Positions 1 through 64,000 of a stretch of DNA of 64,000 nt are shown here, in pieces. Positions within the stretch are counted from its first letter, which is position 1. Every line of letters starts with the position of its first letter. Below the pieces are notes generated by a model. It worked only from the letters and a program-made list of their open reading frames with translations. It was not told the origin of the DNA and ran no database searches. The translations under genes were made by a program, and so were the position numbers. Origin of the DNA: an uncultured candidate division Zixibacteria bacterium (lineage in GTDB: Bacteria; Zixibacteria; MSB-5A5; GN15; FEB-12). The stretch lies in contig CAVTJJ010000004.1 of assembly GCA_963735035.1 (NCBI GenBank), positions 448,001 through 512,000 of the forward strand. Reading direction: 5' to 3'.

Positions 1-335
1 ATCTGGTTGAACATCCAATCGTACATTGACCCTTCGCCCCGACCTAAGAGCGGCGACCACGTCGAGGGCAACACGCCGGGGATCGCCATGGCGAATACCG
101 ACACCAATGTGAGGACCTTGTAACCCCAACCATCTTTCTTGCGAGCCACGGCCGTCGAGTTCACTCTCACGAGCGAAACTACGCCGAGGAGCAGGGTAAA
201 CCCGCCCACGATGGTCAGCCAGACCAGGAACTCCTGCTGGATATCCCCTACAATAGTGCCCTCGTGAAAAAAGAATCCAACCACCGAGAGAAGTCCGGCG
301 ATGAATGCAACTATGAAAGGGACCGTAGTGCGCAT
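1..335 (-). CDS. Membrane protein, partial (runs off window edge)
   Basis: Manual translation from ATG at 335: MRTTVPFIVAFIAGLLSVVGFFF..., hydrophobic; starts 2 nt after the stop of the upstream gene. Confidence 0.7.
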   Translation of the reverse strand, partial: MRTTVPFIVAFIAGLLSVVGFFFHEGTIVGDIQQEFLVWLTIVGGFTLLLGVVSLVRVNSTAVARKKDGWGYKVLTLVSVFAMAIPGVLPSTWSPLLGRGEGSMYDWMFNQ

Positions 336-337
336 GT

Positions 338-1216
338 CTAAACCGACCTAAACAACAGCTTGTACCAGTCGCCCATCCCGAACGTGACCAGCACCACGCC
401 GATAATTACCAGGATCACGATGATCATCTTGACAAAATCCTGACCTTTCAGTCCACCGGTCATGACCGGTTCGCGCGAGAGATAGGCCGACGCCGCGTAT
501 AATTCCTCGCCCATCAGGGTGTAATCGCAAGCGGCGATAAAGAACGGCAACTGCTCTGGTTGGGCGGTGCCGGCGATCTGAATCGACCCAGCGGCATTGC
601 CGGTCTCGGCCAGCAGAAGCGACTCGGCGAAAAAGGCCCCCATGTATATGTTCGTAGCCGGGCGCTCCCGCATCATGTACCCGTTGACTGTGGCTGTGAA
701 AGCGAACTGCTCTCCCGCGACATATCGCACCGTATCGCGGTCATAGGAATCGTGCTTGCCCATTTCGGTATATGCCTGCTCGACCACTTCCTGCCCGGCC
801 GCCAGCACCAGCGGATAGCGAACCGGCACCATGAGGGGGGTTTCATACTGGGCGGTAATACGTGCGACCCGGCCGAGAATCGAAATCCCGGCGATAGTCT
901 GGATCTCGTCGAGCTCCTGCAAACCGGGGATAAAGAGCACGGGGCGGCCCATTTCGGTGGCACGTCCGACCGCTTCTTCGACCGCGTCCAACCCGGCGAT
1001 TTTGCGCAAAAAGAGCGGTTTGCCCTGACGAGCCCAGCGGGTGTAGAGGAGAATGGCCGCCGAGAATACGACCAGGAACACGAGGGCGTTAATTCGATCA
1101 ATCCGGAACAGCGGCGTCTCGTCGCTCTGCGCCCAAATCAGTGAGGGGGTGAGAAGGAACGCGAGGGTGAGTGTGGCTGTCTTCCGGGTGACAAACGTTC
1201 GGAGGTTCACAATCAC
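338..1216 (-). CDS. Conserved membrane protein (DUF6754-like)
   Basis: 292 aa; LRKIAGLDAVEEAVGRATEMGRP, MGAFFAESL and QLPFFIAACDY..GEELYAASAYLS motifs; TM segments at both ends. Confidence 0.7.
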   Translation of the reverse strand: MIVNLRTFVTRKTATLTLAFLLTPSLIWAQSDETPLFRIDRINALVFLVVFSAAILLYTRWARQGKPLFLRKIAGLDAVEEAVGRATEMGRPVLFIPGLQELDEIQTIAGISILGRVARITAQYETPLMVPVRYPLVLAAGQEVVEQAYTEMGKHDSYDRDTVRYVAGEQFAFTATVNGYMMRERPATNIYMGAFFAESLLLAETGNAAGSIQIAGTAQPEQLPFFIAACDYTLMGEELYAASAYLSREPVMTGGLKGQDFVKMIIVILVIIGVVLVTFGMGDWYKLLFRSV

Positions 1217-1284
1217 GGTCTAATATATGAGAGAAGGGGGGTGGTTGTCAACGGGGGAGGGTGAGAGGGAGAGGGAGAGTGGCT

Positions 1285-1513
1285 TCGGTGGCCCACCCTA
1301 CGGGTGGGACTGGTAGCCCCAATCGGTGGCCCACCCTTCGGGTGGGATTCATGAATTAACTGATCGGCAGGGTTCCAGCCCTGCCGAGGATGGGTAGCCG
1401 ATAGCTTGCTCTGAGGACGGTGGAAGAAAATGCAGTAGGTCAGGAGGCCTTCGGCTCCTGACTGGCGGATCCTGCAAGAAAGAATGTCAGGAGGCAAAGG
1501 CCTCCTGACCTAC
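1285..1513. repeat. Cluster of REP-like palindromes including a GTAG...CTAC doublet (1435-1513)
   Basis: CCACCCT(A/T)CGGGTGG x2, CGGCAGGGTTCCAGCCCTGCCG, GTAGGTCAGGAGGC...CCTCCTGACCTAC. Confidence 0.75.
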
Positions 1514-1518
1514 TATGG

Positions 1519-1995
1519 CTACACAGCCAGAATTCTTTCCATCAGGATCACCTTCTTGTCACGGGGAAAAGGAGGTCGGCGCGTTTCTCGACCAGTAACC
1601 GACATTCCCATCGCTTGATAGAAGGGCACTGAAGATTCGCCTAGTGCAACCAGGGACAATTTCAGATGGCCGTCACTTCTGATGGTCTTCTCAGCCGCGT
1701 TGTACAATTGCGCGCCGACACCCTTGCGGTGCCAATTCGGGTCGACATATAGTCTCGTGATCGTCGCACCCCTTGTCGAAACCATTCCTACAATGGTCCC
1801 ATCGCTGCAAGCTACCAGGTAGAGCTCGGTCACACAGTCGCGTTCAACCGTTTCAACCGATCCTCGCTTAGCAACCAGGAACTCGACATACTCTTCGGGA
1901 AACCCCTCTGTCTTGCCAAGCCACCGATAGCAGGTGCACAGGAGGGTGCTGACGGCGGGGATGTCGATTTTCTGCATTGATCTTATGAATACCAT
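1519..1995 (-). CDS. GNAT-family N-acetyltransferase
   Basis: LYVDPNWHRKGVGAQL (motif A) and SVPFYQAMGM (motif B). Confidence 0.8.
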   Translation of the reverse strand: MVFIRSMQKIDIPAVSTLLCTCYRWLGKTEGFPEEYVEFLVAKRGSVETVERDCVTELYLVACSDGTIVGMVSTRGATITRLYVDPNWHRKGVGAQLYNAAEKTIRSDGHLKLSLVALGESSVPFYQAMGMSVTGRETRRPPFPRDKKVILMERILAV

Positions 1996-2220
1996 TCCGC
2001 ATTCCTGTTGGACTCAGATAGAATCGCGCGAAGGTTAGCTCGTACAGGCGATGGCGTCAGCTGAAAACTTACTGGATGTAGGTCGGGTTTGAGCATGATT
2101 CAATTGAGTGAAGAACCCTACACAACGCCACACAAGAAAACCGGCAGGGTTCTAGCCCTGCCGATCAGTTAAGTCGAGTAGTGAGCCGCTACGAGTTGAG
2201 CGCACAGCCCGACACAGGCT

Positions 2221-3021
2221 CTACTTGCGCTCATCTGTCGGCCGGGTCTTTTCGAGTGGTAGCAGGACTGGCGGGATCGAAGGGATCTTGCCGTGATATT
2301 GGTGCCGCAAAGCTTCTTTTGCCACAGGTTCCAATAGGTTGAAGATATAGGAGTACAGGATGTCGGTGTTTGATCCAAATGTGTTCACCGGCGCGTTGCT
2401 CAGTGCAACCACTTCTTTTCCATCAAAACCTACTCGCCTTACTGCTATGCCACGGCTGTGCGGGTTTATTGGGATCGTGTCAGGGCTGGAAAGGACTTCA
2501 GACATGAGCCCGAGTTGTGCTGTGATCCACTCCTCGGTCTTTGAATTGGCTTCGGCCGAAATGGGAACGTGGATCTCATCCATCCCCTCGTAAGTCAGAA
2601 AAGAACCGATCGCGAGTAGTCCGCTATCTGTGCATACCAGCGCATCGCACATGTAACTGGGTCCGTCTACAGCGCCAACTTCGCAAGAATAAAGGACGCG
2701 GCTAATGTGAAACAAAGAATCACAACGGGACCAGAATTGACCCGGTTCGTCTCGCTGGAACCAGCCATCAATGATCTCACGCGACCAAATTGTCATAATA
2801 CTATTGGGTGATTCTCGAAACTGATTGTCCATCAGGCTGTCGACAAGCTGCTCGTATGCGGCTTGGTTGTAGATGAAACTGGTATCTGTCGCATTAGCAC
2901 AGAAGCTGCACTCATTGCTGCCACTGGATTGGCATCCGAGCCAGACCAGGGAGATCCAGCATACCACGACGATTATGCCTACCCAATTGCGGTTGAATGA
3001 TAACTTGAGCCATCGTCCCAT
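2221..3021 (-). CDS. Hypothetical lipoprotein
   Basis: Signal peptide with lipobox-like WLGC; GGAG RBS upstream. Confidence 0.55.
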   Translation of the reverse strand: MGRWLKLSFNRNWVGIIVVVCWISLVWLGCQSSGSNECSFCANATDTSFIYNQAAYEQLVDSLMDNQFRESPNSIMTIWSREIIDGWFQRDEPGQFWSRCDSLFHISRVLYSCEVGAVDGPSYMCDALVCTDSGLLAIGSFLTYEGMDEIHVPISAEANSKTEEWITAQLGLMSEVLSSPDTIPINPHSRGIAVRRVGFDGKEVVALSNAPVNTFGSNTDILYSYIFNLLEPVAKEALRHQYHGKIPSIPPVLLPLEKTRPTDERK

Positions 3022-3109
3022 TTCACACTCCTGCTTTGACGAGAAGATACCCGTGTTTTGGCAATGATGTCAGCAGAACATTCATCCAGAGCAGGAAAAC
3101 AAGACGAAC

Positions 3110-3545
3110 ACGGCCGCGAGGCCGTCACACCGGAGAAAGCCGGTGCCCAGTTATGACTGCAGAGGCAGCACAACAATGTTCAAGATTATGATCGAAAGGA
3201 GGGGCCGAACATAGGATCCAGTTCTCTTGCCACCACAACTGGGTCCCGACTTTCGTCGGGATGACGGGGCTTCGCCCCGTTTCTTTCCTGTCTTGCGCCC
3301 ACAAGAAGACCGGCAGGGTTGGAACCCTGCCGATCATGTTTGAGTGCAAATGTGGATCTGCCGCGTCGGACCGGGCACAAACAAAATGCCGTCAGGCAGA
3401 GACGCCTGACGGCACACAGTTGTGACTTGAAACAAAAGACCCGGCAGATGTGGACATCTGCCGGGCACGTTTTGTGGACTTTTATCTTCACCCACCCGAA
3501 GGGTGGGCCATCAAGGGGCAGACGAGACGTCTGCCCCCCACCTAT
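3110..3545. repeat. Composite REP/MITE cluster
   Basis: ~170-bp element GGCCGTCACACCGG..CCCAGTT...AACTGGG..GATGACGGGGC, homologous to 51771-51943, followed by four other palindrome families seen elsewhere in the window. Confidence 0.75.
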
Positions 3546-3550
3546 CAGCC

Positions 3551-4633
3551 CTACTCGGCCACGGTCGGGCTGCTCAGTTCCTTCTTCAGGTTCTCGATCA
3601 CATCAACCGGAGTAGCATCGATATCACTCATCACCGCCAGATAATATGACACGAAATCACCCATCTGGATCAGGTTGAACAGGCGCTGCATGGGCGTCTC
3701 ACCCGTAGCATACAGGTCTATTACCATGATATCCTGCTCTTCGATCAATCTCTTCACCACATCCATGCGGGCGGAGACTTTCTCGTGATCGTCCTCACTC
3801 CGGAGATTCAGCACGATCAACTGTTCCTTCTGTTCGAAAGAGAGAGCCGACCAACCGACCAGTTCGTTGTGATTGAATTCCGGATAGACATTGGAAAAAG
3901 CCAGAATCTTCGAGTTCTCACAGACCTGGGTCTTCCAGCGCATCGCCGCGACATCGGTCAGAGTCGGTCCGGCGTAGATAATCGGAATCTTGCCGTGAAT
4001 GAGTTGAGCCAGTTGCTTGGCCGGGTTAGCCTGGCTAAGTGAGCTTTCGGCCATTCGTTCGCGAGTGCTCTTGAGATGCTCAATCGTTCCGCGAATGAGT
4101 TCGGTGGCATTCTTGGCCAGCCCGACTTTCTCCAGGAAGACCATCAACGGCACGAACGAATAGCCCAGCGCGGCGCGCGGCTGTAGTCCGCCCGGCAGTT
4201 TGAGCATCGGAATTTCGTTTAACTGGGCGACTTCTTCAAGCAGTCCGCCGGTGGTCATGACAACAATCATGGCCCCACGTCCGAGGGCGTCATCGATAGC
4301 CGACAGGGTCTCCTCGGTATTGCCGCTGTATGACGAGACGATCACCAGCGATTCGTCGTCGACAAACTCCGGAAGAGCATAGTTGCGACAGACCTGGAAC
4401 GGGATGACCAGTTCCCGGGTGAGGAGGGAGCGGGCGATATCGCCGCCGATGGCCGAGCCGCCCATGCCGACCGCGACCACGTTGCGGATATCGGGGAACT
4501 CGTTGGCCGGAACGTTCCAGCCGCCGGCCATCTTGAGGGCTTTCGCCATCTGTTCCGGCAAATCGAAAATAGCGTTGTGCATGTTGCCGGGGTCAAGCGC
4601 CCGGATGGCGTCTAAATCGTCAAGCTGTGCCAA
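3551..4633 (-). CDS. Bifunctional phosphoglucose/phosphomannose isomerase (SIS fold)
   Basis: GMGGSAIGG, SYSGNTEET, PRAA, RWKTQVCENSK and PEFNHNE motifs. Confidence 0.9.
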   Translation of the reverse strand: MAQLDDLDAIRALDPGNMHNAIFDLPEQMAKALKMAGGWNVPANEFPDIRNVVAVGMGGSAIGGDIARSLLTRELVIPFQVCRNYALPEFVDDESLVIVSSYSGNTEETLSAIDDALGRGAMIVVMTTGGLLEEVAQLNEIPMLKLPGGLQPRAALGYSFVPLMVFLEKVGLAKNATELIRGTIEHLKSTRERMAESSLSQANPAKQLAQLIHGKIPIIYAGPTLTDVAAMRWKTQVCENSKILAFSNVYPEFNHNELVGWSALSFEQKEQLIVLNLRSEDDHEKVSARMDVVKRLIEEQDIMVIDLYATGETPMQRLFNLIQMGDFVSYYLAVMSDIDATPVDVIENLKKELSSPTVAE

Positions 4634-4659
4634 GATTCCGTCCTTGCTAACAAATAAAG

Positions 4660-6420
4660 TTACGCGTTTTCAATCGTGTTTCTATAACTCTGTATCCGTC
4701 GCATCGCGGCGACGGCGCTCTGGCTCGACAACACCGGGCCAACCAGACCCTTTACCGAGCCGGCGTCAATCTTTCGAATTAAGCGACAAGAGTCAAATAC
4801 CTTGTTTGGGTTCATCGATAATCCGGTGACCCCCATTCCGACAAATAAAATTATTCCCAGCGGGTCGCCGGCCACTTCGCCACAGACGCAGACCGGCTTC
4901 TTGAGGCGGCGACAGGCCCTTATAGTCATGTCCACCAGGGTCAAGACAGAGGGGTGGAAGGGGTTGTACAGGCTGGCCACCCGGTCGTTGGCCCGGTCGG
5001 CTGACATGGTGTACTGGGTCAGGTCGTTGGTGCCTATATGGACGAAATCGGCCAGCTCGGCCAGCGGTCCGGCCATGAGCGCTGCCGAGGGGACCTCGAC
5101 CATGACGCCCACCCGGATATTCTCGTCAAACCCCAGTCCGGCCCGGCGCAGCTCAAGCATCGCCTGTGAAATCAGTTTCTTGGCTTTGCGGAGTTCGCCG
5201 ATATCGGCAATCATCGGCAGCAGGATACTGGTATTCCGACGGGTCGATGACCGCAGAATGGCCCGAACCTGCGCTTTGAACACTTCGGGCATTTCGAGCA
5301 TCGAGCGGATTCCGCGCCAGCCGAGAGCCGGATTAGGCTCGATGAACTGCGGGTCGCCGGAGCGAACTTTGTCCGAGCCGAGATCAAAAGTGCGGAATAT
5401 GACGTGAGACGACTCAAACCGGGCCGCGATCCGGTCATAAAAGCGGAACTGAGCTTCCTCGTTGGGGGCCTCTTCGCCTTCAAGATAGAGAAACTCGGTG
5501 CGATAAAGGCCGACCGGAATCTGCTTGCTGGCCAAAATGTCATCAATCGGGCCGGGGAATTCGAGATTGGCAGCTATCTGGACCTGAACGCCATCGGCGG
5601 TGCGAGGCGGGATTTCGGTAATCTGTTTGATCCGGTTGATAATCGCCGGACCGAGCTTAACGCGCCTCTTCTCGTATTCACCCCACTCCCGGTCGGTCGG
5701 ATTGATTATAACCTGACCGAGGGAACCATCGACAATCATCCGGCACCCGGCCGTCGCCTTAGTCAGAATCTGAGGAGCTGCAACCATCGGTATCAAGAGC
5801 GAGCGGGCGATCAAAGCGGTGTGAGAATGGGCGCCACATTCTGCGACCACAAACCCGGCCGCTTTACGATCGCGGTAGTCTAATACGTTTCCGGGGCTGA
5901 GTGACGGGACTACCAGGATCGTATGGGCATCAAACGGTGTAGTCGATTTCTCGCCGACACCGGCCAGATGCGACAGCACCCGGTCCGCGACCGAGTCGAT
6001 CTCCTGTGCGGACTGACGCAGATACGGGTTCTCGGCCTGCCGCAATTGATGAGTATTCTGTCTCACCCAGAGGTTGTAGATGTAGGCGGCGTTGCGATGC
6101 TGGCGGGCAATCTCTTCTCTGACGTTATCGAGAAAGGCCTCGTCGGTCGCTATAAGTACCTGTGCTTCAAAGACATTGGATATGGAGCCGTCCATTTTAC
6201 GGCTCGCGGCATGCTGCAACTTGCGGAGTTCTTTCGCGGTTTCGGCGACAGCTTTATCAAGGGCGGCGATTTCAAGATCGACTTCGGAAGCCTTGACCGG
6301 CTTTTCGGCAACATCGAGAAAGCCCGGAATGATCACCTGGGCATGCCCCAAGGCGATTCCGGAAGATATTGGTATCCCTCTGATTACTTTACGCTTACCT
6401 GTTTCAGCACCCATTGACAA
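4660..6420 (-). CDS. ptsI: PTS enzyme I (PEP-protein phosphotransferase)
   Basis: SHTALIARSL (phospho-His), GLYRTEFLY, EPNPALGWRGIR, IGTNDLTQY, CGE. Confidence 0.92.
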   Translation of the reverse strand: MSMGAETGKRKVIRGIPISSGIALGHAQVIIPGFLDVAEKPVKASEVDLEIAALDKAVAETAKELRKLQHAASRKMDGSISNVFEAQVLIATDEAFLDNVREEIARQHRNAAYIYNLWVRQNTHQLRQAENPYLRQSAQEIDSVADRVLSHLAGVGEKSTTPFDAHTILVVPSLSPGNVLDYRDRKAAGFVVAECGAHSHTALIARSLLIPMVAAPQILTKATAGCRMIVDGSLGQVIINPTDREWGEYEKRRVKLGPAIINRIKQITEIPPRTADGVQVQIAANLEFPGPIDDILASKQIPVGLYRTEFLYLEGEEAPNEEAQFRFYDRIAARFESSHVIFRTFDLGSDKVRSGDPQFIEPNPALGWRGIRSMLEMPEVFKAQVRAILRSSTRRNTSILLPMIADIGELRKAKKLISQAMLELRRAGLGFDENIRVGVMVEVPSAALMAGPLAELADFVHIGTNDLTQYTMSADRANDRVASLYNPFHPSVLTLVDMTIRACRRLKKPVCVCGEVAGDPLGIILFVGMGVTGLSMNPNKVFDSCRLIRKIDAGSVKGLVGPVLSSQSAVAAMRRIQSYRNTIENA

Positions 6421-6478
6421 TCCAATCCGAATTGGACCACTATATAGTAAGAAAAACGGCGTAAACGCAAGCGGAATA

Positions 6479-6748
6479 TCAGATTTCCTCGCCGAAGCCG
6501 GTCTGGATCAGGGCGATTACGGCTTCGACGGCGGCCTCGGAGTCAGCTCCATCGGCCTCAATCATCAATTCAGCCCCTCGTTCGGCGGCGAGCATCATCA
6601 CGCCCATGATCGATTTGGCGTTGATGCGGAGATCATCGCGGGTGATAAACACCTCTGACTGAAACTTGGCGGCCACGGACACGAGCATGGCTGATGGGCG
6701 GGCGTGGAGACCCAGCTTATTTACGATTCTGGTACTGCGGCTGGTCAT
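6479..6748 (-). CDS. ptsH: Phosphocarrier protein HPr
   Basis: GLHARP (His15) and NAKSIMGVMMLA (Ser46). Confidence 0.95.
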   Translation of the reverse strand: MTSRSTRIVNKLGLHARPSAMLVSVAAKFQSEVFITRDDLRINAKSIMGVMMLAAERGAELMIEADGADSEAAVEAVIALIQTGFGEEI

Positions 6749-6751
6749 GGA

Positions 6752-7861
6752 CTACTGGTCGGTTAAAACGAAACGCTTGCCGGGAAGTTCTTGGACGACC
6801 CCTTTCAGCTCCAGGGCGAGGAGATATTCCATAATTTCAGACACAGTCAACCCGGCCATTCGGCAAAGCTGGTCAATCTGAAGTGGTCCGCTGGAAAGGT
6901 GGTCTACCATTTTGATTTCGATATCGGTCAGGTCCGGTTTTTGTCTTACCCGTTTGGCGGTAAGTTCGCCCGAGAGCCGGGGAATTTCATCAAAAACATC
7001 TTTGGTGCAGGTGAGCAACCTGGCGCCCTGCTTGATCAGGCTGTTGGCGCCGAACGAGCGTTCGGAATCCGGTCGGCCCGGAACGGCAAACAATTCCCGT
7101 CCCTGATCGAGCGCGAACTGGGCGGTGATGAGCGCCCCCGACTTCAGTCCGGCTTCCACTACAATCACACCCTCGGACATGCCCGAGATGATCCGATTGC
7201 GCTCGGGGAAATTCGACGGATTGGTGACGGTCCCTGGCCAATATTCGGAGTAGACCGCGCCTTGTTTCTGAATGCGTTCGGACAGTTCACGGTTGGAAGG
7301 TGGGTATACCAGGTCAATCGGTGTGCCCCATACGGCGAATGTCTGTCCACCTGCTTCCAGAGCCCCACGATGCGCGGCAGAATCGATTCCCTCGGCCATG
7401 CCTGAGACAACTGTTACTCCCGCTTGCGCCAGTTCGGTAGCCAGGCGGGCTGTGAATCTCCGACCCCATTCGGTGGCGTGACGGGTGCCGACAATGCCTA
7501 TCATCTTGTCGTGCTCCAGGATCGGTTCTCCGGAGCGGAACAAAAGTGGCGGGCGATCATCGATCTGAGCCAGGAGCGACGGATACTCGGGGGAATCGGG
7601 GAAGAGGACGGCCCAGCCTAGTTGTGCGATTCGGGCCGCCGTCAGGTGCGCAGTGTCGGAATCACATTTTTCTTTGATAGCCCCAGCCAGTACCTCTGAT
7701 AGTCCGGGCACCGCCGCTAGGGCGTCGAACGATGCCCCCAACGCCTGCGCCGGTGAGCCGAAATGACTGACCAGACGGGTGAATCTCCCCCGGCCTATGC
7801 CGGGTATGCTCAGGAGCGCGAGGGTATCAACCAGGCGCTCTTTAGTCTCGGAACTGATCAA
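6752..7861 (-). CDS. dprA: DNA-processing protein DprA/Smf
   Basis: IVGTR, VSGMAEGID..AH, FPERNRIISG, VVEAGLKSGALITA, C-terminal winged helix. Confidence 0.92.
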   Translation of the reverse strand: MISSETKERLVDTLALLSIPGIGRGRFTRLVSHFGSPAQALGASFDALAAVPGLSEVLAGAIKEKCDSDTAHLTAARIAQLGWAVLFPDSPEYPSLLAQIDDRPPLLFRSGEPILEHDKMIGIVGTRHATEWGRRFTARLATELAQAGVTVVSGMAEGIDSAAHRGALEAGGQTFAVWGTPIDLVYPPSNRELSERIQKQGAVYSEYWPGTVTNPSNFPERNRIISGMSEGVIVVEAGLKSGALITAQFALDQGRELFAVPGRPDSERSFGANSLIKQGARLLTCTKDVFDEIPRLSGELTAKRVRQKPDLTDIEIKMVDHLSSGPLQIDQLCRMAGLTVSEIMEYLLALELKGVVQELPGKRFVLTDQ

Positions 7862-8825
7862 GCTGCCTCTCTATCGCCTGAAGGAACAAATCCTCTCCAC
7901 GGTGTGCTACCGCTGAAAGGAAAAGATAATCGGGCGGTAGACCGGCGGAAACAACTTTAAGATCACTTTCGGATATGGTGTCGATCTTGGTAATGACGGT
8001 CAACGACGGACGCTTGACCAGGGCGGAATCGAACTCGGCCAGTTCCTTCTCCAGAACGCTGCGGGTCTGCGGAATATTCTCATCGTTCACGTCGATGACA
8101 TACACGATTACTCTGGTGCGCTGGATATGTTTGAGGAACTGGTGTCCCAGGCCTTTGCCCTGAGACGCGCCTTCGATCAATCCGGGGATGTCGGCCATGA
8201 CGCAGGATTTCGCTTCGCGAAACCGGACGATTCCCAGATTGGGGACCAGAGTCGTAAACGGGTAGTCGGCGATTTTTGGTCGGGCGGCAGAGAATGTGGC
8301 CAGGATCGTTGACTTGCCGGCGTTAGGCTGACCGACCAGGCCGACATCGGCCAGAAGTTTGAGCTCAAGAGCCAGGGCCAGTTGTCCACCGGGAAGGCCG
8401 GGTTGGGCTTGACGGGGCGTCTGATTGGTGGAAGACTTGAAATGGGTGTTGCCGAAGCCCCCTTTGCCGCCGGCGGCCAGAATCACGCGTCGTCCCGGCT
8501 CATCGAGATCGGCAATCAGCTCGCCAGTCTCGACATTCTTGATGAGGGTCCCTACCGGGACGCGCACTTCGATATCCGGAGCGGAGCGGCCGGTCTTGAG
8601 TGACCCCATGCCCGGCTGGCCGTTCTCGGCCTTGATCTTGGGCCGATAGCGAAAATCCAGAAGAGTCTTCAACTCGGGATCGGCTACCGCAATGACATCG
8701 CCCCCGCGGCCGCCATCGCCGCCGTTCGGCCCGCCTTTCGGGACATATTTTTCCTTACGGAATGCGACACAGCCTGGGCCGCCATGGCCGGCGGTAACCT
8801 CAATCTCAACATAATCGACGAACAT
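7842..8825 (-). CDS. obgE: GTPase ObgE/CgtA
   Basis: MFVD..., Gly-rich Obg fold, GQPNAGKST, YPFTT, DIPGLIEGA, TKID. Confidence 0.95.
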   Translation of the reverse strand: MFVDYVEIEVTAGHGGPGCVAFRKEKYVPKGGPNGGDGGRGGDVIAVADPELKTLLDFRYRPKIKAENGQPGMGSLKTGRSAPDIEVRVPVGTLIKNVETGELIADLDEPGRRVILAAGGKGGFGNTHFKSSTNQTPRQAQPGLPGGQLALALELKLLADVGLVGQPNAGKSTILATFSAARPKIADYPFTTLVPNLGIVRFREAKSCVMADIPGLIEGASQGKGLGHQFLKHIQRTRVIVYVIDVNDENIPQTRSVLEKELAEFDSALVKRPSLTVITKIDTISESDLKVVSAGLPPDYLFLSAVAHRGEDLFLQAIERQLDQFRD

Positions 8826-8947
8826 TGGTGCAATATCCCGGTCCTGAGGCCAATTGTCAAACGCTCATAAGTTTTTGTTAGGCAGGAACCACCGGGAGAA
8901 AAATGTCCCGCAGAACCGGGCTTTCGTTATTTCCTCACACCTTTAGA

Positions 8948-9125
8948 CATAATTCTCCGGCTTGACCGGGGAATCTTGGGATTGTGGATGCCCCGCCTGA
9001 AGCGGGGCAAGACAGGAAGGGGCAGTCTTGTAGGGCGGGTCCGCTTCGAACCCGCCGGGAATCGGCAGATGTGGACATCTGCCGGGCACGTAGCACGGAT
9101 GCCCCGCCTAAAGCGGGGCAAGACA
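8948..9125. repeat. REP-like palindrome cluster
   Basis: TGCCCCGCCT(G/A)AAGCGGGGCA x2; GCAGATGTGGACATCTGC; GTAGGGCGGGTCCGCTTCGAACCCGCC. Confidence 0.7.
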
Positions 9126-9177
9126 TGAGGGGGGGGAGTGATTCTGTCATAATGCCAAATTAGTGCAGCCCACCTGA

Positions 9178-9206
9178 TTGACGCCGCCCGGACTCCTCGG
9201 TATATT
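9178..9206 (+). promoter_or_regulatory. sigma70-type promoter
   Basis: TTGACG-N17-TATATT about 20 nt upstream of ATG 9228. Confidence 0.65.
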
Positions 9207-9227
9207 GGCCGCCACTGAAAAGAGGAT

Positions 9228-9860
9228 ATGGACAATTTGCCTGGGTTAAATCAACGCAAACGGGAATGGTACGAACGGACGTCGCTCGTACTCGGCAAGG
9301 CCTGCCTCAAGCTCGGCCTGACCCCCAATATGCTGACAGCCATATCTCTAATCTGTGCTCTCGTAGCCGGTATTGAATTTTGGCGTGACCGGATGATTTC
9401 GGGGGTGATCTGGATGCTGGCCACCGCTATTACCGACATGCTCGACGGATCCACCGCCAGAGCCGGCAATATCGGAACGGTGTTTGGTGGGATTCTCGAC
9501 CATGTGTCCGATCGCTACGGCGAGTTTTTCATTCTCGCCGGGATAACACTCTCTGGGGCGGTCCACCCTGGCTGGGGGCTGTTTGCTCTTTTCGGAATGT
9601 TGATAGCCTCATACACGAGGGCCGCGGCCGAGTCGATGGGCAAAATCGAGAATTGTGCGGTCGGTATCATGGGTCGACTCGAAAAGTTTATTGCCATTAT
9701 GGCCGGATCGGTTCTCGAGAGCTTTGTCCCGAATTCGGCCTGGCCAAGAGGGCGCTGGCTGGAGCTGGCATTGATTGTAGTAGGGTTGACCTCAGTTATT
9801 ACGTCAATTCAACGCCTCGTATATACCCACAAAGTCCTCGGCGGCAGGAAATCCGGCTGA
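9228..9860 (+). CDS. CDP-alcohol phosphatidyltransferase (PIP synthase/PgsA-like)
   Basis: TPN.LT and D..DG..AR......G..LD..SDR signature; SY.RA.AE; GIMGRLE. Confidence 0.85.
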   Translation: MDNLPGLNQRKREWYERTSLVLGKACLKLGLTPNMLTAISLICALVAGIEFWRDRMISGVIWMLATAITDMLDGSTARAGNIGTVFGGILDHVSDRYGEFFILAGITLSGAVHPGWGLFALFGMLIASYTRAAAESMGKIENCAVGIMGRLEKFIAIMAGSVLESFVPNSAWPRGRWLELALIVVGLTSVITSIQRLVYTHKVLGGRKSG

Positions 9861-9937
9861 CCGCGGTCGCCCCAGCTTCTTCCTTGACTCCGGTCCTTCC
9901 AGTTACTACCTAAGCTGCTCTAACGATTGGATAAGGC

Positions 9938-10873
9938 ATGATTACAGCTATAGGCAATCCGGTTTACGATTACATCAAGACCCAAAAAGTCGACACCAAG
10001 GTTCGGGTTCTTTCCGGCTGTTCGACCAATGCCGCTCTGGCGCTGACTAAGCTCGGCAAATCTGTGCGACTGATCGGGGCAATCGGCGAGGATTATCGGG
10101 AAGATTTTGCGGCGTCGCTACGTCGGTACAAGATTGAATTCGAAATAGTCCCGTCACCCCAGACGGGTGGCTTCTCGCTGGTCTACTACGATAATTTCGG
10201 GAATCGTACACTCGATCTCCTCGGACGGGCCGACAACATCGAAAAGATCGACCCGCATTGGTATCAGGATTCCGAAGCTGTGCTGATCGGACCGATCCTC
10301 GGCGAGGTTTCGTTTGACAACATCCAGCAGATTAGAAACGGTTTCAAAGGGCTTTTCTTCTGCGACCCACAGGGACTTCTTCGCGGCGCAGACGAGTCTG
10401 GCCGCATCTATCACGAAAAGCCGGATGGGATCGAAGAAACGCTCGGGCTGTTCGACGTTGTCAAACCGAACGAACTTGAAGGCAAAGTGCTGACCGGAAT
10501 CGACTGCCGTCAGGACCCATACGAAGCCGCGCGCATCATCAAATCCTGGGGGCCGAAGATTGTCATAGTCACGCTGGCCGAACTGGGATCAATCATTTAC
10601 GATGGCCACCAGTTTGTCAATATTCCGCCGTATCAGATCAACCTGGTTGATTCGACCGGCGCCGGTGACACTTATATGGCCGGGTTCACGTTCGAGTATC
10701 TCCGCACGCACGACCTGAGACAGTCCGGCTGTTTCGCGTCGTGTGTGTCATCGATAATGATCGAACAGGTCGGGCCGGATTTTATGATGACCGAAGCGGA
10801 AGTCCGCCGTCGGCAGCAGAAATTGCTGGCGATGGAAAACTTCAAACCGGTGGTGGCGGTTAATAATCCGTAA
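9938..10873 (+). CDS. PfkB-family carbohydrate kinase (possibly inositol kinase-like)
   Basis: KPNELE, VTLAELGS, DSTGAGDTY anion-hole motif. Confidence 0.8.
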   Translation: MITAIGNPVYDYIKTQKVDTKVRVLSGCSTNAALALTKLGKSVRLIGAIGEDYREDFAASLRRYKIEFEIVPSPQTGGFSLVYYDNFGNRTLDLLGRADNIEKIDPHWYQDSEAVLIGPILGEVSFDNIQQIRNGFKGLFFCDPQGLLRGADESGRIYHEKPDGIEETLGLFDVVKPNELEGKVLTGIDCRQDPYEAARIIKSWGPKIVIVTLAELGSIIYDGHQFVNIPPYQINLVDSTGAGDTYMAGFTFEYLRTHDLRQSGCFASCVSSIMIEQVGPDFMMTEAEVRRRQQKLLAMENFKPVVAVNNP

Positions 10874-10882
10874 ACGGTTGAA

Positions 10883-11065
10883 CCCACAGCAAGCTGTGGG
10901 GTACCCGTAGGTCAGGCCTACTCGGGGCCTGACAGCATACACTGACTGTGTCAGGCGTCAAGTCCGCCTGACCTACGAATGCAAACTGGCCGGGTCAGGC
11001 GTCAACTCCGCCTGACCGCGGTTAATGACCGAGCCACCGTCTGGCTGAGACGCCCGACGGCACCT
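10883..11065. repeat. REP doublet cluster (GTAG family)
   Basis: GTAGGTCAGGCC..GGCCTGAC...GTCAGGCGTCAAGTCCGCCTGACCTAC. Confidence 0.75.
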
Positions 11066-11083
11066 TCAATGCGGAGGCAATCC

Positions 11084-11644
11084 ATGAACGATTCCATCTT
11101 CTTCCGACGTCAAAGCAAGCGGGCATATCTGGCGAAGGCCATCCCCGATGACGCCCTGGACCGCATCTATGAAAAAGTCCGCTGGTCGCCGTCGTGCAAC
11201 AACAACCAGCCCTGGCGGTTTGTGTTCGTGTTCGATCCGGAGCAACGCGCCCGATTCATGACCGCCCTGCCCAAGGGGAACCAGTGGGCAGGGGCCGCAC
11301 CGGCGCTGATAGCGGTATGCGGCCGTCAGGTCGATGACCACACCCGCGACGACGATCCAGTGATGTATTACCAGTTCGACTGTGGTCTCGCGGTGATGTC
11401 GTTACTGCTGGCGGCCACCGAAGAAGGTCTGATGGCGCACCCGATGGCGGGGTATGATGCCCTCGCGTTGCACGATGTGCTCGAGATTCCAGCGGAGTAT
11501 CATGTCATGTGCATTATTGCGATGGGGTATCCGGGGTCGATTAATACGCTTGATGAACGCACGCGCCTGAAAGACGAAGCACCGAGGACGCGCAAGGAAC
11601 TGACGGAGATTATCTTCACCGACCGATTCGTCCGCAATTCGTAA
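11084..11644 (+). CDS. Nitroreductase-family protein
   Basis: R.S.R, SPSCNNNQPWRF, DCGLA motifs; GGAGG RBS before ATG 11084. Confidence 0.88.
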   Translation: MNDSIFFRRQSKRAYLAKAIPDDALDRIYEKVRWSPSCNNNQPWRFVFVFDPEQRARFMTALPKGNQWAGAAPALIAVCGRQVDDHTRDDDPVMYYQFDCGLAVMSLLLAATEEGLMAHPMAGYDALALHDVLEIPAEYHVMCIIAMGYPGSINTLDERTRLKDEAPRTRKELTEIIFTDRFVRNS

Positions 11645-11837
11645 TTACGGTATATCTGCGGGCGGCACACTGCCTGCCCCAGACTTGATCGGGGGTCCTC
11701 GTGTGCCCCTTGACGTAAAACGTTTGTGTGAGCTGGAAACGGGGCAGACCAGGAGGTCTGCCGCCCACTATCGATTCTACCTGTTGACAGGACCACCCGC
11801 CGACATTTATATTCGCAAAAAAGAAACGGGGATCGGT

Positions 11838-13466
11838 TTGATTCGTCTCGGATTAGCAGCGATTATACTTTTGACAGTGGTTGGTCTCGTACCCGGCACA
11901 GTCTCTGCCGGCGAGACCGACAGCACTAAGTTTCGGATTCAGGACTATATACCGGACAGGATTTCCGATTTCGAATGGAAACTTGACGGATTGGCGAGTG
12001 CCCGTGACGGCTCCGGCGAGCAACCCACAATTCATCATAATTTTTCAAAGTACTATCGTGAGGCCGAATCCTGGGAATCGAACTCTCGCACTCTCGAAAT
12101 TGCCAACAACTGGCGCTATAGATACGAGTCGCGTCAGGGCTTCGTGGATCTTAATCTCGGCCTAAGCACAGACTTCTATCATGATGAGTATGACAACGTT
12201 GACTCCACAGTTGACACCATCGGTCTCTGGCAGATCGCAAGCCATGAACAGCCCTATACATCTGCTGCTTACCACGTTCCGCTGGCGGGTGAAATTCGCA
12301 GATACGTATTTTCCAATACTTTTGTGACAGCGGTCGGCGATTTGTATTACTCGTATTACCGGAATAAGTCCAAAGAGTTGACCAACACTCATCTGGAAAG
12401 GCCCGATAGCTTGTCGAGCCTGACTGAGATGACTGATGTAGAAGAAGAGGTAGCGACACGCCGGACTAGCCGAAACCTTGATTTCGTAGGTGAGATTCGT
12501 TTGGGTTGGGGACGTGTATACGAGGGCAAGTACGCCGCTACTGCATTGTATGTCACGAATGAACTAAAGAAAGCGCGGCTTCTCGCCAGGGACCCCGGCC
12601 GTTCCGAGATGCTCTCTTTGACCAAACAGATTCACGCCTATCGGGAGGGCCATTCCTGGGATCGCCGTGAGTATCGCGCCAGTTCTTTGCAGGCCATCCT
12701 CGCGAATCTCCATTCCGCGGGTCTGATTGCCGACGAAAGTGCATACGCTTTATTATGTGTGGAGGATGTACTTGATTACTTTCCCGCCGGCAGCAGACGC
12801 TTTGGGTGGGATATTCAGGCCGGATTTGGCGGCCATGACCGCTATTACAACTACGAGACTGACCAGGAAACAAGACGGTGGACCACCACATCACTCTGGA
12901 ATCAGGACAGCACCTGGATTGCAGACACGATCAGCGCCACCTACGTTGAGGAACAAAAGACTACGCATACCAGAGAATTCGCTCCTACGGATCATCTGGT
13001 CCTGCAGATGGGTTACTACCGGCCGCTTTCGCCAAGATGGCAATTCAATTTCTCGGCCCGCTCCTGGTGGTTCCTTAACCGGAACACCCAACCTGAGAAC
13101 ATTGATTACCTGCCTGGTTATAAGTACTGGCGGACTTTTGATCGCGTAGTGATGTCCGGTGAGACTGAAATTCAATATTTGTATGACGCCAGGACCGCCT
13201 TGCTCTTGAACGCTTCGTTGATAGACACCACGAGAACCGATAAATACCGGAGCTACCATACAGAAGAGATTATTGGTTGGAAGATTCACAGCCGGATCTT
13301 TCAGATGCGTCTGGGGGGGACATACCGAATGACTCCATCCACAACTCTATCCGTTAATTGGCAGTACTTGAAGTATCTCAGTACCGTAACGCAAGTCGAT
13401 TTGGAGACCAGGAGCAAATCGAAGCGAGCTTATCTCTCGTTCGGCATCACCCACTGGCTGTTCTGA
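11838..13466 (+). CDS. Hypothetical exported protein, possibly an outer-membrane beta-barrel
   Basis: TTG start downstream of TTGACA-N18-TATATT; signal peptide (..TVSA); aromatic-rich strands; C-terminal Phe (THWLF). Confidence 0.55.
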   Translation: MIRLGLAAIILLTVVGLVPGTVSAGETDSTKFRIQDYIPDRISDFEWKLDGLASARDGSGEQPTIHHNFSKYYREAESWESNSRTLEIANNWRYRYESRQGFVDLNLGLSTDFYHDEYDNVDSTVDTIGLWQIASHEQPYTSAAYHVPLAGEIRRYVFSNTFVTAVGDLYYSYYRNKSKELTNTHLERPDSLSSLTEMTDVEEEVATRRTSRNLDFVGEIRLGWGRVYEGKYAATALYVTNELKKARLLARDPGRSEMLSLTKQIHAYREGHSWDRREYRASSLQAILANLHSAGLIADESAYALLCVEDVLDYFPAGSRRFGWDIQAGFGGHDRYYNYETDQETRRWTTTSLWNQDSTWIADTISATYVEEQKTTHTREFAPTDHLVLQMGYYRPLSPRWQFNFSARSWWFLNRNTQPENIDYLPGYKYWRTFDRVVMSGETEIQYLYDARTALLLNASLIDTTRTDKYRSYHTEEIIGWKIHSRIFQMRLGGTYRMTPSTTLSVNWQYLKYLSTVTQVDLETRSKSKRAYLSFGITHWLF

Positions 13467-13469
13467 GTG

Positions 13470-14117
13470 TCATGCCTTGATGCCGTCGAACAGGAACGAA
13501 ATCAAATATTCCCCCGTACGGTGAAGTGGGACACTTCGGCCCGAGAACTGACGCAGCAACAGCGCCTCAAGAATCATCGACACCAGATACTCGGTCAGGT
13601 CAACGTCGAAATCCCCTCGAATTTCCCCGGTCTGAACCGCTCGCGCGACGATTTCTTTGACATACAGCCGCAGATGGCGTTCGAGATCGATCCCCTCCAG
13701 CATCACGCCCGCATGATCCAGGCCGTGCGTCACAAACAGAAAGAACTTCTGTTCAGATTGATGCAGCTTGGCATTTACCACCAGCGAATCGTACAGGTAT
13801 CTCAGGCGGTCTTTGGCCATCGCCGATTTTTCGTTCTGACGTAATTCCGCCACCCACTTGGTGAGGTAATCATCGAATACCAGAATCGTGAATTCCAGCA
13901 GGTGGCTTTTCGACTCGAAATACTGAAAGAACGAGCCCTTGGAAATGCCGGCGTCGTGACAGATGCGGTCAACGGATAAACCGTCGTAGCCATACTCACC
14001 AAACAGACGTGTGGCGGCCCGGTAGACCTGGAGCTTCTTGTCCGGTGTGAGGCGGCGGAATGTGTCCGACACTACGCGGCGGCGGACCAGATCAGAAACT
14101 ACGTTTTCGTCAAGCAT
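13470..14117 (-). CDS. TetR/AcrR-family transcriptional regulator
   Basis: LFGEYGYDGLSVDRICHDAGISKGSFFQYFESK helix-turn-helix. Confidence 0.88.
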   Translation of the reverse strand: MLDENVVSDLVRRRVVSDTFRRLTPDKKLQVYRAATRLFGEYGYDGLSVDRICHDAGISKGSFFQYFESKSHLLEFTILVFDDYLTKWVAELRQNEKSAMAKDRLRYLYDSLVVNAKLHQSEQKFFLFVTHGLDHAGVMLEGIDLERHLRLYVKEIVARAVQTGEIRGDFDVDLTEYLVSMILEALLLRQFSGRSVPLHRTGEYLISFLFDGIKA

Positions 14118-14137
14118 GTGTGTTCTCCGTTGAGCCG

Positions 14138-14425
14138 TAGGTCGGTTTAGTAGGTCCGGAGCCCTTAGGCTCCTGACAGCGTATACGCTCTTTGTTGCGA
14201 AATGTCAGGAGGCTCGGGTCTCCTGAGCTACTAAGCAATCTTGTAGGTCGAAACCAGTCCGCTTCGGTCGGTTTCGACATCATCATAAGTCACTCTCCGG
14301 CCTACATGTCTGGGTCCCTGCCTCCGCAGGGATGACATCCACCCACCGCAAGCGGCGGGGCGCCAGGGACGCAGCCGCCCGAAGTTGCGAAGTGTCAGGA
14401 GCCTAAGGGCTCCTGACCTACTAAG
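14138..14425. repeat. REP-like palindrome cluster
   Basis: GGAGCCCTTAGGCTCCTGAC / GTCAGGAGCCTAAGGGCTCCTGACCTAC and other recurrent hairpins. Confidence 0.7.
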
Positions 14426-14459
14426 CTGACCTGCTATCATTCATTCGCATCTTATCCGT

Positions 14460-14477
14460 TATGACCAAACGGTCATA
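14460..14477. promoter_or_regulatory. Candidate TetR operator
   Basis: Perfect inverted repeat TATGACC-AAAC-GGTCATA in the AT-rich divergent promoter region between tetR and ino1. Confidence 0.55.
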
Positions 14478-14609
14478 TGTCATGTACTATTATTATATAT
14501 TTTGTCTTCGCGCGCCAGTGATTATTGACGGATCGCTGTCAACCCCGATATATTCCGGCCGTTAAGAATGAACGCTAAGAAAGCTCATAATGATAGAAGG
14601 GATTCAGCC

Positions 14610-15801
14610 ATGAGCAACAAAGTCAGAGTAGCCATTATCGGCGTCGGCAACTGCGCCTCATCGCTGGTGCAGGGTGTCGAGTTTTATAAGAAGGCCAAGG
14701 ACGAAGATAAAGTCCCCGGTCTGATGCATGTCAATCTCGGCGGCTATCACATTCGCGACATCGAGTTCTCAGCCGCGATCGATATCGACAAGAACAAGGT
14801 CGGCAAGGATCTATCCGAGGCGATCTACACCTGGCCGAATTGCACCTACAAATTCTGCGATGTGCCGAAATCGGGCATCAAGGTCCAGCGCGGCATGACC
14901 CACGACGGTCTGGGTCACTACCTCAGCCAGATCATCGAGAAGGCCCCCGGCGACACGGTTGACATCGTGAAGCTGCTCAAGGACACCAGGACCGACGTCG
15001 TGGTCAACTACCTTCCGGTCGGTTCGGAAGAAGCCACCAAGTGGTACGTCGAGCAGATTCTGGACGCCGGTTGCGGTCTCGTGAACTGCATCCCGGTCTT
15101 TATCGCGCGAGAAGCTTACTGGCAGAAGCGGTTCAAGGAGCGCGGATTGCCGGTGATCGGTGACGACATCAAGTCGCAGGTGGGTGCGACCATCATGCAC
15201 CGGATACTGACCCGTCTGTTCCTGGAGCGCGGCGTGCATCTCGACCGGACCTCGCAGCTTAACGTCGGCGGCAACACCGACTTTTTGAACATGTTGGAGA
15301 GATCTCGTTTGGAGTCCAAGAAAATCTCCAAGACCAACGCCGTGACCAGTCAGCTCGACTATGAAATGAGCGCCGAGCAACATTCACATCGGACCGTCGG
15401 ACTACGTCGAATGGCTTCAGGACCGGAAGTGGGCCTACATTCGTATGGAAGGGACCACGTTCGGCAACGTGCCGCTCAACGTCGAGCTCAAGATGGAAGT
15501 CTGGGACAGCCCGAACTCGGCCGGTGTGGTTATCGACGCTGTTCGCTGCTGCAAGCTGGGTCTGGACAACGGCCTCTCGGGGGCCCTGATAGAGCCGTCG
15601 TCGTACTTCAAGAAGTCCCCGCCGGTTCAGTACACCGATGAACAGGCCCGTCAACTGACCGAGGAATTCATTGCCAAGTACGGTTGGAAACAGGCCGGGC
15701 AGAAGCAGCCGCTGAAAGTTGCGGCGCGCAAGCCGCAAAAGGCCAAGACGGCAACAGCCAAATCGACCGGTACCAAACGGGTGGTGAAGACAAAAAAGTA
15801 G
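14610..15801 (+). CDS. ino1: myo-Inositol-1-phosphate synthase (one +1 frameshift at ~15378, probably a sequence error)
   Basis: [43 protein letters not shown]; continues [26 protein letters not shown] in the shifted frame. Confidence 0.9.
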
Positions 15802-15831
15802 TGTCGCCCGCGTGACACTTTCGATAGTTTG

Positions 15832-15863
15832 AACCGGCGACATGGGTCGCCGGTTTTTTCTTT
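15832..15863 (+). terminator. Rho-independent terminator
   Basis: AACCGGCGAC-ATGG-GTCGCCGGTT followed by a T-tract. Confidence 0.8.
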
Positions 15864-15884
15864 ATTGTATATGGGTGCATCCGA

Positions 15885-16520
15885 ATGAAAGTCAGGCGTC
15901 GAAAAAGCGGTCTCTTTGTAACCTTCGAAGGTATCGACGGGTGCGGCAAGTCAACACAATTGGAGTTCAGCCGTGCTTACCTTCGCTCCAAAGGTTACGA
16001 TGTAGTAACGCTCAGAGAGCCGGGTTCGACCCCGACCGCCGAGAAGATCCGTCGACTGCTTCTGGACAAGAAATCTGCTCTTACCGATCTCGCGGAATTG
16101 CTGTTATATGAGGCCGCTCGGGCCGAAATCACCCAGCGGGAAATTCTGCCGCATCTGAAAGCGGGTCGCATTGTCCTGTGTGATCGCTTCTATGACAGCA
16201 CTACCGCCTATCAGGGTTATGGTCGCGGGCTTGACCTTGAAATGGTCCGGTGTTTGCATAAAGTTGCAGTCGGCGAATGCGTGCCCGACCTGACTCTGGT
16301 GTTTGACGTCTCGCTGAAGACAGCAACCGAGCGGCTCGGCCCTAACCGCGACCGGCTCGAATCGCAGCCACCTGCGTTTCATAAGCGGGTGAGGCAGGGG
16401 TTTCTAGAAATCGCCGCTTCGGAATCCAAGCGCGTCAAAGTAGTCGATACAACCGGACCGAAGGATCAAGTATTCGCGGCGGTTCGTCGCTATCTGGACA
16501 GGAAACTGAAGCACCTATGA
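15885..16520 (+). CDS. tmk: Thymidylate kinase
   Basis: FEGIDGCGKSTQ, REPG, DRFYDST.AYQG. Confidence 0.95.
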   Translation: MKVRRRKSGLFVTFEGIDGCGKSTQLEFSRAYLRSKGYDVVTLREPGSTPTAEKIRRLLLDKKSALTDLAELLLYEAARAEITQREILPHLKAGRIVLCDRFYDSTTAYQGYGRGLDLEMVRCLHKVAVGECVPDLTLVFDVSLKTATERLGPNRDRLESQPPAFHKRVRQGFLEIAASESKRVKVVDTTGPKDQVFAAVRRYLDRKLKHL

Positions 16521-18097
16521 CCTCTGTCCCGCTGGCACAACGCAAGCCGCTGATTCTATCGGCTCTGTTTCTGGTTTTGACCGTCTTGCTGGCGGGCGGG
16601 AGTGCTGTCTACGTTTTGTCCGATGTCGGTTTGAAGGACAGTCTGGATCTGCTCCGGGTGGCGGCTACGGTCAATCAACTCTACCAGCATGAAGTCAACT
16701 GGGACAAGCTTACTCAATCGGCGATGGAGGGAATGTTCTCCCGCCTGGATCGTTACTCCGGATATGTTCCGCCTCGAACATGGGATCGGATGCGCGAAGA
16801 ACTTGGTGGGAGTTACTCCGGCATAGGGATTTCGGTGACGGAGGACGAAAACGGACTGCTGGTTATGTCGGTCCGCGAAAGCGGCCCGGCGGCCACGGCC
16901 GGCATTCTCACCGGCGATGTAATTATTGCCGTCGATAGCACACGGCTACGGGGCCTTACCGCCGAAGAATCGACCGATATCCTGCGCGGGCCGGAAGGAA
17001 CGAACGCCGAGCTCATGGTGCTTCGGCCGGTCGATCACGACACGCTGAAAGTTACCGTGACCCGCAAGGAGATCGATTTCCAGCATATCCCATTTGCCGG
17101 GTACACGCCCGATTCAGTGCTCTATATCCGGCTGCTTGATTTTGACGCCGGTGCTTCGCGCGACGTAAAGTCTGCTCTTGATTCTCTTCTGACCAAGCCA
17201 GGAACCCGGGCCCAGGGGGTAATACTAGACCTTCGCGGCAATCCGGGGGGGTTGTTTGCCGAGGCTTTTCAGACCGCCAATCTGTTCCTTGAGAAGGGAC
17301 GGTTCATAGTCGGTACAGATGGCCGCTCACGCTGGGAAGAGGAGAGCTTCTACTCGCAGGGACCGGATATAACTCACGGCCTCCCGATGGCGATACTGGT
17401 GGATCGAGGTTCGGCGTCATCGTCCGAGATCGTGGCCGGGTCTCTCAGCCAGTTGGGGCGGGCAGTGTTGGTCGGCGACACTACTTACGGCAAGGGGCTG
17501 GTGCAGGGGTTCAGACGGCTGGACGACGGCAGTGGTGTTCGGCTGACCGTGTCACGCTACTATCTGGCCGGTCCACTCTATCTCAATCAGTTTGACACTA
17601 CACTCAACGAGACCGGGCGGGGCCTGCCTCCCCAGCACGTCGTCAAGTTTACTGATGAAGAGCCGTTTCCGTGGGCGCTGGAGCGCTCGCTGCTCTTGAA
17701 TCGCTTTGCTACCGGCCATCAGGACGAAATCATTGCCGCTACAGATCAGTTTGACCTTGATGACTCCTGGATCAATCGGTTCGAGCAATACGCCCTCAGC
17801 GAAGGGTTCAAATACAATTCGCTCACCACGGACCGAGCGGTGGGTCTTTCCGAAGAGGCGGTCAAAGAGGACGTAACGCGCCCGCTCCGACTTCAAGTAG
17901 AAAGTCTGTTGGAGCAGTCCCGAAAGATGGATCAGGGCGAATTCACTCGCCATGGACAGTACATCAAAATGAGACTCAAACAGATCGCGCTCGAACGCAA
18001 GTTCGGGAGCTACATCGCCTATCTGAAAGCCGTGGTGCCCTCGCGGTCTGATATTCAAATTGCCGCCCAACTCCTGAAATCACCCGATCATGACTGA
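16517..18097 (+). CDS. ctpA: S41 carboxy-terminal processing protease with PDZ domain
   Basis: GIGI PDZ, ILDLRGNPGG, SASSSEIVAG, GDTTYGKGLVQ. Confidence 0.88.
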   Translation: MTSVPLAQRKPLILSALFLVLTVLLAGGSAVYVLSDVGLKDSLDLLRVAATVNQLYQHEVNWDKLTQSAMEGMFSRLDRYSGYVPPRTWDRMREELGGSYSGIGISVTEDENGLLVMSVRESGPAATAGILTGDVIIAVDSTRLRGLTAEESTDILRGPEGTNAELMVLRPVDHDTLKVTVTRKEIDFQHIPFAGYTPDSVLYIRLLDFDAGASRDVKSALDSLLTKPGTRAQGVILDLRGNPGGLFAEAFQTANLFLEKGRFIVGTDGRSRWEEESFYSQGPDITHGLPMAILVDRGSASSSEIVAGSLSQLGRAVLVGDTTYGKGLVQGFRRLDDGSGVRLTVSRYYLAGPLYLNQFDTTLNETGRGLPPQHVVKFTDEEPFPWALERSLLLNRFATGHQDEIIAATDQFDLDDSWINRFEQYALSEGFKYNSLTTDRAVGLSEEAVKEDVTRPLRLQVESLLEQSRKMDQGEFTRHGQYIKMRLKQIALERKFGSYIAYLKAVVPSRSDIQIAAQLLKSPDHD

Positions 18098-18773
18098 GCC
18101 TCGGACCGTCATATTCTGCGATTTCGACGGAACCGCGGCTACGCGCGATGTCGGATACAATCTCTACCATCATTTCTCAGGCGGGAAGAATGACGCCCTG
18201 TTGCCGGACTGGAAGTCCGGGCGGTTGACGACCCGGGACTGCATGCGACTCGAATGCGAGATGGTGCAGGCGACACCCCAGGAGATAGATGACTTTCTCG
18301 ACCCTTTTGGTCTTGATCCGACTTTCGCGCCATTTGTAGGCCTTTGCGGCACATCGGGTATTCAGGTCATAATCGTATCCGAGGGGCTGGAGTTCTATAT
18401 CAGGAAGCTGCTTACGCGGGAAGGCCTCGAAGATTTGGAGGTCAAAAGCAATATCGGTCATCGGGAGAACGGTGGCCTTCGGATCGAATTTCCTTACGAG
18501 TTTCGTGTCTGTGCGGGGTGTGGCAACTGCAAGGCCGCCCGAATTGAGGAGTATCGTCGGGCCCAATCTGAACCCTGCCGGGTGGTGTATGTGGGCGACG
18601 GCTACTCCGATGCCTGCGGGGCCGGGGCGGCGGATGTCGTCTTTGCGAAAAAAGACCTGATCGACTATTGCGAGACAAACGGCATTTCGTATTATAGATA
18701 TGCTAATTTCAAGGACGTTTCCGACCGATTGATACAACAAGGGCTCCTGAAGCCCGGACGTATGTCATTTTGA
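18090..18773 (+). CDS. HAD-IB phosphatase (MtnX-like)
   Basis: DFDGT, VSEG, CGNCK, YVGDGYSD, VFAK. Confidence 0.8.
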   Translation: MTEPRTVIFCDFDGTAATRDVGYNLYHHFSGGKNDALLPDWKSGRLTTRDCMRLECEMVQATPQEIDDFLDPFGLDPTFAPFVGLCGTSGIQVIIVSEGLEFYIRKLLTREGLEDLEVKSNIGHRENGGLRIEFPYEFRVCAGCGNCKAARIEEYRRAQSEPCRVVYVGDGYSDACGAGAADVVFAKKDLIDYCETNGISYYRYANFKDVSDRLIQQGLLKPGRMSF

Positions 18774-18786
18774 TGAAAGCATAGGA

Positions 18787-21290
18787 ATGAAAGCAGTCGT
18801 CATGGCCGGCGGTTTCGGGACCCGACTCCGCCCGCTCACGATAAATACACCCAAACCGATGGTGCCGATCGGCAATGTCCCGATGATGGAACATGTGGTC
18901 GGGCTGCTGGCGCGCCACGGTCTCACCGATGTCACATCGCTGCTCTATTTTCATCCTGAGAGTATTCGCAACTATTTCGGTGACGGCTCCAGGGTCGGCG
19001 TCCAGATGGCTTACGAAAAGCCGAGCGATGATCTCGGTACCGCCGGGGCAGTTCGCTATGCGTTGGGCGAGCCCCGCGAACCGGTGCTGGTGATATCCGG
19101 CGACCTGGTGACCAATTTTGATCTGGCCGAAGCCATAAAATGGCACAAAGAAAAGAAGGCCGACGCCACTATCCTGCTCACTCGCGTAGAGAATCCGATC
19201 GCTTACGGCATTGTCATCACTGACGATGACGGCCGAATTGTCGAATTCCTCGAAAAGCCCACCTGGGGCGAGGCGTTCTCAGACACCATCAATACTGGCA
19301 TTTATATTCTCGAACCTCAGGCGGCGGCGCTGATCCCCAAGGACGAGAATTTTGATTTTTCCCAGAACCTGTTCCCGCTCATGCTCAAGAACGGCATGAA
19401 GCTTCACGGGAAGATTATGGACGGGTACTGGAAGGATGTGGGCAACACCGACGAATATTTCCGCGCCCACTTCGATCTCTTTGCCGGCGACCTGACTTTG
19501 CCGCTCAAGAACAGCAAGGAAGAAATTGACGGGGCCGTAGTCTACAAGGGTCGCAATGTTCGTCTCGGTCAGGATGTGAAATTCTCCGGCACGGTGCTTC
19601 TGGGTGATGACGTCAATGTGGGTGACGGCGCTCAACTCTACAACTGTGCCCTCGGCCAACGGGTAAGGGTGGGTTCGCGCAGTAGTATCAAAGACTCGGT
19701 AGTCTGGTCGGATACGGCCATAGGCAGCGAGTGCCGCTTCTCGCGCGCCCTGGTTTGTGCCGCAGTACAGGTCGGCGACAATGTTGAGCTGGCCGATCAC
19801 TCGATCGTTTCCGACGAATGCGTGGTCGGCGATTCCGCGACGGTTCGGGCTAACTGCAAGATCTGGCCGGGGAAGAAAGTCGACGAGGGCGCGATTGTGT
19901 CATCGTCGCTGGTCTGGGGCGACGCCTGGAACCGGGAGCTGTTCACCGATTCGAAAATAACCGGTCTGGCGCTGACCGAGATTACGCCGGAGATGGCGGT
20001 CAAGGTTGGGGCGGCGTTCGGCGCTACGCTCGGTCAGGGCAGCGCTGTCGTGACGAGCCGCGAAGTTTCCGACGTGGCCCAGTTGCTCCGTCGTTCCGTG
20101 ATGTCCGGCCTGATGGCGTCCGGGGTCAATGTTTATGACCTCGAGACTCTCCCCGTGCCGGTTGTGCGGTATGCACTGAAGAAAGGCGACTACGCTGCCG
20201 GCATGTATGTTCGCCACAACCCGGTCGACTATCGTTATCTCGATTTCATATTCTTCCACGGCTCGGCGCTCGACATGCCGACCTCTCAGCTCAAGAAAGT
20301 TGAGCGCAATTATTTCGGCGAAGACTTCAAGCGCGCTTCGATCAGCGAGATCGGTCACCTGGACTACCCGCAGCGGGTGTTGCGTGACTACCAGGCTGAT
20401 TTCATGGCCGAGGTTGATGTCGATATCATCCGCGAGGCCGGGTTCAAAATTGTGGTCGATTACGCCCACGGATCGTCGTCCGAGGTATTCCCCGATCTGT
20501 TCTCACGCCTGGGCATCTCCAGCACCGAGTTGAATTCCCACCCGAATCCGCTGAAATCGTCGGTGCCGCCCGAAGAGTCAGCCCGTGCTACCGTGCAGCT
20601 TGTCGGCCATCGTGCGCTCGCTCAACGCCGACGTGGGCTTCCGCGTCAATCCGGCCGCCGAGAAACTGACCGTGGTGGACGAAAACGGCCGCCCGTTGGA
20701 CGATCAGACGCTCTTGATGCTGGTAACTGAGCTTTATATTCGTACGCATCATCCCGAGAAGATCGCTGTTCCGGTGGCGGCGTCGATGGGGATCGAAGAG
20801 ATCGCCGACCGCTACGGAGTACAGGTCGTGCGGGTGACGAACGACCATCAGGCGATGATGAAAGTCCACATGTCGGGTGAGGTTGATTTTGTCGGCGGTA
20901 CGCGCGGCGGCTTTGTCATGTCGACGATTCCACAGCGGTGCCGACGCCATTTTCGCACTGGTGAAACTGCTTCAAATGATGGCGCAGACCCGGGGCCGCC
21001 TGGGACACCTTCGCACCAACTACGAACACCTGGTGCGGCAAACCGTCTCGGTACCCTGTCCCTGGTCGCGCAAGGGGACGGTCATGCGCCGACTGATCAC
21101 CGAGTCGGTGAACAAGCGACGGCAATTGATCGACGGCGTCCGCATTATCGAGGATGACGGCTGGGTGTTGATCGCGCCGGACCGGTTCAACGCGGCGTTT
21201 AATATCTTTGCCGAATCGAAGTCGCGTAAGGTGACCGAATCGCTTATCAGCAATTATAAGTCGGTGGTGGAGAACTGCCAGGAAGCGTAG
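18787..21290 (+). CDS. Mannose-1-phosphate guanylyltransferase / phosphomannomutase fusion (two +1 frameshifts, ~20600 and ~20924)
   Basis: MAGGFGTRLRPLT..PKP, EKP, hexapeptide repeats, then PGM/PMM-like domains ending CPWSRKGTVMR..DGVRI; three ORF fragments join with single-base corrections. Confidence 0.85.
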
Positions 21291-21316
21291 GGCAGGTCGC
21301 CGGCAAAAAGGCATGG

Positions 21317-21347
21317 GCCGCCGACCTCCCACGGTCGGCGGTTTCTT
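21317..21347 (+). terminator. Rho-independent terminator
   Basis: GCCGCCGACC-TCCCAC-GGTCGGCGGT-TTCTT. Confidence 0.6.
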
Positions 21348-21348
21348 G

Positions 21349-22426
21349 TTATTGTGTGCGAGGGGCTGGTGCAGGCGGTGCAAAGAACGATGTTCCCATG
21401 ACGCTGTCAAAACGCTGGCCGACGTCTCGATCCGTGAGATTTCGAGTGTTGCACCCACGCATCCGGATGGCGTTATCGGTGGTATTGAAGTAACATAGGC
21501 GAGTCCGCTCAGTATTGAAGCAGGTACCGAAGATCTGCAAGCCACTCGAGTCGTTTCGCGGCACCACCACGTCAAAGTCGTACTTGAGCGTATCGCCGGT
21601 AGCAAGATCGAACTGGAATGACGTGTCGCCGAGGCATCTGACATGATCGGTGAGTATTCTGATGCGAACATCCTTGCACATCGCATCCCCTCGAGCAAGG
21701 AGTCTCAGACGAACCACGCTGTCCGTGGCCACCATGTGAATCGGATTTATGTCCATGTCGAACATGTTCCTCGCCGTATCGATAACTCCCCCGTCCGCGG
21801 CATTGGGGATTGGCCCCGCCGAAATGTGGTTCCATACGGCCTCCTGATCTGCCCGGAACCTCGCATCTAGCTGCTTCATTGCCACAGCTCTCGGCCTCTG
21901 CTTCTGCCCGCGCTCGCGCCTGTGGGCTGAACCGAAAGTCGTACGGATAACATCTAACTGAGTCCTGGGTCTGCGACGAACGAGTAATGTGCCACCAGTG
22001 CGATCGCTTACGCCGGACCACCCTAACTAAGTTCAAACGCGCTTGTGTCAGACGCCGGAACGACGAGGTCGATGTAGTATGTGAGAGTATCTCCGACCTT
22101 ACCCGGAAAGGTCCAATTAGTGGCGAGGTGCATTGAAGCTTGTCCAGATTTGTCTAAGGTTACCGATGATGTCGCTGCATTCAACCTTGGGTACGACGGT
22201 GAGTTCAAGTCTCAATGGTCCCGGCCGAGTGGGCGAAGTGACAACCTGATCGCCGCTAGACTTCAAAGGGACCATTCTCAACCAACGGCGGAAATCCGCC
22301 GTCCGTTCCATATTGTGGAATGGTATCATCTGAGAATTCGACTACTGCCGAATCTGTAAGCACTTGCCCTACCAAGCCGCACACCGCCCATAGAGATGCT
22401 GACAAGAAGATCGCACGCCAGTTCAT
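21349..22426 (-). pseudogene. Fragmented exported-protein gene with an internally duplicated domain
   Basis: AGGAGG RBS + ATG 22426 (MNWRAIFLSASLWAVCGLVG signal peptide) stops after 56 aa; downstream fragments contain GDTLTYYIDLVVPASDTS and GDTLKYDFDVVVPRNDSS. Confidence 0.5.
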
Positions 22427-22714
22427 GATTCCCTCCTATGTCGTTCCCGTTTTCGATACCCCTGCATTACTCTGATCACTATGCGACCACACATCTGAAA
22501 CCCCGGTCTCCGGGCTATCATCCTTGTTCCTCAGATTCTGCCGCTAATTGGAGACAACCTTCCTGCCTTACTATACACCCCTTTCTGCAGCCTGCCAAGC
22601 GAATAACCGCGTCGTGGGCCTACAATAGTCTGACAAATCTCCCTATTGCCTCGGAGTATCTCGAATTGTATCTTCATCGATCCGGTAACTCGCCTCTTTT
22701 GAAGGATTGACGCA

Positions 22715-24114
22715 ATGGACTACAAAATTCGAACCAAAGTTTCCCGCATACTGATCGATGACGCCGTCCCGGCGGATACGGCTATTACTGTTCTTGGCTG
22801 GGTCAAGACGGTCAGGGTATCCAAGGCCGTGGCTTTTGTCGAGATCAACGACGGCTCCTGCATGGGGAATCTTCAGGCGGTTGTGGCCGATCCAGACAAA
22901 TACCCGGTGCTGGAAAAGTTGCTCACCGGGGCGTCGGTGCGGGTCAAAGGGAAATTGGTGGCGTCGCAGGGCCAGGGCCAGAAATACGAACTGGCGGTCG
23001 AGACCCTCGATCTGATCGGCGAGGCCGACCCGACCTATCCGCTTCAGAAGAAACGCCACACGTTTGAATATCTTCGCGAGATCGCCCATCTCCGGCCGCG
23101 CACCAATACGTTCGGGGCGGTCGGCCGGATGCAGCTCCAAGATCGCCTACGCCATTCACAAGTACTATCAGGAACGCGGGTTCTTCTATGTCCATACGCC
23201 GATGATTACGGCGTCGGACTGCGAAGGAGCCGGCGATATGTTCCGCGTGACCACGCTCGATCTGGACAACATCCCGCGCAAGGAAGGCAAGATCGATTGG
23301 GACGCTGATTTCTTCGCCTCGGAAACGTACCTGACCGTGTCGGGGCAGCTCGAGGGCGAGCTGATGGCGACTGCGCTGGGGGATATCTACACGTTCGGGC
23401 CGACTTTCCGCGCCGAGAACTCCAACACCAGTCGCCATGCCTCGGAGTTCTGGATGATCGAGCCGGAGATGGCCTGGGCGGAGATCGATGACAACATGGA
23501 TCTGGCCGAGGATTTCCTGAAATACCTGTTCCGGTTTGCGCTCGAAGAATGCGCCGACGACATGGCGTTCTTCAACCAGTGGGTGGACAAAGATGTCATT
23601 CGGACGCTCGAGAGCGTGGTCAATTCGCAGTTCGAGCGGATCACTTATACGCAGGCGATTGACATTCTCAACAAGTCGGGCGAGAAGTTTGAGTACCCGA
23701 CCGAATGGGGCTCAGATCTTCAGAGCGAACACGAACGCTTCCTGACCGAGAAGAAAATCGGGCGACCGGTAATAGTGTCCGACTATCCCGGAGAAGATCA
23801 AGTCGTTCTATATGAGAATGAACGAGGACGGCAAGACGGTCGCCGCGATGGATGTGCTGGTGCCGAAAGTGGGCGAGATCATCGGCGGGTCACAGCGCGA
23901 GGAACGCTACGACGTGCTCATGGACCGGATCAAGGCGAAGGGGATGACCGGCATGGAGAACTACTACTGGTATACTGATATTCGTCGCTGGGGTTCGGTG
24001 CCGCACGCCGGGTTCGGACTGGGGTTCGAACGCGCGATGATGTACATCACGGGCATTTCGAATATCCGCGATATCCTGACTTTCCCGCGAGTTCCGCGGT
24101 GGGCGAAGTTCTAG
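22715..24114 (+). CDS. asnS: Asparagine--tRNA ligase (two +1 frameshifts, ~23132 and ~23790)
   Basis: [75 protein letters not shown]. Confidence 0.93.
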
Positions 24115-24198
24115 GTTGGGTCTATGGTGGTTGGTGTACGTCCTCGTGCACCAACCTGTCTTGTAGGGCAGGTCCGCTTCGAACCTGCACTTCCACAC

Positions 24199-24308
24199 AA
24201 GAAAAGACGCCCGTTCTGGACGGGCGTCAAGGGTGCTCCGTAGAGCAAAACCTTCGAGACGGTTGTCTCTTACTGAGACTTGACTAACAACCGCCGCTTG
24301 AGTACATT
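24199..24308 (-). ncRNA. tracrRNA
   Basis: Minus strand reads AATGTACTCAAGCGGCGGTTGTTAGTCAAGTCTCAGT (anti-repeat, 24308-24272), then hairpins GAGAC-AACC-GTCTC and GCTC-TACG-GAGC, then terminator GACGCCCGT-CCAGA-ACGGGCGTC-TTTTCTT. Confidence 0.85.
24280..24308 (+). promoter_or_regulatory. Candidate cas9 promoter embedded in the anti-repeat
   Basis: TTGACT-N17-TACATT, 45 nt upstream of the cas9 ATG (RBS AAGGGGA). Confidence 0.55.
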
Positions 24309-24314
24309 ACTGGC

Positions 24315-24343
24315 TAAATACACTACGTTCGACCACCTGTCAA
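24315..24343 (-). promoter_or_regulatory. Candidate tracrRNA promoter
   Basis: TTGACA-N17-TATTTA on the minus strand; predicted +1 falls at the first base of the anti-repeat (24308). Confidence 0.55.
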
Positions 24344-24353
24344 GGGGAAATAC

Positions 24354-27300
24354 ATGAACCACGACAACGGTGAATCCAAACATCTGGGAATCGACCTTGG
24401 CCCAAATTCCATCGGGTGGGCGTTGGTTGAAGCGCCAGACAACAATACTCATCAGCTTGTCGTATCGGGTGTTCGCGTCTTTGAAGCGGGACTTGATAAA
24501 CTAGAATCCGACGGCAAAGGGGAATCCCGCAATGTCGCCCGACGTGCCGCGCGTCAGTCGAGGCGGGGAATTGAAAGAAGAGGCAGAAGGCTCACAAAAA
24601 TAGCCAACATTCTGCAGCGAGCGGGCCTTTTACCTGAAGGTGATCTGACCGACAGCGAGATCAGGCACAAGATATTGACGGAGCTTGATCTCAAGGTGGG
24701 CAATCCATACTCACTTCGTGCGCGTGCCCTTGATGAGAAATTGTCCAAACACGAACTCGGTCGCGCCTTGTTCCATTTGGCGCAAAGACGCGGCTTCCTC
24801 AGTAACCGCAAATCGGCGCCCAAGAAAGACGACGAGACTGGCAAAGTCAAAGCAGGTATAAGCCAGTTGAAGAAAGATATTGAAGCGTCTGGCTCGCGCA
24901 CACTCGGCGAGTATTTCAGTCGCATAGATCCGTTTCAACACCGGATACGGACGCACTACACGCATCGCTCGATGTATGAGCATGAGTTCAATCTCATCTG
25001 CGAGTCACAGAGTCGTTTTCATGCAGATGTATTGACAGATGATCTTAGAAAGATTCTTCACAAGGCGATCTTCTTTCAGCGGCCGCTCAAGAGCCAATCG
25101 CATCTGATTGGCAAATGCGAACTGGAACCGAAATACCGCCGCGCCCCTTGGGCGTTGCTCTGTGCCCAGCAATTCCGGTATCTGCAAACAATCAACAATC
25201 TGCGAGTGCTTGATGTCCCGAACCGCGAATTTCCGGAGTTGACCCCGGCCGAGCAATTCGCATTGGCAGAAAGGCTGGAATATCAGGAAGAGATGACTTT
25301 CGGTGCGGCGCGCAAGTTGTTGAACCTGCCCAAAACAAGCAAATTCAGCATTGAATTGGGCGGCGAGAAGAAGATCAAAGGCAACAGGACTGCGGCCTGC
25401 CTTGCCAAGATATTCGGCCTGGAGCGATGGCAAGCCATGACATCGGAAGAGCGCGACGCGGTGGTGGAAGACTGGCGAAGCATTGTCAAGGAAGAGACGC
25501 TCAAGAAACGCGGCATGAACAAATGGGGTCTTGACGAAGTCGCCGCAGAAGAACTGAGCCACCTGAATCTTGAAGAGGGCTATTGCTCAATGTCGCGTCA
25601 GGCTATCGCAAAACTACTGCCGCGACTTAGCTGTGGTGAAGCCCTGCAAACCGCTATCAAAACCGTGTACCCGGAACGCTTTGAACGCGTTGGTGCGGCT
25701 GTTGATACCCTGCCTCCAGTACGGGAATACTTCCCCTCGTTGCGGAACCCAATAGTGGAACGCGCTCTTACGGAATTGCGGCAAGTAGTGAACGCCATTG
25801 TTCGCGAGCATGGAAGACCCGCCGTGATTCGAGTTGAGCTGGCACGCGAACTGAAACAGCCGGCGAAGAGTCGCGAGGATACTATCAAGCGGATGCGCGC
25901 CAACGAAAAAGACCGGGCGAAGGCGGCGGAAAGAATACTTGAGGAAGCGAGAATCGCCAATCCGTCTCGGAGTGATATCCTCAGGGTTTTGTTGGCTGAG
26001 GAATGTGAGTGGACTTGCCCTTACACCGGCAGGCATTTCGGTATGACTGAAATCGTCGGAGATTCGCCGCAATTCGATATCGAGCATATCATCCCGCTCC
26101 ATAGGTGCCTTGACGACTCTTACATGAACAAGACCCTCTGCTATGCCGACGAAAACCGAAACCGCAAACGTGATCGAACTCCGTTTGAGGCCTACGCAGG
26201 CACCCCACAGTGGGATGAAGTTGTCGCACGGGTAGGAAAGTTCAAGGGCACGGCGGCAAGAGCCAAGCTGCAGCGCTTTCAGATGAAGCCTGAGGAGGTT
26301 GGGGCGTTGCTCGACAATTTTACTTCCCGGCAGTTAAACGATACCGCTTATGCCTCCCGAATGGCGAAGGAATATCTCGGACTTCTATTCGGCGGTCAGG
26401 ACAGCGACGGCATTGATGCCTCCAGTCATCGTCGCGTGCAGTGTACCAACGGCCAGGTCACAGCTTTTCTGCGCAATGTCTGGAGCCTCAACAGCATTCT
26501 TGGCGACGGACCCCGCAAGACCCGCGACGACCACCGCCATCACGCTGTTGACGCCGTCGTGGTCGCCCTGACCGATGCCGGCGCGGTCAAACGTCTGAGC
26601 GACGCGGCTTCTCGGGCCAAAATCGAGCGGCGGCGGCAGTTCGGCAAGGTGCCCCTACCGTGGGAGACATTCGATCAGGATGTTCGGCAGAGCATCGACA
26701 ACCTGGTCGTTTCGCACCGGCTCGATCACCGGGTAAGAGGTGCGTTTCACGAGCAGACTTTTTATGGTCGCCCAAGCCTCGGAGACGATGGCAAGCAGTA
26801 CGTACACACTAGGAAGCCGATTGAGAGAATCTCAGCCAAGGACATCAAAGACATTGCCGACAAGGCGGTGCGTGAATGTATCGAAAAGGCGCTCAGTGTC
26901 CTGGGGCAATCGAATCCTGCTGATGCTTTCAAAGACCCGGCCAGTCATCCGATCCTCAGCGGTGGAAACGACACCAGCAGGCCGATTCATCGGGTGCGAT
27001 TGAAGTCCTCTCTGAGGACTTTCGAGATCGGTTCCGGGCATCGTTTGAGGCATGTGGTACCAGACCGCAACCACCACATGGAGGTCGTGGAATTGCTCGA
27101 TGATAATGGGAACACCACCGGTTGGGAAGGGCATGTCGTTGATCTGTTTGAGGCGCGCCGTCGACTCGACCGGCGTGAACCGGTCATCAAGAAAGACCAC
27201 GGGTCGGGGAAATGCTTTCTATTTTCTCTGGCCAACGGCAACGTTATTGAATTGGACCAAGACGATGGTTCTCGTGGACTTTGCATCGTCCGAACCATCG

Positions 27301-27461
27301 AGACAAGTTCCAATATTAGGTGGGTTAGTATAAGAGATGCCCGGAAGTTGGCTGGTCGATCTAAAGCCGGTGAGACGGCTCGGCCGGATCCACTCCGAAA
27401 GAAGAACTGCTGCAAAGTAACAGTCGATCCGCTCGGCCGAGTCCGGCGAGCGCGTGATTAG
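24354..27461 (+). CDS. cas9: Compact type II-C Cas9 (1035 aa)
   Basis: RuvC-I LGIDLGPNSIGWA, Arg-rich bridge helix, HLAQRRGFLSNRK, RuvC-II RVELARE, HNH DIEHIIP..DDSYMNKTLC...N, RuvC-III HHAVDA. Confidence 0.96.
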   Translation: MNHDNGESKHLGIDLGPNSIGWALVEAPDNNTHQLVVSGVRVFEAGLDKLESDGKGESRNVARRAARQSRRGIERRGRRLTKIANILQRAGLLPEGDLTDSEIRHKILTELDLKVGNPYSLRARALDEKLSKHELGRALFHLAQRRGFLSNRKSAPKKDDETGKVKAGISQLKKDIEASGSRTLGEYFSRIDPFQHRIRTHYTHRSMYEHEFNLICESQSRFHADVLTDDLRKILHKAIFFQRPLKSQSHLIGKCELEPKYRRAPWALLCAQQFRYLQTINNLRVLDVPNREFPELTPAEQFALAERLEYQEEMTFGAARKLLNLPKTSKFSIELGGEKKIKGNRTAACLAKIFGLERWQAMTSEERDAVVEDWRSIVKEETLKKRGMNKWGLDEVAAEELSHLNLEEGYCSMSRQAIAKLLPRLSCGEALQTAIKTVYPERFERVGAAVDTLPPVREYFPSLRNPIVERALTELRQVVNAIVREHGRPAVIRVELARELKQPAKSREDTIKRMRANEKDRAKAAERILEEARIANPSRSDILRVLLAEECEWTCPYTGRHFGMTEIVGDSPQFDIEHIIPLHRCLDDSYMNKTLCYADENRNRKRDRTPFEAYAGTPQWDEVVARVGKFKGTAARAKLQRFQMKPEEVGALLDNFTSRQLNDTAYASRMAKEYLGLLFGGQDSDGIDASSHRRVQCTNGQVTAFLRNVWSLNSILGDGPRKTRDDHRHHAVDAVVVALTDAGAVKRLSDAASRAKIERRRQFGKVPLPWETFDQDVRQSIDNLVVSHRLDHRVRGAFHEQTFYGRPSLGDDGKQYVHTRKPIERISAKDIKDIADKAVRECIEKALSVLGQSNPADAFKDPASHPILSGGNDTSRPIHRVRLKSSLRTFEIGSGHRLRHVVPDRNHHMEVVELLDDNGNTTGWEGHVVDLFEARRRLDRREPVIKKDHGSGKCFLFSLANGNVIELDQDDGSRGLCIVRTIETSSNIRWVSIRDARKLAGRSKAGETARPDPLRKKNCCKVTVDPLGRVRRARD

Positions 27462-27476
27462 CCTGCCCAAACCATA

Positions 27477-27967
27477 AATGTACTCAAGCGGCGGTTCGTG
27501 TCAAGCCCCAGCTGTCTCTACCTTCTCACGCCGTGGGGCGTAAATGTACTCAAGCGGCGGTTAGCTGTCAAGTCCCAGCTGGACTACGTATTGATTGCCC
27601 TGTTGCTGGAATGTACTCAAGCGGCGGTTAGTGTCAAGTCCCAGCGCCGTGGGGCGTACAGGCGCAATCGTCAAAATGTACTCAAGCGGCGGTTCGCGTC
27701 AAGTCCCAGCTCAGTACGTATTCCATGATTAAGTCCTTTCAATGTACTCAAGCGGCGGTTCGCATCAAGTCCCAGCGCAGTCGGTGGGCTGATTCGGTAT
27801 CTACCAATGTACTCAAGCGGCGGTTCACGTCAAGTCCCAGCTCACCGTTCACCTGTCCGCTACCTAGTCGAATGTACTCAAGCGGCGGTTTGCGTCAAGT
27901 CCAGCCGACTTGAAGGGATCAGTTATGACCAACGCAATGTACTCAAGCGGCGGTTCGCGTCAAGTCC
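27477..27967 (-). CRISPR. CRISPR array: 8 repeats (35-37 nt, last truncated), 7 spacers (29-30 nt)
   Basis: Plus-strand consensus AATGTACTCAAGCGGCGGTTCGCGTCAAGTCCCAGC starting at 27477, 27543, 27610, 27675, 27741, 27806, 27871, 27936; orientation inferred from tracrRNA complementarity. Confidence 0.95.
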
Positions 27968-28068
27968 GCCTGACCTACGATTATCCCATTGAACCGCTTC
28001 GCTTCAGCCTCTTTTGGCCCCCTCAAACAATTCTAAATCCTACCCCTCGCTTTGCCGATATAAGAGAC

Positions 28069-28869
28069 ATGGGCTACAAGTCTGACTTACGCCAGGTCCT
28101 GATTGCTGTCTTCGGGCTCGCTCTGAGCGCGCTCGTGATCGGCTGCAATGGCGCGCCGACCAAGAGCAGCAACGAGGACAAATACCGCGTCGACGGTCTG
28201 GTTGTACAGAACCTGAACGTCGACACGGCGTTCATTGCCGCCCGATTCGCCCGCAACGACACCTCGATTACCAACGCCTCGATCAAACTCGCCGGTACGC
28301 CTCTGGGCTATTTCGCGTCGCTTCGAGGCATCCTCGCGGCCTATCAGTCCTGGCTGAAACCGGCAGATTCGCTGGCGGGATCAAGTGTCTATCTTCGTGT
28401 CGCCGACGCCAGTCGCTTCACTGATAGTCTGCCGCTGGGTATCGTAGGCACTTTCGGCCTGACCGACAACTTCCAGCCGCCCAACCATCATCTCCAGGGT
28501 ATGACTAATTATGTCTCTCTGGAATGGACCGCGGCCGCCAACGCGGATAGCTACGTGCTAGCCGCCGTCAAGACGTCACTGGTCGGCACCGGAGCAGGCT
28601 ACAGCGCCCAGGTGACAGCGACCGGCGTGGCCGGAACTATTCCCGCGGATGCCTTCATGAATCCAAGCACCAACCTTCCCGACACCGGGCTTTACAATAT
28701 CTATGTATATGCCTTCAACGACGCCCCCGACTCGGCTTTAGCGACCAAACTCCTGCCGGTGCCGTGGCCAATTCAGGTGACCGAGAATATCGCTCGAACG
28801 TCTCTGAAGGGTCGGTTCGGGTCTATCACCGTGGCGCTCAAGGACACGGTTCGGGTGCTCGCTCAGTAG
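28069..28869 (+). CDS. Hypothetical lipoprotein
   Basis: MGYKSDLRQVLIAVFGLALSALVIGC lipobox. Confidence 0.65.
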   Translation: MGYKSDLRQVLIAVFGLALSALVIGCNGAPTKSSNEDKYRVDGLVVQNLNVDTAFIAARFARNDTSITNASIKLAGTPLGYFASLRGILAAYQSWLKPADSLAGSSVYLRVADASRFTDSLPLGIVGTFGLTDNFQPPNHHLQGMTNYVSLEWTAAANADSYVLAAVKTSLVGTGAGYSAQVTATGVAGTIPADAFMNPSTNLPDTGLYNIYVYAFNDAPDSALATKLLPVPWPIQVTENIARTSLKGRFGSITVALKDTVRVLAQ

Positions 28870-29109
28870 CTTCCAGGCTTCAGGGCTTATTGGAAGAAGT
28901 CTCCTCAAGTCACTTTCATGCATTTGCTATATCAGCCGGCAGATGTGGGCATCTGCCGGGCACCTGGTGAGAATCGCTGTCGGGCAGATGTGGGCCCGCC
29001 GCGGCGGGCCGGGCACTAGTCAGGCATCTGCAAGTCATCTGCCGGGCGCTAGTTCTTCCCAATCCGCATTTTAGTTGCCCGTACGGATCGTCACCGATAG
29101 GTTCGTTTC

Positions 29110-30045
29110 ATGGCGGACATGAACGAACTTATCAGCCGATTACGGCAGCTCGATACCGAAAAGGTCAATCCGAACACGGTCGATATCGATCGACTGTCAC
29201 CCGTCGAAATCGCGCGTAAGATAAATGCCGAGGACAAGACGGTTGCAACTGTAGTCGAAGCTGCTCTTGAGCCGTTAGCGAGTGCGGCGCAAGTCTTTGC
29301 CGAAACCCTCAAGAACGGCAAGCGAGTCTTCTATGTCGGCGCGGGGACTTCCGGGCGGTTGGGGGTGCTCGACGCCGCCGAATGTCCGCCGACTTTCGGT
29401 ACCGATCCCAAACAGATAATAGGCTTGATCTCGGGCGGGTACGAGACCTTGATCCTCTCCAAAGAAGGGGTTGAAGACGATGTTCGAGCGGCTGTTGTGG
29501 ACCTTCAGTCTCACCATCTGGCTACGGGCGATTTCGTGATCGGGCTGGCTGCCTCCACTCGAACCCCGTACACGCTTTCGGCTTTGCGATACGCCAAGAC
29601 CTGTGGCTGCCGGACCGCGTTCATCGTATGCAATCTCGCGGGTGGAATAGAAATCAGACCGGACATACTTATAGAATTGCCGGTGGGACCGGAAGCCATT
29701 ACCGGTTCGACTCGTATGAAATCGGGCACGGCCGAGAAGATGGCGCTGAACATCATTTCTACCACCGCCATGGTGCTCTTGGGGAAGACCTACGGAAATC
29801 TGATGGTTGATCTTCAGGCGCGCTCCGAAAAGCTGGCGGCAAGATCACGCAAGATTCTTATCGAGCTGCTGCAAGTCGATCTGCCCAAGGCCGAGGAACT
29901 GCTGCAGCTTTCCGGTGGATCGGTCAAACTGGCGATAGTTATGCACTGGCAGAAATGCGACCGGGCCGAAGCGGAGAAGCGCCTGGCGCAAGCGGGGGGG
30001 TTCATTTCGCGATTGACCAAAGTGCCGCCGGCACAATTGCCCTGA
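29110..30045 (+). CDS. murQ: N-acetylmuramic acid 6-phosphate etherase
   Basis: GAGTSGRLGVLDAAECPPTFG, GPEAITGSTRMKSGTA.K, GNLMVD. Confidence 0.93.
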   Translation: MADMNELISRLRQLDTEKVNPNTVDIDRLSPVEIARKINAEDKTVATVVEAALEPLASAAQVFAETLKNGKRVFYVGAGTSGRLGVLDAAECPPTFGTDPKQIIGLISGGYETLILSKEGVEDDVRAAVVDLQSHHLATGDFVIGLAASTRTPYTLSALRYAKTCGCRTAFIVCNLAGGIEIRPDILIELPVGPEAITGSTRMKSGTAEKMALNIISTTAMVLLGKTYGNLMVDLQARSEKLAARSRKILIELLQVDLPKAEELLQLSGGSVKLAIVMHWQKCDRAEAEKRLAQAGGFISRLTKVPPAQLP

Positions 30046-30135
30046 CGAAAATTCAACTGTCATCCAGGTGCAGTCAGGCATCTCGCTACGAGATGCCCAA
30101 CCACACAGATCCGGTCTCAAAGATTCAAGCCGCTA

Positions 30136-30330
30136 CTAGCAGCACTTGGCGTTGTCAGAGCCACCGCAGCAGGACTGCATCTTCTCTTTGATCCGCTTGA
30201 CCTTCTCCGGGTCGTTGCTGGTCAGATTGATACAGATACCGCCGTCAGTCTCTTCAACCTTGCAGGACAGTCCTTCGCACATGTTCTCGGCGGACGTCCC
30301 ACAGCAGATGGTTACTTTCTTCTCAGTCAT
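30136..30330 (-). CDS. Small Cys-rich protein (putative metal binding)
   Basis: 64 aa with three CC pairs; AAGGAG RBS; downstream of arsR-like gene. Confidence 0.6.
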   Translation of the reverse strand: MTEKKVTICCGTSAENMCEGLSCKVEETDGGICINLTSNDPEKVKRIKEKMQSCCGGSDNAKCC

Positions 30331-30390
30331 GATACTTCGCTCCTTTCATAGATGAATAGGTTAATGTCTATATGACCGGTCACAAAAAAA

Positions 30391-30675
30391 TCACTTTAGC
30401 TCCATCTTTATCGACAACACCTTCATCTGTTGCCCGCAACAATCGACAACCGCCTCGCGATTGAAGCGGTAGTACACCTCGCGTCCGCGTTTGTCGCTTG
30501 TCACAAGGCCGGCTCGCTTCAGAATGTCCAGATGATGCGACACCGACGGTTGGGTAATGCTGAACCGACTGCAGATATCCGACACGCACAACTCCTCATT
30601 CTTGAGCAACTCAAGAATTTTGAGCCGGGTGGGGTCACCCATCGCGAAGAAGGCCTGACAGCATTTGTTATCCAT
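30391..30675 (-). CDS. ArsR/SmtB-family metalloregulator
   Basis: GDPTRLKIL, ELCVSDI, TQPSVSHHL.IL..AGLV...K.GR.VYY. Confidence 0.9.
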   Translation of the reverse strand: MDNKCCQAFFAMGDPTRLKILELLKNEELCVSDICSRFSITQPSVSHHLDILKRAGLVTSDKRGREVYYRFNREAVVDCCGQQMKVLSIKMELK

Positions 30676-30690
30676 AGTCAATTCTCATCA

Positions 30691-30706
30691 ATAGACATCT
30701 GTCTAT
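30691..30706. promoter_or_regulatory. Candidate ArsR operator
   Basis: ATAGACA-TC-TGTCTAT palindrome just downstream of a minus-strand TTGATT-N17-TATATT promoter. Confidence 0.65.
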
Positions 30707-30973
30707 ACGTCAATATATCGACTTCGGTTTCGAAAATCAAAGGGAAAACTGTAAACGGTCCCAAAAATATTTCGAGGTCGCGTCCCGGGGGGTTCAATTT
30801 CGGCCTGGCGTACCGACAGGTACGCCGAAACGACCCTCCGACGACGAGGTTTCTTTGCTTCAAGTGTTGTCCTTCCAGCAAGTTAGGACTGTATCAACGG
30901 GCCGGCACGAAGCTTGATCCCGGTATTAGCGAAAAGCAAAATTAATTCCTCGATGGAAAGGAGATAGTCCGCA

Positions 30974-32128
30974 ATGTTCAGAAGAATAGTAATACCGTTC
31001 GCGCTGACGGCGCTGTCGATTTGGGCCGCCGGCTGCTCGAAAAACCCGGCGAATCCGGCCGCTGACGCGACTCCGGCCGCGACCCAGGATTTCGGAGGCT
31101 ACACAGCCACTAATGAGGCTCCGGCTTTCGGAGATCAGGAACTACTGAATACTCAGGGCTCGGGAGAAGAAGTGTCCGACCCGATCTTAAGCAGTCCGAC
31201 CACCCTGGAAGTCGTCAATGACGTCAATGCCGGCATCTTCCATTTCCGGGCTGTCTGGGGACGGATACCGTACGATTCCACGATTACAACTGTCACCGAC
31301 TGGACCGGCTCACTGACAATTTCTCGCGGCGCCATCGTGTTGCGGAGAGTGATTCAATTTGAGCTGGGTCAGGATTACATCCTGCCGCGCACCGACCGTA
31401 CCCTGCTACAGTGGGTATCGTTCACCGGGCCGCATCATGACGGCGTAGCGGTCGATCTGTTTGTGCCGCCCGCGCCGCCGACTTTCGACAGCAGCTGGGT
31501 TCCTGCTGACGGTGACTCTGTGCTCGTGATCGACACAATACCGGCTACACCTGTAACGCTTACTTTCGCTACCGGTCCTTACACCAGGACCTTCACACTG
31601 GCTGAATTGGCCTCGCTGGATGAAGTGATTACGCTTGAAGACGGCAACAGTGTGGCGTTTCAGAGTATCCAGATATTCCGCAATGTCTGTCCGCGCGGAG
31701 TACTCGCAGGTAAGTGGGGATATGACGAAGAGGGCAAGGGCATATTCAAAGGATTCTGGATGTCTGGCGCCGGCCATCTGGTTGGCCATCTCGAAGGCAA
31801 CTTCGGTCAGGACAGTCTGGGCGTGAATGTGTTCTTCGGCAAGTGGATTGATGCCTCAGGTCAGTTCCAGGGATTCCTTCGTGGCACCTGGGGCCACAAG
31901 CCTCCGACTGCCAATGACGACTCCCGCGGGAAAGGGCCGGGTGGATGGTTTGCCGGCGGAATTTTCGACGGGAACGGCAATGAGATCGGAGTACTGGCCG
32001 GTCGGTTCCACAGCTCCAAGAAGTTGGACGACGGCTGGTTCCAGGCCCGTTGGAAGCTTACTTGCCCCAACGTGGAAGATGACAACAGCTCTTTCGGCTC
32101 CTCGGAAGACGCTATTGCGGTGAACTAA
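30974..32128 (+). CDS. Hypothetical lipoprotein with Gly/aromatic beta-rich C-terminus
   Basis: WAAGC lipobox; AAGGAG RBS; repeated G.F.G.W motifs. Confidence 0.65.
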   Translation: MFRRIVIPFALTALSIWAAGCSKNPANPAADATPAATQDFGGYTATNEAPAFGDQELLNTQGSGEEVSDPILSSPTTLEVVNDVNAGIFHFRAVWGRIPYDSTITTVTDWTGSLTISRGAIVLRRVIQFELGQDYILPRTDRTLLQWVSFTGPHHDGVAVDLFVPPAPPTFDSSWVPADGDSVLVIDTIPATPVTLTFATGPYTRTFTLAELASLDEVITLEDGNSVAFQSIQIFRNVCPRGVLAGKWGYDEEGKGIFKGFWMSGAGHLVGHLEGNFGQDSLGVNVFFGKWIDASGQFQGFLRGTWGHKPPTANDDSRGKGPGGWFAGGIFDGNGNEIGVLAGRFHSSKKLDDGWFQARWKLTCPNVEDDNSSFGSSEDAIAVN

Positions 32129-32171
32129 GCTGCCGGATACTGATAGAATCATAGCCTATGGCTATATCGTT

Positions 32172-32208
32172 CAGGCCGGTCCGCCGTTGCGGGCCGGCCT
32201 CTTCTTTT
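32172..32208 (+). terminator. Rho-independent terminator
   Basis: AGGCCGGTCCGC-CGTT-GCGGGCCGGCCT-CTTCTTTT. Confidence 0.7.
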
Positions 32209-32346
32209 GGAAACAAACGCTCAGGCGGGAAACAATCTCTGCGCCAGGGGTGTTAAACAGAACGGGAACAGTTCGTATCCCTCCTGTCTCTGTCCTTGTG
32301 GACAGTCGCGTACCGGGCGGGGCTTGGCGGAGCCCCTCCCGGATCT

Positions 32347-33189
32347 TTATTTTAGCTGGTCAGTGACAACTTGAATCAGGGAATCGACCGGATATTGTCC
32401 GACAAGCTTAGGTCGAATCTGCTGATAAAGCTTCAACGCTTCTTGCTTCTTAGCCTTTTCCGGCTGGGCGGCGAGAATATTCGCCAGGTTCAGTTGAAGC
32501 GACGCATTGGGTGGGTTCTCTTGCTCCACCACGGACCTCATGATTCCTTCGGCCTGTCTGTTTCGCCCCGCATAGGACAGAAGCAGCGCCTTGTTAACAA
32601 GAAACGGATTGAGGGGTCCGAACCGGACCACGGCGGAGTCGAGAATCTCAATGGCGGCGTCCAGTGAATCATACTGCGCCGCCCAGGTAGCCGCCTGAAG
32701 GTAGATGGCCTGGTTGCTGGTACCGTGCTGGATAGCGCGGCGGGCATGAAAGAACGCTCGTGGTTGGTCGCCGTTCTTGAGCCAGAGGTCGGCCAATTGT
32801 TCATGCCATTTGTCATCACTATCGCCCATCTCGATCATGGCCTCGATCGCGTTGATACCGTTCTGCCAGTCACCCAGCGCCACGGCAACTTCAAGGATCT
32901 TCTCGTTGAGAGCCCGGTCGCCGGGATGCATCAAATCGGCCCGCTTGAGATAGTAGATGGTCGAATCGAGACGGGAATCCCGCCGATAAGCCTCGGCCAC
33001 CCCGATCAAAGACTCCTTGTCGGAATTGTCCTTTTCGAGCGCCTGGAGATAGTATTCCCGCGCTTTGGCAAATTCCTTCTTGTCGAGCGCTTCTTTGCCG
33101 GACGCGCGAAGGTCTTCGACCGAGCGAGAACACCCGGACAACACGAGCGCGGCTAAGATCAACAAACCTAGTAAGATTCTATTACGCAT
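32347..33189 (-). CDS. TPR-repeat lipoprotein
   Basis: LSGC lipobox; TPR-like helical repeats (A..YY.QALE.D). Confidence 0.7.
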   Translation of the reverse strand: MRNRILLGLLILAALVLSGCSRSVEDLRASGKEALDKKEFAKAREYYLQALEKDNSDKESLIGVAEAYRRDSRLDSTIYYLKRADLMHPGDRALNEKILEVAVALGDWQNGINAIEAMIEMGDSDDKWHEQLADLWLKNGDQPRAFFHARRAIQHGTSNQAIYLQAATWAAQYDSLDAAIEILDSAVVRFGPLNPFLVNKALLLSYAGRNRQAEGIMRSVVEQENPPNASLQLNLANILAAQPEKAKKQEALKLYQQIRPKLVGQYPVDSLIQVVTDQLK

Positions 33190-33547
33190 ATTACACATCC
33201 TGATTGACTGGCATTATACGACAATCCGGTCAGTAATTCAATATACCTGCCCGCTTGTCCGTGGTTCCCGGTTCTCCGCCCGGGGAGAATTTGAGATAGC
33301 TTCGTTTCGGTCAGCGCGAGGCTCGTCCGCGCCTCGCGGGCGGGACTTGGCGATCTCGAATGTCGCTAAGTGCCCGGCAGATGCCCACATCTGCCAGCTC
33401 GTATTGATGACGGTGAATCGGGATTGCCACGCTACGCTACCCCGCCTCGCGGCGGGTCAGCTCCACTCGCAATGACCGGGGAACAGGCTCCTTTTGTGTA
33501 AGCTCCGGTTCGGGTTGACAGGCCATTTGGTTCGAGTAGATTGCCGT

Positions 33548-34453
33548 ATGGCCGAAACCGAAAGTCAATTGACCACCGCCAGAGTATTGGCGCTGACCCA
33601 GTTCTGCGGCGTAACGCCCCGACTGTTCGACGTGCTCATGCGCCGTTTCCAAACTCTGGATGGGGTTTTTGGCGCCAGTCGTTCCGCTTATGTGGAGATC
33701 GATGGGATCCCGCAAGCCCAGGTAGCCAAGTTAGCCAAGGCATCCAACCGTCTGGCTGACGCGGAAGCTATGATGACGGCACTGACCGCCCGCGGCATCG
33801 AACTGATAACCCGATTCGACGATGCCTACTGTCACCTCCTGTTTGAACTGAATGACCCGCCGGTGCTGTTGTTTGTCCGAGGTAGTGTTATTGATACGTC
33901 CCGACGAACCATCGCGGTGGTAGGGACCAGCAAGGCCACTGCCGAGGGGATAGAATCGACATCGCGTCTGGTCAAGGAATTGGTAAGCCGCGATGTGCAA
34001 ATTGTCTCGTCGCTTCGGGGCGGGATCGATACGGCGGTTCATTTGGCCGCGCGTGCTGTCGGAGGAAAATCGTACGCGGTGATCGACTGCGGCATCGACC
34101 ACATCGATCAGAGCGAAGGTGTCCCGGTGGCGATTGATATCGCGCGGTCGGGTGGTGTTATTTCCGAATACGCACCCGACGTGACCGTTGGGCCGAAGAG
34201 TATGTCAGCATCCAATAGATTGATAATCGGACTGGCTCAGGCGGTGGTGGTCACCGAAGTCTACGCCGCTTCCGCTCGGACGCTGGACTTGTTGGGCGCC
34301 TGTCGCGATATTGGAAAACTTACATTTCTCATGGTCGATCCGCGCCATGGAGCGCTTTCCGACGCCTATAGCCTGGCCGCAGCCCATGATTACGGAGCAA
34401 TCCCGATAGATGGACTGACCAAGGTCAACGATATTGTCAAATCCCTGGTGTGA
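33548..34453 (+). CDS. Second, divergent DprA/Smf-like protein
   Basis: DPPVLLFVRG, IAVVGT, VSSLRGGID.AVH, VISEY, NRLIIGLA.AVVV.E; no C-terminal winged helix. Confidence 0.75.
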   Translation: MAETESQLTTARVLALTQFCGVTPRLFDVLMRRFQTLDGVFGASRSAYVEIDGIPQAQVAKLAKASNRLADAEAMMTALTARGIELITRFDDAYCHLLFELNDPPVLLFVRGSVIDTSRRTIAVVGTSKATAEGIESTSRLVKELVSRDVQIVSSLRGGIDTAVHLAARAVGGKSYAVIDCGIDHIDQSEGVPVAIDIARSGGVISEYAPDVTVGPKSMSASNRLIIGLAQAVVVTEVYAASARTLDLLGACRDIGKLTFLMVDPRHGALSDAYSLAAAHDYGAIPIDGLTKVNDIVKSLV

Positions 34454-34463
34454 GCCAGAAACT

Positions 34464-35075
34464 GTGGACGACACCTACCTGACAATCGAGCGAGAAGCCC
34501 GCGCCGAGATCAAAGAAAAGGGATCGCGCTTTATTGCTGAATCGTTTCTTGCGGTCTCGCTCGACGAGGCTCTGGCGAAACTGGAGATGGTGCGAAAGCG
34601 GGAGTTTCAGGCGACGCATCACTGCTATGCCTATCTGATAGGTACAACTGGAGCGCCGCTGTTCAAGTATTCCGACGACGGCGAACCCAGCGGCACGGCG
34701 GGCAAACCGATTTATGATCTGGCCGCCGGCCGGAATCTGACCAACTTGCTCATAGTCGTAACAAGATATTTCGGCGGGACCAAGCTCGGCACAGGGGGAT
34801 TGGCGCACGCTTACGCAGACGCCACACGCGCTGTGCTGGAAAATTCCGGAGTGCGGACTAATTTCCTGACGCATCACTATCAATTCACGCTTGAGTTTCC
34901 ACAATACGATTCCTGGCTGCGGGAACTGCACCGACTCGAAGCGCGGATTGTGGATTCACAATTTACCGAACGGGTAAGCATGTCGGTTGAGATTCGCCGC
35001 AGTCGAGCCACCGAGTTGACCGAGCGATACATTGAGCTGACCGCAGGAAAGGGACGCTTTGAGAAGATCGACTGA
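34464..35075 (+). CDS. YigZ/IMPACT-family protein
   Basis: EKGSRFI, ATHHCYAY, SDDGEPSGTAG, VTRYFGGTKLGTGGL..AY. Confidence 0.9.
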   Translation: MDDTYLTIEREARAEIKEKGSRFIAESFLAVSLDEALAKLEMVRKREFQATHHCYAYLIGTTGAPLFKYSDDGEPSGTAGKPIYDLAAGRNLTNLLIVVTRYFGGTKLGTGGLAHAYADATRAVLENSGVRTNFLTHHYQFTLEFPQYDSWLRELHRLEARIVDSQFTERVSMSVEIRRSRATELTERYIELTAGKGRFEKID

Positions 35076-35997
35076 CAAATCAGATACCGTCCGGCGAGTC
35101 GACTGCCTCGGGCTGGGGATCATGCCGCTCGATTTTCTCCTGGAGATAAGTGATTACCCACCTCCCGGTGGCAAGAGGGACGCATCAGCCCTGACCATCC
35201 AGTCGGGCGGGCCAGTGCCCAATGTTCTGGTCGGTTTGCAGCGGTTGGGACATACAACAGCGTTGATTACAGCCGTAGCTCCCGATCTGGTCGGTCGACA
35301 AAGTGCAGAGGAGACCGCCCGCGAAGGCGTGGACATGCGCCATCTGGTCTGGAAGAAAGGTTCCTCACTTATGGCGGGGGGGTTCGTGGAGCGTGGCTCA
35401 GGGCGGAGAACGATTGTCCTCAGTCGGTCGATCCATGTCTCGCCGCGCGACGTGATTGTTGAGAAGCTGCCCATACCAAGACTGATTCATCTCGACGGGC
35501 GCGATCTGGGCGCGTGTATCAAATTGGCGCGGTGGGGACGAAAAGTCGGCGCGGTGATTTGTTTCGATATTGGCTCGATGCGCAACGATGTGTCGCCCAT
35601 CTTCCCATTGGTGGATCATCTGGTGGTAGCCGATTCATATGCGCTCCCGTTCACGCGGAGTCGCACCGCACGGCAAGCGGTGAACTGTCTGAAATCACGT
35701 TGTCCTGGCACGGTGGTAGTCACAGAAGGAACCGAAGGATCGCTGGGTCTGGAAAATGGTGTCTGGGTGAAACAGCGGGCGTTCTGCGTAAAGAACGTCG
35801 ATACCACCGGGGCGGGCGATGCGTACCACACAGGATATATGTATGGCTTGCTGCATGGCTATGATCTCGCGGAGCGGATGCATTTCGGGGCGGCCGTGGC
35901 GGCCTTGAAATGTACCAAGCCGGGGGCGCGATCCGGCGCCCCAACGATGCCGCAAGTGCGAGGGTTCCTAAGAGGCAATCCGAGGATGTATGCTTGA
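35059..35997 (+). CDS. PfkB-family sugar kinase
   Basis: GGPVPN, VTEGTEG, VDTTGAGDAYH. Confidence 0.82.
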   Translation: MRRSTDKSDTVRRVDCLGLGIMPLDFLLEISDYPPPGGKRDASALTIQSGGPVPNVLVGLQRLGHTTALITAVAPDLVGRQSAEETAREGVDMRHLVWKKGSSLMAGGFVERGSGRRTIVLSRSIHVSPRDVIVEKLPIPRLIHLDGRDLGACIKLARWGRKVGAVICFDIGSMRNDVSPIFPLVDHLVVADSYALPFTRSRTARQAVNCLKSRCPGTVVVTEGTEGSLGLENGVWVKQRAFCVKNVDTTGAGDAYHTGYMYGLLHGYDLAERMHFGAAVAALKCTKPGARSGAPTMPQVRGFLRGNPRMYA

Positions 35998-36544
35998 TAT
36001 CCTGGCCAATATCGATACACAGGTATTTCTGTTCTTCAACGTGACACTCGCCAATCCGGTCACGAATTTCATCATGCCGATTATCACATCGGACTGGATG
36101 CTTCGTATCCTGTACGCGATTGCGGTTGTGATTATGCTGATATTCGGCAAGGCCCGTCTGCGCTGGGCGGTGCTGTGCTCGGTCATCGTGCTGGTGTTGA
36201 CAGATCAGATTTCGGCCGGGGTCCTGAAACCACTGTTTGGCCGCCTGCGGCCGTGTCAGGTGCTTGAAGGGATCAACCTGCTCGTCACTTGTGGTGGTGG
36301 GAAATCGATGCCGTCGTCACATGCCGCCAACTCGTTCGGCCAGGCGGTGCTGTTTAGTCTTTTGTTTCCGGCGGTGCGATGGCCGTTGATAATCTTCGCG
36401 GCGCTCGTGGCGATGAGTCGGGTGATGGTGGGAGTACATTATCCGTTCGATATTATCGCCGGGGCGATTCTCGGTGCTTTGATAGGCTGGGCCGCCGCGA
36501 AAGCGACCCGCCTGATTCCGGTGTGGAAGACCAAAACCACTTAG
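35990..36544 (+). CDS. PAP2-family membrane phosphatase
   Basis: K...GRLRP, SMPSSH, SRVMVGVHYPFDI. Confidence 0.88.
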   Translation: MLDILANIDTQVFLFFNVTLANPVTNFIMPIITSDWMLRILYAIAVVIMLIFGKARLRWAVLCSVIVLVLTDQISAGVLKPLFGRLRPCQVLEGINLLVTCGGGKSMPSSHAANSFGQAVLFSLLFPAVRWPLIIFAALVAMSRVMVGVHYPFDIIAGAILGALIGWAAAKATRLIPVWKTKTT

Positions 36545-36555
36545 GTATTGATAGT

Positions 36556-37080
36556 ATGCCGGTAACTATGGAAGTGGTGCACGGCGATATCACTGTCGCC
36601 TACACCGACGCGATTGTAAACGCCGCCAACAATCATTTGTGGATGGGGTCAGGTGTCGCCGGGGCAATCAAACAAAGAGGGGGCGATGTAATCGAGCAGG
36701 AAGCGGTTGCAAAGGGTCCCGTAATTCCGGGCGAAGCTGTCTTCACCGGAGCCGGAAGACTGCCATTCAGATATGTCATTCATGGTGCAGTGATGGGACA
36801 GGATTTGCGCACCAACGACCGCTTAATCCGCCAGACAACCATAGCCTGTCTCAACCTCGCCGACAAACTGGGTGTTGAGTCGATTGCCTTTCCGGCTTTC
36901 GGTACGGGGGTAGGTGGCTTTCCAATGCAGGCCTGTGCCAATATCATGATTGACGCCGTCCGCACCTGGAGCGATCTGGCCCGCAAAGTAAAACGCGTGC
37001 AGTTCTGTCTGTTTGATGAAATCGGGTACGGTTTGTTTAAGATGGCGCTCGCCCGGAAGCAGCCGACTGACGAGGGTTAG
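36556..37080 (+). CDS. Macro-domain protein (ADP-ribose binding/hydrolase)
   Basis: GDIT, DAIVNAAN, G.GVAGAI, IAFPAFGTGVGG. Confidence 0.9.
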   Translation: MPVTMEVVHGDITVAYTDAIVNAANNHLWMGSGVAGAIKQRGGDVIEQEAVAKGPVIPGEAVFTGAGRLPFRYVIHGAVMGQDLRTNDRLIRQTTIACLNLADKLGVESIAFPAFGTGVGGFPMQACANIMIDAVRTWSDLARKVKRVQFCLFDEIGYGLFKMALARKQPTDEG

Positions 37081-37095
37081 CGCAGAACCGTCGGG

Positions 37096-37644
37096 CTAAT
37101 TGGCCACTTTGGCTTTGAATTGCCCCTGGAAACTCAGAGTGTCGTGCAGGGCGTTCTCGTAATTTCCGTCAACGGTGCCGAACAGTTTATTCTTAACGAT
37201 CGAGTCGATCACCAAACGGCCGTCGATGGGGAAATACATTCGGCCCTCGTTGCCAACTTCATAGCGACCCAACTGTTGCACGAAAGAATTGCTCTTGAGA
37301 GTTATGGAATCGGGCCCCGGAGTCAAAGGCAACTGAAGAAAGAGGCGGAAACGTTCGTAGCGGTCGAAGCTCACGATGTCTTCCGGCCGTGAACCCATAT
37401 TCGCCCCCCGGGCGCCGGTTATGAGAACCAGGCAATTGGCATCGCCGCGGACCATCTTGTCCGTTGATGACGGATCGCCCAGCACTACCCCCATGAAATA
37501 CTCGGTCTTCTCGATCTTGATCTTAGAGCGGTGCCCCTCGTTGATCGTGAACATCTCCAACCGGTATCGGCTGGTACAGGCAGAGGCTACGGTCAGAATT
37601 ATCGCGACAATCGTCAGCACGGCCGCGTGTCGGTAAATGGACAT
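37096..37644 (-). CDS. Hypothetical lipoprotein
   Basis: Hydrophobic signal ending VASAC. Confidence 0.55.
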   Translation of the reverse strand: MSIYRHAAVLTIVAIILTVASACTSRYRLEMFTINEGHRSKIKIEKTEYFMGVVLGDPSSTDKMVRGDANCLVLITGARGANMGSRPEDIVSFDRYERFRLFLQLPLTPGPDSITLKSNSFVQQLGRYEVGNEGRMYFPIDGRLVIDSIVKNKLFGTVDGNYENALHDTLSFQGQFKAKVAN

Positions 37645-37689
37645 GTCAATGTGACGAAACGGCCGCATCTTTGTTCAGTCCTGAGACGA

Positions 37690-38817
37690 TTACAGGGGCA
37701 TTTCCATGACCCGGTAGCGTTTGTAAACGAAAGCCTGCATTTGCTCGACGCCATGACGCATGAGATCGTTGGTTTCGAGAATCCAGCTCAATTCACCCCA
37801 TTTGTATCCGTACTCGTGACCACGGCGCAGGGTCTCGGCGTAGAGCATCATATCCACGCCCAGCTTGCGGTACTCGGGGATGACGCCGAAGGTAATTAGG
37901 CGGCACTGGTCGACCTTGTTGCTCACTTTGGTGTGCCAGAGAAGCTTAAGTAGCCCTAGTGGCAACAGCCGTCCATCGAGCCGGATCAATGCCTGATTGA
38001 TATTGGGAATGGCCAGGGAGAAACCAACGGCCCGGCCTTCATGCTCGGCAATGCAGACAATGCGGGGATCAAGAATCTGTTTGAGGTTCTTGGCCAGGTG
38101 ATCGAATTCGGCCTCGTCCATCGGTACGAAGCCCCAGTTCTTGGCCCAGGCCTGATTGTAGACTTCCCGGATCAAGCGAACTTCACGCTCGAAGTTGTGC
38201 AAGTCGATGGAGCGAATCTTGACCCGACTGCGCGCCGCCCGGTAATCGACGACCTTCTTGATCCGATCGGTCAGGCCTAGATCGGTGGGGAGCTTGTACG
38301 CGAGCAGGTCCATCACCTTGCGCAAACCGAACTTCTCCGCCAGTTTGTGCTGGTACGGAAAGTTGTAGGTCATCATGACCATCGGCGGGCTGTCGAAACC
38401 TTCGACCAGAAAGCCGCACTCCTGGTTGGTGGTGAAATTCATGGGCCCGCGCATGCGATCCATGCCGACCTTCTTCAGTTCAATCATCGCCACTTTGAGC
38501 AGTTTGCGGGAGATTTCCTCGTCTTCGAGCGAGTCGAAGAATCCGAAGAATCCCGTGCGCTCGTCGTGATAATCGTTGTGGCGATAGCTTACGCAGGTCG
38601 CGATGCGTCCAACGACTTCTTCGCCACGCATGGCCAGAAAGAGCTGAGTCCGGGCCGTGCGGTAGAACGGATTGTTCTTGAAGTCGAAGAACTCTTTCCG
38701 TTCGACATACAACGGGGTGACATAATTCGGGTCATTGGCATAGAGCCGGTTGGGGAAGAGGATAAACTCTTTCAACTGGCGCGACGATTCGACTTCGACG
38801 ACGTTAATTTCAGACAT
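37690..38817 (-). CDS. GNAT-fold protein of the bacterial ceramide synthase (bCerS/YghO-like) family
   Basis: FILFPNRLYANDPNYVTPL, GRIA, GFFGFF, GP, GFLVEGF..PP..M.YN.PY, WGFVP, ELSWILETN; adjacent to an SPT-like gene. Confidence 0.7.
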   Translation of the reverse strand: MSEINVVEVESSRQLKEFILFPNRLYANDPNYVTPLYVERKEFFDFKNNPFYRTARTQLFLAMRGEEVVGRIATCVSYRHNDYHDERTGFFGFFDSLEDEEISRKLLKVAMIELKKVGMDRMRGPMNFTTNQECGFLVEGFDSPPMVMMTYNFPYQHKLAEKFGLRKVMDLLAYKLPTDLGLTDRIKKVVDYRAARSRVKIRSIDLHNFEREVRLIREVYNQAWAKNWGFVPMDEAEFDHLAKNLKQILDPRIVCIAEHEGRAVGFSLAIPNINQALIRLDGRLLPLGLLKLLWHTKVSNKVDQCRLITFGVIPEYRKLGVDMMLYAETLRRGHEYGYKWGELSWILETNDLMRHGVEQMQAFVYKRYRVMEMPL

Positions 38818-38825
38818 AGAGGCTA

Positions 38826-40049
38826 TTAAATCAGGCCGTGCTCGCGACCGACTTTAGCCATGACTTCGAGAACGCGGTCAAGCTGATCGTCGGTGTGAGT
38901 CGCGGTGTAAGAGGTGCGAATCATGGCTTGCCCCGGAGGCACCGCCGGCGAAACTACCGGGTTGGTGAACACGCCGTTATCGAAAAGCGCCTTCCAGAAC
39001 GTAAAGCAGGCCATGTCTTCACCTATCTTGAGCGGAATAATCGGAGTGGCAGTGTGACCGATATCGTAGCCGAGTCCCTTAAGTTCGCGCTGCATCTTGA
39101 GAGCGTTCTTCCAGAGTTTTTCGCGACGTTCCGGTTCGGCCTGGATAATATCCAGCGCCGCCAGCACGGCCGCGGCCGAGGAAGGTGTGATGGAAGCGGA
39201 GAAGATCAAGGCCCGGCCAAAGTGTTTGATATAATCGATGACTTCGTGTTTGCCGGCGATAAATCCGCCCTGTGAGGCGAACGACTTGGAAAACGTCCCC
39301 ATCGCCAGGTCGACCCGACCCTGCAGTCCGAAATGCTCGGCCGTGCCGGCTCCGGTCTTGCCGAGTACTCCGATAGAGTGAGCGTCGTCGACCATGGTTC
39401 TCGCCCCGTACTTCTCGGCCAAATTGACCAGGCCGGGGAGATCGATAATATCACCTTCCATGGAAAAGACGCCGTCCACCACGATCATGATTCCGCCCCG
39501 GGTATGAGTATTGCGGACATTGACCAGAACGCGTTCGAGGTCCTCCATGTCATTGTGGGCGAACTTGTAGGTCTTGCCGTACGAGAGACGGCAGGCGTCG
39601 ACAATACAGGCGTGCACCTGGCGGTCGATCACCAGGGCGTCGTTTTTGCCCGCCAGACAGGAAATCGTACCGAGATTGGTTTGAAAGCCGGTCGAAAAGA
39701 CGAGGGCCTCTTCGGCGTGCGCAAACTTCGCCAGTCGCTTCTGCAGTTCGAGATGCAGGTCGAGGGTACCGTTGAGAAAAGGCGAACCGGTACACCCGGC
39801 GCCGTATTTCTTGACAGCGGCCATGGCCGCTTCTTTGACCTTGGGGTGATTGACCAGACCCATGTAGTTATTGGAGCCGATCATGATGCACTTGCGGCCG
39901 TAGATAACCACCTCGTCACCCGCGCCGGACTCAATCGGATGGAAATAGGGATAAACCCCGGCAGCCCGCACTTGATTGGCGGTGGTAAATGAAGTGCACT
40001 TGTCAAAAATGTCGCCGTATGCGACTTGAACCTTGTCTGGCGCTTGCAA
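38826..40049 (-). CDS. PLP-dependent alpha-oxoamine synthase, likely serine palmitoyltransferase
   Basis: YPYF, GSNNYMGL, GCTGS.FLNGT, GFQTN, HA, DGVFSMEGD, DDAH, GTFSKS, IFSAS; TTG start after GAAGGAG. Confidence 0.75.
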   Translation of the reverse strand: MQAPDKVQVAYGDIFDKCTSFTTANQVRAAGVYPYFHPIESGAGDEVVIYGRKCIMIGSNNYMGLVNHPKVKEAAMAAVKKYGAGCTGSPFLNGTLDLHLELQKRLAKFAHAEEALVFSTGFQTNLGTISCLAGKNDALVIDRQVHACIVDACRLSYGKTYKFAHNDMEDLERVLVNVRNTHTRGGIMIVVDGVFSMEGDIIDLPGLVNLAEKYGARTMVDDAHSIGVLGKTGAGTAEHFGLQGRVDLAMGTFSKSFASQGGFIAGKHEVIDYIKHFGRALIFSASITPSSAAAVLAALDIIQAEPERREKLWKNALKMQRELKGLGYDIGHTATPIIPLKIGEDMACFTFWKALFDNGVFTNPVVSPAVPPGQAMIRTSYTATHTDDQLDRVLEVMAKVGREHGLI

Positions 40050-40337
40050 ACGAACTCCTTCAGGCAATCAGGTGGCAGACACTCGGCAGAAAAAACCGAT
40101 TCCGGTCCAAAAAGTCAAGTGATTAGGTACGACTGATTTGGGCAATGTTTCGACTCTAACTGCTTGCACTTCAACAAGGCTGGTGGGAAGAACTGCCATG
40201 TCAGGCATCCGCCGCACAGTCAGGCCCCAGGATTTCTCTCCTAATGTAGGCTGTTTTTCAAGGTGCGGATGCCCCTGACAGGCGAAAGCCGGAGCGTAGG
40301 CACTCCGGCTTCGCACACGGTTCGTGTCTTGACAGTA

Positions 40338-41426
40338 CTAGCCGTTGGCCTTCTTGAAATCCAGCATGAACCCGGCCAGTTTCTCGGCGCCTTCGATAGT
40401 CATCGCATTGTAGAGCGAAACTCTAATGCCGCCCACCGAGCGGTGACCCTTCAGTCCGACAAACCCGGCCTTCTTGGCTTCGCTGACGAACTTCTTTTCG
40501 AGGTCCTCGTTGGGCAACCGCAGGTTGATGTTCATCCAGCTACGGCTGTCTTTGTCCACCGTACCCTTGAAGAACTCAGGATACTTATCGATCAACTCGT
40601 AGATCTTCTCCTGCTTGGTCTGATTGACCTTTTCAACCGCGGCCAGCCCGCCCTGCCCTTTGATCCATTCCAGCACCAGCCGCATCACGTAGACCGTCAG
40701 CGACGGCGGCGTGTTGTAGAGCGACTTCTCTTTGGCGTGGGTGCGGTAATCGAACATGGTCGGGTTGCCGTTCTTGCACTTCTGAAGCAGGTCGTCGTGT
40801 ATGACTACCAGGACCAGTCCGGACGGTCCCAGGTTCTTCTGCGCGCCCGCATAAACCATCGCGTACTTGGTGAATTCCCAGCGCTTCGACATAATGTCGG
40901 ATGACATGTCGGCGATCAACGGCACTCCGGTCACTTTCGGGGTGGACTGCCATTGGGTGCCGAATATCGTGTTGTTCGTGGTGATGTGTAAGTAAGCGGC
41001 ATCGGCCGGTATCTTGATGTCGGCTTCTTTCGGAATATACCGATACTGATCCGCCTTGGAACTGACAACGACATGGGCGCCGCCCAGGATTTTGGCCTCT
41101 TTGATAGCCTTGTCCGCCCAGACCCCGCTATCGACATAGGCCCCGAGCTTGCCGCCGTATGCGAAATTCATCGGTACCAGCGCGAACTGGGTCGATGCAC
41201 CGCCGGTCATGAAGAGCACGTGAAACTTGTCGTTGAGACCCATCAACTCGCGCACCAGAGCGATGGTGGCGTCGTTGATCTCTTCGTACTCCGCCGAGCG
41301 GTGGGACATTTCCATCACGGACATCCCGGTGCCTTTGTAATCCAGTAATTCCTCCTGGACCTTCTTCAGGACTTCCAGGGGAAGGGTGGACGGCCCCGCA
41401 TTGAAATTGAATATTCTGTGTGCCAT
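40338..41426 (-). CDS. serC: Phosphoserine aminotransferase
   Basis: NFNAGPS.LP, EMSHR, GGA..QF, N.TI.G, DMSS, YAGAQKN.GPSG, NTPP, GHRSVGGIR. Confidence 0.95.
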   Translation of the reverse strand: MAHRIFNFNAGPSTLPLEVLKKVQEELLDYKGTGMSVMEMSHRSAEYEEINDATIALVRELMGLNDKFHVLFMTGGASTQFALVPMNFAYGGKLGAYVDSGVWADKAIKEAKILGGAHVVVSSKADQYRYIPKEADIKIPADAAYLHITTNNTIFGTQWQSTPKVTGVPLIADMSSDIMSKRWEFTKYAMVYAGAQKNLGPSGLVLVVIHDDLLQKCKNGNPTMFDYRTHAKEKSLYNTPPSLTVYVMRLVLEWIKGQGGLAAVEKVNQTKQEKIYELIDKYPEFFKGTVDKDSRSWMNINLRLPNEDLEKKFVSEAKKAGFVGLKGHRSVGGIRVSLYNAMTIEGAEKLAGFMLDFKKANG

Positions 41427-41464
41427 TGTTTATCGCCTCATAAAGGTCAGTGTATCGTCGTTAA

Positions 41465-42349
41465 CTACTTCTTTGCAGTCGCATATTGGCCGATCAGTGC
41501 GTCAACTATGACGCCGATCCGGCCCATGTTCTCTTTCGTCTCGGCTCCGATATGGGGTGCAAAGACACAGTTGGGAGCGCTCAGCAATGGGCAAGTCCAT
41601 TCCGGCGGATCGGAATACCAGACGTCGGTGGCGTACCCCGCTACCTTGCCGCTCTTGAGCGCCTCAGCCAGATCGCCTTCAGCGATGCATTTCCCGCGCC
41701 CGGTGTTTACAATGCGGACGCCGTCTTTCATTTTGGCGATGGACGTCTTGTTGATCATTCCTTTGGTCTGGTCGGTCAGCGGCATATGGAGCGAGAGGTA
41801 ATCCGCCTGCGCCAGTACTTCGTCTATTGTGGGAAGAATCTGGGCGGCATCGGAGAAAAACACGTACGGGTCGTACGCGATTACTTTCATGCCAAACGCC
41901 TTTGCTCGTGTAGCCAGAGCAGAGCCGATCTTGCCGATCCCGAGAATGCCGAGCGTCTTCCCGTACAATTCGGTTCTCTTGAGTTCCTTCTTGGCCCAGT
42001 TCTGCTGACGCATCGTGCTGTCGGCGCGAGTGATCTGGTTGGGAAGGGCGATCATCATGGCAAAAGCTAATTCGGCCACCGCCACGGTTGAAGCATCGGC
42101 GGTGTTGAATACCTGGATGCCTTTCCCCTTGGCGTAGGGAATATCGACATTGTCCAGACCGACCCCGCCTCGGATGACGAGCTTCATCTTAGGCGCGGCG
42201 TCAATGTACTCCTTGGTGACTTTGGTCTTACTGCGTATCAGCACTACTTCGGCCTCGGCCACGCGGCTCTGCTCGTCAGTCACTTCGCCGTATTTCTTGA
42301 GTCGCCCCGGCAGGGCGGAATCGAAAGCGTCTGATATTAATATAAGCAT
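41465..42349 (-). CDS. serA: D-3-phosphoglycerate dehydrogenase (short form, no ACT domain)
   Basis: R.GVGLDNVD, AVAEL, GIGKIG, LHMPL, N.GRG, DV, PHIGA.T; between serC and DUF1015. Confidence 0.8.
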   Translation of the reverse strand: MLILISDAFDSALPGRLKKYGEVTDEQSRVAEAEVVLIRSKTKVTKEYIDAAPKMKLVIRGGVGLDNVDIPYAKGKGIQVFNTADASTVAVAELAFAMMIALPNQITRADSTMRQQNWAKKELKRTELYGKTLGILGIGKIGSALATRAKAFGMKVIAYDPYVFFSDAAQILPTIDEVLAQADYLSLHMPLTDQTKGMINKTSIAKMKDGVRIVNTGRGKCIAEGDLAEALKSGKVAGYATDVWYSDPPEWTCPLLSAPNCVFAPHIGAETKENMGRIGVIVDALIGQYATAKK

Positions 42350-42370
42350 GGTTCGTATCCTCTATCTGAA

Positions 42371-43615
42371 TCAGTCTTTGAGTAAGTTCACAGCCAAACC
42401 ATCGCGAAGTTTCGGTTCAAACCAGGTCGATTTCGGAGGCATCACATCACCCGCATCGGCCACCTTCAAGAGCTGCTCAATCGAGGTCGGATAAAGCGAG
42501 AAAGCAATCTTGTAGTCGCCCGAGTCGACCAATTTCATCAGCTCGCCGTTCCCTCGAATACCGCCGACAAAATCAATCCGCTTGTCAGTCTTCGGGTCGG
42601 TAATGCCGAACTGAGGAGCCAGGAGATTGTCGGCGAGGATCGACGCGTCAATCGCCTTGGTCGGATGAGCGGCGTCGAAACTTCCCGGCTTCGCTTCGAG
42701 ACGGTGCCAGCGACCCTCACAATAGACGCCAAACACGTGCACCTTCTCGGGCTCTACAGGCGTGCCGCTCGGAGTGACTTCAAAATGTTGTTTGGCTTTC
42801 TGCCAGACCTGGTCAAGGGTCATGCCGTTAAGGTCCTTGACGACCCGATTGTACGGCAGAATCCGAAGATCCCGGTCGGGGAACAGTACATTCAGGAAGA
42901 AGTTGTAAGTCTCGTTGCCCGTATGATGGGGGTTCTTCTCTTTGAACCTTCGGCACACTTCAGACGCCGATTGGCTCCGGTGATGGCCGTCGGCGATGTA
43001 CATGTATTTCAACTTCCCGAAGGCTGCAACCAAAGCATCGATAGTCGGTTGGTCGTTGACCACCCATAGTTCGTGGCGAACCGTGTCATCCGCCTCAAAG
43101 TCGATAGTCGGCGCCTGTGACGATATCTTCCTGAATAGCTGATCGATGGTGGGATCGAAACGAAAAGCCGTGAAGACCGGCCCCACCTGGGCTTCCAGAA
43201 TGCCTATATGGTCAGCGCGGTCGCGAACTTTCTCGGGTCGGGTGTGCTCGTGCTTCTTGATGATGCCGGCATCGTACTCCGCGACCGAAGTAAGCGCCGT
43301 CAGACCGGTCTGGCTGCGGCCACGCCAGGTGAGGCGATAGAGGTAGAAGCAGGGGTTGGCGTCCCGAATCATAACACCGGAATCGGCCAGACGCTGCAGG
43401 TTCTCTTTGCCGCGCAGATAGACCTCGCGGCTGTACGGATTGACACCGTCGTCGAAATCTATTTCGGACTTGTTGACGTGCAGGAACGAGTTGGGATTGC
43501 CCTTGGCCATAGCCCGTGCCTCCCGCGAATTGAGAACATCGTACGGGGGACACGCAACCTGTTTGGCCAACTCGGGTCTTGGGCGGAGACCACGAAAGGG
43601 GCGGACTGTCGCCAT
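42371..43615 (-). CDS. DUF1015-family protein
   Basis: PF.GLRP, PPYDV, IKKHE.TR, YIADGHHR, MPPKSTWFEPKLR.GL. Confidence 0.85.
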   Translation of the reverse strand: MATVRPFRGLRPRPELAKQVACPPYDVLNSREARAMAKGNPNSFLHVNKSEIDFDDGVNPYSREVYLRGKENLQRLADSGVMIRDANPCFYLYRLTWRGRSQTGLTALTSVAEYDAGIIKKHEHTRPEKVRDRADHIGILEAQVGPVFTAFRFDPTIDQLFRKISSQAPTIDFEADDTVRHELWVVNDQPTIDALVAAFGKLKYMYIADGHHRSQSASEVCRRFKEKNPHHTGNETYNFFLNVLFPDRDLRILPYNRVVKDLNGMTLDQVWQKAKQHFEVTPSGTPVEPEKVHVFGVYCEGRWHRLEAKPGSFDAAHPTKAIDASILADNLLAPQFGITDPKTDKRIDFVGGIRGNGELMKLVDSGDYKIAFSLYPTSIEQLLKVADAGDVMPPKSTWFEPKLRDGLAVNLLKD

Positions 43616-43999
43616 CGAAAAAACCTCACTTCTCGCTGCTATAACAAAATCGCTACACTGCCCGGTAATAATAGCGGTTGGACGATCAATATCAATTGAA
43701 TTCGTGGCGCATGGGTGGTGTCTATGACAGCAAACGAGAAAATCAAGAGGCAGGCGAATTTCGTCACTGTTACATAGTATCTGAACGTAGGCAGCATGAA
43801 CCAGAAGCACACGTCGATAGACTAACGTCGGAGCAAGAATTGCCTACCTACGATGTCTGGTTTCGGCGAGCGCTTCTTAGCCCGAGAGGTGCACGAACGG
43901 TTCATGGTTGATGATCCCGGGCGGCGCGGGATCTGCGCCGCGATGTCTGTCTGGCGGTGATTTCCCCTCGTTCGGATCAGGGTCGAATTAGATCAAATG

Positions 44000-44030
44000 A
44001 AAAGGCCGGTGTATGACCGGCCTTCTTCGA
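44000..44030 (-). terminator. Terminator hairpin
   Basis: AAGGCCGGT-GTATG-ACCGGCCTT with A/T flanks downstream of the SWIB gene. Confidence 0.6.
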
Positions 44031-44048
44031 AACAATCTGGAAGAAAGA

Positions 44049-44531
44049 CTACTTCATGTGCTTGGAGACCAACTTGGTCATCTCAAACATCGAAACTTTC
44101 TTCTTGCCGCCGAAGACGCGGGTCAGCTTGTCGTCGGCGTTGATCATCCGACGGTTGACCTTGTCCTGGAGCCCGTTCTTCTTGATATAGGCCCAGAGCT
44201 TCTTGGTCACTTCGGTCCGCGGTTTCGGATCGCCACCGACTACGGCGCCGAGATCGGCCGACAGGTTCATTGGGCGCATGAAAGCCGGATTCGGTTTCCG
44301 CTTTGCTTTGGCCTTCTTGGCTGCCGGTTTCTTCTTGGCTACCTTTTTCTTGGCAACCTTCTTCTTGGCTACCTTTTTCTTAGCCGGCTTCTTCTTAGCC
44401 ACCTTCTTCTTTGCAGGCTTCTTGCCAACTTTCTTCTTGGCGGCTTTTTTCTTCGCAGTCTTCTTCGCGGTCTTTTTCTTTGCGACTTTCTTCTTAGCGG
44501 TCTTCTTGACGGCTTTCTTCTTTGCTGGCAT
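44049..44531 (-). CDS. SWIB/MDM2-domain protein with histone H1-like Lys/Ala-rich N-terminus
   Basis: (AKKK[V/P/T])n repeats, then PRTEVTKKLWAYIKKNGLQD...R.INAD.KL..VFGG...SMFEM. Confidence 0.88.
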   Translation of the reverse strand: MPAKKKAVKKTAKKKVAKKKTAKKTAKKKAAKKKVGKKPAKKKVAKKKPAKKKVAKKKVAKKKVAKKKPAAKKAKAKRKPNPAFMRPMNLSADLGAVVGGDPKPRTEVTKKLWAYIKKNGLQDKVNRRMINADDKLTRVFGGKKKVSMFEMTKLVSKHMK

Positions 44532-44749
44532 CGTATGCTCCTTTAGCATTGGGTTTGGTTGTTATTCCCTGTTTCTCTATGCGCATCTGAATCAATGTCG
44601 TTCTCTTCATGAACGCATTTCTTCTTCTTATGAAACAAAGAAACAATGCAGTTTAATCTTTTTGCAAGAAAAAATTATTGCATTCGGCAGTATTTTTTTC
44701 ACGACGCCCTGCTTGTCTTCGTTTGCTTACATCTTCGACGCGTCGCATG

Positions 44750-45943
44750 CTAGCCGCATCGCAGTTCCACCAGAGGCGCTTCGGTAGGACATCCCAGACG
44801 GAACGGGAACCAGTGCCCCGCTCCACAGGTGGTGTATAGACGCGATGTGTCTATCGTGTATTCTCCCCATAGGTAGCCGTGCGGGAGGAATTCCTCCAGT
44901 GCGGAACGCCCGTCGAATCCTATCTGTCCGCCATGGGTGTGACCCGCCAGCGTGAGGTCCACCCGACGCTCCGCGGCATAGGGGAAAACGTCGGGTCGAT
45001 GACTCATCAGCACGGTGAATGTACCGGCAGGGGAGCCCTCGAGAGTAGCGCTAAGGCAGCGCGGGAAAAAGTCTTTGTTCACTGACGCGAGCCGTATCGG
45101 GTCGTCCAGTCCACCGAGGAGAAACACGATTCCATCCGATTTGACCACTACGTGCTGGTTCACCAGCAGAGGAACGGGTGACTTGGCATAGGCGGCTTTT
45201 ACCTCGGCGACACCGCGGAAATACTCGTGATTCCCCAGGGTGGCATAGCAGCCCAGCCGTGGGTACAGGGTGTGAATCAGATCGATCGCAGCCGGGAGAA
45301 TGCGGAGATCGTCCGAGACGTCCCCGGTCACCAGCACCAGATCGGGCGAGTGCGTTCTCGCTTCGGCGAGAATCCGCTCCAGATTGTCAAGCGAGGTATA
45401 GTGCCCCAGGTGAAGATCGGATAGCTGCAGGATGCGGAGCCCGTCGAGAGCGGGCGGAAGGTCTTTGAATCGAAAAGTCATAGGGCGGATGCGAGCATCG
45501 GCATAGGCAGCGCTTACCCCGGTGAGCCCGGACGTGATCGTTACCAGCGGCACTGCCGCCGCCGCGCTCTTGAGGAATATGCGACGCTTAGTGTCTGGTA
45601 CGTCATCTGGGTATTTAGCTTCTCGTCTGCGGGTCAGTAATCGCTCGATCTGATGCATCGCCCCTGAGACGGGAAGCGAGAGCATGAGCGCCATTTCGAG
45701 CACCACCGCCACGACGGCCAGCGGCGCCGCGACGGTTGAAAGCAGTCCTATCTGATGGTATGTCCCCACGCCGACCAGGATCATTGATACTACCCCGACA
45801 ATGGGCAGGGACCAGGCCGAGCGGCGAATCCATTTCTTTTCCCACCAGACCCGGTTGAGCTTGCGGAGTAACAATAGCTGTATCACCCCGAAAATCAGGA
45901 TGACAATGGAGACGAAGATGATGAAAAAGAAGATCTTAATCAT
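44750..45943 (-). CDS. Membrane-anchored metallophosphoesterase (YkuE-like)
   Basis: SDLH, TGD, GNHE, SHRP, GHTHGGQ; N-terminal TM helices and an internal RR.FLK motif. Confidence 0.88.
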   Translation of the reverse strand: MIKIFFFIIFVSIVILIFGVIQLLLLRKLNRVWWEKKWIRRSAWSLPIVGVVSMILVGVGTYHQIGLLSTVAAPLAVVAVVLEMALMLSLPVSGAMHQIERLLTRRREAKYPDDVPDTKRRIFLKSAAAAVPLVTITSGLTGVSAAYADARIRPMTFRFKDLPPALDGLRILQLSDLHLGHYTSLDNLERILAEARTHSPDLVLVTGDVSDDLRILPAAIDLIHTLYPRLGCYATLGNHEYFRGVAEVKAAYAKSPVPLLVNQHVVVKSDGIVFLLGGLDDPIRLASVNKDFFPRCLSATLEGSPAGTFTVLMSHRPDVFPYAAERRVDLTLAGHTHGGQIGFDGRSALEEFLPHGYLWGEYTIDTSRLYTTCGAGHWFPFRLGCPTEAPLVELRCG

Positions 45944-46067
45944 TGCGAAAAGGGCCGGCACGTTGCCGCACCGGCCGGTTTCCATTTCTTCTGCGCAGTA
46001 TCGAACATCCCTGCCTGACAGCGGTTATACGCACCGACCGCGGCCCGGGTTGCGTAATTTGGTTCGC

Positions 46068-46475
46068 AGGTAGGTCGGGTTCACGAGTCGTTCGCAGAGC
46101 GAACGACGAGCAACCCGACACCATTAAAGTCACACTGAGCTTGTCGAAGTGTGATTCCGCTATCAACCGGTGTCGGGTTGTTCGAATTTCGCTTCGCTCA
46201 ATTCTCATGAACCCGACCTACGATTCCATCCACGGCAGGCACAGAGGCCTGCCGATCACGCGGCGAAGGTTGTGTCAGTTCCTGCTCCGTGCCCGCCGGA
46301 GGCGGGGACGGAGTGTGAACTGACACGTTGTCGGTCCGCAATTTCACGCGTCAGGTCACACCGCCTCCGACTTCGTCGGCGTCGGCAAGACCCGACGCAA
46401 CAGTGAATGCGGCAGATGTGGACATCTGCCGGGCACGTGTAGTGCGTGATCGGCAGGGTTCCATCCCTGCCGGTC
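46068..46475. repeat. REP-like palindrome cluster
   Basis: GTAGGTCGGGTTC...GAACCCGACCTAC; GCAGATGTGGACATCTGC; CGGCAGGGTTCCATCCCTGCCG. Confidence 0.7.
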
Positions 46476-46481
46476 GTTCAC

Positions 46482-47997
<1,516 letters not shown>

Positions 47998-48143
47998 GGG
48001 AGGGTTCTCCTGTTATGTGAGAGCTTGCATATTTTGATCTTATACGCCGGCCGGGGGCTGGGCGATTGTACGCCGTCACACGGGTATTCTCCCGACCGGG
48101 ACGACCAAGATAGGTGACGGGTGCAAAGAAGGCAAGAGGGGGG

Positions 48144-48551
48144 TTAGTCGAGGAATTCAAGAAGGCGCAGAGTCAGGTAGTCTACATCTCTCGTTTGACA
48201 TTCCCAAACCACTAAGTAGTTCCAGCCCATGGCATGAAGTCGGCGGTGGTTACGGTGATCCCTTGCGACGTTGGAGCGGCGCTTGGAAGCCCAATAGACA
48301 GGATTCGTCTGAGGGGTTACCATGCCTCGGCGGCAACAGTGCATGTGCCAGAAGCACCCATTCACAAAAATGACCTTCTTATGTCGCGGAAAGACGATGT
48401 CTGGTTTTCCAGGGAGATTTGTGACGTGAAGGCGATATCGAAATCCAATGCAGTGGGCAAACCGACGCACCACCATTTCTGGCTTTGTGTCAACGGAGCG
48501 TATCGCCTTCATGTTCTTGCGACGCTCCGTTGCTGTCAAATTATCTGCCAT
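48144..48551 (-). CDS. vsr: Very-short-patch repair endonuclease
   Basis: D..T...R..NM.AIRS.DTKPE, LPGKPDIV, IFVNGCFWH.H, VWEC. Confidence 0.93.
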   Translation of the reverse strand: MADNLTATERRKNMKAIRSVDTKPEMVVRRFAHCIGFRYRLHVTNLPGKPDIVFPRHKKVIFVNGCFWHMHCCRRGMVTPQTNPVYWASKRRSNVARDHRNHRRLHAMGWNYLVVWECQTRDVDYLTLRLLEFLD

Positions 48552-48558
48552 CGACGGA

Positions 48559-49527
48559 TTACACTGCGAAATCCATGTAGTAGGTTTCGTCGTCTATCTT
48601 GTAGAAGACAACATCTGTGCGGCCATATCGCTCAAGATGTTCCCTGAGCAGATACGTTCCTAAAGGGACAGAAAGTCGATTTCTGAAGTACTCACCCAAG
48701 AGACTGTTGTTGTGAGGGGTGTGAATTGCCTTATCATTGTCTTGCGCGCGCGAACAAATGAATACTTTCCCATCATCCGTTAGAACCGTAAACTGAATAG
48801 CCTTCGGAGGGAAGAAGTCTGACTTGTATACTTCGGCACGCAAATTGATATAAGCCTGATTCGGCTCGCGCCCTTCCCGTTGTCCCCAATTGAGACCAGA
48901 GTGCGTGCCAAGTTCACCTGTACGTGTAACAAATGAAACACGCACAGACCGCAACCCGACTACATTTGGTGAGACCGCATCCATTTCCTCTGTCGCTGTC
49001 CTTATCAGTTCTCGGCGGCGTCTGTAAAGGTCCTCATTGAAGACAGTTACAAATGCCTCGGCATCTTGATGCGTGCAGTAAATGGTCTCATTGCACAACT
49101 CTTGGTAATAGCGGCGCGCATCTTCGGCTGGAGCCATCGTCAGGGCTTCTCTTTGGTTTTCTCCGAATGCGGTCTGAGTATAATTAGCCGATCCAACATA
49201 GGCAGACAACGGTCTGTCTTCGCGAAGCCAGATATATACCTTTGAATGCGCGGGTGGACGTTTGACGAGATAACTACACTCAAAGATTCCCGGGAAATCT
49301 TGCTCAACAAGTTTGCATAACCCTCTGTGATTTCCAACAGTCAAGCCGTCGACTGGACACATACCAACGATGAGCCCGACTCTAATGTTATCACGAATGG
49401 TCTTGGCTTCAGAAATGTGCCTAAATGCCATGGCTGCAGTCGCATACCCGGATACAACAAGGAGTTCATCTGCCCCTTGACGCAACGGGTCTATGAGAAC
49501 CCGTTCATAAAGATCTGTCACAATCAT
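48559..49527 (-). CDS. PLD-superfamily restriction endonuclease (NgoFVII-like)
   Basis: VSGYA, HSKVYIW...YVGSANYT (HxK..GSxN), C-terminal SGLNWGQ...AYI DNA-binding region; between a C5 MTase and vsr. Confidence 0.78.
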   Translation of the reverse strand: MIVTDLYERVLIDPLRQGADELLVVSGYATAAMAFRHISEAKTIRDNIRVGLIVGMCPVDGLTVGNHRGLCKLVEQDFPGIFECSYLVKRPPAHSKVYIWLREDRPLSAYVGSANYTQTAFGENQREALTMAPAEDARRYYQELCNETIYCTHQDAEAFVTVFNEDLYRRRRELIRTATEEMDAVSPNVVGLRSVRVSFVTRTGELGTHSGLNWGQREGREPNQAYINLRAEVYKSDFFPPKAIQFTVLTDDGKVFICSRAQDNDKAIHTPHNNSLLGEYFRNRLSVPLGTYLLREHLERYGRTDVVFYKIDDETYYMDFAV

Positions 49528-50618
49528 ACCAACAATGCCTTGTCTACTGGTACTGACATATTAGCCTCGACGTATTCATATGGCACACCCGCAAGACTCT
49601 TTAGAATAGCTTCAAACACAACCTTGGCACCAAGCGGAGGGACTGCCATTCCGATCTGCTTTCTTACACTCTCCTTGGATCCGCAGAAGATGAAATCATC
49701 TGGAAAGGTTTGTAACCTTGCTCTTTCGCGGTTAGTTAGAGCCCGATTTTCTTTCCAATGGTAGACATGTGTGCCGCCCCCCCCGCTGCCTGTCACCGTG
49801 TAAGAAGGCTTATCTGGATGCAGACGCTTATATATCTGGCTAATACGTGCTCCGGTAATGTTAAGCTGTAGATTTTGTGGCACATTGGCTGTGAAGGCGT
49901 TCTCTCCGGGCTTTATGTATTTCAACCGCTCGATTACCACAGGTGATTGTTTTGTGAAGTCGTGGTTGGGGGCATCTACAGCAATCGGCGGGTCAGTAAG
50001 CGCTTTTCGGCTAGAGATGTCTGCTTCGGTGAAACGACTCGGCGACGGTACTTGATACTTGATATCAATATCGTCTCTGATTCCTACAATAAGAATCCTG
50101 TGGCGCGTTTGCGGGACGCCGTATTGCTCGAACTTATATAGGTTTGGATATAGGCGGTATCCTTTGTGGATAAACGCCAGCATAATTGCCTCAAGCGCAT
50201 TACCATCGTTCGAATTCCTCAGCCCCCCGACATTCTCAGCTAAGAACCACGTAGGTCTAAAATGGGCCAGAGCAAGCGCGCAGTACTTGTATAGCGGCCC
50301 AAATACTCCGTCCGTGCCTTTCTGCTCGCCGACAACGCTGAAATCGTTGCAGGGAAAGCCGAACGCAAGCGCATCGACGGGGGAAATCTTGTCGAGAACC
50401 CTAAAGTCCAGCTTTCTAATGTCCTTGCAGACCACTCTTCGTTTGTCTTCTGTTGATAAATTCTTGCGATAGGTTTCGCACGTGTCTTTGTCGTAGTCTG
50501 TTGCCCAGGCTAATCCGACCGCGTGAGCCTTTGTGGTTCCTGTAGCTCCCGCCAATTTGGCCCCCAGCCCCAACCCGCCGGGCCCGCAAAAGAGTTCACC
50601 TAACTTGTAAATCATCAC
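49524..50618 (-). CDS. dcm: DNA (cytosine-5)-methyltransferase
   Basis: LFCGPGG (I), GFPCNDFS (IV), ENV (VI), YGVPQ.R.R (VIII), RERARLQTFPD (IX), QIG.AVPP (X). Confidence 0.93.
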   Translation of the reverse strand: MMIYKLGELFCGPGGLGLGAKLAGATGTTKAHAVGLAWATDYDKDTCETYRKNLSTEDKRRVVCKDIRKLDFRVLDKISPVDALAFGFPCNDFSVVGEQKGTDGVFGPLYKYCALALAHFRPTWFLAENVGGLRNSNDGNALEAIMLAFIHKGYRLYPNLYKFEQYGVPQTRHRILIVGIRDDIDIKYQVPSPSRFTEADISSRKALTDPPIAVDAPNHDFTKQSPVVIERLKYIKPGENAFTANVPQNLQLNITGARISQIYKRLHPDKPSYTVTGSGGGGTHVYHWKENRALTNRERARLQTFPDDFIFCGSKESVRKQIGMAVPPLGAKVVFEAILKSLAGVPYEYVEANMSVPVDKALLV

Positions 50619-50800
50619 AGTATATTACTACTTTCCGGCGGCTTCGGTCTAATTACTGGGCGTGGTATTCCAAGATTGACTAGCCCATCCAACCCTATAC
50701 ATAGTAGCGGGCGTGCGGTAAGAAAGTCAATCACAAACTAATTGTTGTAGGGCCCATCCCCCCCTATATTCCCCGGCACACGCGTATCAGGAAAAAGATT

Positions 50801-51661
50801 ATGACAGACTATAAATCAGAAGAAGCCGACAAGCTCCTCGGCCAGGAATTCAAAGTCCTCGACCACGGGTTCGTCCGACTCGTCGATTTCATGGGCGACG
50901 ACGGCGCCATTGTCCAGGCCGCCCGGGTCAGCTACGGCAAAGGGACCAAGAAAGTCTCCCGCGACCGCGAGCTCATCCGCTACCTGCTCGGCCACCAGCA
51001 CACGTCGCCGTTCGAAATGGTCGAGTTCAAGTTTCATGTCAAGCTCCCCATTTTTGTCGCGCGGCAGTGGATTCGCCACCGGACCGCCAATGTCAACGAA
51101 TACTCCGGCCGCTACTCGGTCATGAAAGAGGAATTCTACCAGCCGGAACCCGACCAGATCAGGCTGCAGTCCGAGGTCAACAAGCAGGGGCGCTCCGATG
51201 ACCCCGCACCGGCCGAACTTCGCGACGACTTCCTCACGCACTCAACCGAAATGCAGAAGCGGGCGTACGAGAAGTACAACGGATACCTTACGGCCGGTCT
51301 CGCCCGCGAACTGGCGCGAGTCAATCTGCCGCTCTCGCTTTACACCGAGTGGTATTGGAAGATCGACCTGCACAATCTGATGCATTTCCTGAAGCTTCGG
51401 ATCGACCCTCACGCCCAGTACGAAATCCGTCAGTACGCCCTCGCCATGGGGGAGATAGTCAAGGTCGTCTGCCCGATCACGTGGGAGGCGTTCGAGGATT
51501 ACATTCTGAAAGCGCAGCGCTTCTCGGCGATCGAGTTACGCATTCTCAAGAAGACGCTCGACGGTTTTGCGTCGAATCAAGAAGCGCTGGTGGAGGCGGG
51601 GCTGTCGACGCTTGAAGCGGCAGAGTTTATCGACAAGCTGGGGAAGATTAAGAAGTTGTAG
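50801..51661 (+). CDS. thyX: FAD-dependent thymidylate synthase
   Basis: AARVSY, H.SPFE, PIFVARQWIRHR....NEYSGRY, RELAR..LP, HAQYEIR. Confidence 0.95.
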   Translation: MTDYKSEEADKLLGQEFKVLDHGFVRLVDFMGDDGAIVQAARVSYGKGTKKVSRDRELIRYLLGHQHTSPFEMVEFKFHVKLPIFVARQWIRHRTANVNEYSGRYSVMKEEFYQPEPDQIRLQSEVNKQGRSDDPAPAELRDDFLTHSTEMQKRAYEKYNGYLTAGLARELARVNLPLSLYTEWYWKIDLHNLMHFLKLRIDPHAQYEIRQYALAMGEIVKVVCPITWEAFEDYILKAQRFSAIELRILKKTLDGFASNQEALVEAGLSTLEAAEFIDKLGKIKKL

Positions 51662-51694
51662 TCGATTGGCGGGTTTGAAGCAAACCCGTACTAC

Positions 51695-52302
51695 CTGTCC
51701 TGCCCCGGCTTGACCGGGGCACCCAAGGGTTGTGAGTCGACTCTTACGTGTAATTACATCAATAGAGTAGACGGCCGCCAGGCCGTCACACCGGTGTAAA
51801 CCGGTGCCCAGTTGTGATGGCAGAATCGTTGCCGTAAATGTTGGCAATTACCGTCGCAGGGATTGATCGAACATAAGCGGTAGCTCCTCGTCTAAAACAA
51901 CTGGGTTCTGGCTTCCGCCAGAATGACGGGGCTGTCGCCCTGTTATAACGATGGCGTTGGCTTGTAGGTCAGGCGGACTCGACGCCTGACGGCACGCCAT
52001 CGGCGGCCCTTTTCATGGACGGAGCGCCAGTTCCGTCATGCCCGAGTAGTCGGGCACCCATGACCACTCGCGGTTGCAAAAGAGCTTACGCTTCACAGGA
52101 GGAAGAGAGTTCGATCGGAAATGTTCCTTCCCCAGTGGAGCAATACATATTCTTACAGCATCGGCTACCATGGGCCCCCGACGTCTCGGGGGTGACGGGG
52201 CGGACGCTCCGTTATAGCGATGGCGTTGGTTCGTAGGTCAGGCGGACTTGACGCCTGACGTGGCGAGGCGAAAATGTCAGGCCCCGAGTTGGCCTGACCT
52301 AC
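51695..52302. repeat. Composite REP/MITE cluster
   Basis: Element homologous to 3110-3280; direct repeat GTTATA(A/G)CGATGGCGTTGG...GTAGGTCAGGCGGACT(C/T)GACGCCTGACG at ~51942 and ~52211. Confidence 0.7.
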
Positions 52303-52480
52303 TGGGATAAGCACCCCGTCTTCTTGTGGCAGTTGCAGAATTGAGACGTGAGTATCTGTCACCTGAAATTATTGCGTATGCGAGATACTCAAAGAAGTCC
52401 GGTACGCAAAAAGTCTTTCATAACAACTGTTAATATCGACGGGCGATTCACGAATTGGGGACGGACAAGCTACATATTCC

Positions 52481-52509
52481 TTGACAGGAGGAGCCGTCCG
52501 AATTATCTT
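52481..52509 (+). promoter_or_regulatory. sigma70-type promoter
   Basis: TTGACA-N17-TATCTT; no downstream ORF before the terminator. Confidence 0.7.
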
Positions 52510-52515
52510 GGCATT

Positions 52516-52905
52516 AGTCGGGGACCGACTGCCTAATTTTAGGTGTTGGTCGCCGCAGGACGATTGGACGATTGAAAGGTAAACCGCAGAGGGAGTACGT
52601 TGGAAGATTGATAAAGCTCCACCATCTTCAGATTGATCCTTGGTTAAACCACCCACCTATCTAATTAATCAAGGTCATGGTACCCCTTGCGGTTTACCTC
52701 GTCTAAACCGCTGTCCTGAACGCCATACTTAAGAACCTGACTGAGTCAGCGGGTCCAAGTTAGAAATCTTGGCCTGTGGAGACAGGGTCATCGGTACGCA
52801 TGGTTCGGTATGCGACGTTACTAATTCGTGGGACGTCGGATGGCTGGGGTTGTTCGGCACCACCACATAAGATGGTCCTGCTTCGGCAGGGCCATCTTTC
52901 TTTTT
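52516..52905 (+). ncRNA. Candidate large structured ncRNA (~390 nt), family unassigned
   Basis: Promoter plus terminator; long helices (AGGTAAACCGCAGAGGGAGTAC 52577-98 with GTACCCCTTGCGGTTTACCT 52680-99) and many nested hairpins. Confidence 0.7.
52869..52905 (+). terminator. Rho-independent terminator
   Basis: AAGATGGTCCTGC-TTCG-GCAGGGCCATCTT-TCTTTTT. Confidence 0.85.
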
Positions 52906-52928
52906 GTGCGAGGAAGTGTGGTGCAAGT

Positions 52929-53053
52929 TCGTAGGTCAGGCGGACTTGACGCCTGACGTGGCGAGGCGAAGTTGTTAGGCCCCGAGTCGGCCTGACCTAC
53001 GAAGTGTTCTCGGGCGAGGCGAAGATGTCAGGCCCCGAGTAGGCCTGACCTAC
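52929..53053. repeat. REP doublets (GTAG family)
   Basis: GTAGGTCAGGCGGACTTGACGCCTGAC...GGCCCCGAGT.GGCCTGACCTAC, near-identical to 52233-52302. Confidence 0.75.
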
Positions 53054-53343
53054 GCAGAGCTGTCCGCTCGCAAGTCCACCACGGTCGCGCCACAGCCGCC
53101 GCCGGAACCGGACTCGTGACGGAACGATGCCACCGCCGGATGATCTTTCAACAAGCTGCGAACAATCTCCCGCTGTACGCCAATACCCTTGCCGTGAATG
53201 ATTCGTAGGGTGTATATGCGACGTTTCAAGCATTCTTCGATGTAGTCATTCACGACATCGCGGGTTTCGCTCGGAGTGAACTGGTGCAGATCGAGGGTGC
53301 CGTCGATCGGGTATTCGATTGGTTCGTCGTGTTCGTTTGTCAT
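53050..53343 (-). CDS. Small Smr/MutS2-domain protein
   Basis: LDLH, RIIHGKG.G, G.GAT.V. Confidence 0.88.
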   Translation of the reverse strand: MTNEHDEPIEYPIDGTLDLHQFTPSETRDVVNDYIEECLKRRIYTLRIIHGKGIGVQREIVRSLLKDHPAVASFRHESGSGGGCGATVVDLRADSSA

Positions 53344-53628
53344 ATTCAATCAGATCTGTGTCGGGTTGCTCGACGTGCGCTACACGCACGTCTCGTGAAC
53401 CCGACCTACGTTATTTCACCACATCTATACCGCCGTCAGGCAGAGACGCCTGACGGCACGTTCTGCACAAGTCGAGTGGCGTCAGGTCACACCTCGCCCG
53501 ACTCCGTCGGACTCGGCAGGACCTGACGCAACCTATAAGCCGCCGTCCGCGCTTGATTCGGGGCGGGTTCCGACGTATATATGTCTCTCGGGTACTAAGC
53601 TCGCAACCTGATCTACAGGAGTCAAGTC

Positions 53629-55449
53629 ATGTCATCTGCGCCTAAGATTCCCCCGGCGCCCCGGTGGGACCTCGAATCGATCTTCCCCGGTGGTTCAGCC
53701 TCGCCCCAATATAAAGCTTTCTGCGAGAAGATACGTCAGTCCCTGACCGATGCGGTCCAAAAGCTGGACAAGCTCCCCAAGACATTAACAGCTCAGACTT
53801 CACCGGACTGGCAGGCATTCATACTGCTCCTTCAGGACGTTATCGAGAATATCAAGCTCGCCAAATCGTTTGCCGGGATGCTCGGCGCGCAGAATGTCAA
53901 CGACGCCGGGGCGAATGCGGCCGAGTCGGTCGGCGACGAGCTCCAGTCCGAGTGGAACAAGCTCAAGACCGGGTTCGAGGCGATGGCGCTCAAGCAGACG
54001 GATGACGCCTGGGAGACACTTGTCACAGGCGAGAAGCTGAACCCGGTGCGGTTCTTCCTCGACGAAATACGTCACGAAGCCAAATCGAAAATGCCGGTGG
54101 AGCTCGAATCGCTGGCCCTTGATCTCGGTGTGAGTGGATACCAGGCGTGGAATCGAATCTACGACAAGCTGGCCGGGAACCTTCGCGCCGATTTTCCGGT
54201 CGACGGTCAGACCAAGCAGCTTTCCATGGGGCAATTGGCTACCAAGATGGCCGATCCGGATCGGAGCGTCCGCAAGCTGGCGTTCGAGAAATTGACCGAG
54301 TCGTGGTCATCGGTGGCCGATCTGGCCGCGATGATTCTCAACTCAATGGGCGGGTTCAGACTCTCACTCTACAAAGCGCGCCAATGGGATTCGGTACTGT
54401 TCGAACCGCTCCGTCAGTCGCGGATGTCGCGTGAGGCGCTCGATGCCATGTGGTCGGTCGTGGGGCGCGAGAGTCATCGCCTGCTGCCGTATCTCGAAGC
54501 CAAAATGGAACATCTGGGGATCGACAAGTTCACCTGGTACGATGAATTCGCACCGGTGGGCGCCTCCGAAAAGATGTACACGTTCGACGAGGCGATCCAG
54601 TTCATCGTCGCTAACACCCGCGCGTTTTCGCCCGAGCTGGCTGAGTTTGTTCGTTCGGCGGCGGAAAAGGGGTGGATCGAAGCCGAAGACCGCTCCGGCA
54701 AGCGGGCGGGCGCGTTCTGTTCCGGCACCGGGCCGAAACGCGAGACTCGCATCTTTATGACTTACGGGGGTAGCTATGAGAACCTTCTCACTCTTGCGCA
54801 CGAACTGGGTCACGGCTATCACAACGAAGTGTTGAAGTCGCGGCCGTTTTTCGCCACGATGTACCCCATGCCTCTGGCCGAGACGGCATCGATCTTCAAC
54901 GAACTTCTAGTAACCGACGCCGCCCTGGGGACGACCAACGATCGGGACGAGAAGATGATGTTTCTCGATCAGAAGCTGCAGAACGCATACGTTTTGATGT
55001 GTGACATATACTGTCGCTTCTTGTTCGACAACGCCTTCTACGCCGAGCGACGCAAGGGTGTGGTGAGCCGCACCCGTCTCGATGAACTGATGATCGAGGC
55101 GCAGAAACTGGCCTACGGCAAGCTGCTGGATGAGTCGGGGCATCATCCGTTGTTCTGGGCATCGAAGCTCCACTTCTTCCTCTCAGACAGGCCATACTAC
55201 AACTATCCGTACACGGTCGGATTCCTGTTCGCGACCGGTGTTTATGATCGGGCGCGAAAAGAGGGCGGGTCGTTTGCGAAGAAGTATATCGCTCTGCTCG
55301 AAGATACCGGCAGTATGACCACTGATGATGTCGCGCGCAAGCATCTCGGAGTCGATCTGAAGACTGAAGATTTCTGGCAGGCGGCGGTTGATCGGGCTCT
55401 GGCAGACGTCACCGAGTTCGTGAAGTTGACCGGTTCGTCAGGCCGGTAG
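53629..55449 (+). CDS. M3 oligoendopeptidase F
   Basis: WDL..IF, GKR.GAFC, TLAHELGHGYH, AETAS.F.E, YNYPY..G. Confidence 0.9.
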   Translation: MSSAPKIPPAPRWDLESIFPGGSASPQYKAFCEKIRQSLTDAVQKLDKLPKTLTAQTSPDWQAFILLLQDVIENIKLAKSFAGMLGAQNVNDAGANAAESVGDELQSEWNKLKTGFEAMALKQTDDAWETLVTGEKLNPVRFFLDEIRHEAKSKMPVELESLALDLGVSGYQAWNRIYDKLAGNLRADFPVDGQTKQLSMGQLATKMADPDRSVRKLAFEKLTESWSSVADLAAMILNSMGGFRLSLYKARQWDSVLFEPLRQSRMSREALDAMWSVVGRESHRLLPYLEAKMEHLGIDKFTWYDEFAPVGASEKMYTFDEAIQFIVANTRAFSPELAEFVRSAAEKGWIEAEDRSGKRAGAFCSGTGPKRETRIFMTYGGSYENLLTLAHELGHGYHNEVLKSRPFFATMYPMPLAETASIFNELLVTDAALGTTNDRDEKMMFLDQKLQNAYVLMCDIYCRFLFDNAFYAERRKGVVSRTRLDELMIEAQKLAYGKLLDESGHHPLFWASKLHFFLSDRPYYNYPYTVGFLFATGVYDRARKEGGSFAKKYIALLEDTGSMTTDDVARKHLGVDLKTEDFWQAAVDRALADVTEFVKLTGSSGR

Positions 55450-55682
55450 GCGATGCTCCTCTAAGTCACGGCGCAGAATCTACTTCTGTGGGCCGGTGTG
55501 CCCGACGGGCCATTGGCCCAATTCATCTGCAACATCTCCAATCCATCCTCTGTCTATTAACCAGACCGAGGGGCTTCTGGCCCCATGGTCCGAGCCTTTG
55601 AAACCCTTTGGGTTACGACTCGTAAGTGTACTCAAAGGCATCGCGGTTGGACGCTCGAATATCCGTTCAGGAGTAGATTAGC

Positions 55683-56780
55683 ATGTTCAAGAAAATTGCG
55701 ATTGGTGTCGTCGTGCTCGGAGTCACCGCCACGGCGATATTCTTCTTTGTCAGCGACGGCTCCGCCAGCCGCGACCAGGGACCCAAGACGGTCGCCGTTA
55801 TCAAAGGCGAGATCGTCGACAAGGCGCTGGCGGTCGGTATGATCGAGCCGCGCAAACAGGTCTCAGTCAAGTCCAAGATCGCCGGGTTGGTCCGTCGCGC
55901 CTATGTTGACGTCGGCGATGTCGTCAAAGCCGGCGATCCGCTCTTCGACATCGCGCCCGACCCTACGCCGGTCGAGTTCGCCGAGGCCAAGCGCCAGCTC
56001 GAACTGGCAGAAGTTACATTCGCCAATGTCCAGCGCGAGTATGAACGAAGTCGCTCTCTCCTTGATAAGCAGTTGATCTCGACCGAGGAATTCGAGTCGA
56101 AGCAGGCCCAATTCGAGGAATCCGAACTTCGCGCCAAGCTCGCCCGTGAGAAACTAGCGTTGATCGAATCCGGTCGCACCAATGTGGCCGACCGTGAAGT
56201 AGACAACATTATCAAATCACCTATCGCAGGTATGGTACTGACGAGAATGGTCGAAGAAGGTGACCCGATTGTGCCGCTGACCAGTTATCAGTCCGGTACC
56301 GAGCTGATGACCCTCGCGCACATGGAAGACCTGATCTTCAAGGGGAATGTCGACGAGATCGATGTCGGCAAGCTGCATGTCGGTATGGAAGTTGAGCTCG
56401 AAATAGGCGCTTTGCCGGGCACCAAGGTTATGGGCAAGCTCGCGCGGGTTTCACCGAAGGCTCACCGTGAAGAGGGCGCCACCCTGTTCGAAGTCGAAGT
56501 CGAAATCACTCAGTCCGAAGGGACCTTTCTGCGAGCTGGTTATAGCGCCAACGCCAGCGTCATGATTACCAAGAAGACCGGCATTCTGCTCGCCCCCGAA
56601 CGACTGATTACCATGCTGGATTCGTCCGCCTCGTGCGAAGTAATGGACAGTGTCGGTGCTATTGCCAAACGTGATGTGAAAACAGGGCTGTCCGATGGCG
56701 TGAATATCGAAATCCTCAGCGGCGTCAACGAGGGTGAGTTGCTGGTGGAACGCCCGCCTAAGGAAATCACCGGGAAGTAA
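55683..56780 (+). CDS. Periplasmic adaptor (MacA/HlyD-like)
   Basis: N-terminal TM, lipoyl half-motifs V.VGD.VKAG, coiled coil, I.SPI.G.V, VDE.D.GK. Confidence 0.88.
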   Translation: MFKKIAIGVVVLGVTATAIFFFVSDGSASRDQGPKTVAVIKGEIVDKALAVGMIEPRKQVSVKSKIAGLVRRAYVDVGDVVKAGDPLFDIAPDPTPVEFAEAKRQLELAEVTFANVQREYERSRSLLDKQLISTEEFESKQAQFEESELRAKLAREKLALIESGRTNVADREVDNIIKSPIAGMVLTRMVEEGDPIVPLTSYQSGTELMTLAHMEDLIFKGNVDEIDVGKLHVGMEVELEIGALPGTKVMGKLARVSPKAHREEGATLFEVEVEITQSEGTFLRAGYSANASVMITKKTGILLAPERLITMLDSSASCEVMDSVGAIAKRDVKTGLSDGVNIEILSGVNEGELLVERPPKEITGK

Positions 56781-56805
56781 CAACCGACACCTGACGTGTG
56801 ACACC

Positions 56806-58041
56806 ATGAATATTCTCCTGTCATTGAAGCAATTCATGTCGGACCTGCGACGGCAGAAGCTTCGCACGGTCATGACCATGTTCGGCATCTTCTGGGGCAC
56901 CTGCTCGATCGTGCTGCTGTTTGCCTTCGGCAAGGGGATTACCGAACAGCAACTGAAGTCACAGAAGGGGCTGGGGGAGAATATTGTCATCATTTGGCCG
57001 GGGATCACATCGAAAGAATTTGCCGGTCTCCCCAAAGGTCGACGCGTTCAGCCGAACGAGGACGATGTCATATACATCAAAGAGAGAGCGAAAACGATCG
57101 AGCGGATATCACCTGAGAACGGCCGTAATATAACAATCAAGTACGGCAAGCAGAACACGCAGCGTCAGGTGGTCGGTGTGTGGCCGGAATTCGGCGAGAT
57201 GCGCAACCTGGTGCCGAACTATGGTTCGCGCTTTATCAACGACCGGGACATTCAGGATCGCCGTCGAGTGATATTTCTTGGCGACGAACTGGCCAAGGAC
57301 TTGTTCGGTGACAGCGCCGCCGCAGTTGGCCAGGAGATTCTCCTGAACGGCATGCCGTTCAAAGTAGTGGGTGTCCTAAAGACCAAGGAGCAGGACAGCT
57401 CGTACCGGGGACGAGATAACCGCATGGCTTACATCCCGCACAGCACCTATCAGGCGATGTTCTCCGAGCGGTACTGCGATGATTTCGTGGCGCAATGCTA
57501 TCCCCAGTTTACCGGGGCCATCGCCCAAAAAGAGATCTACACTCTGCTGGGGCAGAAATACAAATTCGATCCTTCCGATGTCGGTGCCTTGAGTGTCTGG
57601 GACACTACCGAGAGTTTCGCTTTTCTAAAGAATTTCTTCTATGCCTTCTCGGCTTTCCTGGTCGGGATAGGCGTGGCCACGCTCATAACGGGCGGTATCG
57701 GCGTTACCAATATCATGAATGCTGTGCTCGAGGAACGCACGAAGGAAATCGGGATCAAGATGGCTCTCGGTGCGCGCAAGTCGACGATTCTCTCGCAGTT
57801 CATCTTCGAGACACTGGTCATTACGGCGGTAGGCGGGATACTCGGATTCTTGTTCGCTTTCAGCATCGTGAAAATCGTGCCGCTGTTTGGCGGCGAAGTG
57901 TACATCGGCATTCCCCAAATAGACACGCTTGGTAGTGTGTCGGTAATAGCTGTTCTCGGGATGGTCGGCCTGGTGGCGGGAATTTTTCCCGCTCGGCGCG
58001 CCGCGAATCTGCAACCGGTCCAGGCCCTGAAGCTTTTCTGA
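56806..58041 (+). CDS. MacB/FtsX-type ABC permease
   Basis: KLRTV.TM.GI.WG, GGIGV.NIM...V.ERTKEIGIKMALGA, PARRAA. Confidence 0.9.
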   Translation: MNILLSLKQFMSDLRRQKLRTVMTMFGIFWGTCSIVLLFAFGKGITEQQLKSQKGLGENIVIIWPGITSKEFAGLPKGRRVQPNEDDVIYIKERAKTIERISPENGRNITIKYGKQNTQRQVVGVWPEFGEMRNLVPNYGSRFINDRDIQDRRRVIFLGDELAKDLFGDSAAAVGQEILLNGMPFKVVGVLKTKEQDSSYRGRDNRMAYIPHSTYQAMFSERYCDDFVAQCYPQFTGAIAQKEIYTLLGQKYKFDPSDVGALSVWDTTESFAFLKNFFYAFSAFLVGIGVATLITGGIGVTNIMNAVLEERTKEIGIKMALGARKSTILSQFIFETLVITAVGGILGFLFAFSIVKIVPLFGGEVYIGIPQIDTLGSVSVIAVLGMVGLVAGIFPARRAANLQPVQALKLF

Positions 58042-58048
58042 TACAGAT

Positions 58049-59296
58049 ATGAATATTGGCACTCTTTACAACGTTTTCATCCGCGATTTCCGGAAACAGA
58101 AGAAGCGGATCACCCTCACGCTCATAGCGCTCGGCTGGGGCACCGTGTCGATCATGGTCATGCTCGCGTTTGGCGAGGGTCTGCAGCGCCAACTCGTCAC
58201 CAACAAAAAAGGGATGGGCGATGGGATCTGCGTCCTCTGGGGTGGGCAGACGTCGATTCCTTTCAAGGGTCTTGGCAAGGGACGTCCGATCCGGTTCACG
58301 CCCGAAGACGTTGACTACATCAAGACTCGAATTCCGGCTATCGCGGAGATAAGCGGTGAATTCCACCGCTGGGGCGCCGATGTTCAGGCCGACGGCAACG
58401 TCGTCAGCGCCCATGTGACCGGTGTCGGTCCCGAGTTCGAGGATATGCGGAATCATATCCCCGATTGGGGCGGGCGGATGATCGACGCTATCGATATGAA
58501 TGAGCGGCGGCGGGTCGCCTTCATCGGCGACGGGACCAAGAAGCAGTTGTTTGGCGACAAGGAGGCGGTCGGGCAGCGGATCACGATCGATGGCACGCCA
58601 TTTCTGGTGGTCGGTGTGATGAAGCACAAGATGGAGATGAGCAGCTATAGCGGACAGGACTTTGACAAGATTTCCATCCCGTTGACGACATTTGAAGCCA
58701 TCTACGGCAACCGGTATCTCGGAAACATCGTCTACCGGGCCCGTGACATCACCAGGACTTCTGATGTCGAGAGGCAATTGTTTGAAGTGCTTGGGGCCAA
58801 GTACCGGTTCGATTCGAAGGATGATCGCGCGCTGAGCGTGTGGGATTTCGTCAAGGACACGCAGGAATTGAACAACGTGCTACTAGGTATAAAGATATTC
58901 CTAGGCATTATCGGCGGACTCACGCTCATAATTGCGGGTGTGGGCGTGGCCAATATCATGTATGTATCAATCAAAGAGCGCACGCGGGAGATCGGCATCA
59001 AGATGGCAGTCGGGGCGCGCCGAAGCTACATCCTCGCACAGTTTCTCGTCGAAGCGCTGATCATTACTTTCGGGGGCGGCATCGGCGGTATGCTGGTGAG
59101 TTATGTTCTCACCAAGGGGTTCGAACGGTTGCCGATCGAATCCGATATGCTGTCATTCATGGGACGTCCGACTCTGTCGCCGGAGATAGGTATAGCCGTG
59201 ACTATCATTCTCGGCCTGGTCGGCATTGTGTCCGGTCTTTTTCCTGCCATGCGGGCCGCCTCGCTGAGTCCGGTTGAATCATTGCGATACGAATAG
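58049..59296 (+). CDS. MacB/FtsX-type ABC permease
   Basis: GVGVANIMYVSIKERTREIGIKMAVGA, FPAMRAA.L.PVESLRYE. Confidence 0.9.
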   Translation: MNIGTLYNVFIRDFRKQKKRITLTLIALGWGTVSIMVMLAFGEGLQRQLVTNKKGMGDGICVLWGGQTSIPFKGLGKGRPIRFTPEDVDYIKTRIPAIAEISGEFHRWGADVQADGNVVSAHVTGVGPEFEDMRNHIPDWGGRMIDAIDMNERRRVAFIGDGTKKQLFGDKEAVGQRITIDGTPFLVVGVMKHKMEMSSYSGQDFDKISIPLTTFEAIYGNRYLGNIVYRARDITRTSDVERQLFEVLGAKYRFDSKDDRALSVWDFVKDTQELNNVLLGIKIFLGIIGGLTLIIAGVGVANIMYVSIKERTREIGIKMAVGARRSYILAQFLVEALIITFGGGIGGMLVSYVLTKGFERLPIESDMLSFMGRPTLSPEIGIAVTIILGLVGIVSGLFPAMRAASLSPVESLRYE

Positions 59297-59306
59297 GAAG
59301 ACGCGT

Positions 59307-59996
59307 ATGGGGCAGAATATCATATACATGAAGCAGCTCAGGAAGACCTACACTACCGGCGCAGTGACGTTCGACGCTCTCAAGGGCGTGGACGTCCGGG
59401 TGGATCGCGGCGAATTCATCGCTGTGGTGGGGCCGTCCGGTTCGGGCAAATCGACTCTGATGAATGTCATGGGATGTCTCGACGTCCCCTCCAGTGGCGT
59501 CTACAAGCTGGAGGATCGGGTCGTGAATACACTCTCGTCGAACGATCTGGCCGATATTCGCAATAAGAAGATCGGCTTCGTCTTTCAGGCGTTCAATCTG
59601 CTTCCGTATGCGACTGCCGCCGAGAATGTCGAAGTCCCTCTCCTGTTTGCGCACATCAACGGCAAGAACCGGCGCGCGCGGGTGGGTGAACTGCTCTCGC
59701 GGGTGGGACTGGCCGACAAAGCCAACAACCGTCCGACCGAAATGTCCGGCGGCGAGATGCAGCGGGTGGCGATCGCCCGCGCACTCGCCAACGAGCCGGA
59801 TATTATCCTCGCCGATGAACCCACCGGCAACCTCGACACGAAATCCGGCTCAGCGATTGTGGAGATGTTCAAGGAATTGTGGCAGGCCGGCAAGACGATT
59901 GTGATCATCACACACGACATGTCGGTGGCCCACCAGGCCGAGCGAATCATCCGCCTCAAAGACGGTCTGATCGACACGAACGGGGACTCGACTTAG
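59307..59996 (+). CDS. ABC transporter ATP-binding protein (LolD/MacB-type)
   Basis: GPSGSGKST, GFVFQAFNL, MSGGEMQRVAIARAL, ADEPTGNLD. Confidence 0.93.
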   Translation: MGQNIIYMKQLRKTYTTGAVTFDALKGVDVRVDRGEFIAVVGPSGSGKSTLMNVMGCLDVPSSGVYKLEDRVVNTLSSNDLADIRNKKIGFVFQAFNLLPYATAAENVEVPLLFAHINGKNRRARVGELLSRVGLADKANNRPTEMSGGEMQRVAIARALANEPDIILADEPTGNLDTKSGSAIVEMFKELWQAGKTIVIITHDMSVAHQAERIIRLKDGLIDTNGDST

Positions 59997-60124
59997 AAGT
60001 CCGTCCTGCGCCGGATCCCGGTGCGATCTTCATTCCCAATTACCATTCTCATTGACACAGACAATCAGTTCGCCTATCTTGTGGTCATTGCGACTATTTC
60101 ATAGGATAGATACAGGAGAAAAGC

Positions 60125-60869
60125 ATGAGAAACTTTGGCGCCGGCTGCGTTGTAATGTGTCTGCGCCGGATTCCGGTGCGATCTTCATCATTAATTCTCA
60201 TTGACCAGACATCGGATGGTAGCACATTAGGTAGTCAGAGAAGTGAGTTTGCGCTGCTGCGTTGTAATGTTGCTTCGGGTGCGGACCTAAGATCTACACG
60301 AGCCCTGACTTTGAACCAGATTGAACCACAAAACTGTTGCGATCCTTCCGTTTGAAGTCATCATGGATCCGAACAAACTGCCCAAAGACTATACTCTCGA
60401 GATGAAGCGGGACGCCGAAAATGCTGAGGCGTACAATTTCCAGCAGGAGCTCTACTTCCAGTTTCTCAAGAGGCAGGAAAAGGGCGAGTATACGGTTGAA
60501 TTTCAGGATGTAGACAAAACCAAGGCTCTTCTAAGCAAAGCTACGATTACAAACCGTGACTTGAGTAGATATACCAAAGAAGAATTACAGGCCATCCTCG
60601 GTGTGGATGCCCTGGTTTCCGGCACCATTCACCGCTCAAAGCCGATGTCGACCGGAACGGCGGTTGTATTGGGGGTGCTGTTTGGAGCTTGGGGCAATAC
60701 CAACGAAGTGAATGTCAGCATGAATATTCACGATGGGGCCTCAGGAGATCTGCTCTGGAAATACGATCACAAGGCATCAGGAAGCGTAGGCAGCTCGTCC
60801 GAGGGATTGGCGCAATCTCTTATGAAGAACATCTCAAAGAAGTTTCCTTATAAGAAGCCAGAGGCCTGA
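60125..60869 (+). CDS. Hypothetical lipoprotein; 5' part scrambled in this sequence
   Basis: AGGAG+ATG at 60125; fragment GCGPKIYTSPDFE at ~60277; intact body from 60321 (HKTVAILPF...LGVDA..SG.I...LLWKY). Confidence 0.55.
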
Positions 60870-60929
60870 GTAAGAAGTTCTCGGCGTCGGAAATCTTGAC
60901 AACTTTGTCCGATTATGGCATTGTTAGTC

Positions 60930-61662
60930 ATGGAGCGGCAAGTAAGGGCTGGATTGACTTCAGAACATCTTTGGCCATGTTTGTGGCTGAGGTGTCTGGC
61001 GGTAGTGGCACTGTCGCTATTTGCCACGTCGGGCGTCCTGGCTGGCGAAGTTACTGGCGACGTGGCCGGTGGCCAAACCGGGATAGTTGCTCAGAGCGAT
61101 CTATCGGATGACAGTGTAGGTTCCGAGGTCGCTTATAAGCCCGGAGCTCAAGACTGGCCGGACGTCGGCATTCGCCTTGGATCAAGCTTTGGTTTCTTAT
61201 CGGGTGGTTGGTTAAGCCCCAATGAAACGAGTTTCAGTCTCGACCTGGGACTCATTATTCCTGATCGGGCACCGCTTTGCAGTGCGTTCTAACGCCCACG
61301 GGACGTCGATGAAGTATCACCCGGCAGATCCTGGTAGCCCTCCGTCAGAGTTGCCGCGAAGCGGATCTGTCGATATGTGGCGATGGATGGTAGGTATCGC
61401 GGGGTACGGCAACTCAGATTGGTATCGAAAAGGATCCTGGACACCTTACGCCTACCTGGGGGCCGGTGTCGCGAAGCGTTCGGTCAGGAAGTTTGCGGCG
61501 GAATTTGGCAGTGGGAGTTTGGTTATGATAGGTGAAGGTATTGGCCTCGACGTAGGCGCCGAACTGACCTGCGTGTTGAACGGTTTCGGAGAGAAGTACA
61601 AGGGTCGCGAACTGGCCAGCATCCTGGATATCAACGTCGCACTTGTGTTTAGAGCTCGATGA
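60930..61662 (+). CDS. Putative small outer-membrane beta-barrel protein; +1 frameshift at ~61260
   Basis: Signal peptide, then beta-strand pattern with WTPYAYLGAG after the frame correction. Confidence 0.5.
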
Positions 61663-61715
61663 AGACAACCGCTTGAGGTCGCTCCGGTAGATACCTTCAG
61701 AAAGGCCGACTGCGC

Positions 61716-62222
61716 ATGCTCTGGGTCAACCGCAAATTCGAATTCATCCTCCCGGTCGAGATGTTTCCCAATGTCCTCGAGCGGCTGCGCGGTACTCCGG
61801 CGCGCCTCGAAGAAAAGACTACCGGGCTCACTATCGAGATTCTGATTCGCAGACCCGACGGCAAATGGTCGATCCAGGAACAGGTTGGCCATCTGGGTGA
61901 CGTGGAAGAACTCTGGCACGGCCGGATCGATGACTATGAAGCCGGTCTCAAAGAACTCCGCCCGGCCGATATCACCAATCGCGTTACCAGCCACAAAGAC
62001 CACAACTCCGACCGTCTTGAACATCTGCTCCAGGTTTTTCGAAACGAGCGATTGCGACTGGTAAGCCGGTTCGAGCAGCTTGGAGTTGCCCGGGCCGGAA
62101 ACTCCGCCAACCACCCCCGGCTGAACCAGCCGATGCGTGTGATCGACCTCGCTTTCTTCATTGCCGAGCACGATGACCACCACCTGGTGTCGATCCAAAG
62201 TCTGCTGACTGGCCGGTCTTGA
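61716..62222 (+). CDS. DinB/YfiT-family protein
   Basis: GKWSIQEQVGHL.D.E and EHDDHH metal-ligand His residues. Confidence 0.85.
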   Translation: MLWVNRKFEFILPVEMFPNVLERLRGTPARLEEKTTGLTIEILIRRPDGKWSIQEQVGHLGDVEELWHGRIDDYEAGLKELRPADITNRVTSHKDHNSDRLEHLLQVFRNERLRLVSRFEQLGVARAGNSANHPRLNQPMRVIDLAFFIAEHDDHHLVSIQSLLTGRS

Positions 62223-62434
62223 CCGCCGGTGGGTGACTCTGGCTGCGGCAAATTCCTGAAACCAACGTGGAGTTCTTTGGTCTTTCGCCAATTGCTCATA
62301 TATGATAGAGGAACGCAACCCATGTTGTGGCGATTACGCAGGAAGTTGCAGGAGAATGCACAAAGTCTGAACAGGTTAGCAGCGGAACGCCCTTTATGAT
62401 CGTCTAACTCGTTACAGGTCAATGTGCTAGATAT

Positions 62435-62449
62435 TGGCATCGATCTTGC
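62435..62449 (+). promoter_or_regulatory. sigma54 promoter
   Basis: TGGCAT-CGATC-TTGC with exact GG-N10-GC spacing, upstream of a PEP-CTERM gene. Confidence 0.7.
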
Positions 62450-62499
62450 CTACTAATCCGGCAGGAAAGTATACCCTTAGGCGAAATAGGATACCAAAA

Positions 62500-63105
62500 G
62501 TGACCAGAACCAAACTTCTCCTCCTCGCGGCTTTGATTACGTTGGCTTTCGTGCCCACGACTCAGGCCGTACCGTTGATGACCGAGACGATTCAGCAGAA
62601 TTATCATTTCGGTATTGACGGTCATACTTACATGTATGCCTCGATCGTCGATTTCTACCAGAGACGACCGGACACCTACGACGGTGGAGTCTGGATCGGC
62701 ACAGGCCAGGGCATGGAGTCCGAACTCTCCTGGAGCCATACCCTTCCTCCGGGTCTGCACGTTCCGCCGGATTTGGTTTCCAAGGCCAAGCTCAAAATCG
62801 ACGGTGAATATGTCGACACGCGCGACAACCGGATCGAAATTCAGGGCACTTGGGATTGGGATCCGCTCGAGCACCAGTGGCAGGATAACAGCATCTACAA
62901 CCTGGCCAATGTGGACCAGGCTGGATTCTGGAACGGTGGTTCCCTCGCTGTTAACATCTTTGCCGGTGAAAACGACCTTCGGATCGACGAAGCTGTCCTC
63001 ATGATGGATTACGCTTACGCCGTGCCGGAGCCGGCTGGATTCTTCCTGCTGGGTATCGGACTGGTTGGCGGCCTGGTATACCGCCGCGTCCGCAGTGTCG
63101 CCTAA
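62500..63105 (+). CDS. PEP-CTERM sorting-domain protein
   Basis: Signal peptide (..TQA) and C-terminal VPEP + TM + RRVR. Confidence 0.88.
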   Translation: MTRTKLLLLAALITLAFVPTTQAVPLMTETIQQNYHFGIDGHTYMYASIVDFYQRRPDTYDGGVWIGTGQGMESELSWSHTLPPGLHVPPDLVSKAKLKIDGEYVDTRDNRIEIQGTWDWDPLEHQWQDNSIYNLANVDQAGFWNGGSLAVNIFAGENDLRIDEAVLMMDYAYAVPEPAGFFLLGIGLVGGLVYRRVRSVA

Positions 63106-63126
63106 GTACTTTCTCAGAGAAATTTC

Positions 63127-63159
63127 AAGCGGTCGGCCTTCGGGTCGACCGCTTTTTTT
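63127..63159 (+). terminator. Rho-independent terminator
   Basis: AAGCGGTCGGCC-TTCG-GGTCGACCGCTT-TTTTT. Confidence 0.85.
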
Positions 63160-63207
63160 GTGCCTATCAGACGAGCTTTGTAGCTCAGGGTGCTTGCCAT
63201 CCAGACA

Positions 63208-63625
63208 GCGGCCGTAAGGCCGTCACCCCCGAGAAGTCGGGGGCCCAGTCAAGATCGCTATGTAGAGATGGTAGATATCAGGAAAGATGCTCGAAACAAG
63301 TCTCTTATTGAACACTCGCTCCCGTGAACATCCGTCTTGATTGGGTTCCTGCCTTCGCAGGAATGACAGGACTCGCGTCCTGTTTCAGAGCCGACCGACC
63401 CACAGCAAGCTGTGGGGTACCCAGCCGGCGGCCGTAAGGCCGTCACCCCCGAGGCGTCGGGGGCCCAGTCAAGATCGCTACGTAGAGATGGTAAATATCA
63501 GGAAAGATGCTCGAAACAATTCTCTAATTGAACACTCGCTCCCGTGAACATCCGTCTTGACTGGGTTCCTGCCTTCGCAGGAATGACAGGACTTGTGTCC
63601 TGTTTCAGAGTAGACCAACCCGCCG
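63208..63625. repeat. Tandem duplication (220-bp period) of a MITE/REPIN-like element
   Basis: GCGGCCGTAAGGCCGTCACCCCCGAG...CCTGCCTTCGCAGGAATGACAGGAC at 63208 and 63428, few mismatches. Confidence 0.85.
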
Positions 63626-63653
63626 CATACCTGCCGCAACAAGATTCAAGTAC

Positions 63654-64000
63654 TTAGGCGTAGTCTGCCGGACGAATGGGTAGTCGACGGCCACCCCAGG
63701 CACCCGGTTTAGGGTCGAAATGGCCCGCGCACAAGGCCTGGCATTTCGGGCAATGTCCGTCCGGACCGATCCCCCAGGCTAATAGATGGTACCAATCGCG
63801 CTCAATCAGATTCGTGCCGCATTGGTGGCAATGCGTGACACCGCCGGAAAGATCGTCGACGTTTCCGGTGTAAGCAAAACGAACCCCATTGCCAATCGCG
63901 ATCTGTCGCGCCCGCGCCAGCGTGGACGGCGGAGTCGGCAGATGATCCATCATCTTCCAGTCGGGGTGAAACGCCGAGAAGTGCATCGGTACGTCCGGCC
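63654..64000 (-). CDS. AmmeMemoRadiSam-system radical SAM enzyme, C-terminal part
   Basis: DVPMHFSAFHPDWKM...PTP..TL..AR.IA...G..FAYTGNV...T.C..CG..LIER. Confidence 0.75.
   Translation of the reverse strand, partial: PDVPMHFSAFHPDWKMMDHLPTPPSTLARARQIAIGNGVRFAYTGNVDDLSGGVTHCHQCGTNLIERDWYHLLAWGIGPDGHCPKCQALCAGHFDPKPGAWGGRRLPIRPADYA

Follow-up and report, generated by a model that had tools for sequence, protein, structure and literature searches.

Can a CRISPR-Cas9 locus that has lost the genes for acquiring new spacers persist as a working defence, or is it a remnant on its way to loss? The question is raised by a compact locus in the window, that is, the whole 64,000-nt stretch of DNA analysed here, which belongs to a genome (G000) assembled as 3.61 Mb in 6 contigs and 96.9% complete. 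As the preliminary description reported, a tracrRNA gene, an intact cas9 and a CRISPR array are all present and tightly packed. The features of the region are the following:

22715..24114, plus strand: asnS, the left flank, read in three frames owing to one +1 insertion near 23131 and another near 23790
24202..27971: the reduced CRISPR-Cas9 locus, made up of the tracrRNA gene (minus), cas9 (plus) and the array (minus)
24202..24308, minus strand: putative tracrRNA gene of about 107 nt (anti-repeat, two internal hairpins, terminator hairpin, U-tail), from complementarity and folding
24228-24206, minus strand: terminator hairpin of the tracrRNA, called as a terminator, then a T-run
24308-24273, minus strand: 36-nt anti-repeat, reverse complement of the repeat (20/20 identity at 24289-24308)
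24280..24308, plus strand: promoter-like site TTGACT-N17-TACATT inside the anti-repeat DNA, candidate cas9 promoter from a consensus scan only
24315..24343, minus strand: putative tracrRNA promoter read from the sequence, with -35 TTGACA (24343-24338), 17-nt spacer and -10 TATTTA (24320-24315)
24354..27461, plus strand: cas9, 1035 aa, intact, type II-C-like (TIGR01865, 703 bits, full length)
27462..27476: deletion junction, the 15 nt between the cas9 stop and repeat 1; the alignment with the sister species G002 breaks off at 27457 and picks up again at 27477
27477..27971, minus strand (crRNA reading): CRISPR array, 8 repeats of 35-37 nt alternating with 7 spacers of 29-31 nt
28070..28869, plus strand: predicted lipoprotein gene, the right flank, with a signal peptide and Cys lipobox read from the sequence
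29110-30045: murQ, after the lipoprotein gene (NF003915, 367 bits)

The cas9 frame ends in a TAG codon (27459-27461), and its product matches the TIGR01865 profile from end to end (residues 10-1029 on profile positions 2-1070 of 1070, at 703 bits against a cut-off of 100), with Pfam matches to RuvC_III, HNH_4 and Cas9_a. Alignment with solved Cas9 structures bears out the claim that all RuvC and HNH catalytic motifs are intact: D14, E495, D575/H578, N592/N601 and H730/D733 are kept, and D14, E495, H578, N601, H730 and D733 are identical residues in 6jdq. Among solved structures, the closest are the 6jdq/6kc8/6je3 group, which we take to be Neisseria type II-C Cas9s, 6jdq presumably being Neisseria meningitidis Nme1Cas9; the protein is a distant orthologue of 6jdq (residues 10-747, E = 1.3e-77), and the II-A entries of the 4cmp and 5f9r group match over residues 458-613 only. 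The earlier suggestion of a small Cas9 candidate with complete guide components holds for the guides but not for the size, as 1035 aa is ordinary for type II-C (the matched solved relatives measure 1055-1095 aa and the relatives found here about 1018-1050 aa). As a candidate tool, the locus offers a complete set of crRNA, tracrRNA and Cas9 at ordinary size, with no obvious advantage over characterised II-C enzymes.

One correction to the preliminary description concerns strand, as the tracrRNA and the crRNAs are predicted to be minus-strand transcripts, whereas cas9 lies on the plus strand. Because the anti-repeat is the reverse complement of the repeat, the tracrRNA is placed on the minus strand, from about 24308 down to 24202, and it would be transcribed from its own minus-strand promoter. 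The generic promoter scan left this promoter uncalled because its -10 hexamer ends in A; a search with a pattern of our own choosing placed a TTGACA at the corresponding position ahead of the tracrRNA in 12 of 14 related loci. The 3' part of the tracrRNA has a predicted folding energy of -34.9 kcal/mol (z = -5.43; 0 of 200 shuffles equally good), compensatory changes occur in 8 of the 10 consensus pairs of its two hairpins across 11 relatives, and Rfam returned no match in 23900-28300 at E <= 1. On the plus strand, the site within the anti-repeat DNA may serve as the cas9 promoter.

The repeats of the array start at 27477, 27543, 27610, 27675, 27741, 27806, 27871 and 27936, with a period of 65-67 nt, and the terminal one (27936-27971) is degenerate toward its outer end. 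A 20-nt repeat core occurs in 9 copies in the 3.6-Mb genome, all in this locus (0 in a reversed control), and a search of the 3.61-Mb genome for a second CRISPR array found none. A sigma-70-type promoter, TTGAC[A/G]-N16/17-TACATT, was called on the minus strand in seven of the eight repeats, with 12 sites in the region versus 2.2 +/- 1.8 in shuffles; repeat 5, whose -35 hexamer is weakened to TTGATG, remained uncalled. Each of these promoters would drive the crRNA downstream of it, yielding seven minus-strand crRNAs that would begin a few nt inside their spacers. The repeat portion of each crRNA would pair with the anti-repeat in two helices, a lower one of 13 bp and an upper one of 20 bp, separated by an internal loop; the predicted duplexes with all eight repeats range from -51 to -61 kcal/mol. 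A nuclease-competent Cas9 would then cut DNA matching the guides.

In most of its features, the locus conforms to type II-C: the effector carries RuvC-I/II/III and HNH motifs, the tracrRNA has an anti-repeat predicted to be complementary to the repeat, the array adjoins cas9, and a fourth gene (csn2 or cas4) is absent. The locus is bounded by asnS and the lipoprotein gene, with no space for a further gene; in relatives, tblastn matches to cas9, cas1, cas2 and the array start succeed each other within about 150 nt, so a fourth gene has no room there either. What is missing is the minimal cas9-cas1-cas2 operon that defines II-C (Chylinski 2013, PMC3737331). The preliminary description had proposed a genome-wide search for cas1 and cas2, a Cas9 phylogeny and a comparison of the asnS-lipoprotein interval in relatives, and all three were carried out. 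PF01867 (Cas1) and PF09827 (Cas2) gave 0 matches in the whole genome, with positive controls scoring. In the Cas9 tree, G000 pairs with G002, a sister species in the same genus (100/99), and the two group with L035 (100/100); G002 and L035 both have cas1 and cas2. In a third species (G001), asnS and the lipoprotein gene are about 270 nt apart with none of the locus between them, an empty site.

The sister species shows what has been lost. On its contigs C84 and C52, the order is tracrRNA-cas9-cas1 (a 297-aa open frame)-cas2-array, its Cas9 is 77% identical and likewise 1035 aa long, and its array has at least 27 repeats, of which at least 19, on contig C84, are all identical. The two loci share the same tracrRNA anti-repeat and nearly the same repeat, and both adjoin asnS, but that of G002 is inverted relative to asnS with a 1.4-kb segment between, and its tracrRNA has no second hairpin. 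Repeat 1 (27477) begins exactly 15 nt past the cas9 stop (27461), as originally noted, and the reported absence of cas1, cas2 and a leader is confirmed in that cas1 and cas2 of G002, with some 55 nt that precede its array, have no counterpart here (G002 positions 3276-4617 on the reverse-complemented contig). Because G002, in the same genus, has the full tracrRNA-cas9-cas1-cas2-array order, the alignment shows a deletion of about 1.34 kb in G000 after the two species split, a secondary loss that took cas1, cas2 and the pre-array stretch and would therefore have frozen the spacer set. With cas1 and cas2 deleted relative to G002, the locus is a reduced derivative of II-C, incomplete as a member of the type.

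Whether such an array is still in use can be judged from how its repeats have diverged. Only two of the eight repeats match the consensus, yet the 20-nt upper-stem part shows 0 changes across all eight, and seven of the eight substitutions crowd into just 4 of the 36 positions (P = 1.5e-6 if mutation were uniform). Six of the substitutions lie in the loop that interrupts the crRNA:tracrRNA duplex and two turn a pair into G·U, so that all positions whose change would break the predicted tracrRNA pairing are spared. Loop substitutions also give repeats 1-3 the perfect -35 hexamer TTGACA, the others having TTGACG or TTGATG. Repeats 2 and 7 carry 1-nt indels each. Without exception, the substitutions are transitions or changes inside a CGCG motif, so that a mutational hot spot confined to this site could give the same impression as constraint. 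Hypermutation of CpG or CGCG across the whole genome is not supported as their source (observed/expected 0.85 for CGCG and 1.19 for CpG), and base-calling error at a methylated motif is unlikely, as the flanks of the variable positions are identical, yet there are six variants among the eight repeats. Some of the repeat differences could be assembly errors because the assembly has at least 4 frameshifting 1-nt indels in 64 kb, among them the two +1 insertions in asnS, whose orthologues are intact in G001 (472 aa) and G002 (469 aa), and those splitting the M32 peptidase and inositol-phosphate synthase genes.

Cas9 itself appears constrained. Its dN/dS against G002 is about 0.07, a value that covers the whole divergence rather than just the time since the loss, dS being saturated, and a relative-rate test (79 vs 67 unique changes, p = 0.32) shows no overall acceleration. 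In the C-terminal third, a partition chosen post hoc, there are 37 lineage-specific changes in G000 vs 16 in G002. Across the order, Cas9 loss is common, since 142 of 160 genomes have no Cas9, and cas1-cas2 are retained in 12 of the 18 Cas9 loci. One genome, G034 (an assembly of about 480 contigs), has lost cas1/cas2 independently and keeps an intact cas9 beside an array more degenerate than that of G000, with repeat changes that also fall in stems; another, G098 of the same family, has cas9 fragments only, an outright decay of the gene. For the spacers, no exact match was found in a viral contig collection, either with spacers 1 and 3 in their entirety or with the 22 repeat-adjacent nt of spacers 2, 4, 5, 6 and 7, in a search that covered exact matches of 22-30 nt and that mismatched targets would escape. 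No spacer recurs in the G002, L035 or L041 arrays, and none has a significant self-target in the genome (best, 22 nt with 2 mismatches, E = 0.18).

Taken together, we consider it probable that this is a frozen, interference-only chromosomal type II-C Cas9 locus, which selection would since have retained as a fixed-memory defence. The preliminary description had offered a frozen module as one of two alternatives, and it gains support from the secondary ~1.34-kb deletion seen against G002. Counted against it are the short array, the outcome of the exact viral search, the indels in repeats 2 and 7, the weak -35 of repeat 5, the stem changes in G034, the cas9 decay in G098 and the excess of changes in the C-terminal third of Cas9. 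Several of these points speak for a decaying remnant, neutral DNA heading to loss in which Cas9 is intact merely because little time has elapsed: the array holds 7 spacers vs at least 27 repeats in G002, all but two repeats deviate from consensus, no protospacers emerged from the exact search, and decay in G098, the frequency of Cas9 loss in the order and the C-terminal excess fit such a course. We nevertheless regard a remnant as unlikely, as the repeat substitutions avoid the positions predicted to matter for pairing, the tracrRNA with its putative promoter and hairpins is intact, Cas9 shows no overall rate acceleration, the 3.1-kb cas9 frame is open although neighbouring genes carry frameshifts in the assembly, or in the genome, and in G034, where the loss was independent, cas9 is intact next to an array that has degenerated further.

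The other alternative of the preliminary description, Cas1 and Cas2 supplied in trans, here from a replicon or stretch outside the assembly so that the array could still grow, would draw on the roughly 3% of the genome and any unbinned plasmids that lie out of sight of the six contigs, and on the precedent of other CRISPR types, for which one system is documented to use the adaptation genes of another in the same cell (PMC8092290; bioRxiv 10.1101/2024.10.25.620265). It goes unsupported and appears very improbable, given no Cas1 or Cas2 family match and no other array in the genome, the deletion of the pre-array stretch beside repeat 1, and non-identical repeats, which speak against recent duplication by integration (compare the identical repeats on contig C84 of G002). 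Still harder to credit is an artefact in which cas1-cas2 exist in the real genome and were dropped in assembly along with 1.3 kb of sequence. The assembly is indeed prone to indels, but its observed errors are 1-nt indels, none on the kilobase scale, the junction sits in unique sequence within a 1.63-Mb contig, cas1/cas2 are in none of the six contigs, and divergence among the repeats is in keeping with adaptation having been lost long ago; moreover, the same architecture recurs in the separate G034 assembly and in a finished genome (PMC10521337). A frozen module repurposed to regulate host genes instead of serving defence, much as Cas9 represses a lipoprotein gene in Francisella, would explain retention after the loss of adaptation, and a lipoprotein gene (no Pfam match) lies directly downstream. 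An in-silico study proposes that small regulatory RNAs of this kind are common in type II loci (PMC6199352). Here, however, the genome contains no other site that any spacer matches significantly, no additional gene for a small RNA came to light and all nuclease residues are kept, making regulation very improbable.

Read as a frozen defence, the locus is a well-documented natural case of fixed-memory Cas9 immunity, in which the sister species dates the loss, G001 provides the empty site and G034 a second independent loss in the order. The limitation of repeat changes to the duplex loop or to wobble-preserving positions amounts to a test, from sequence alone, for continued use of an orphaned array, and it is applicable to many CRISPR loci without adaptation genes. 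More tentatively, and with clearly less than an even chance, frozen modules may be kept over the long term as hard-wired, innate-like defences or regulators, with each repeat selected for both pairing and its embedded promoter and expression maybe tuned. If so, two independent losses with intact cas9 in one order would mark a recurrent evolutionary route, not an accident.

Compared with canonical type II-C, as in Neisseria meningitidis (Nme1Cas9), the locus has a Cas9 of comparable length (about 1035-1090 aa) whose RuvC and HNH motifs align, 36-nt repeats, spacers of about 30 nt, no csn2 or cas4, and repeat-embedded promoters in an array read opposite to cas9, an arrangement reportedly described for II-C in 2013 by Zhang and colleagues and by Dugar and colleagues. 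It differs in the absence of cas1 and cas2 and in its full -35/-10 pair, the Neisseria repeat promoters being of the extended -10 kind. The Cas9 of the archaeon ARMAN-4 is likewise not known to be accompanied by cas1 and cas2. In Chylinski et al. 2013 (PMC3737331), solitary cas9 genes without an array or predictable small RNA are described from Bradyrhizobium sp. BTAi1, Nitrobacter hamburgensis and Bacillus cereus; these resemble the present locus in having no other cas gene nearby, but here the array and tracrRNA are present and apparently in working order. Repeat-encoded promoters are mentioned in a Flavobacterium psychrophilum paper (PMC10309648), which was set aside as a precedent as the loci described there are complete.

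The closest parallel is the CoCas9 locus of Capnocytophaga ochracea, where a tracrRNA upstream of cas9 is followed by a six-repeat array, with cas1/cas2 absent both nearby and genome-wide (PMC10521337). The layout is thus the same, without cas1/cas2 and with a short array (six vs eight repeats), and in both cases the array of a closely related locus with cas1/cas2 is far longer, with 44 spacers in the published comparison and at least 27 repeats in G002. C. ochracea belongs to a different phylum-level lineage, with repeats of 46 nt vs 36 nt here, and its CoCas9 has been characterised biochemically as a nuclease, whereas the Cas9 of G000 is known from sequence. With this layout already published for another bacterium (PMC10521337), the present locus is a good but ordinary example; what is new relative to C. 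ochracea is the analysis of constraint on repeat substitutions, together with the recurrent loss within one order.

Tight packing of a tracrRNA gene, cas9 and a CRISPR array had been reported for the window, and we re-found the coordinates of all three parts, with that account correct to the base.

Features of the Cas9 locus and frame-split genes in the window
24273-24308, upstream of cas9: anti-repeat, the reverse complement of the repeat
~24308 down to 24202, minus strand: tracrRNA, 107 nt (anti-repeat, hairpins and terminator)
24228-24206, minus strand: tracrRNA terminator hairpin and T-run
24354-27461, plus strand: cas9, 1035-aa open frame (ORF call and profile matches)
27477, 27543, 27610, 27675, 27741, 27806, 27871, 27936: starts of the eight repeats of the CRISPR array, which begins 15 nt past the cas9 TAG stop
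14529-15798, plus strand: inositol-1-phosphate synthase, frame-split
46485-48012, minus strand: M32 carboxypeptidase, frame-split

In profile searches, the predicted Cas9 matched the TIGR01865 Cas9 equivalog over its whole length (703 bits, cut-off 100) as well as Pfam RuvC_III, HNH_4 and Cas9_a. The array holds seven spacers of 29-31 nt, and all nine genomic copies of the 20-nt repeat core reside at this locus.

The preliminary description proposed a genome-wide search for cas1 and cas2, a Cas9 phylogeny and a comparison of the asnS-lipoprotein interval, all of which we carried out. The locus of G002, a sister species of the same genus, runs in the order tracrRNA, cas9, cas1 (297-aa open frame), cas2, ~55 nt with a hairpin, and then at least 19 identical repeats. 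Its alignment with the window extends to the cas9 stop (27457) and resumes at repeat 1 (27477), with the 1.34 kb between absent; cas1, cas2 and the ~55-nt pre-array stretch of G002 are all missing, as the claimed absence of adaptation genes and leader implied. Across the whole genome carrying the window (G000; 3,614,957 bases, 6 contigs, 96.9% complete), we found no match to Cas1 (PF01867) or Cas2 (PF09827), for both of which control genomes scored, and a k-mer scan of the same genome detected no second CRISPR-like array. These searches support the suggestion of a frozen interference-only module, but not that of Cas1 and Cas2 supplied in trans. The 14-row Cas9 tree pairs G000 with G002 as sisters (100/99), and L035 joins the pair (100/100); because cas1 and cas2 are present in both G002 and L035, G000 must have lost them secondarily, after the split from G002. 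The other locus of the order lacking these genes, that of G034, falls outside this clade. The tree predates the order-wide survey, and thus does not include G077, G091, G128, G129, G137, G140, G150 and G151, and omits the fragments L033 and L044.

The quality of the assembly bears on this deletion. Compared with the intact orthologues of G002 and another genome of the genus, G001, asnS (22715-24114) contains +1 insertions at two places, near 23131 and 23790, and the M32 carboxypeptidase and inositol-1-phosphate synthase genes are each split in two frames at one profile position. These frameshifts, at least four in the 64-kb window, are likely uncorrected long-read indel errors, the alternative being real pseudogenes, and given their number, the 1-nt indels of repeats 2 and 7 may be errors as well. 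An assembly error behind the missing 1.3 kb would be a different kind of event, removing unique sequence inside a 1.63-Mb contig, and the same architecture occurs in G034 and in a published finished genome. We consider the deletion of cas1-cas2 real with high confidence.

A Cas9 match at E <= 1e-30 was obtained in 18 of the 160 genomes of the order. In 12 of these (G002, G017, G018, G033, G038, G077, G091, G128, G129, G137, G140 and G150), cas1 and cas2 lie directly downstream of cas9; in three (G026, G030 and G151), the contig ends too early for a call on cas1 and cas2; and in two, G000 and G034, an intact cas9 leads straight into an array. The G034 locus has a tracrRNA and an open cas9 frame, which a ~15-nt gap separates from an array of five repeats that are not identical; one spacer is cut to 24 nt, and the search of the G034 genome (76% complete) yielded no Cas1. 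The remaining genome, G098, from the same family, carries only cas9 fragments (contig C92, ~11126-12711; L044/L054), covering residues ~335-502 and 676-1035. Two copies of a 26-nt palindromic element take the place of the HNH region there, with neither cas1 nor cas2 downstream; this resembles a more advanced phase of decay of the locus.

All six metagenome or GenBank loci with related Cas9s (L035, L038, L040, L041, L043 and L045) have the order cas9-cas1-cas2, but not all are independent, given that L043 is identical to the G140 locus and L038 and L040 score like G091. The L045 contig (DATKVG010000197.1, 61 kb), with a complete cas9-cas1-cas2 set, a tracrRNA and a Cas9 46% identical to that of the window, is labelled Candidatus Bathyarchaeia archaeon; the contig either was misbinned or encodes a rare archaeal Cas9. 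Separately, in L023/L015 (G038, contig C120, ~1301-4843, minus strand), Cas9 and Cas1 share a single 1263-aa open frame without a stop, in which the Cas9 part matches residues 8-925 only; this may be a natural fusion of Cas9, minus its C-terminus, to Cas1, unless the frame is an artefact.

In G001 (77% complete), where no Cas9 was found, the lipoprotein gene and murQ form an unbroken run with asnS, and the asnS-lipoprotein gap of ~270 nt is an empty site. The G002 CRISPR locus also adjoins asnS: on contig C52, asnS is followed by a 1.4-kb segment (L072, 18250-19670) and then by the array in reverse orientation. The array common to C52 and the cas9 contig C84 implies that these two contigs join, in which case the entire locus would lie in the opposite orientation to that of G000; the G002 lipoprotein gene lies elsewhere in the genome, and, with both differences, the region has been rearranged within the genus. 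The L072 segment, between asnS and the far end of the array, contains a long minus-strand open frame and has no counterpart in G000 except for a ~30-nt dispersed repeat. Short GC-rich hairpin elements flank the window locus (24129-24156 and ~28931-28966); with dozens of copies in the G001 and G002 genomes, they look like REP-like dispersed repeats, and the G002 cas9 contig ends near the position of the left-hand copy. A restriction-modification pair, consisting of an NgoFVII-family endonuclease and a C-5 cytosine methyltransferase, is encoded ~21 kb from the Cas9 locus (48562-50624, minus strand).

Alignment of the window Cas9 with its best structural match, 6jdq (E = 1.3e-77, Cas9 residues 10-747), pairs D14, H578 and N601 with D16, H588 and N611, respectively, and identity extends to the RuvC-II Glu (E495) as well as to H730 and D733, the RuvC-III His and Asp, upholding the claim of intact RuvC and HNH motifs; we take the catalytic roles of these six residues from the Cas9 literature. 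The G002 and L035 Cas9s retain the same motifs. The G002 orthologue, also 1035 aa, is 77% identical to the G000 Cas9, with pN 0.146, pS 0.714 and dN/dS ~0.07, dS being saturated. When L035 served as the outgroup in a relative-rate test, 79 changes were unique to G000 and 67 to G002 (p = 0.32). Under a post hoc partition, residues 801-1035 (window 26754-27458) show 37 versus 16 unique changes, whereas elsewhere in Cas9 the two counts are balanced or reversed. This C-terminal third, the part that carries the PAM-interacting region in relatives, might have come under relaxed or shifted constraint after adaptation loss, although the post hoc partition makes this only a hint.

The guide RNA components are complete. 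TTGACA-N17-TATTTA precedes the tracrRNA, and related loci share this upstream arrangement, with TTGACA in 12 of 14 (a pattern we chose ourselves). The 3' part of the tracrRNA folds into two hairpins and the terminator (-34.9 kcal/mol, z = -5.43), and 8 of 10 consensus pairs show compensatory changes in an alignment of 11 of the 14 relatives, leaving out G002 (no hairpin 2), L035 (large insertion) and L033 (divergent middle); an Rfam search returned no family matching the tracrRNA. The crRNAs must also be transcribed from the minus strand. Read on this strand, all repeats but repeat 5 contain TTGAC[A/G]-N16/17-TACATT, and a promoter scan called seven of the eight, repeat 5 (TTGATG) being uncalled, with 12 sites in 4 kb versus 2.2 +/- 1.8 in shuffles. 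Promoters inside repeats are a feature of the II-C systems of Neisseria and Campylobacter. Repeat-encoded promoters are also named in a figure legend of PMC10309648. On the strand opposite the anti-repeat, the scan also identified a promoter-like TTGACT-N17-TACATT (24280-24308, plus strand), as in the repeats, aimed at cas9 ~45 nt before its ATG; a repeat-derived promoter may thus drive cas9.

In the predicted crRNA:tracrRNA duplex, a 13-bp lower stem and a 20-bp upper stem are separated by an asymmetric internal loop, in which crRNA GCG faces tracrRNA GUUA, with duplex energies of -51 to -61 kcal/mol for all eight repeats. Six of these repeats differ from the consensus, whereas the 19 on C84 of G002 are all identical. 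The 20-nt upper-stem and promoter part is unchanged throughout the window array, and seven of the eight substitutions in repeats 1-7 fall at positions 21-24 (P = 1.5e-6 under uniform mutation, for positions defined after the data were seen). Six of the eight lie in the internal loop, and the other two, at position 24 (repeat 5) and position 30 (repeat 1), convert a Watson-Crick pair to G·U. This pattern is what would be expected from purifying selection on guide-RNA pairing. A local mutational hot spot could contribute, as four of the variants correspond to all four products of CpG transitions in CGCG, but CGCG is not markedly depleted genome-wide (0.85). Repeats 2 and 3 share an A at position 21 with G002, which may be a single inherited state; the G034 repeats do contain stem changes. 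We have moderate confidence that the frozen module is still functional. Spacer 1 (27513-27542) ends in the same 13 nt with which spacer 3 (27646-27674) begins, so that the two seem to derive from overlapping protospacers, offset by 17 nt, in one 46-bp target; if so, spacer 1 shows one PAM-side flank of the spacer 3 protospacer.

Solitary cas9 genes that have neither an array nor a tracrRNA were listed by Chylinski et al. 2013 (PMC3737331). The same architecture as in the window is found in Capnocytophaga ochracea, for which passages of PMC10521337 describe a tracrRNA, CoCas9 and six repeats, with cas1 and cas2 nowhere in the genome, and a close relative that kept both genes and 44 spacers; its authors concluded that adaptation was lost in C. 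ochracea, and characterised the CoCas9 nuclease. The architecture is therefore already in print and the window locus is a further example, to which our analysis adds a dated loss, an empty site, a second independent loss in the order and the repeat substitution pattern.

Follow-up and report, generated by a model that had tools for sequence, protein, structure and literature searches.

How does a CRISPR array come to carry several spacers against the same few base pairs, and what can be read from such an array once its adaptation genes are gone? Both questions are raised by a cas9 locus in the window, by which we mean the whole 64,000-nt stretch of Zixibacteria DNA analysed here. A preliminary description of this DNA proposed that four of the seven spacers tile the ribosome-binding site, start codon and signal peptide of a single secreted-protein gene, in two alleles and on both strands, and offered two explanations: strongly focused, primed-like acquisition against one element, or a Cas9 dedicated to one gene. 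We examined the locus, its overlaps, the possible source of its spacers and the arrays of its relatives.

The cas9 locus and its array

The locus consists of the following parts, in window coordinates.

24198-24308, minus strand: candidate tracrRNA, with the anti-repeat from 24308 to ~24272, then stem-loops and an intrinsic terminator
24315-24343, minus strand: putative tracrRNA promoter (TTGACA, 17 nt, TATTTA), recognized by eye
24354-27461, plus strand: cas9, 1,035 aa, uninterrupted, ending 15 nt before the first repeat
27462-27476, no strand assigned: the 15-nt junction of cas9 and array, where relatives have cas1, cas2 and a leader hairpin
27477-27969, minus strand: CRISPR array of eight repeats (R1-R8) and seven spacers (S1-S7), with crRNAs running towards cas9

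The cas9 product carries the Pfam domains RuvC_III, HNH_4 and Cas9_a and scores 703 bits against the TIGR01865 equivalog model, for which the cut-off is 100. Its best relatives of solved structure are chains titled Cas9 (E 1e-77), the top entries of which we take, from their entry codes, to be Neisseria meningitidis Cas9. Alignment with solved Cas9 places the RuvC-I Asp, the HNH His/Asn and the RuvC-III His/Asp motifs, presumably the catalytic residues of the enzyme. The window Cas9 is 77% identical, without gaps, to that of G002, the nearest relative with the same repeat and a member of the same genus.

Upstream of cas9, the minus strand reproduces the start of the repeat exactly over 20 nt (24308-24289), and with its flanks this copy extends to the whole repeat. 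A stem at 24228-24206 followed by a T-run was detected as a terminator-like site, and the candidate folds with z = -4.0, a stability that none of 200 shuffles equalled. Cofolding pairs the anti-repeat with every repeat of the array through 13 bp, an internal loop and 20 bp. The tracrRNA is therefore best described as a predicted minus-strand RNA of ~110 nt, and with the tracrRNA on that strand the crRNAs would have to be minus-strand as well. Rfam matched no family in 22000-30000, an interval that includes the candidate. The putative promoter stops 6 nt short of the anti-repeat; the promoter scan omitted this site because its second hexamer ends in A. Opposite the anti-repeat, 46 nt before cas9 begins, the plus strand at 24280-24308 holds a promoter-like TTGACT, 17 nt, TACATT, so that the cas9 promoter may sit inside the anti-repeat.

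The repeats are 36 nt long, with the exceptions of R2 (37 nt), R7 (35 nt) and the truncated R8, and all seven spacers measure 29-30 nt. Read on the minus strand, the repeat is GCTGGGAC followed by TTGAC[A/G], 16-17 nt and TACATT. The promoter scan reported a promoter-like site on the minus strand in seven of the eight repeats and 12 such sites across the region, against a shuffle mean of 2.2; among related arrays, the 18 consensus sequences of the repeat all retain the hexamers TTGAC[A/G] and TACATT. Each repeat may carry its own putative promoter, and each crRNA would then begin inside its spacer. In the type II-C systems of N. meningitidis and C. jejuni, crRNAs start at repeat-internal promoters, according to excerpts of PMC5965381 and PMC12477760, which for N. 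meningitidis summarise Zhang et al. 2013.

All eight repeats differ from one another, except that R4 equals R8 over the part that R8 retains. Nearly all of the differences fall in the internal loop of the repeat:anti-repeat duplex, at plus-strand repeat positions 21-24. Two substitutions lie in the stem, in R1 and R5, and in cofolding both retain a G:U pair. By eye, the two CpGs of the 20-bp stem are invariant in all eight repeats, whereas the CGCG of the loop has undergone a different transition in each of R1, R5, R6 and R7. Because the stem CpGs are unchanged while the loop CGCG has varied, we take the repeats to be under purifying selection for pairing with the tracrRNA. The array looks old, yet still constrained.

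Models of Cas1 and Cas2 found no match anywhere in the window's own genome (G000; 3.6 Mb, 96.9% complete). In the relatives G002, G069 and G277, the gene order is cas9-cas1-cas2-array with a Cas1 of type II (263 bits for the cas1 of G002), and in G002 and G277 a hairpin-forming leader, recognized by eye, stands between cas2 and the first repeat. These hairpins lie at ~1244-1300 of contig L016 (G002) and 8142-8180 of contig L053 (G277). The leader region of the window is a remnant of only ~15 nt. By this comparison, the window lineage has evidently deleted cas1, cas2 and the leader, so that the array can no longer grow and would be, if functional at all, a fixed interference-only memory.

As to class, the window locus is without the cas9-cas1-cas2 operon, free of csn2 and cas4, that characterizes II-C, and the expected Cas9 and tracrRNA features are present. 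Because cas1 and cas2 are absent, we describe it as type II-C-like, a reduced derivative of a type II-C locus and not a complete one. Like N. meningitidis II-C, it combines a tracrRNA and 36-nt repeats bearing promoter-like sites with a Cas9 whose closest match among solved structures we take to be NmeCas9; its array is likewise read towards the cas genes, and the operon of its relatives is cas9-cas1-cas2 only. Unlike the N. meningitidis locus, it has no cas1, cas2 or leader, and its tracrRNA is placed ahead of cas9 and in the reverse orientation.

Across the phylum, Cas9 is present in 27 of 285 genomes and type II Cas1 above cut-off in 21. The six Cas9 genomes without type II Cas1 are G000, G034, G181, G030, G026 and G077, the last four of which are too fragmented for the absence of cas1 to be judged. 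In G034 (L054 445-4000), a mini-array begins 14 nt past the cas9 stop, with four spacers between five non-identical repeats and with no cas1 or cas2, and a tracrRNA-like anti-repeat with a terminator lies upstream of cas9. Since the Cas9s of G034 and the window are only 50% identical, the two lineages lost cas1 and cas2 independently. Repeats that stand beside cas1-cas2 are uniform. Namely, the 28 full copies of G002, among those listed, are all identical, as are the 12 full repeats listed for G277, whose array ends, on the side distal to cas9, in an additional degenerate copy.

The repeat farthest from cas9 is thus degenerate in both the window (R8) and G277, and it is a variant in G069. Together with the position of the leader on the cas2 side in relatives and the polarity of N. 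meningitidis, this suggests that the trailer end is the end away from cas9, with S1 the youngest spacer and S7 the oldest. R1-R3 have a T at repeat position 23 in common, which suggests that they descend from one another. For N. meningitidis, excerpts of PMC12477760 describe spacer entry at the leader end and a leader-adjacent repeat that yields no crRNA.

Two genes upstream of the locus are split in the assembly. At 22715-24114 (plus strand), a class II aminoacyl-tRNA-synthetase gene of the Asp/Lys/Asn type, the only copy in the genome by tblastn, occupies three overlapping frames (22715-23308, 23064-23978 and 23812-24114) and is either a pseudogene or a product of assembly indel errors. At 18787-21157 (plus strand), an ORF of 647 aa (nucleotidyl-transferase/hexapeptide/phosphomutase) reaches no further than phosphomutase domain II; domain III matches weakly (E 0.008) in another frame at 20585-21157, and the split, near 20600, looks like a further frameshift. 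Because nearby genes are frameshifted in the assembly, the 37-nt R2, the 35-nt R7 and the 29-nt spacers may be errors. G034, an independent assembly, has the same repeat heterogeneity as the window.

The gene after the array (28069-28869, plus strand) encodes a 266-aa protein with a lipoprotein-like N-terminus, as judged by eye; it is unrelated to the spacers and has no Pfam or NCBIfam match. In the genome as a whole, CTAG is strongly depleted (observed/expected 0.35) and CGCG mildly so (0.85).

Overlapping spacers in the window and in related arrays

The seven spacers are listed below from the cas9 side outwards.

27513-27542, minus strand: S1, whose 13 3'-most nt, in the plus-strand reading, are the 13 first nt of S3
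27580-27609, minus strand: S2, which at its start agrees with the reverse complement of S4 (S4rc) at 13 of 15 nt
27646-27674, minus strand: S3, 29 nt, offset by 17 nt from S1 on the same strand
27711-27740, minus strand: S4, from the strand opposite to that of the S2 stretch
27777-27805, minus strand: S5, within the block 27777-27935 (S5-S7)
27842-27870, minus strand: S6, within the same block
27906-27935, minus strand: S7, within the same block

The range singled out in the preliminary description, 27513-27740, runs exactly from the first base of S1 to the last base of S4, and both overlaps reported there hold. The end of S1 equals the start of S3 at 13 of 13 nt, and the start of S2 matches the end of S4rc at 13 of 15. 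Among 2,000 composition-preserving shuffles of the seven spacers, none yielded an overlap as good as that of S1 and S3, and one matched that of S2 and S4rc. The S2/S4rc score was likewise reached by only 1 of 16,416 between-array pairs drawn from 188 spacers in 18 arrays of the repeat family. S5-S7, with repeats 6 and 7 between them, are unrelated to each other and to S1-S4. If S1 is the youngest spacer, the four youngest acquisitions would have alternated between two stretches, in the order S4, S3, S2, S1.

The two spacers of the second pair overlap at the PAM-proximal end of both guides. Counted from the 3' end, their two mismatches fall at 4 and 11 nt in the S4 guide and at 5 and 12 nt in the S2 guide. 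In place of the two target alleles proposed earlier, these mismatches could equally be mutations that arose inside the frozen array.

We used as a control set 17 other arrays of the same repeat family, comprising 181 spacers and 1,303 within-array pairs. Sixteen of these arrays contain no overlapping pair, and their only high-scoring pair is one exact duplicate, in G069. The array of G277 (L053 7415-7973) resembles that of the window: 4 of the 66 within-array pairs among its 12 spacers overlap, in two clusters. Spacers 2 and 4 of G277 come from opposite strands and match at 18 of 20 nt, with two mismatches and their PAM-proximal ends facing. In the second cluster, spacers 7 and 10 represent the two strands of a single 30-bp stretch, agreeing at 24 of 30 nt, and spacer 9, offset by 19 nt from spacer 10, overlaps both of them at 10 of 11 nt each. 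Because G277, with cas1-cas2 present and uniform repeats, shows such overlaps too, they are not peculiar to a gene-specific Cas9. The comparison points to overlapping, strand-switching and slightly mismatched spacers as a recurrent product of acquisition in this Cas9 lineage.

Two further observations concern these arrays. In G277, all four readable PAM-side flanks have a C at position 4. Within a single array, identical spacers are present in duplicate in G069 (L018 2917-3209, to either side of an N-run) and in G002 (L016 55-187, one of them at the contig end); these duplicates may be true duplications or assembly repeats.

The source of the spacers

Searches of the host genome, proposed at the outset as a check on tiling and self-targeting, gave no match beyond chance. 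An exact search of the own genome located the S1/S3 13-mer only at its two array sites. Against the same 3.6 Mb, blastn-short of the seven spacers returned at best 20 of 22 nt (E 0.18); its 16/17-nt matches had E >= 0.7, and by an estimate from the sizes involved ~2 such matches are expected by chance in this genome. None of 40 relatives contained S1, with up to three mismatches allowed. When the array was compared by BLAST with the remaining 107 family genomes and the remaining 284 phylum genomes, the results were only other arrays and short chance matches, with no target in either set.

Viral, plasmid and metagenome collections, also suggested as places to look, held no target either. The best matches had an E of 0.5 among phage records and of 6 among plasmid records. 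None of eight exact scans of viral contigs (with all seven spacers and a 20-mer of S1) gave a match, nor did either of two exact scans of metagenome contigs (with S1 and with a 22-mer of S3). Exact scans of genome contigs gave no match to the 22-mer of S3 and one match to a 22-mer of S2, in a Rhodocyclaceae MAG (L020 2001-2022). The spacers of G002 and G277, compared by BLAST with the family or phylum genomes for their PAM and target type, yielded no targets.

Several of these matches were inspected and set aside. Three in the family genomes (19/19 in S2; 18/19 and 17/17 in S1) fall in a pre-tRNA intergenic stretch and in two unrelated genes. A 25/27 match in the phylum spans the boundary of S4 and its repeat and lies in an unrelated AT-rich gene. 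The Rhodocyclaceae match comprises 22 contiguous nt and 4 of the other 8, with no fitting start codon and no neighbouring spacer; the ORF around it, 65 aa long and encoding a two-helix membrane protein, has a gcvH-like gene on one side and a gcvP-like gene on the other, and we judged the match a chance match to helix-coding DNA.

The spacers themselves carry some information on their source. The union of S1 and S3 is open in all three forward frames and closed in all three reverse frames, and that of S4rc and S2 is open in two of the three forward frames and closed in all three reverse ones, a frame pattern with a shuffle probability of ~0.034 for each union. Because the forward frames are open and the reverse frames closed, both stretches look like coding DNA in the plus sense of the window. 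By eye, an AGGA stands 7 nt upstream of the ATG in S4rc. In the reading frame first proposed, one of the two differences between S2 and S4 is conservative (Glu/Asp) and the other synonymous (Leu), and that frame is therefore mildly favoured.

Whether the two stretches adjoin is a separate matter. That all four spacers come from one ~90-bp stretch, as was proposed by abutting S2 and S1, strikes us as possible, though we stop short of calling it probable. A rival to this single target is that S1/S3 and S2/S4 derive from different genes or elements, in which case there would be neither a single 90-bp target nor a signal peptide, and we consider this a serious possibility, if again not a probable one. 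No sequence joins S1/S3 to S2/S4. The open frame across the proposed junction is compatible with unrelated pairs, since all forward frames of S1 and S3 are open and any S2-S1 junction would read open. The proposed signal peptide has an acidic residue in its N-terminus and no basic one, as judged by eye, and the two clusters of G277 are also without a link. On its own, a spacer specifies no more than 9-10 residues, and the joined peptide does not itself occur in the window. On the other side, the two unions agree in their coding-like polarity with respect to the array, and S4, S3, S2 and S1 alternate within it; one hot spot is also a simpler account than two.

The flanks bear on the same point. 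For guides on the minus strand, S1 supplies the PAM-side sequence of S3, and S4rc supplies that of S2. These flanks, GTGAGAAGGT for S3 and TGATTAAGTC for S2, have only AAG at positions 6-8 in common. The flank of S4, read from the S2 allele as TTGCCCTGTT, is without this AAG. If S2 abutted S1, the flank of S1 would be CCAGCAACAG, with only AA at positions 6-7 in common; that it shares this AA with the two known flanks speaks weakly against unrelated pairs. The PAM comparison rests on two secure flanks and decides neither way.

Focused acquisition as the favoured reading, and its alternatives

In aggregate, we consider it reasonably likely that this is a II-C-like locus with a frozen array, in which the overlaps came from focused re-sampling of the same DNA before the loss of cas1 and cas2. 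Of the two explanations first offered, focused acquisition is the best reading, given overlaps that lie beyond chance and recur in G277. While cas1-cas2 were still present, a first spacer against a foreign gene would have directed Cas9 cleavage, and the cleavage ends, or surviving escapers, would have fed more acquisition from the same spot. Cells holding extra guides would have been selected once the invader escaped. The PAM-proximal mismatches between S2 and S4 would represent escape mutations, followed by re-acquisition from the escaper, and the later deletion of cas1, cas2 and the leader would have frozen the array. Priming, in the sense of focusing stimulated by Cas9 cuts, seems the most likely cause of the overlaps. 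Locus anatomy, overlaps, the absence of cas1 and cas2 through loss, and recurrence in G277 are established; we infer the order of acquisition, priming as the cause, the escape reading and a single element as the origin of both pairs.

Laboratory work on type II-A provides the closest precedent. Excerpts of PMC7105378 describe Cas9 cleavage as providing DNA ends for acquisition, with second spacers mostly <1 kb from the first target, and escapers that carry seed or PAM mutations. For S. mutans, excerpts of PMC8265633 report that 10-15% of second or later spacers map no more than 500 bp away, on either of the two strands. As in II-A primed acquisition, so far as these excerpts describe it (Nussenzweig 2019, via PMC7105378 and PMC8265633), the window spacers lie near a presumed targeted site on either strand, with PAM-proximal mismatches as found in escapers. 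Unlike that work, which according to the same excerpts used laboratory II-A systems with Csn2, the present case is a natural II-C-like array; its overlaps of 13-15 nt are tighter than the <500 bp to 1 kb seen there. In the window locus, moreover, the adaptation genes are now gone, and the process has to be deduced from its products.

In the portions of the literature retrieved, we found no statement on priming or focused acquisition for type II-C; priming is shown there for II-A. Nicholson (2019) reportedly treated priming in types I and II by bioinformatics, and that work may already cover II-C. Our literature searches found nothing on Zixibacteria together with CRISPR and Cas9. Focused acquisition in itself is already known, and nothing here alters the existing picture of Cas9 function.

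The overlaps could also mark a hot spot that needs no priming, such as a recurrent free DNA end (the injected end or packaging site of a phage, a plasmid nick or a stalled fork), sampled by naive acquisition in separate infections by slightly different variants. We think this unlikely. Overlaps far above chance, on both strands and with mismatches, do speak for repeated encounters with related elements, and excerpts of PMC7105378 describe a preference of naive type II-A acquisition for the injected DNA end. However, the interleaving of the pairs with each other in G000, or with unrelated spacers in G277, fits priming equally.

A different emphasis would be that selection has kept the adaptation-less Cas9 as a fixed defence against a single, persistent mobile element, with four of its seven guides on one gene; we regard this as improbable. 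Were it true, the guides would converge on the ribosome-binding site, the start codon and the first ~25 codons, and three of them, being complementary to the mRNA, could act on DNA and perhaps on RNA. Modules pared down to cas9, a tracrRNA and a mini-array, with at least two origins in this phylum (G000 and G034), would in that case make up a recurring, fixed-memory variety of II-C immunity.

A further reading, that Cas9 is kept to repress or cut one host or resident-element gene, resembles the case of Francisella. Francisella novicida Cas9 with scaRNA reportedly represses an endogenous lipoprotein gene, in work (Sampson 2013) that PMC5965381 mentions. Shared with that system is the idea of a Cas9 acting at the 5' end of one secreted or lipoprotein-like gene. 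Unlike it, the window has no target that we could find in its own genome, and its guides are ordinary array spacers. A regulatory role would accord with a locus that has no cas1 or cas2 and yet retains an intact cas9, tracrRNA and repeat:anti-repeat pairing, with guides S1-S3 that would be complementary to the putative mRNA around its start, and with the second, independent cas1/2-less locus in G034. It has against it that no spacer matches the own genome beyond chance or any of the other 284 genomes of the phylum, and that G277, with uniform repeats and with cas1-cas2 and hence the means of adaptation, shows the overlap pattern too. The earlier suggestion of a Cas9 dedicated to silencing or cutting one gene is accordingly very unlikely to be correct.

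Least likely is an assembly artefact, in which the arrays of several strains were merged or consensus errors created the similarities: neighbouring genes are indeed split by frameshifts, but errors do not make spacers identical over 13 nt, the repeats can all be told apart, which aids correct assembly, cas9 is uninterrupted over 3.1 kb and the independent assembly of G277 has the same pattern.

Whatever the cause of the overlaps, the locus indicates that an adaptation-less Cas9 module can persist, with cas9 intact and repeat variation restricted to the internal loop of the duplex. If focused re-sampling before the loss of cas1 and cas2 is the correct reading, the array would preserve, from a phylum that has hardly been studied, a small natural trace of an arms race in which a hit was followed by a change in the seed and by re-sampling from the other strand. 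The focusing of acquisition around Cas9 targets, seen in laboratory II-A systems, would then also operate in natural II-C-like systems, as reflected in 2 of the 18 arrays of this repeat family.

Follow-up and report, generated by a model that had tools for sequence, protein, structure and literature searches.

Overlapping spacers in a type II-C-like CRISPR array of an uncultured Zixibacteria bacterium are real but do not give a readable PAM

Introduction

In the type II-C CRISPR systems of Neisseria meningitidis and C. jejuni, the repeats contain promoters, which allows crRNA transcripts to begin within spacers, as described in an excerpt of PMC5965381, which for N. meningitidis summarises Zhang et al. 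(2013). The PAM of Nme1Cas9 is given as N4GATT in excerpts of PMC9433092 (Wei et al., 2022), where II-C orthologs that are 59.6–70.4% identical to Nme1Cas9 are described as recognising many different PAMs.

Here we describe a locus of this kind in a window of 64,000 nucleotides, the whole stretch of DNA that we analysed and to which all positions below refer. The source is an uncultured Zixibacteria bacterium with a 3.6 Mb genome in 6 contigs, 96.9% complete. An earlier note on the window had proposed that overlapping spacers at 27513–27740 expose the 3′ flanks of each other's protospacers, and that these flanks reveal a PAM whose positions 6 and 7 are A (N5AA). The segment's limits are the first base of spacer 1 and the last base of spacer 4. 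We find it probable that the spacers in it are the four nearest to cas9 in a type II-C-like array without adaptation genes, and that their overlaps are real and the PAM unreadable from them.

Results

A compact Cas9 beside an array without adaptation genes

The core of the locus is a cas9 gene followed almost immediately by a CRISPR array:

24354–27461, + strand: cas9, 1035 aa in an uninterrupted frame (domain matches, catalytic motifs)
27462–27476: remnant of 15 nt that separates the first repeat from the cas9 stop
27477–27971, − strand (crRNA sense): CRISPR array, 8 repeats and 7 spacers
27477, 27543 (37 nt), 27610, 27675, 27741, 27806, 27871 (35 nt), 27936: repeat starts

As in other type II systems, the encoded protein is a Cas9 with RuvC and HNH nuclease domains. 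A family search matched RuvC_III (1.4e-22), HNH_4 (1.9e-15) and Cas9_a, the alpha-helical lobe (2.5e-8), and the catalytic motifs GIDLG (RuvC-I), DIEHIIP (HNH) and HHAVDA (RuvC-III) are present. The best matches among solved structures are chains of 1082–1092 aa (E 1e-77); these include 6jdq and neighbouring PDB chains, which we take to be Nme Cas9. By these matches the window Cas9 appears most like the II-C Cas9 structures. The alignment to the solved chains spans Cas9 residues ~10–825 only, and thus the PAM-interacting end (about 830–1035) is without a characterised sequence relative.

The nearest named relatives of the window Cas9 are proteins of Zixibacteria MAGs. The only close one is protein P0002 (77% identical, 1035 aa) of a congener that we call G097, annotated in its NCBI MAG as 'type II CRISPR RNA-guided endonuclease Cas9'; the next relative is 62% identical. 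Identity between the G097 and window proteins in the PAM-interacting region is 53% (831–900), 67% (901–970) and 82% (971–1035). Because this region is only 53–82% identical, the PAM of G097 need not match that of the window Cas9, and transferring a PAM from relatives would be unsafe.

The operon of only cas9, cas1 and cas2, lacking csn2 and cas4, that marks II-C systems is absent from the window, and family searches for Cas1 and Cas2 found no match anywhere in the 96.9%-complete, 6-contig genome, nor was a second CRISPR array found in it. In G097 the order is cas9, cas1, cas2, a leader of ~60 nt and the array, so that 1341 nt (cas1, cas2, leader) separate the cas9 stop from the array, compared to 15 nt in the window. 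The 15-nt remnant resembles part of the G097 leader (GCC[C]AAACC ... ATA), and the deletion therefore apparently starts directly behind cas9 and reaches into the leader. Judged by its sequence, the locus is evidently a II-C derivative whose adaptation module has been lost. The G097 array, which lies on two contig pieces, has 29 identical repeats (19 + 10) and 27 spacers, with a repeat near-identical to that of the window. None of the G097 spacers overlaps another G097 spacer or any window spacer.

Two neighbouring genes bear on how the assembly is to be read or abut the array. An asparaginyl/aspartyl-tRNA-synthetase-like (asnS-like) gene at 22715–24114 (+), with an OB fold and a class II core, is spread over three overlapping ORFs in three frames, and one of its frame breaks falls at a CCC run near 23790. 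Assembly indel errors are a more likely cause of the split than decay to a pseudogene of an essential enzyme. With indel errors probable in this gene, miscalls may also underlie the repeats of 35 and 37 nt and the spacer of 29 nt in the array. On the other side, a 319-aa ORF at 27910–28869 (+) begins within the array; an ATG near 28070 is its likelier start, and it has no Pfam match.

crRNAs are predicted to be made from the minus strand

A tracrRNA gene lies beside cas9, on the opposite strand:

~24311–24199, − strand: tracrRNA (anti-repeat, cofold, terminator)
about 24308–24273, − strand: anti-repeat, at the 5′ end of the tracrRNA
24228–24206, − strand: GC-rich terminator hairpin of the tracrRNA, followed by a T-run

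The tracrRNA begins with an anti-repeat complementary to the repeat, as expected for type II, and continues through two small hairpins to the terminator hairpin and T-run. The tracrRNA coordinates given in the earlier note are sound. The anti-repeat has the sense of the + strand repeat. When cofolded with the minus-strand copy of each repeat, the tracrRNA forms the same duplex with all eight, consisting of 13 bp, a 3 x 4 internal loop and 20 bp, with energies between -85.6 and -95.0 kcal/mol. An Rfam scan of 20000–30000 matched no family.

On the minus strand, seven of the eight repeats carry a sigma-70-like promoter, TTGAC[A/G] and TACATT separated by 16–17 nt, as judged by consensus matching, and the region has 12 such promoter-like sites against 1.9 expected. 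The locus thus shows the repeat-embedded promoters of II-C systems, as consensus matches, and a crRNA sense opposite to cas9. The strand of the tracrRNA, the duplexes formed by 8/8 repeats and the promoters in 7/8 uphold the premise of the earlier note that crRNAs are made from the minus strand. Driven by these repeat promoters, the crRNAs would start within spacers, as in Neisseria.

A further consensus match, TTGACT and TACATT 17 nt apart, lies at 24280–24308 (+), opposite the anti-repeat strand and aimed at cas9. It has the same TTGAC-17-TACATT form as the repeats, and the start of cas9 is 46 nt downstream. By its sequence, a repeat-derived promoter may drive cas9 transcription.

Repeats differ mainly in the internal loop of the duplex

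The repeats (R1 to R8) are 36 nt long apart from one of 37 nt, one of 35 nt and the last, which has a degenerate outer end; spacers are 29–30 nt. With three exceptions, the differences among R1–R7 sit in three internal-loop positions that face a 4-nt bulge of the tracrRNA, and four of these differences are single transitions within a CGCG. Two of the exceptions are in the stems, A7G in R1 and C13U in R5, and each turns a Watson-Crick pair into a G.U pair; the third is the loss of one nucleotide in R7. In R8, columns 1–4 at the outer end are degenerate as well. The final 20 nt of the repeat are identical in all eight copies, and the CpGs of the 20-bp stem are unchanged. Across 18 related array pieces from other Zixibacteria genomes, most repeat differences between species fall at the same loop positions. 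Systematic base-calling errors were dropped as a source of the variants, which differ from one another while their context is identical in all repeats.

From this pattern we infer an old array that is unable to grow and is still selected for pairing with its tracrRNA. As the repeats look constrained by this pairing, the sgRNA suggested in the earlier note, built from the repeat and the 24199–24308 tracrRNA (minus strand), is a sound design.

Two pairs of spacers overlap

The seven spacers, numbered from the cas9-proximal end, are as follows:

27513–27542, − strand: spacer 1, 30 nt
27580–27609, − strand: spacer 2, 30 nt
27646–27674, − strand: spacer 3, 29 nt, or 30 nt with base 27645 included
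27711–27740, − strand: spacer 4, 30 nt
27777–27805, − strand: spacer 5
27842–27870, − strand: spacer 6
27906–27935, − strand: spacer 7

Spacers 1 and 3 share 13/13 nt on the same strand, with the last 13 nt of spacer 3 in crRNA sense equal to the first 13 of spacer 1 (+ strand 27530–27542 in spacer 1, 27646–27658 in spacer 3). Spacers 2 and 4 overlap on opposite strands, their PAM-proximal 15 nt being reverse complements at 13/15 positions (27580–27594 in spacer 2). Spacers 5, 6 and 7 have no overlaps with the other spacers of the array and hence yield no flanks.

We asked how often such similarities would arise by chance. A 13-nt substring common to any two of the seven spacers appeared in 1/3000 composition-preserving shuffles. 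Scored end to end, the overlaps reach 7.61 (3/1) and 5.82 (4/2), the next pair scores 3.25, and none of 1500 shuffles reached even 5.82. The local score alone for spacers 2 and 4 is borderline, being reached by 7.4% of shuffles, because TACGTA in the overlap is a palindrome.

This borderline score, together with the assembly indel errors that are likely nearby, is what favours reading the similarities as chance, or as recombination or assembly artefacts within the array that carry no target information. Against such a reading stand the shuffles, which never matched either end-to-end score and only once gave a 13-nt substring, and the two mismatches between spacers 2 and 4: in an ORF preceded by AAGGA, one affects the third base of a codon and the other a first base whose change is synonymous. 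Similar cases also occur in other Zixibacteria arrays, with intra-array overlaps in 3/18 related pieces (two pairs in one of them) and a duplicated spacer in a fourth. We therefore consider it very improbable that the similarities are artefacts. The proposal that overlapping spacers expose 3′ flanks stands insofar as both pairs are real; the flanks they expose are too few and too ambiguous to give a PAM.

In the related arrays, spacers 10 and 17 of L028 (genome G138) overlap on the same strand at 19/20 positions. In L020 (G277), spacers 2 and 4 are convergent at 18/20, and spacers 7 and 10 are full-length reverse complements at 24/30. Spacers 7 and 8 of L011 (G098) are an exact duplicate. Flanks obtained from two of these other Zixibacteria arrays are GGCAAATAAT; CAGCACATCG and CAACATAAAC. 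The pair from G277 has C1 A2 C4 A5 A7 in common.

For the window array, spacers 1 and 3 derive from protospacers 16 nt apart on one strand, and spacers 2 and 4 from opposite strands of one site, in two variants of a gene start. We also considered whether Cas9 cleavage at the spacer 3 site had left the end from which spacer 1 was taken. This idea was dropped, since the cut would be expected to fall inside the protospacer of spacer 1.

Spacers 2 and 4 appear to sample two variants of a gene start

In crRNA sense, spacer 4 contains AAGGA, which is Shine-Dalgarno-like, then 7 nt, then ATG GAA TAC GTA CTG (MEYVL). Spacer 2 reads, on the + strand, (A)TG GAC TAC GTA TTG ATT GCC CTG TTG CTG G, which encodes DYVLIALLL. 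The combined peptide at this site is M[D/E]YVLIALLL. The two mismatches between the spacers are GAA/GAC, a third-position change between Glu and Asp, and CTG/TTG, both Leu. Such silent or conservative changes are as expected of two natural variants of one gene, and the third-position Glu/Asp and synonymous Leu changes support the earlier view that spacers 2 and 4 come from two alleles. For this pair the observation is on firmer ground than the earlier note had means to tell.

If spacers formerly entered at the cas-proximal end, spacers 1 and 2 would be younger than 3 and 4. The variant from which spacer 2 came differs twice from the spacer 4 target, both times in its PAM-proximal half, and spacer 2 may thus record an escape variant.

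The exposed flanks do not establish a PAM

We next rederived the flank of each spacer from its overlapping partner. Given a 29-nt spacer 3, its 3′ flank is read directly from spacer 1 as GTGAGAAG followed by GTAGAGACA, where GTGAGAAG is the reverse complement of 27522–27529, as had been claimed. The flank of spacer 2, TGATTAAG, was likewise reproduced from the spacer 4 allele (+ strand 27726–27733), and that of spacer 4, TTGCCCTG, from spacer 2 (27595–27602), where it lies within Ile-Ala-Leu codons. These last two flanks are borrowed from the other variant, which differs at 2/15 shared positions. As reported before, the spacer 4 flank has CT at positions 6–7 and misfits the motif, and the repeat flank GCTGGGAC is without AA at these positions.

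The remaining flank on which the N5AA proposal drew, that of spacer 1, did not hold up. The sequence given for it, CCAGCAAC, is merely the start of spacer 2, and nothing indicates that the two protospacers abut. By hand translation, all three + strand frames are open in the spacer 1/3 stretch, so that an open frame across the supposed junction proves nothing.

The boundary of spacer 3 is itself ambiguous. Beyond the overlap the target continues with a G, and the repeat likewise begins with G (a 14-nt match). Because of this shared G, spacer 3 may be 30 nt long beside a 35-nt repeat, in which case its flank is TGAGAAGG. In the 29-nt register, the flanks of spacers 3 and 2 share A6, A7 and G8 and nothing at positions 1–5, and the spacer 4 flank shares only G8 with them. 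In the shifted register, compared by hand, AA moves to positions 5–6, and the flanks of spacers 3 and 2 share T1 G2 A3 A6 G8.

The earlier reading, that the flanks show a distal PAM with A at 6 and 7 (N5AA, perhaps N5AAG), thus keeps the flanks of spacers 3 and 2, the former in one register only, so that 2/3 usable array-derived flanks carry A at these positions; it loses the flank of spacer 1, and the motif does not rise above chance. In simulations, three random 8-mers had an adjacent invariant pair in 2.8% of cases, and 10% had one in some three of four flanks. Two random 8-mers shared three adjacent positions in 7.6% of cases, or 14.7% over both registers. With chance agreement of 7.6%–14.7% and the register ambiguity, the N5AA motif is not established.

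What speaks for N5AA is that the flanks of spacers 3 and 2 share A6, A7 and G8, with the consequence that any strict PAM base would lie at 6–8 if both flanks are PAM-bearing in the 29-nt register, and that the repeat flank lacks the motif. A distal position would also suit the statement, in excerpts of PMC9433092, that II-C PAMs begin at position 5 and can have a length of 5–11 bp. On this reading the spacer 4 flank misfits because it was read from the other allele, which may have escaped by losing its PAM; the two differences between the spacer 2 allele and the spacer 4 target, which lie in the PAM-proximal half of the latter, are escape-like. However, the supporting flanks are only two, one of them borrowed, and their agreement is lost with a 30-nt spacer 3. 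The CT of the spacer 4 flank lies in Ala-Leu codons of a hydrophobic segment, where AA would need a Lys or Asn codon, and the flank of spacer 1 is an assumption. The flanks from other Zixibacteria arrays, GGCAAATAAT, CAGCACATCG and CAACATAAAC, are A-rich but without AA at 6–7, although those Cas9s may well differ. We regard N5AA as displayed by the flanks as a doubtful reading, and are similarly tentative about A at positions 6–7 being part of the true PAM.

Alternatively, the PAM may be of another kind: TGA at 1–3 (with a 30-nt spacer 3), a distal motif so degenerate that G8 alone is shared, or a motif absent from every flank here, the borrowed flanks differing in the true targets. The register ambiguity favours these options, since the shifted flanks share T1, G2, A3, A6 and G8, and G8 is the sole base common to all three usable flanks. 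On the other hand, these options fare no better statistically than N5AA, TGA is at odds with the TTG found at 1–3 in the flank of spacer 4, and it would be unusual for a PAM to consist of one base at position 8. Close II-C Cas9s differ widely in PAM, which is often degenerate, as noted in excerpts of PMC9433092. We put the chances that the PAM is one of these others at slightly short of even. We conclude that a distal N5AA(G) PAM is possible, but that the array allows no confident reading of it.

Searches for protospacers

In all collections searched, no true protospacer was found for the 7/7 window spacers or for 18 G097 spacers. In the window's own genome, blastn-short returned nothing past 14 exact or 20/22 nt. 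The window spacers matched GenBank phages only at E >= 0.5 and matched no plasmid. Among 285 Zixibacteria genomes, searched with the window array and with two candidates scored per genome, a setting that may mask matches where a genome has an array of its own, the best match to a spacer alone was 23/30 (G122). The first 18 G097 spacers, searched against the same 285 genomes with two candidates per genome and against phages, gave repeat matches only, or none.

Exact-word searches in larger collections gave a similar picture. In IMG/VR, one exact 18-mer for each of the seven spacers produced three matches that extend merely to 24/46, 21/30 and 23/30, and none of the three records matched a second spacer. 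A 22-mer of spacer 3 had no match in metagenome contigs. A 20-mer of spacer 4 had five there, limited to the Shine-Dalgarno/ATG 20-mer (21–23/30), and a 20-mer of spacer 2 had nine in GTDB genome contigs of unrelated phyla, limited to the Leu/Ile/Ala-rich 20-mer (21–26/30). The word matches of spacers 2 and 4 are evidently not due to homology: Leu/Ile/Ala-rich helices are common, and so is the Shine-Dalgarno/ATG context.

Finally, we searched with a codon-degenerate pattern of spacer 2. It matched nothing in viral sequences and, in the window's own genome, only spacer 2 itself; across the 285 genomes it matched 17 at 1–2 mismatches besides the window's own match. Nine of these 17 are the 9/9 genomes of Zixibacteria family f13. 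One match, L063 (G205:C11, 1491–2132), is in an ORF that starts MNWIDYVLIALLL and contains DYVLIALLL; this start is presumably CvpA-like. We rejected this ORF as the target of spacer 2, its DNA not being close enough, and also the window genome's own cvpA, which is unrelated to the spacers at the DNA level.

Discussion

Had the array given a PAM, both the guide RNA and the PAM of an uncultivated compact Cas9 of 1035 aa would have been available without any experiment, and the overlap approach, if workable, could be used on many metagenomic Cas9 loci whose spacers have no matches. The present locus marks the limits of this approach: three flanks, an ambiguous boundary and borrowed alleles leave the motif unfixed.

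A bolder view is that the array is a fossil of an arms race that is still in use, in which an escape variant was re-captured, old spacers have been under long-term selection, the PAM is indeed N5AAG and the flank of spacer 4 carries a mutation. Four of the seven spacers come from two short sites, one of them sampled twice on opposite strands, as this scenario would have it. If it were true, the repeats would have drifted after the loss of cas1 and cas2 only where the duplex tolerates it (internal loop, G.U pairs), and a Cas9 with old spacers would possibly serve a role besides adaptive immunity. We think this scenario unlikely as a whole, and keep to the reading of a II-C-like array with real overlaps and an unreadable PAM.

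As in standard PAM inference, the bases considered here lie 3′ of the protospacer on the crRNA-sense strand. Unlike in standard inference, sister spacers take the place of target genomes as the source of the flanks, which number only three, with two taken from a variant allele. Among the listed papers on overlapping spacers and Cas9 PAMs, as represented by their titles and the starts of their abstracts, we found none that used flanks from sister spacers, and our literature search on Zixibacteria Cas9 PAMs returned no paper.

Compared to the II-C system of N. meningitidis, the window is without cas1 and cas2, its repeats have drifted apart, and none of its flanks displays the N4GATT of Nme1. 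The three-gene operon cas9-cas1-cas2 of N. meningitidis is shared by the congener G097. With its compact Cas9, a tracrRNA beside cas9, 36-nt repeats and spacers of ~30 nt, the window locus is like that of Nme1Cas9, and the promoter found in each repeat there has its counterpart, as consensus matches, in 7/8 repeats here.

Follow-up and report, generated by a model that had tools for sequence, protein, structure and literature searches.

What does a bacterium transcribe from a stretch that carries a promoter and a terminator and no credible gene between them? The question is raised by a locus on the forward strand of a 64,000-nucleotide stretch of Zixibacteria DNA (the window), which the original prediction, made from the sequence alone, had read as a standalone structured RNA. 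Our analysis shows that positions 52481-52905 (+) almost certainly constitute a genuine, previously undescribed non-coding RNA (ncRNA) gene of ~390 nt in a Zixibacteria-type bacterium. Its features are collected in Table 1.

Table 1. Features of the ncRNA gene, in window coordinates.
Feature	Position	Strand	Details
Sigma-70-type promoter	52481-52509	+	-35 TTGACA 52481-52486, 17-nt spacer, -10 TATCTT 52504-52509
ncRNA	52516-52905	+	~390 nt; start inferred
Variable 5' hairpin domain	52517-52554	+	AGUCGG-GGA-CCGACU plus next hairpin; MFE fold
Closing helix, 5' strand	52556-52561	+	CAGGAC; long-range pairing with GUCCUG 52713-52718
sRNA-complementary stretch	52565-52611	+	second GGACGAU (possible toehold), 5' strands of P1 and P2, GGAAGAUUG of P3
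Conserved three-way-junction core	52577-52699	+	P1, P2, P3, P4
P1	52577-52587 with 52689-52699	+	AGGUAAACCGC with GCGGUUUACCU
P2	52589-52598 with 52679-52688	+	
P3 hairpin	52603-52608 with 52624-52629	+	GAAGAU with AUCUUC
P4 hairpin	52633-52647 with 52665-52677	+	loop 52648-52664 contains invariant ACCUAUCU
Closing helix, 3' strand	52713-52718	+	GUCCUG; helix 2
Variable arms	52720-52828	+	CUGAC/GUCAG, CCAAG/CUUGG, CCUGU/ACAGG, CGCAU/AUGCG; MFE fold
Conserved 3' element	52832-52866	+	GACGUCGGAUGGCUGGGGU..GGCACCACCAC; specific to ORF-less form
Intrinsic terminator	52869-52905	+	13-bp stem 52869-52898, UUCG loop (CUUCGG context), U-tract to 52905

Promoter, terminator and fold of the RNA

The two promoter hexamers agree with the consensus at 10 of 12 positions, and the start of transcription at ~52516 is predicted from them rather than mapped. 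Promoter-like sites are not significant by themselves, 2 being found in 2.3 kb where 1.2±1.2 are expected. The pattern TTGACA-17-TAnnTT is present at the equivalent place in all 11 of the homologous loci first found, with spacers of unrelated sequence, and TTGAC[AT]-16/18-TAnnnT in 16 of 20 further loci; the near-consensus promoter of the original prediction is borne out by this positional conservation together with the match to consensus. So is its cUUCGg terminator, the helix of which (helix 11 in the alignment of full-length homologs) is 96.7% paired and has four pairs with double changes. The ncRNA adjoins thyX, on the downstream side, and is flanked by REP-like elements.

The absence of a credible open reading frame (ORF) also holds. 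Those on the + strand within the unit are 30-52 aa in length, and the indels of the homolog alignment, as read from it, are not multiples of three. A small peptide starting at the ATG in GGAUGGCUGG, within the 3' element, was considered and rejected; the length and sequence of its frame vary among homologs, and one of them (G007) is without an ATG there. Contigs of relatives from RNA libraries cover 52537-52762 and 52829-52864 in four runs from four studies; DNA carry-over is possible, and we take these contigs as a weak hint of expression, the stretches without contig cover being uninformative in this comparison. In each of the 20 sequencing runs that are holders just 0.09-0.15 of the sampled words are present, and for this reason we infer no habitat from them.

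The minimum free energy (MFE) of the fold is -162.3 kcal/mol, with z = -6.51 and none of 100 shuffles equally stable; the minus strand of the region gives z = -3.9. All the helices of the original prediction are present in this fold, namely the 5' hairpin, CAGGAC/GTCCTG, 52577-52598/52680-52699, GAAGAT/ATCTTC, the TGATCCTTGGTTAA arm and the 3' arms. The alignment of seven full-length homologs comprises 627 cells, of which 91.7% pair. Double changes affect 23 of its 91 pairs, compared with 9.1±2.2 in shuffles, not one of 500 having as many, and 5-11 in slid controls. Covarying homologs of the kind that the prediction called for thus exist and, with the promoter and terminator of its own and the stability of the fold, they support a standalone structured RNA.

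The double changes include all six pairs of the 5' hairpin (helix 1) and 10 of the 12 pairs of the variable arms (helices 6-8). The closing helix (helix 2) is paired in 90.5% of cells and has zero double changes. The junction core is 90% paired in 11 sequences, as against 39-49% in slid controls, and in distant members P1 covaries from AGGUA/UACCU to GGGUA/UACCC. The 3' element is a near-invariant block in all seven full-length homologs, and a related GCUGG..GCGCCACCA block is found in three more distant ORF-less members. Two tertiary contacts were considered without being confirmed. The pseudoknot originally suggested between a C-rich loop and downstream G-rich tracts would, on visual inspection, have no more than four contiguous pairs, and the type represented by G007 and L041 lacks the CCACCCACC loop. 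Kissing of the P3 and P4 loops through AGAUUG and CUAUCU would, judged in the same way, make five of six pairs; the two words never vary, and both are explained by the small RNA described below.

The RNA belongs to none of the families in Rfam. At the gathering score a search over the whole window gives it no family. At E≤10 the region 52300-53100 returns mir-1490, mmgR and bxd_2 at 11-14 bits, and at E≤0.1 nine homologous loci return a lone rpsL_pseudo match at 28.9 of the required 70 bits, all of which we regard as chance. The Rfam comparison called for by the original prediction thus leaves both the ncRNA and its nine homologous loci unmatched. The RNA had also been judged distinct from RNase P RNA, tmRNA and SRP RNA, and each of these is found elsewhere in the genome, on contig C3: RNase P RNA (RF00010) at C3:153829-154197 (273.8 bits), tmRNA (RF00023) at C3:964901-965271 (183.7 bits) and SRP RNA (RF00169) at C3:180114-180214 (72 bits). 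Neither RNase P nor SRP RNA is matched in the window, where ARAGORN finds no tmRNA.

ORF-less and leader forms of one RNA element

How widespread is the element? The ncRNA is the ORF-less form (type A) of an RNA element that is common in one Zixibacteria-type family. In the leader form (type B) a matching promoter and three-way-junction core precede a gene whose product is a large protein, secreted or on the surface; in type A the core is followed by the conserved 3' domain and the terminator, which replace the gene. Using G numbers for the family genomes (G000 being the source genome) and L numbers for metagenome loci, type A, with no long ORF, is found in six genomes (G000, G002, G007, G198, G167 and G168) and at the metagenome loci L039, L040, L042/L044 and L045. 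Type B is found in 24 genomes, where the core lies in a 213-351-nt 5' leader of a signal-peptide protein gene; these 24 assignments were made by eye from the sequences, an ORF script having been run on 20 further loci only. A long same-strand ORF begins 58-204 nt past the motif in 17 of these 20, of which a crude signal-peptide test flags 15; two unflagged loci, together with G194, whose locus is too short for the script, were judged by eye to have signal-peptide ORFs, and six earlier type B loci were left unscripted. The proteins encoded downstream are secreted and otherwise unrelated (DUF4114, Big_9, HYR_4C/Por_Secre_tail), with no common metabolic theme.

The element had seemed rare, being found in 3 of 61 relatives by BLAST and, using the structure model R1, in 4 of 151 genomes of the phylum and 6 of 108 of the family. 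This impression was overturned by the region downstream of thyX and by a second model, R2, built on the 5' half of the core; the R1 counts were low because that model resembled its first four sequences too closely. Of the 108 family genomes, 33 have a leader-type match to R2 at E≤0.001 and ~10 more have one at E 0.001-0.01; there is none in 96 genomes of the other 18 families sampled. In pattern scans, 19 of 21 loci from a palindrome scan of genome contigs were chance inverted repeats and two were true homologs, and six of seven metagenome loci were true homologs.

An R2 match lies directly downstream of thyX in 19 genomes, as it does in the source genome. A functional partnership with thyX was considered and set aside, the adjacency being lacking in G002, in G014, in genus g24 and in the UvrD-linked metagenome loci. 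We therefore read it as the ancestral position of the element rather than a regulatory link.

Complementarity to an invariant small RNA

The 5' strand of the conserved core is complementary to a second RNA, an 81-nt small RNA (sRNA) encoded outside the window. Its gene lies ~78 kb from the ncRNA on the minus strand of the source genome (C4:422726-422811). A 46-nt block is invariant in 11 of 11 aligned loci, and the minus-strand flanks carry TTGACA-17-TAnnnT and a covarying hairpin with a U-run; the predicted 5' end is the G of GCAAUCGG. Besides the source genome, 99 of 107 genomes of the family have the sRNA; among 177 genomes from other families, 2 do. Rfam matches its locus to FinP alone, at 17.7 of 45 bits, which is at the level of chance.

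Nucleotides 1-46 of the sRNA form a duplex of -45.7 kcal/mol with 52565-52611 (RNAduplex). Shuffled versions of the sRNA give -28.8±2.9 kcal/mol (minimum -37.0, n = 200), the antisense strand -29.4, and 318 other pieces of the window -27.0±2.9. The best of these pieces, an unrelated site, reaches -41.3 kcal/mol, so that energy alone is not decisive. In all 35 family members the optimal duplex spans sRNA nucleotides 1 to 45 or 46 with 31-40 pairs, and the mean energy is -42.8 kcal/mol compared with -22.8 for shuffled targets (z from -3.2 to -12.7, median -6.6); these targets were gathered by a model of the complementary motif itself, so their common complementarity is partly one inherited feature. 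Each of the 11 ORF-less members tested keeps the duplex (-41.0 to -48.2 kcal/mol), with a mean of ~-46 kcal/mol as against ~-41 for the leaders.

Since the sRNA is invariant, covariation between sRNA and target is undefined. Opposite U or G of the sRNA the target has a wobble-compatible alternative in 134 of 630 cells (21%), while opposite A or C in the paired blocks 33 of 490 cells (7%) are unpaired, in a tally taken from an optimiser that reports allowed pairs only. Cofolding gives a net gain of -7.5 kcal/mol for the intermolecular duplex after the cost of opening the core, which is modest. The linker UGAAA is exposed, with an unpaired probability of 0.92, and the complementary strand is buried, at 0.03 for the 5' strand of P1 and 0.21-0.23 for the two GGACGAU sequences. 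No second site for the sRNA is seen in the ncRNA, where the best remaining duplexes (-18.1 and -24.0 kcal/mol) are at background.

Four further sites in the source genome are complementary to the sRNA (-39.7 to -47.7 kcal/mol), each 54-106 nt upstream of a gene; the search was seeded with 8-mers and misses sites reliant on G-U pairs, including that of the ncRNA itself. The genes encode a 2663-aa protein with 16 HYR_4C stretches and a Por_Secre_tail domain (T9SS sorting), and three paralogous signal-peptide proteins of ~1235 aa. Two features to be expected of a decoy are thus found: an extended match to the target-binding part of a trans-acting sRNA, and a matching site in mRNA targets, comprising 24 leaders elsewhere and four in the source genome, all themselves predicted targets. 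In type B leaders the distance from the end of the site to the AUG is 120-268 nt. Release of an anti-Shine-Dalgarno strand, in the manner of an anti-antisense mechanism, is not supported, as forcing the site to be unpaired in 24 leaders gave a mean change of 0.000 in the unpaired probability of the Shine-Dalgarno/AUG region (up in three, down in four). The complementarity and its conservation are, like the gene, its fold and its family, established by computation.

Possible roles of the RNA

The predicted pairing between sRNA and ncRNA is probably functional in cells. The direction of its effect we infer, as we do the pairing itself and the possibility, which we put at a little under even chance, that the ncRNA serves as a target mimic, decoy or sponge of the sRNA; the direct support for this last role consists of the absence of an ORF, the conservation of the 3' domain and a match slightly closer than that of the leaders. 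Taken as a whole, the best explanation is a real ncRNA, of type A in the leader family, that pairs with the sRNA and may act as its decoy, and we give this a rough probability of 0.55. The sRNA would land on the exposed linker and the second GGACGAU, and would then invade P1, P2 and P3, displacing the internal 3' strands that resemble it (GCGGUUUACCU compared with GUGGAUUACCU) until a long, near-continuous duplex is formed. Where the partner is a leader, the outcome would be control of the mRNA that follows, perhaps via cleavage of the long duplex; on the ORF-less RNA it would lead to titration or co-degradation of the sRNA. More tentatively, the components might make up a three-part RNA circuit in one Zixibacteria family: a frozen sRNA, a three-way-junction 'lock' in leaders and an ORF-less decoy. 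The 46-nt free region of the sRNA would open the lock in the leaders of giant secreted surface protein genes, and the ORF-less RNA would set the threshold of the circuit as a structured decoy, itself perhaps under regulation. If so, the sRNA would be unchanged across ~100 genomes because it has several locks to match in each.

Other explanations have to be weighed. The complementarity might merely record how these RNAs originated, the sRNA gene being for instance an inverted copy of a leader, and have no present function. The junction might alternatively be a ligand aptamer controlling the secreted-protein gene in cis, here orphaned, in which case the match to the sRNA would be secondary. Its compactness, its invariant loop and junction nucleotides (GAUUG, ACCUAUCU), its position upstream of varied genes, the variable sequence after P1 and, in two leaders, a hairpin directly after P1 that shares ACCU with the 3' strand of P1 would all suit a riboswitch. 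However, the conserved positions nearly coincide with the sRNA complement and so need no ligand to explain them, conservation in P1 is higher in its outer part than beside the junction, the downstream genes have no common metabolic theme, and no Rfam riboswitch matches the element; we consider this unlikely. It is just as unlikely that the RNA is a relic, that is, a leader left behind after deletion of its secreted-protein gene and still transcribed without function. Its ~390 nt are close to the leader lengths of 213-351 nt, it occupies the ancestral position behind thyX, which in other genomes is filled by leader and gene, and the REP-like elements on its flanks fit local rearrangement. Yet promoter, core, form-specific 3' element and terminator have been kept across several genera and five distinct metagenome loci, and the arms have diverged with compensatory changes, all of which points to selection on the RNA.

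Binding of a protein, with the RNA as a CsrA-type sponge or a ribonucleoprotein scaffold and its GGA motifs as the sites, seems if anything slightly less probable. The ncRNA has eight GGA triplets, several of them in the conserved AGGACGA, UGGAAGAUUG and CGGAUGG, the genome has a CsrA gene (82.8 bits) and the strong conserved promoter suggests abundance. Against this, most of the GGA motifs are in predicted stems rather than hairpin loops, their number is low for the CsrB type, where sponges have 7-22 sites, and the conserved words are explained by complementarity to the sRNA. It is very improbable that the RNA is a housekeeping species too divergent for the Rfam models, for instance a lengthened 6S RNA. 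6S RNA (RF00013) has no match at E≤10 in 52300-53100 and none genome-wide at E≤1, leaving the 6S gene unaccounted for, and the ncRNA resembles 6S RNA in being standalone and abundant-looking with a strong promoter; the model detects 6S RNA in just 5 of 14 control genomes, however, so the miss says little. Moreover the ncRNA is about twice as long, its fold is multi-branched with a three-way junction rather than a long rod with a central bubble, and most of the family carries the element as an mRNA leader; RNase P RNA, tmRNA and SRP RNA are accounted for elsewhere.

The decoy reading has precedents in enterobacteria, where the chbBC intergenic region is a decoy of ChiX, SroC acts on GcvB and 3'ETS-leuZ on RyhB and RybB. 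As in these, an RNA without a regulated ORF carries the site by which mRNA targets pair with a trans-acting sRNA, and could titrate it. The ncRNA differs in being a dedicated gene of ~390 nt with its own promoter and terminator and a highly structured product; its match takes in all 46 nt of the free part of the sRNA, where a seed would have 7-20 nt, an internal strand like the sRNA holds its site closed within a three-way junction, and titration is a prediction. The long 5' leader of rpoS is opened by the sRNAs DsrA, RprA and ArcZ, and here too a trans-acting sRNA would pair with a helix strand in a leader of several hundred nucleotides, far before the start codon; an anti-antisense mechanism is, by contrast, unsupported in the 24 type B leaders, and the ncRNA itself is without an ORF. 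Riboswitches and leaders also give rise to trans-acting RNAs, as in SreA/SreB and EutX/Rli55. There, as possibly here, the fold of a cis-regulatory leader stops at a terminator and functions, or might function, as an RNA in its own right, but the partner here is an sRNA rather than a protein or mRNA. A Desulfovibrio SAM-I riboswitch/sRNA appears in the literature as well. Like OLE, GOLLD, ROOL and raiA, the ncRNA is a long, ornate and conserved fold of one lineage whose function is not evident from its context; it matches none of them in sequence or structure, and differs in having an RNA partner and relatives among mRNA leaders.

A search of full-text literature other than subscription journals found no report on non-coding RNAs of Zixibacteria. 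The present analysis adds two RNA families that are absent from Rfam 15, and gives the frozen sRNA its candidate partners, in the form of long structured leaders of secreted-protein genes and a stand-alone RNA without a gene. Why the sRNA is frozen thereby becomes a question that can be tested. In these organisms there may be a natural system of long sRNA-target duplexes with a dedicated structured decoy, outside the Proteobacteria and Firmicutes.

The RNA gene and its homologs

A pattern scan finds the promoter of the original prediction, together with its terminator, a stem-loop of 13 pairs followed by a T-run. All plus-strand open reading frames between them are of 52 aa or less, in keeping with the claim that the region contains no credible ORF. 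The helices listed in that prediction are present in the computed fold of the sense strand (-162.3 kcal/mol, z = -6.51; 0 of 100 shuffled sequences are equally stable), while z is only -3.9 for the antisense strand. The region is present as one copy in its own genome.

The RNA had been left unassigned pending comparison with Rfam, and no known family is found there. Rfam 15 gives no match at the gathering score anywhere in the 64-kb window, no meaningful match at E ≤ 10 around the unit, and no match on nine homologous loci. Run on the window, ARAGORN detects neither tRNA nor tmRNA. The genome has its own genes for RNase P RNA, tmRNA and SRP RNA at other places, which upholds the earlier view that the RNA is none of these. 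There is no match to 6S RNA (RF00013) in the whole genome, a result that carries little weight because the same search recognises just 5 of 14 control genomes. A full-text literature search found no paper on the non-coding RNAs of the Zixibacteria phylum. Both the RNA and the small RNA (sRNA) described below are new relative to Rfam 15.

By BLAST, 3 of 61 relatives have the RNA. Pattern scans gave 21 loci in the genomes of 185,579 species, two of which are real homologs, and seven in metagenomes, of which six are real. A TTGACA, a 17-nt spacer and TAnnTT are common to 11/11 loci, and the spacer sequence is unrelated among them. Seven full-length sequences (393-447 nt) were aligned, and the alignment divides into six parts (see the table). 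The RNAalifold structure is paired in 91.7% of 627 cells, and the covariation sought in the original prediction is seen as two-sided changes in 23 of 91 pairs, compared with 9.1 ± 2.2 for column shuffles (0 of 500 reach the observed value) and 5-11 for slid controls; these figures lean towards structure, because the sequences are just seven and related, and the structure was derived from the same alignment. The core, a three-way junction, is 90% paired in 11 sequences with 4 double changes, so few because it hardly varies. A conserved unpaired (G/A)CCACCA-like word lies just before the terminator of the ORF-less form, after a small hairpin GCUGG..CUGGC (window 52832-52866 and homologs).

In a word index, 20 runs from 17 studies have small shares only (0.09-0.15). 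Contigs from four RNA libraries of four studies (90-291 nt, depth 3.5-28, 80-99% likeness) cover 52537-52762 and 52829-52864. They come from relatives, are silent on ends and strand and may include DNA carry-over, and so give a weak hint that the RNA family is transcribed.

The REP-like elements flanking the gene sit inside longer inverted repeats, and the genome has 29 copies. Between thyX and the RNA promoter lie 820 nt, with ORFs of 65-103 aa only and no Pfam match; the gap is just 140-340 nt in related loci, and the REP-like element may explain its unusual length. The window also encodes an NgoFVII-type endonuclease of the PLD family (322 aa) together with a C-5 cytosine methyltransferase (364 aa); their genes form a restriction-modification pair and overlap by 4 bases.

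Features of the RNA, its surroundings and its partner; G000 is the source genome and C4 a contig
Feature	Location	Strand	Remarks
Promoter	window 52481-52509	+	TTGACA-17-TATCTT
Variable 5' hairpin	alignment part 1		
Closing helix	alignment part 2		AGGAC/GUCCU
Three-way-junction core	alignment part 3		P1 AGGUAAACCGC/GCGGUUUACCU, P2, hairpins P3 and P4
Variable arms	alignment part 4		
Conserved 3' element	alignment part 5		CGUCGGAUGGCUGGGGU..GGCACCACC
Terminator	alignment part 6; window 52869-52898	+	
REP-like 24-nt element	window 52279-52302, 52977-53000, 53030-53053		AGGCCCCGAGTnGGCCTGACCTAC; both sides of the RNA gene
thyX to RNA promoter	window 51662-52480		
Restriction-modification pair	window 48559-50618	-	
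Two tandem copies of ~50 nt	window 60008-60330		GCGCCGGATnCCGGTGCGATCTTCAT..TTGAC, with a promoter-like site at the end of each; upstream of ORF 60321-60869
81-nt sRNA gene	G000 C4:422726-422811	-	TTGACA-17-TATTTT promoter, hairpin-U7 terminator; loci L117, L119
Four sRNA-complementary leader sites	G000 C4:1077905, 946305, 950700, 162413	+	outside the window

Leader and ORF-less forms

R1, a structure model of the RNA, matches 4 of 151 genomes of the phylum and 6 of 108 of the family, so that the element looked rare. This impression was overturned by the thyX loci, obtained from 93 of the 108 family genomes, and by R2, a model of sequence alone that covers the 5' half of the core and was made from 15 sequences. 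In three of the R1-matched genomes the 3' domain is missing after the core, and a gene that encodes a large signal-peptide protein comes next. A search of 26 thyX loci without filters gave weak full-length matches right downstream of thyX in L069, L079 and L068, and scanning 28 loci for promoter and motif returned the same three plus L082; judged by eye, these four are divergent homologs.

Of 108 family genomes, 33 have a leader-type R2 match with E ≤ 0.001 and about 10 more have one with E 0.001-0.01; among 96 genomes sampled from the other 18 families there is none. The match directly follows thyX on the same strand in 19 genomes. A script found a long same-strand ORF 58-204 nt past the motif in 17 of 20 newly fetched loci, and 15 of the 17 were positive in a crude signal-peptide test; by eye, the two unflagged ORFs and that of G194, a locus too short for the script to handle, also encode signal peptides, giving 18. 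Genomes G167 and G168 are without the long ORF and have a GCUGG..GCGCCACCA element resembling that of our RNA. The leader form (type B) was counted in 24 genomes. The ORF-less form (type A) occurs in six (G000, G002, G007, G198, G167 and G168), and also in the metagenome loci L039, L040, L042/L044 and L045. Leader lengths range from 213 to 351 nt (20 leaders have a recognisable promoter). The proteins downstream are of at least three unrelated kinds by eye, and the first six compared with Pfam match DUF4114 or Big_9 only.

A complementary small RNA

R2 has a second match of 30 nt, once in almost every genome, at a constant 16.8-17.1 bits over model positions 13-41. Eleven such loci align to a 46-nt block, identical in 11/11 genomes. 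Read on its opposite strand, the block has TTGACA-17-TAnnnT before it, and after it a hairpin with a covarying stem and a U-run. The block is the first 46 nt of an sRNA; the R2 match is its antisense, which makes the sRNA a complement of the core's conserved 5' half. Its gene lies outside the window, ~78 kb from that of our RNA. Besides G000, 99 of 107 genomes of the family have the sRNA. Outside the family it is found in one of the five genomes from family f2 (G049, 83% identity over nt 2-55), one of 21 from f5 (G211, 97% over nt 2-59) and none of 151 others; the G049 and G211 matches could stem from a contaminated bin, from transfer or from the sRNA being of older origin.

In RNAduplex, nt 1-46 of the sRNA pair with window 52565-52611 at -45.7 kcal/mol, compared with -28.8 ± 2.9 (best -37.0) for 200 shuffled sRNAs, -29.4 for the antisense strand of the target and -27.0 ± 2.9 (best -41.3) for 318 other 396-nt pieces of the window. 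The window's second-best duplex (60213-60266, -41.3 kcal/mol) falls in the second of the tandem copies, a candidate target or chance. In 35/35 family members the optimal duplex covers sRNA nt 1 to 45 or 46 with 31-40 pairs, at -33.6 to -51.9 (mean -42.8, compared with -22.8 for shuffled targets; median z -6.6). The paired blocks are sRNA 1-7 with CGAUUGC, 16-29 with the purine-rich P2 strand, 31-36 with AGGUAA and 41-46 with GGACGA. Where the sRNA has U or G, 134 of the 630 target cells carry the alternative that wobble pairing allows, and only 33 of 490 cells facing A or C within the blocks are unpaired. This is the substitution pattern that selection for pairing predicts, though the optimiser reports allowed pairs only and the targets are kin.

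When both whole RNAs are cofolded the sRNA stays on its site, and the net energy gained is -7.5 kcal/mol. The unpaired probability in the free RNA is 0.03 for the buried P1 strand and 0.92 for the open linker UGAAA that precedes it. The 3' strand of P1 resembles sRNA nt 26-36, GUGGAUUACCU, and one can therefore view the core as a target site that contains, and is locked by, a copy of its own regulator.

An 8-mer-seeded target scan of the genome, blind to the site in our RNA because that relies on G-U pairs, predicts four more sRNA sites in G000 (-39.7 to -47.7 kcal/mol), each with GGACGA..AGGUAA..GAGAGUAAC and lying 54-106 nt upstream of a gene. One precedes the gene of a 2663-aa protein that has 16 HYR_4C stretches as well as a T9SS sorting domain, and three those of paralogous ~1235-aa signal-peptide proteins without Pfam match. 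Thus G000 holds both predicted mRNA-leader sites and the ORF-less RNA. R2 matches none of the four, so the sRNA probably has further classes of leader beyond the R2 type.

A possible decoy

Computation shows a gene, a conserved fold, a family, and long conserved complementarity to an invariant sRNA of matching family-level distribution. The open linker and the second GGACGAU would be where the sRNA enters the junction, and a duplex of such length would be a substrate for double-strand-specific cleavage; RNase III cleaves long RNA duplexes. On leaders, pairing would change the fate of the mRNA, and on the ORF-less RNA it would use up the sRNA. The idea that the strand freed by the sRNA hides the ribosome-binding site is not supported: when the sRNA site is blocked, the mean shift in predicted SD/AUG accessibility across 24 leaders is 0.000.

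The ORF-less RNA is possibly a decoy of the sRNA; it may instead be a relic, a riboswitch or a protein sponge. The decoy reading is suggested by the missing ORF, by conservation of the 3' element specific to this form, and by compensatory change in the arms between the conserved parts. In addition, ORF-less members match the sRNA somewhat better than leaders do (about -46 compared with about -41).

Trans-acting sRNAs, long leader targets and decoy RNAs are kinds of system already known. What is unusual here is the match over the full 46 nt of the sRNA, the apparent locking of the junction with an internal sRNA-like strand, the presence of a dedicated structured ORF-less member, and the connection with an sRNA that is invariant to the letter.
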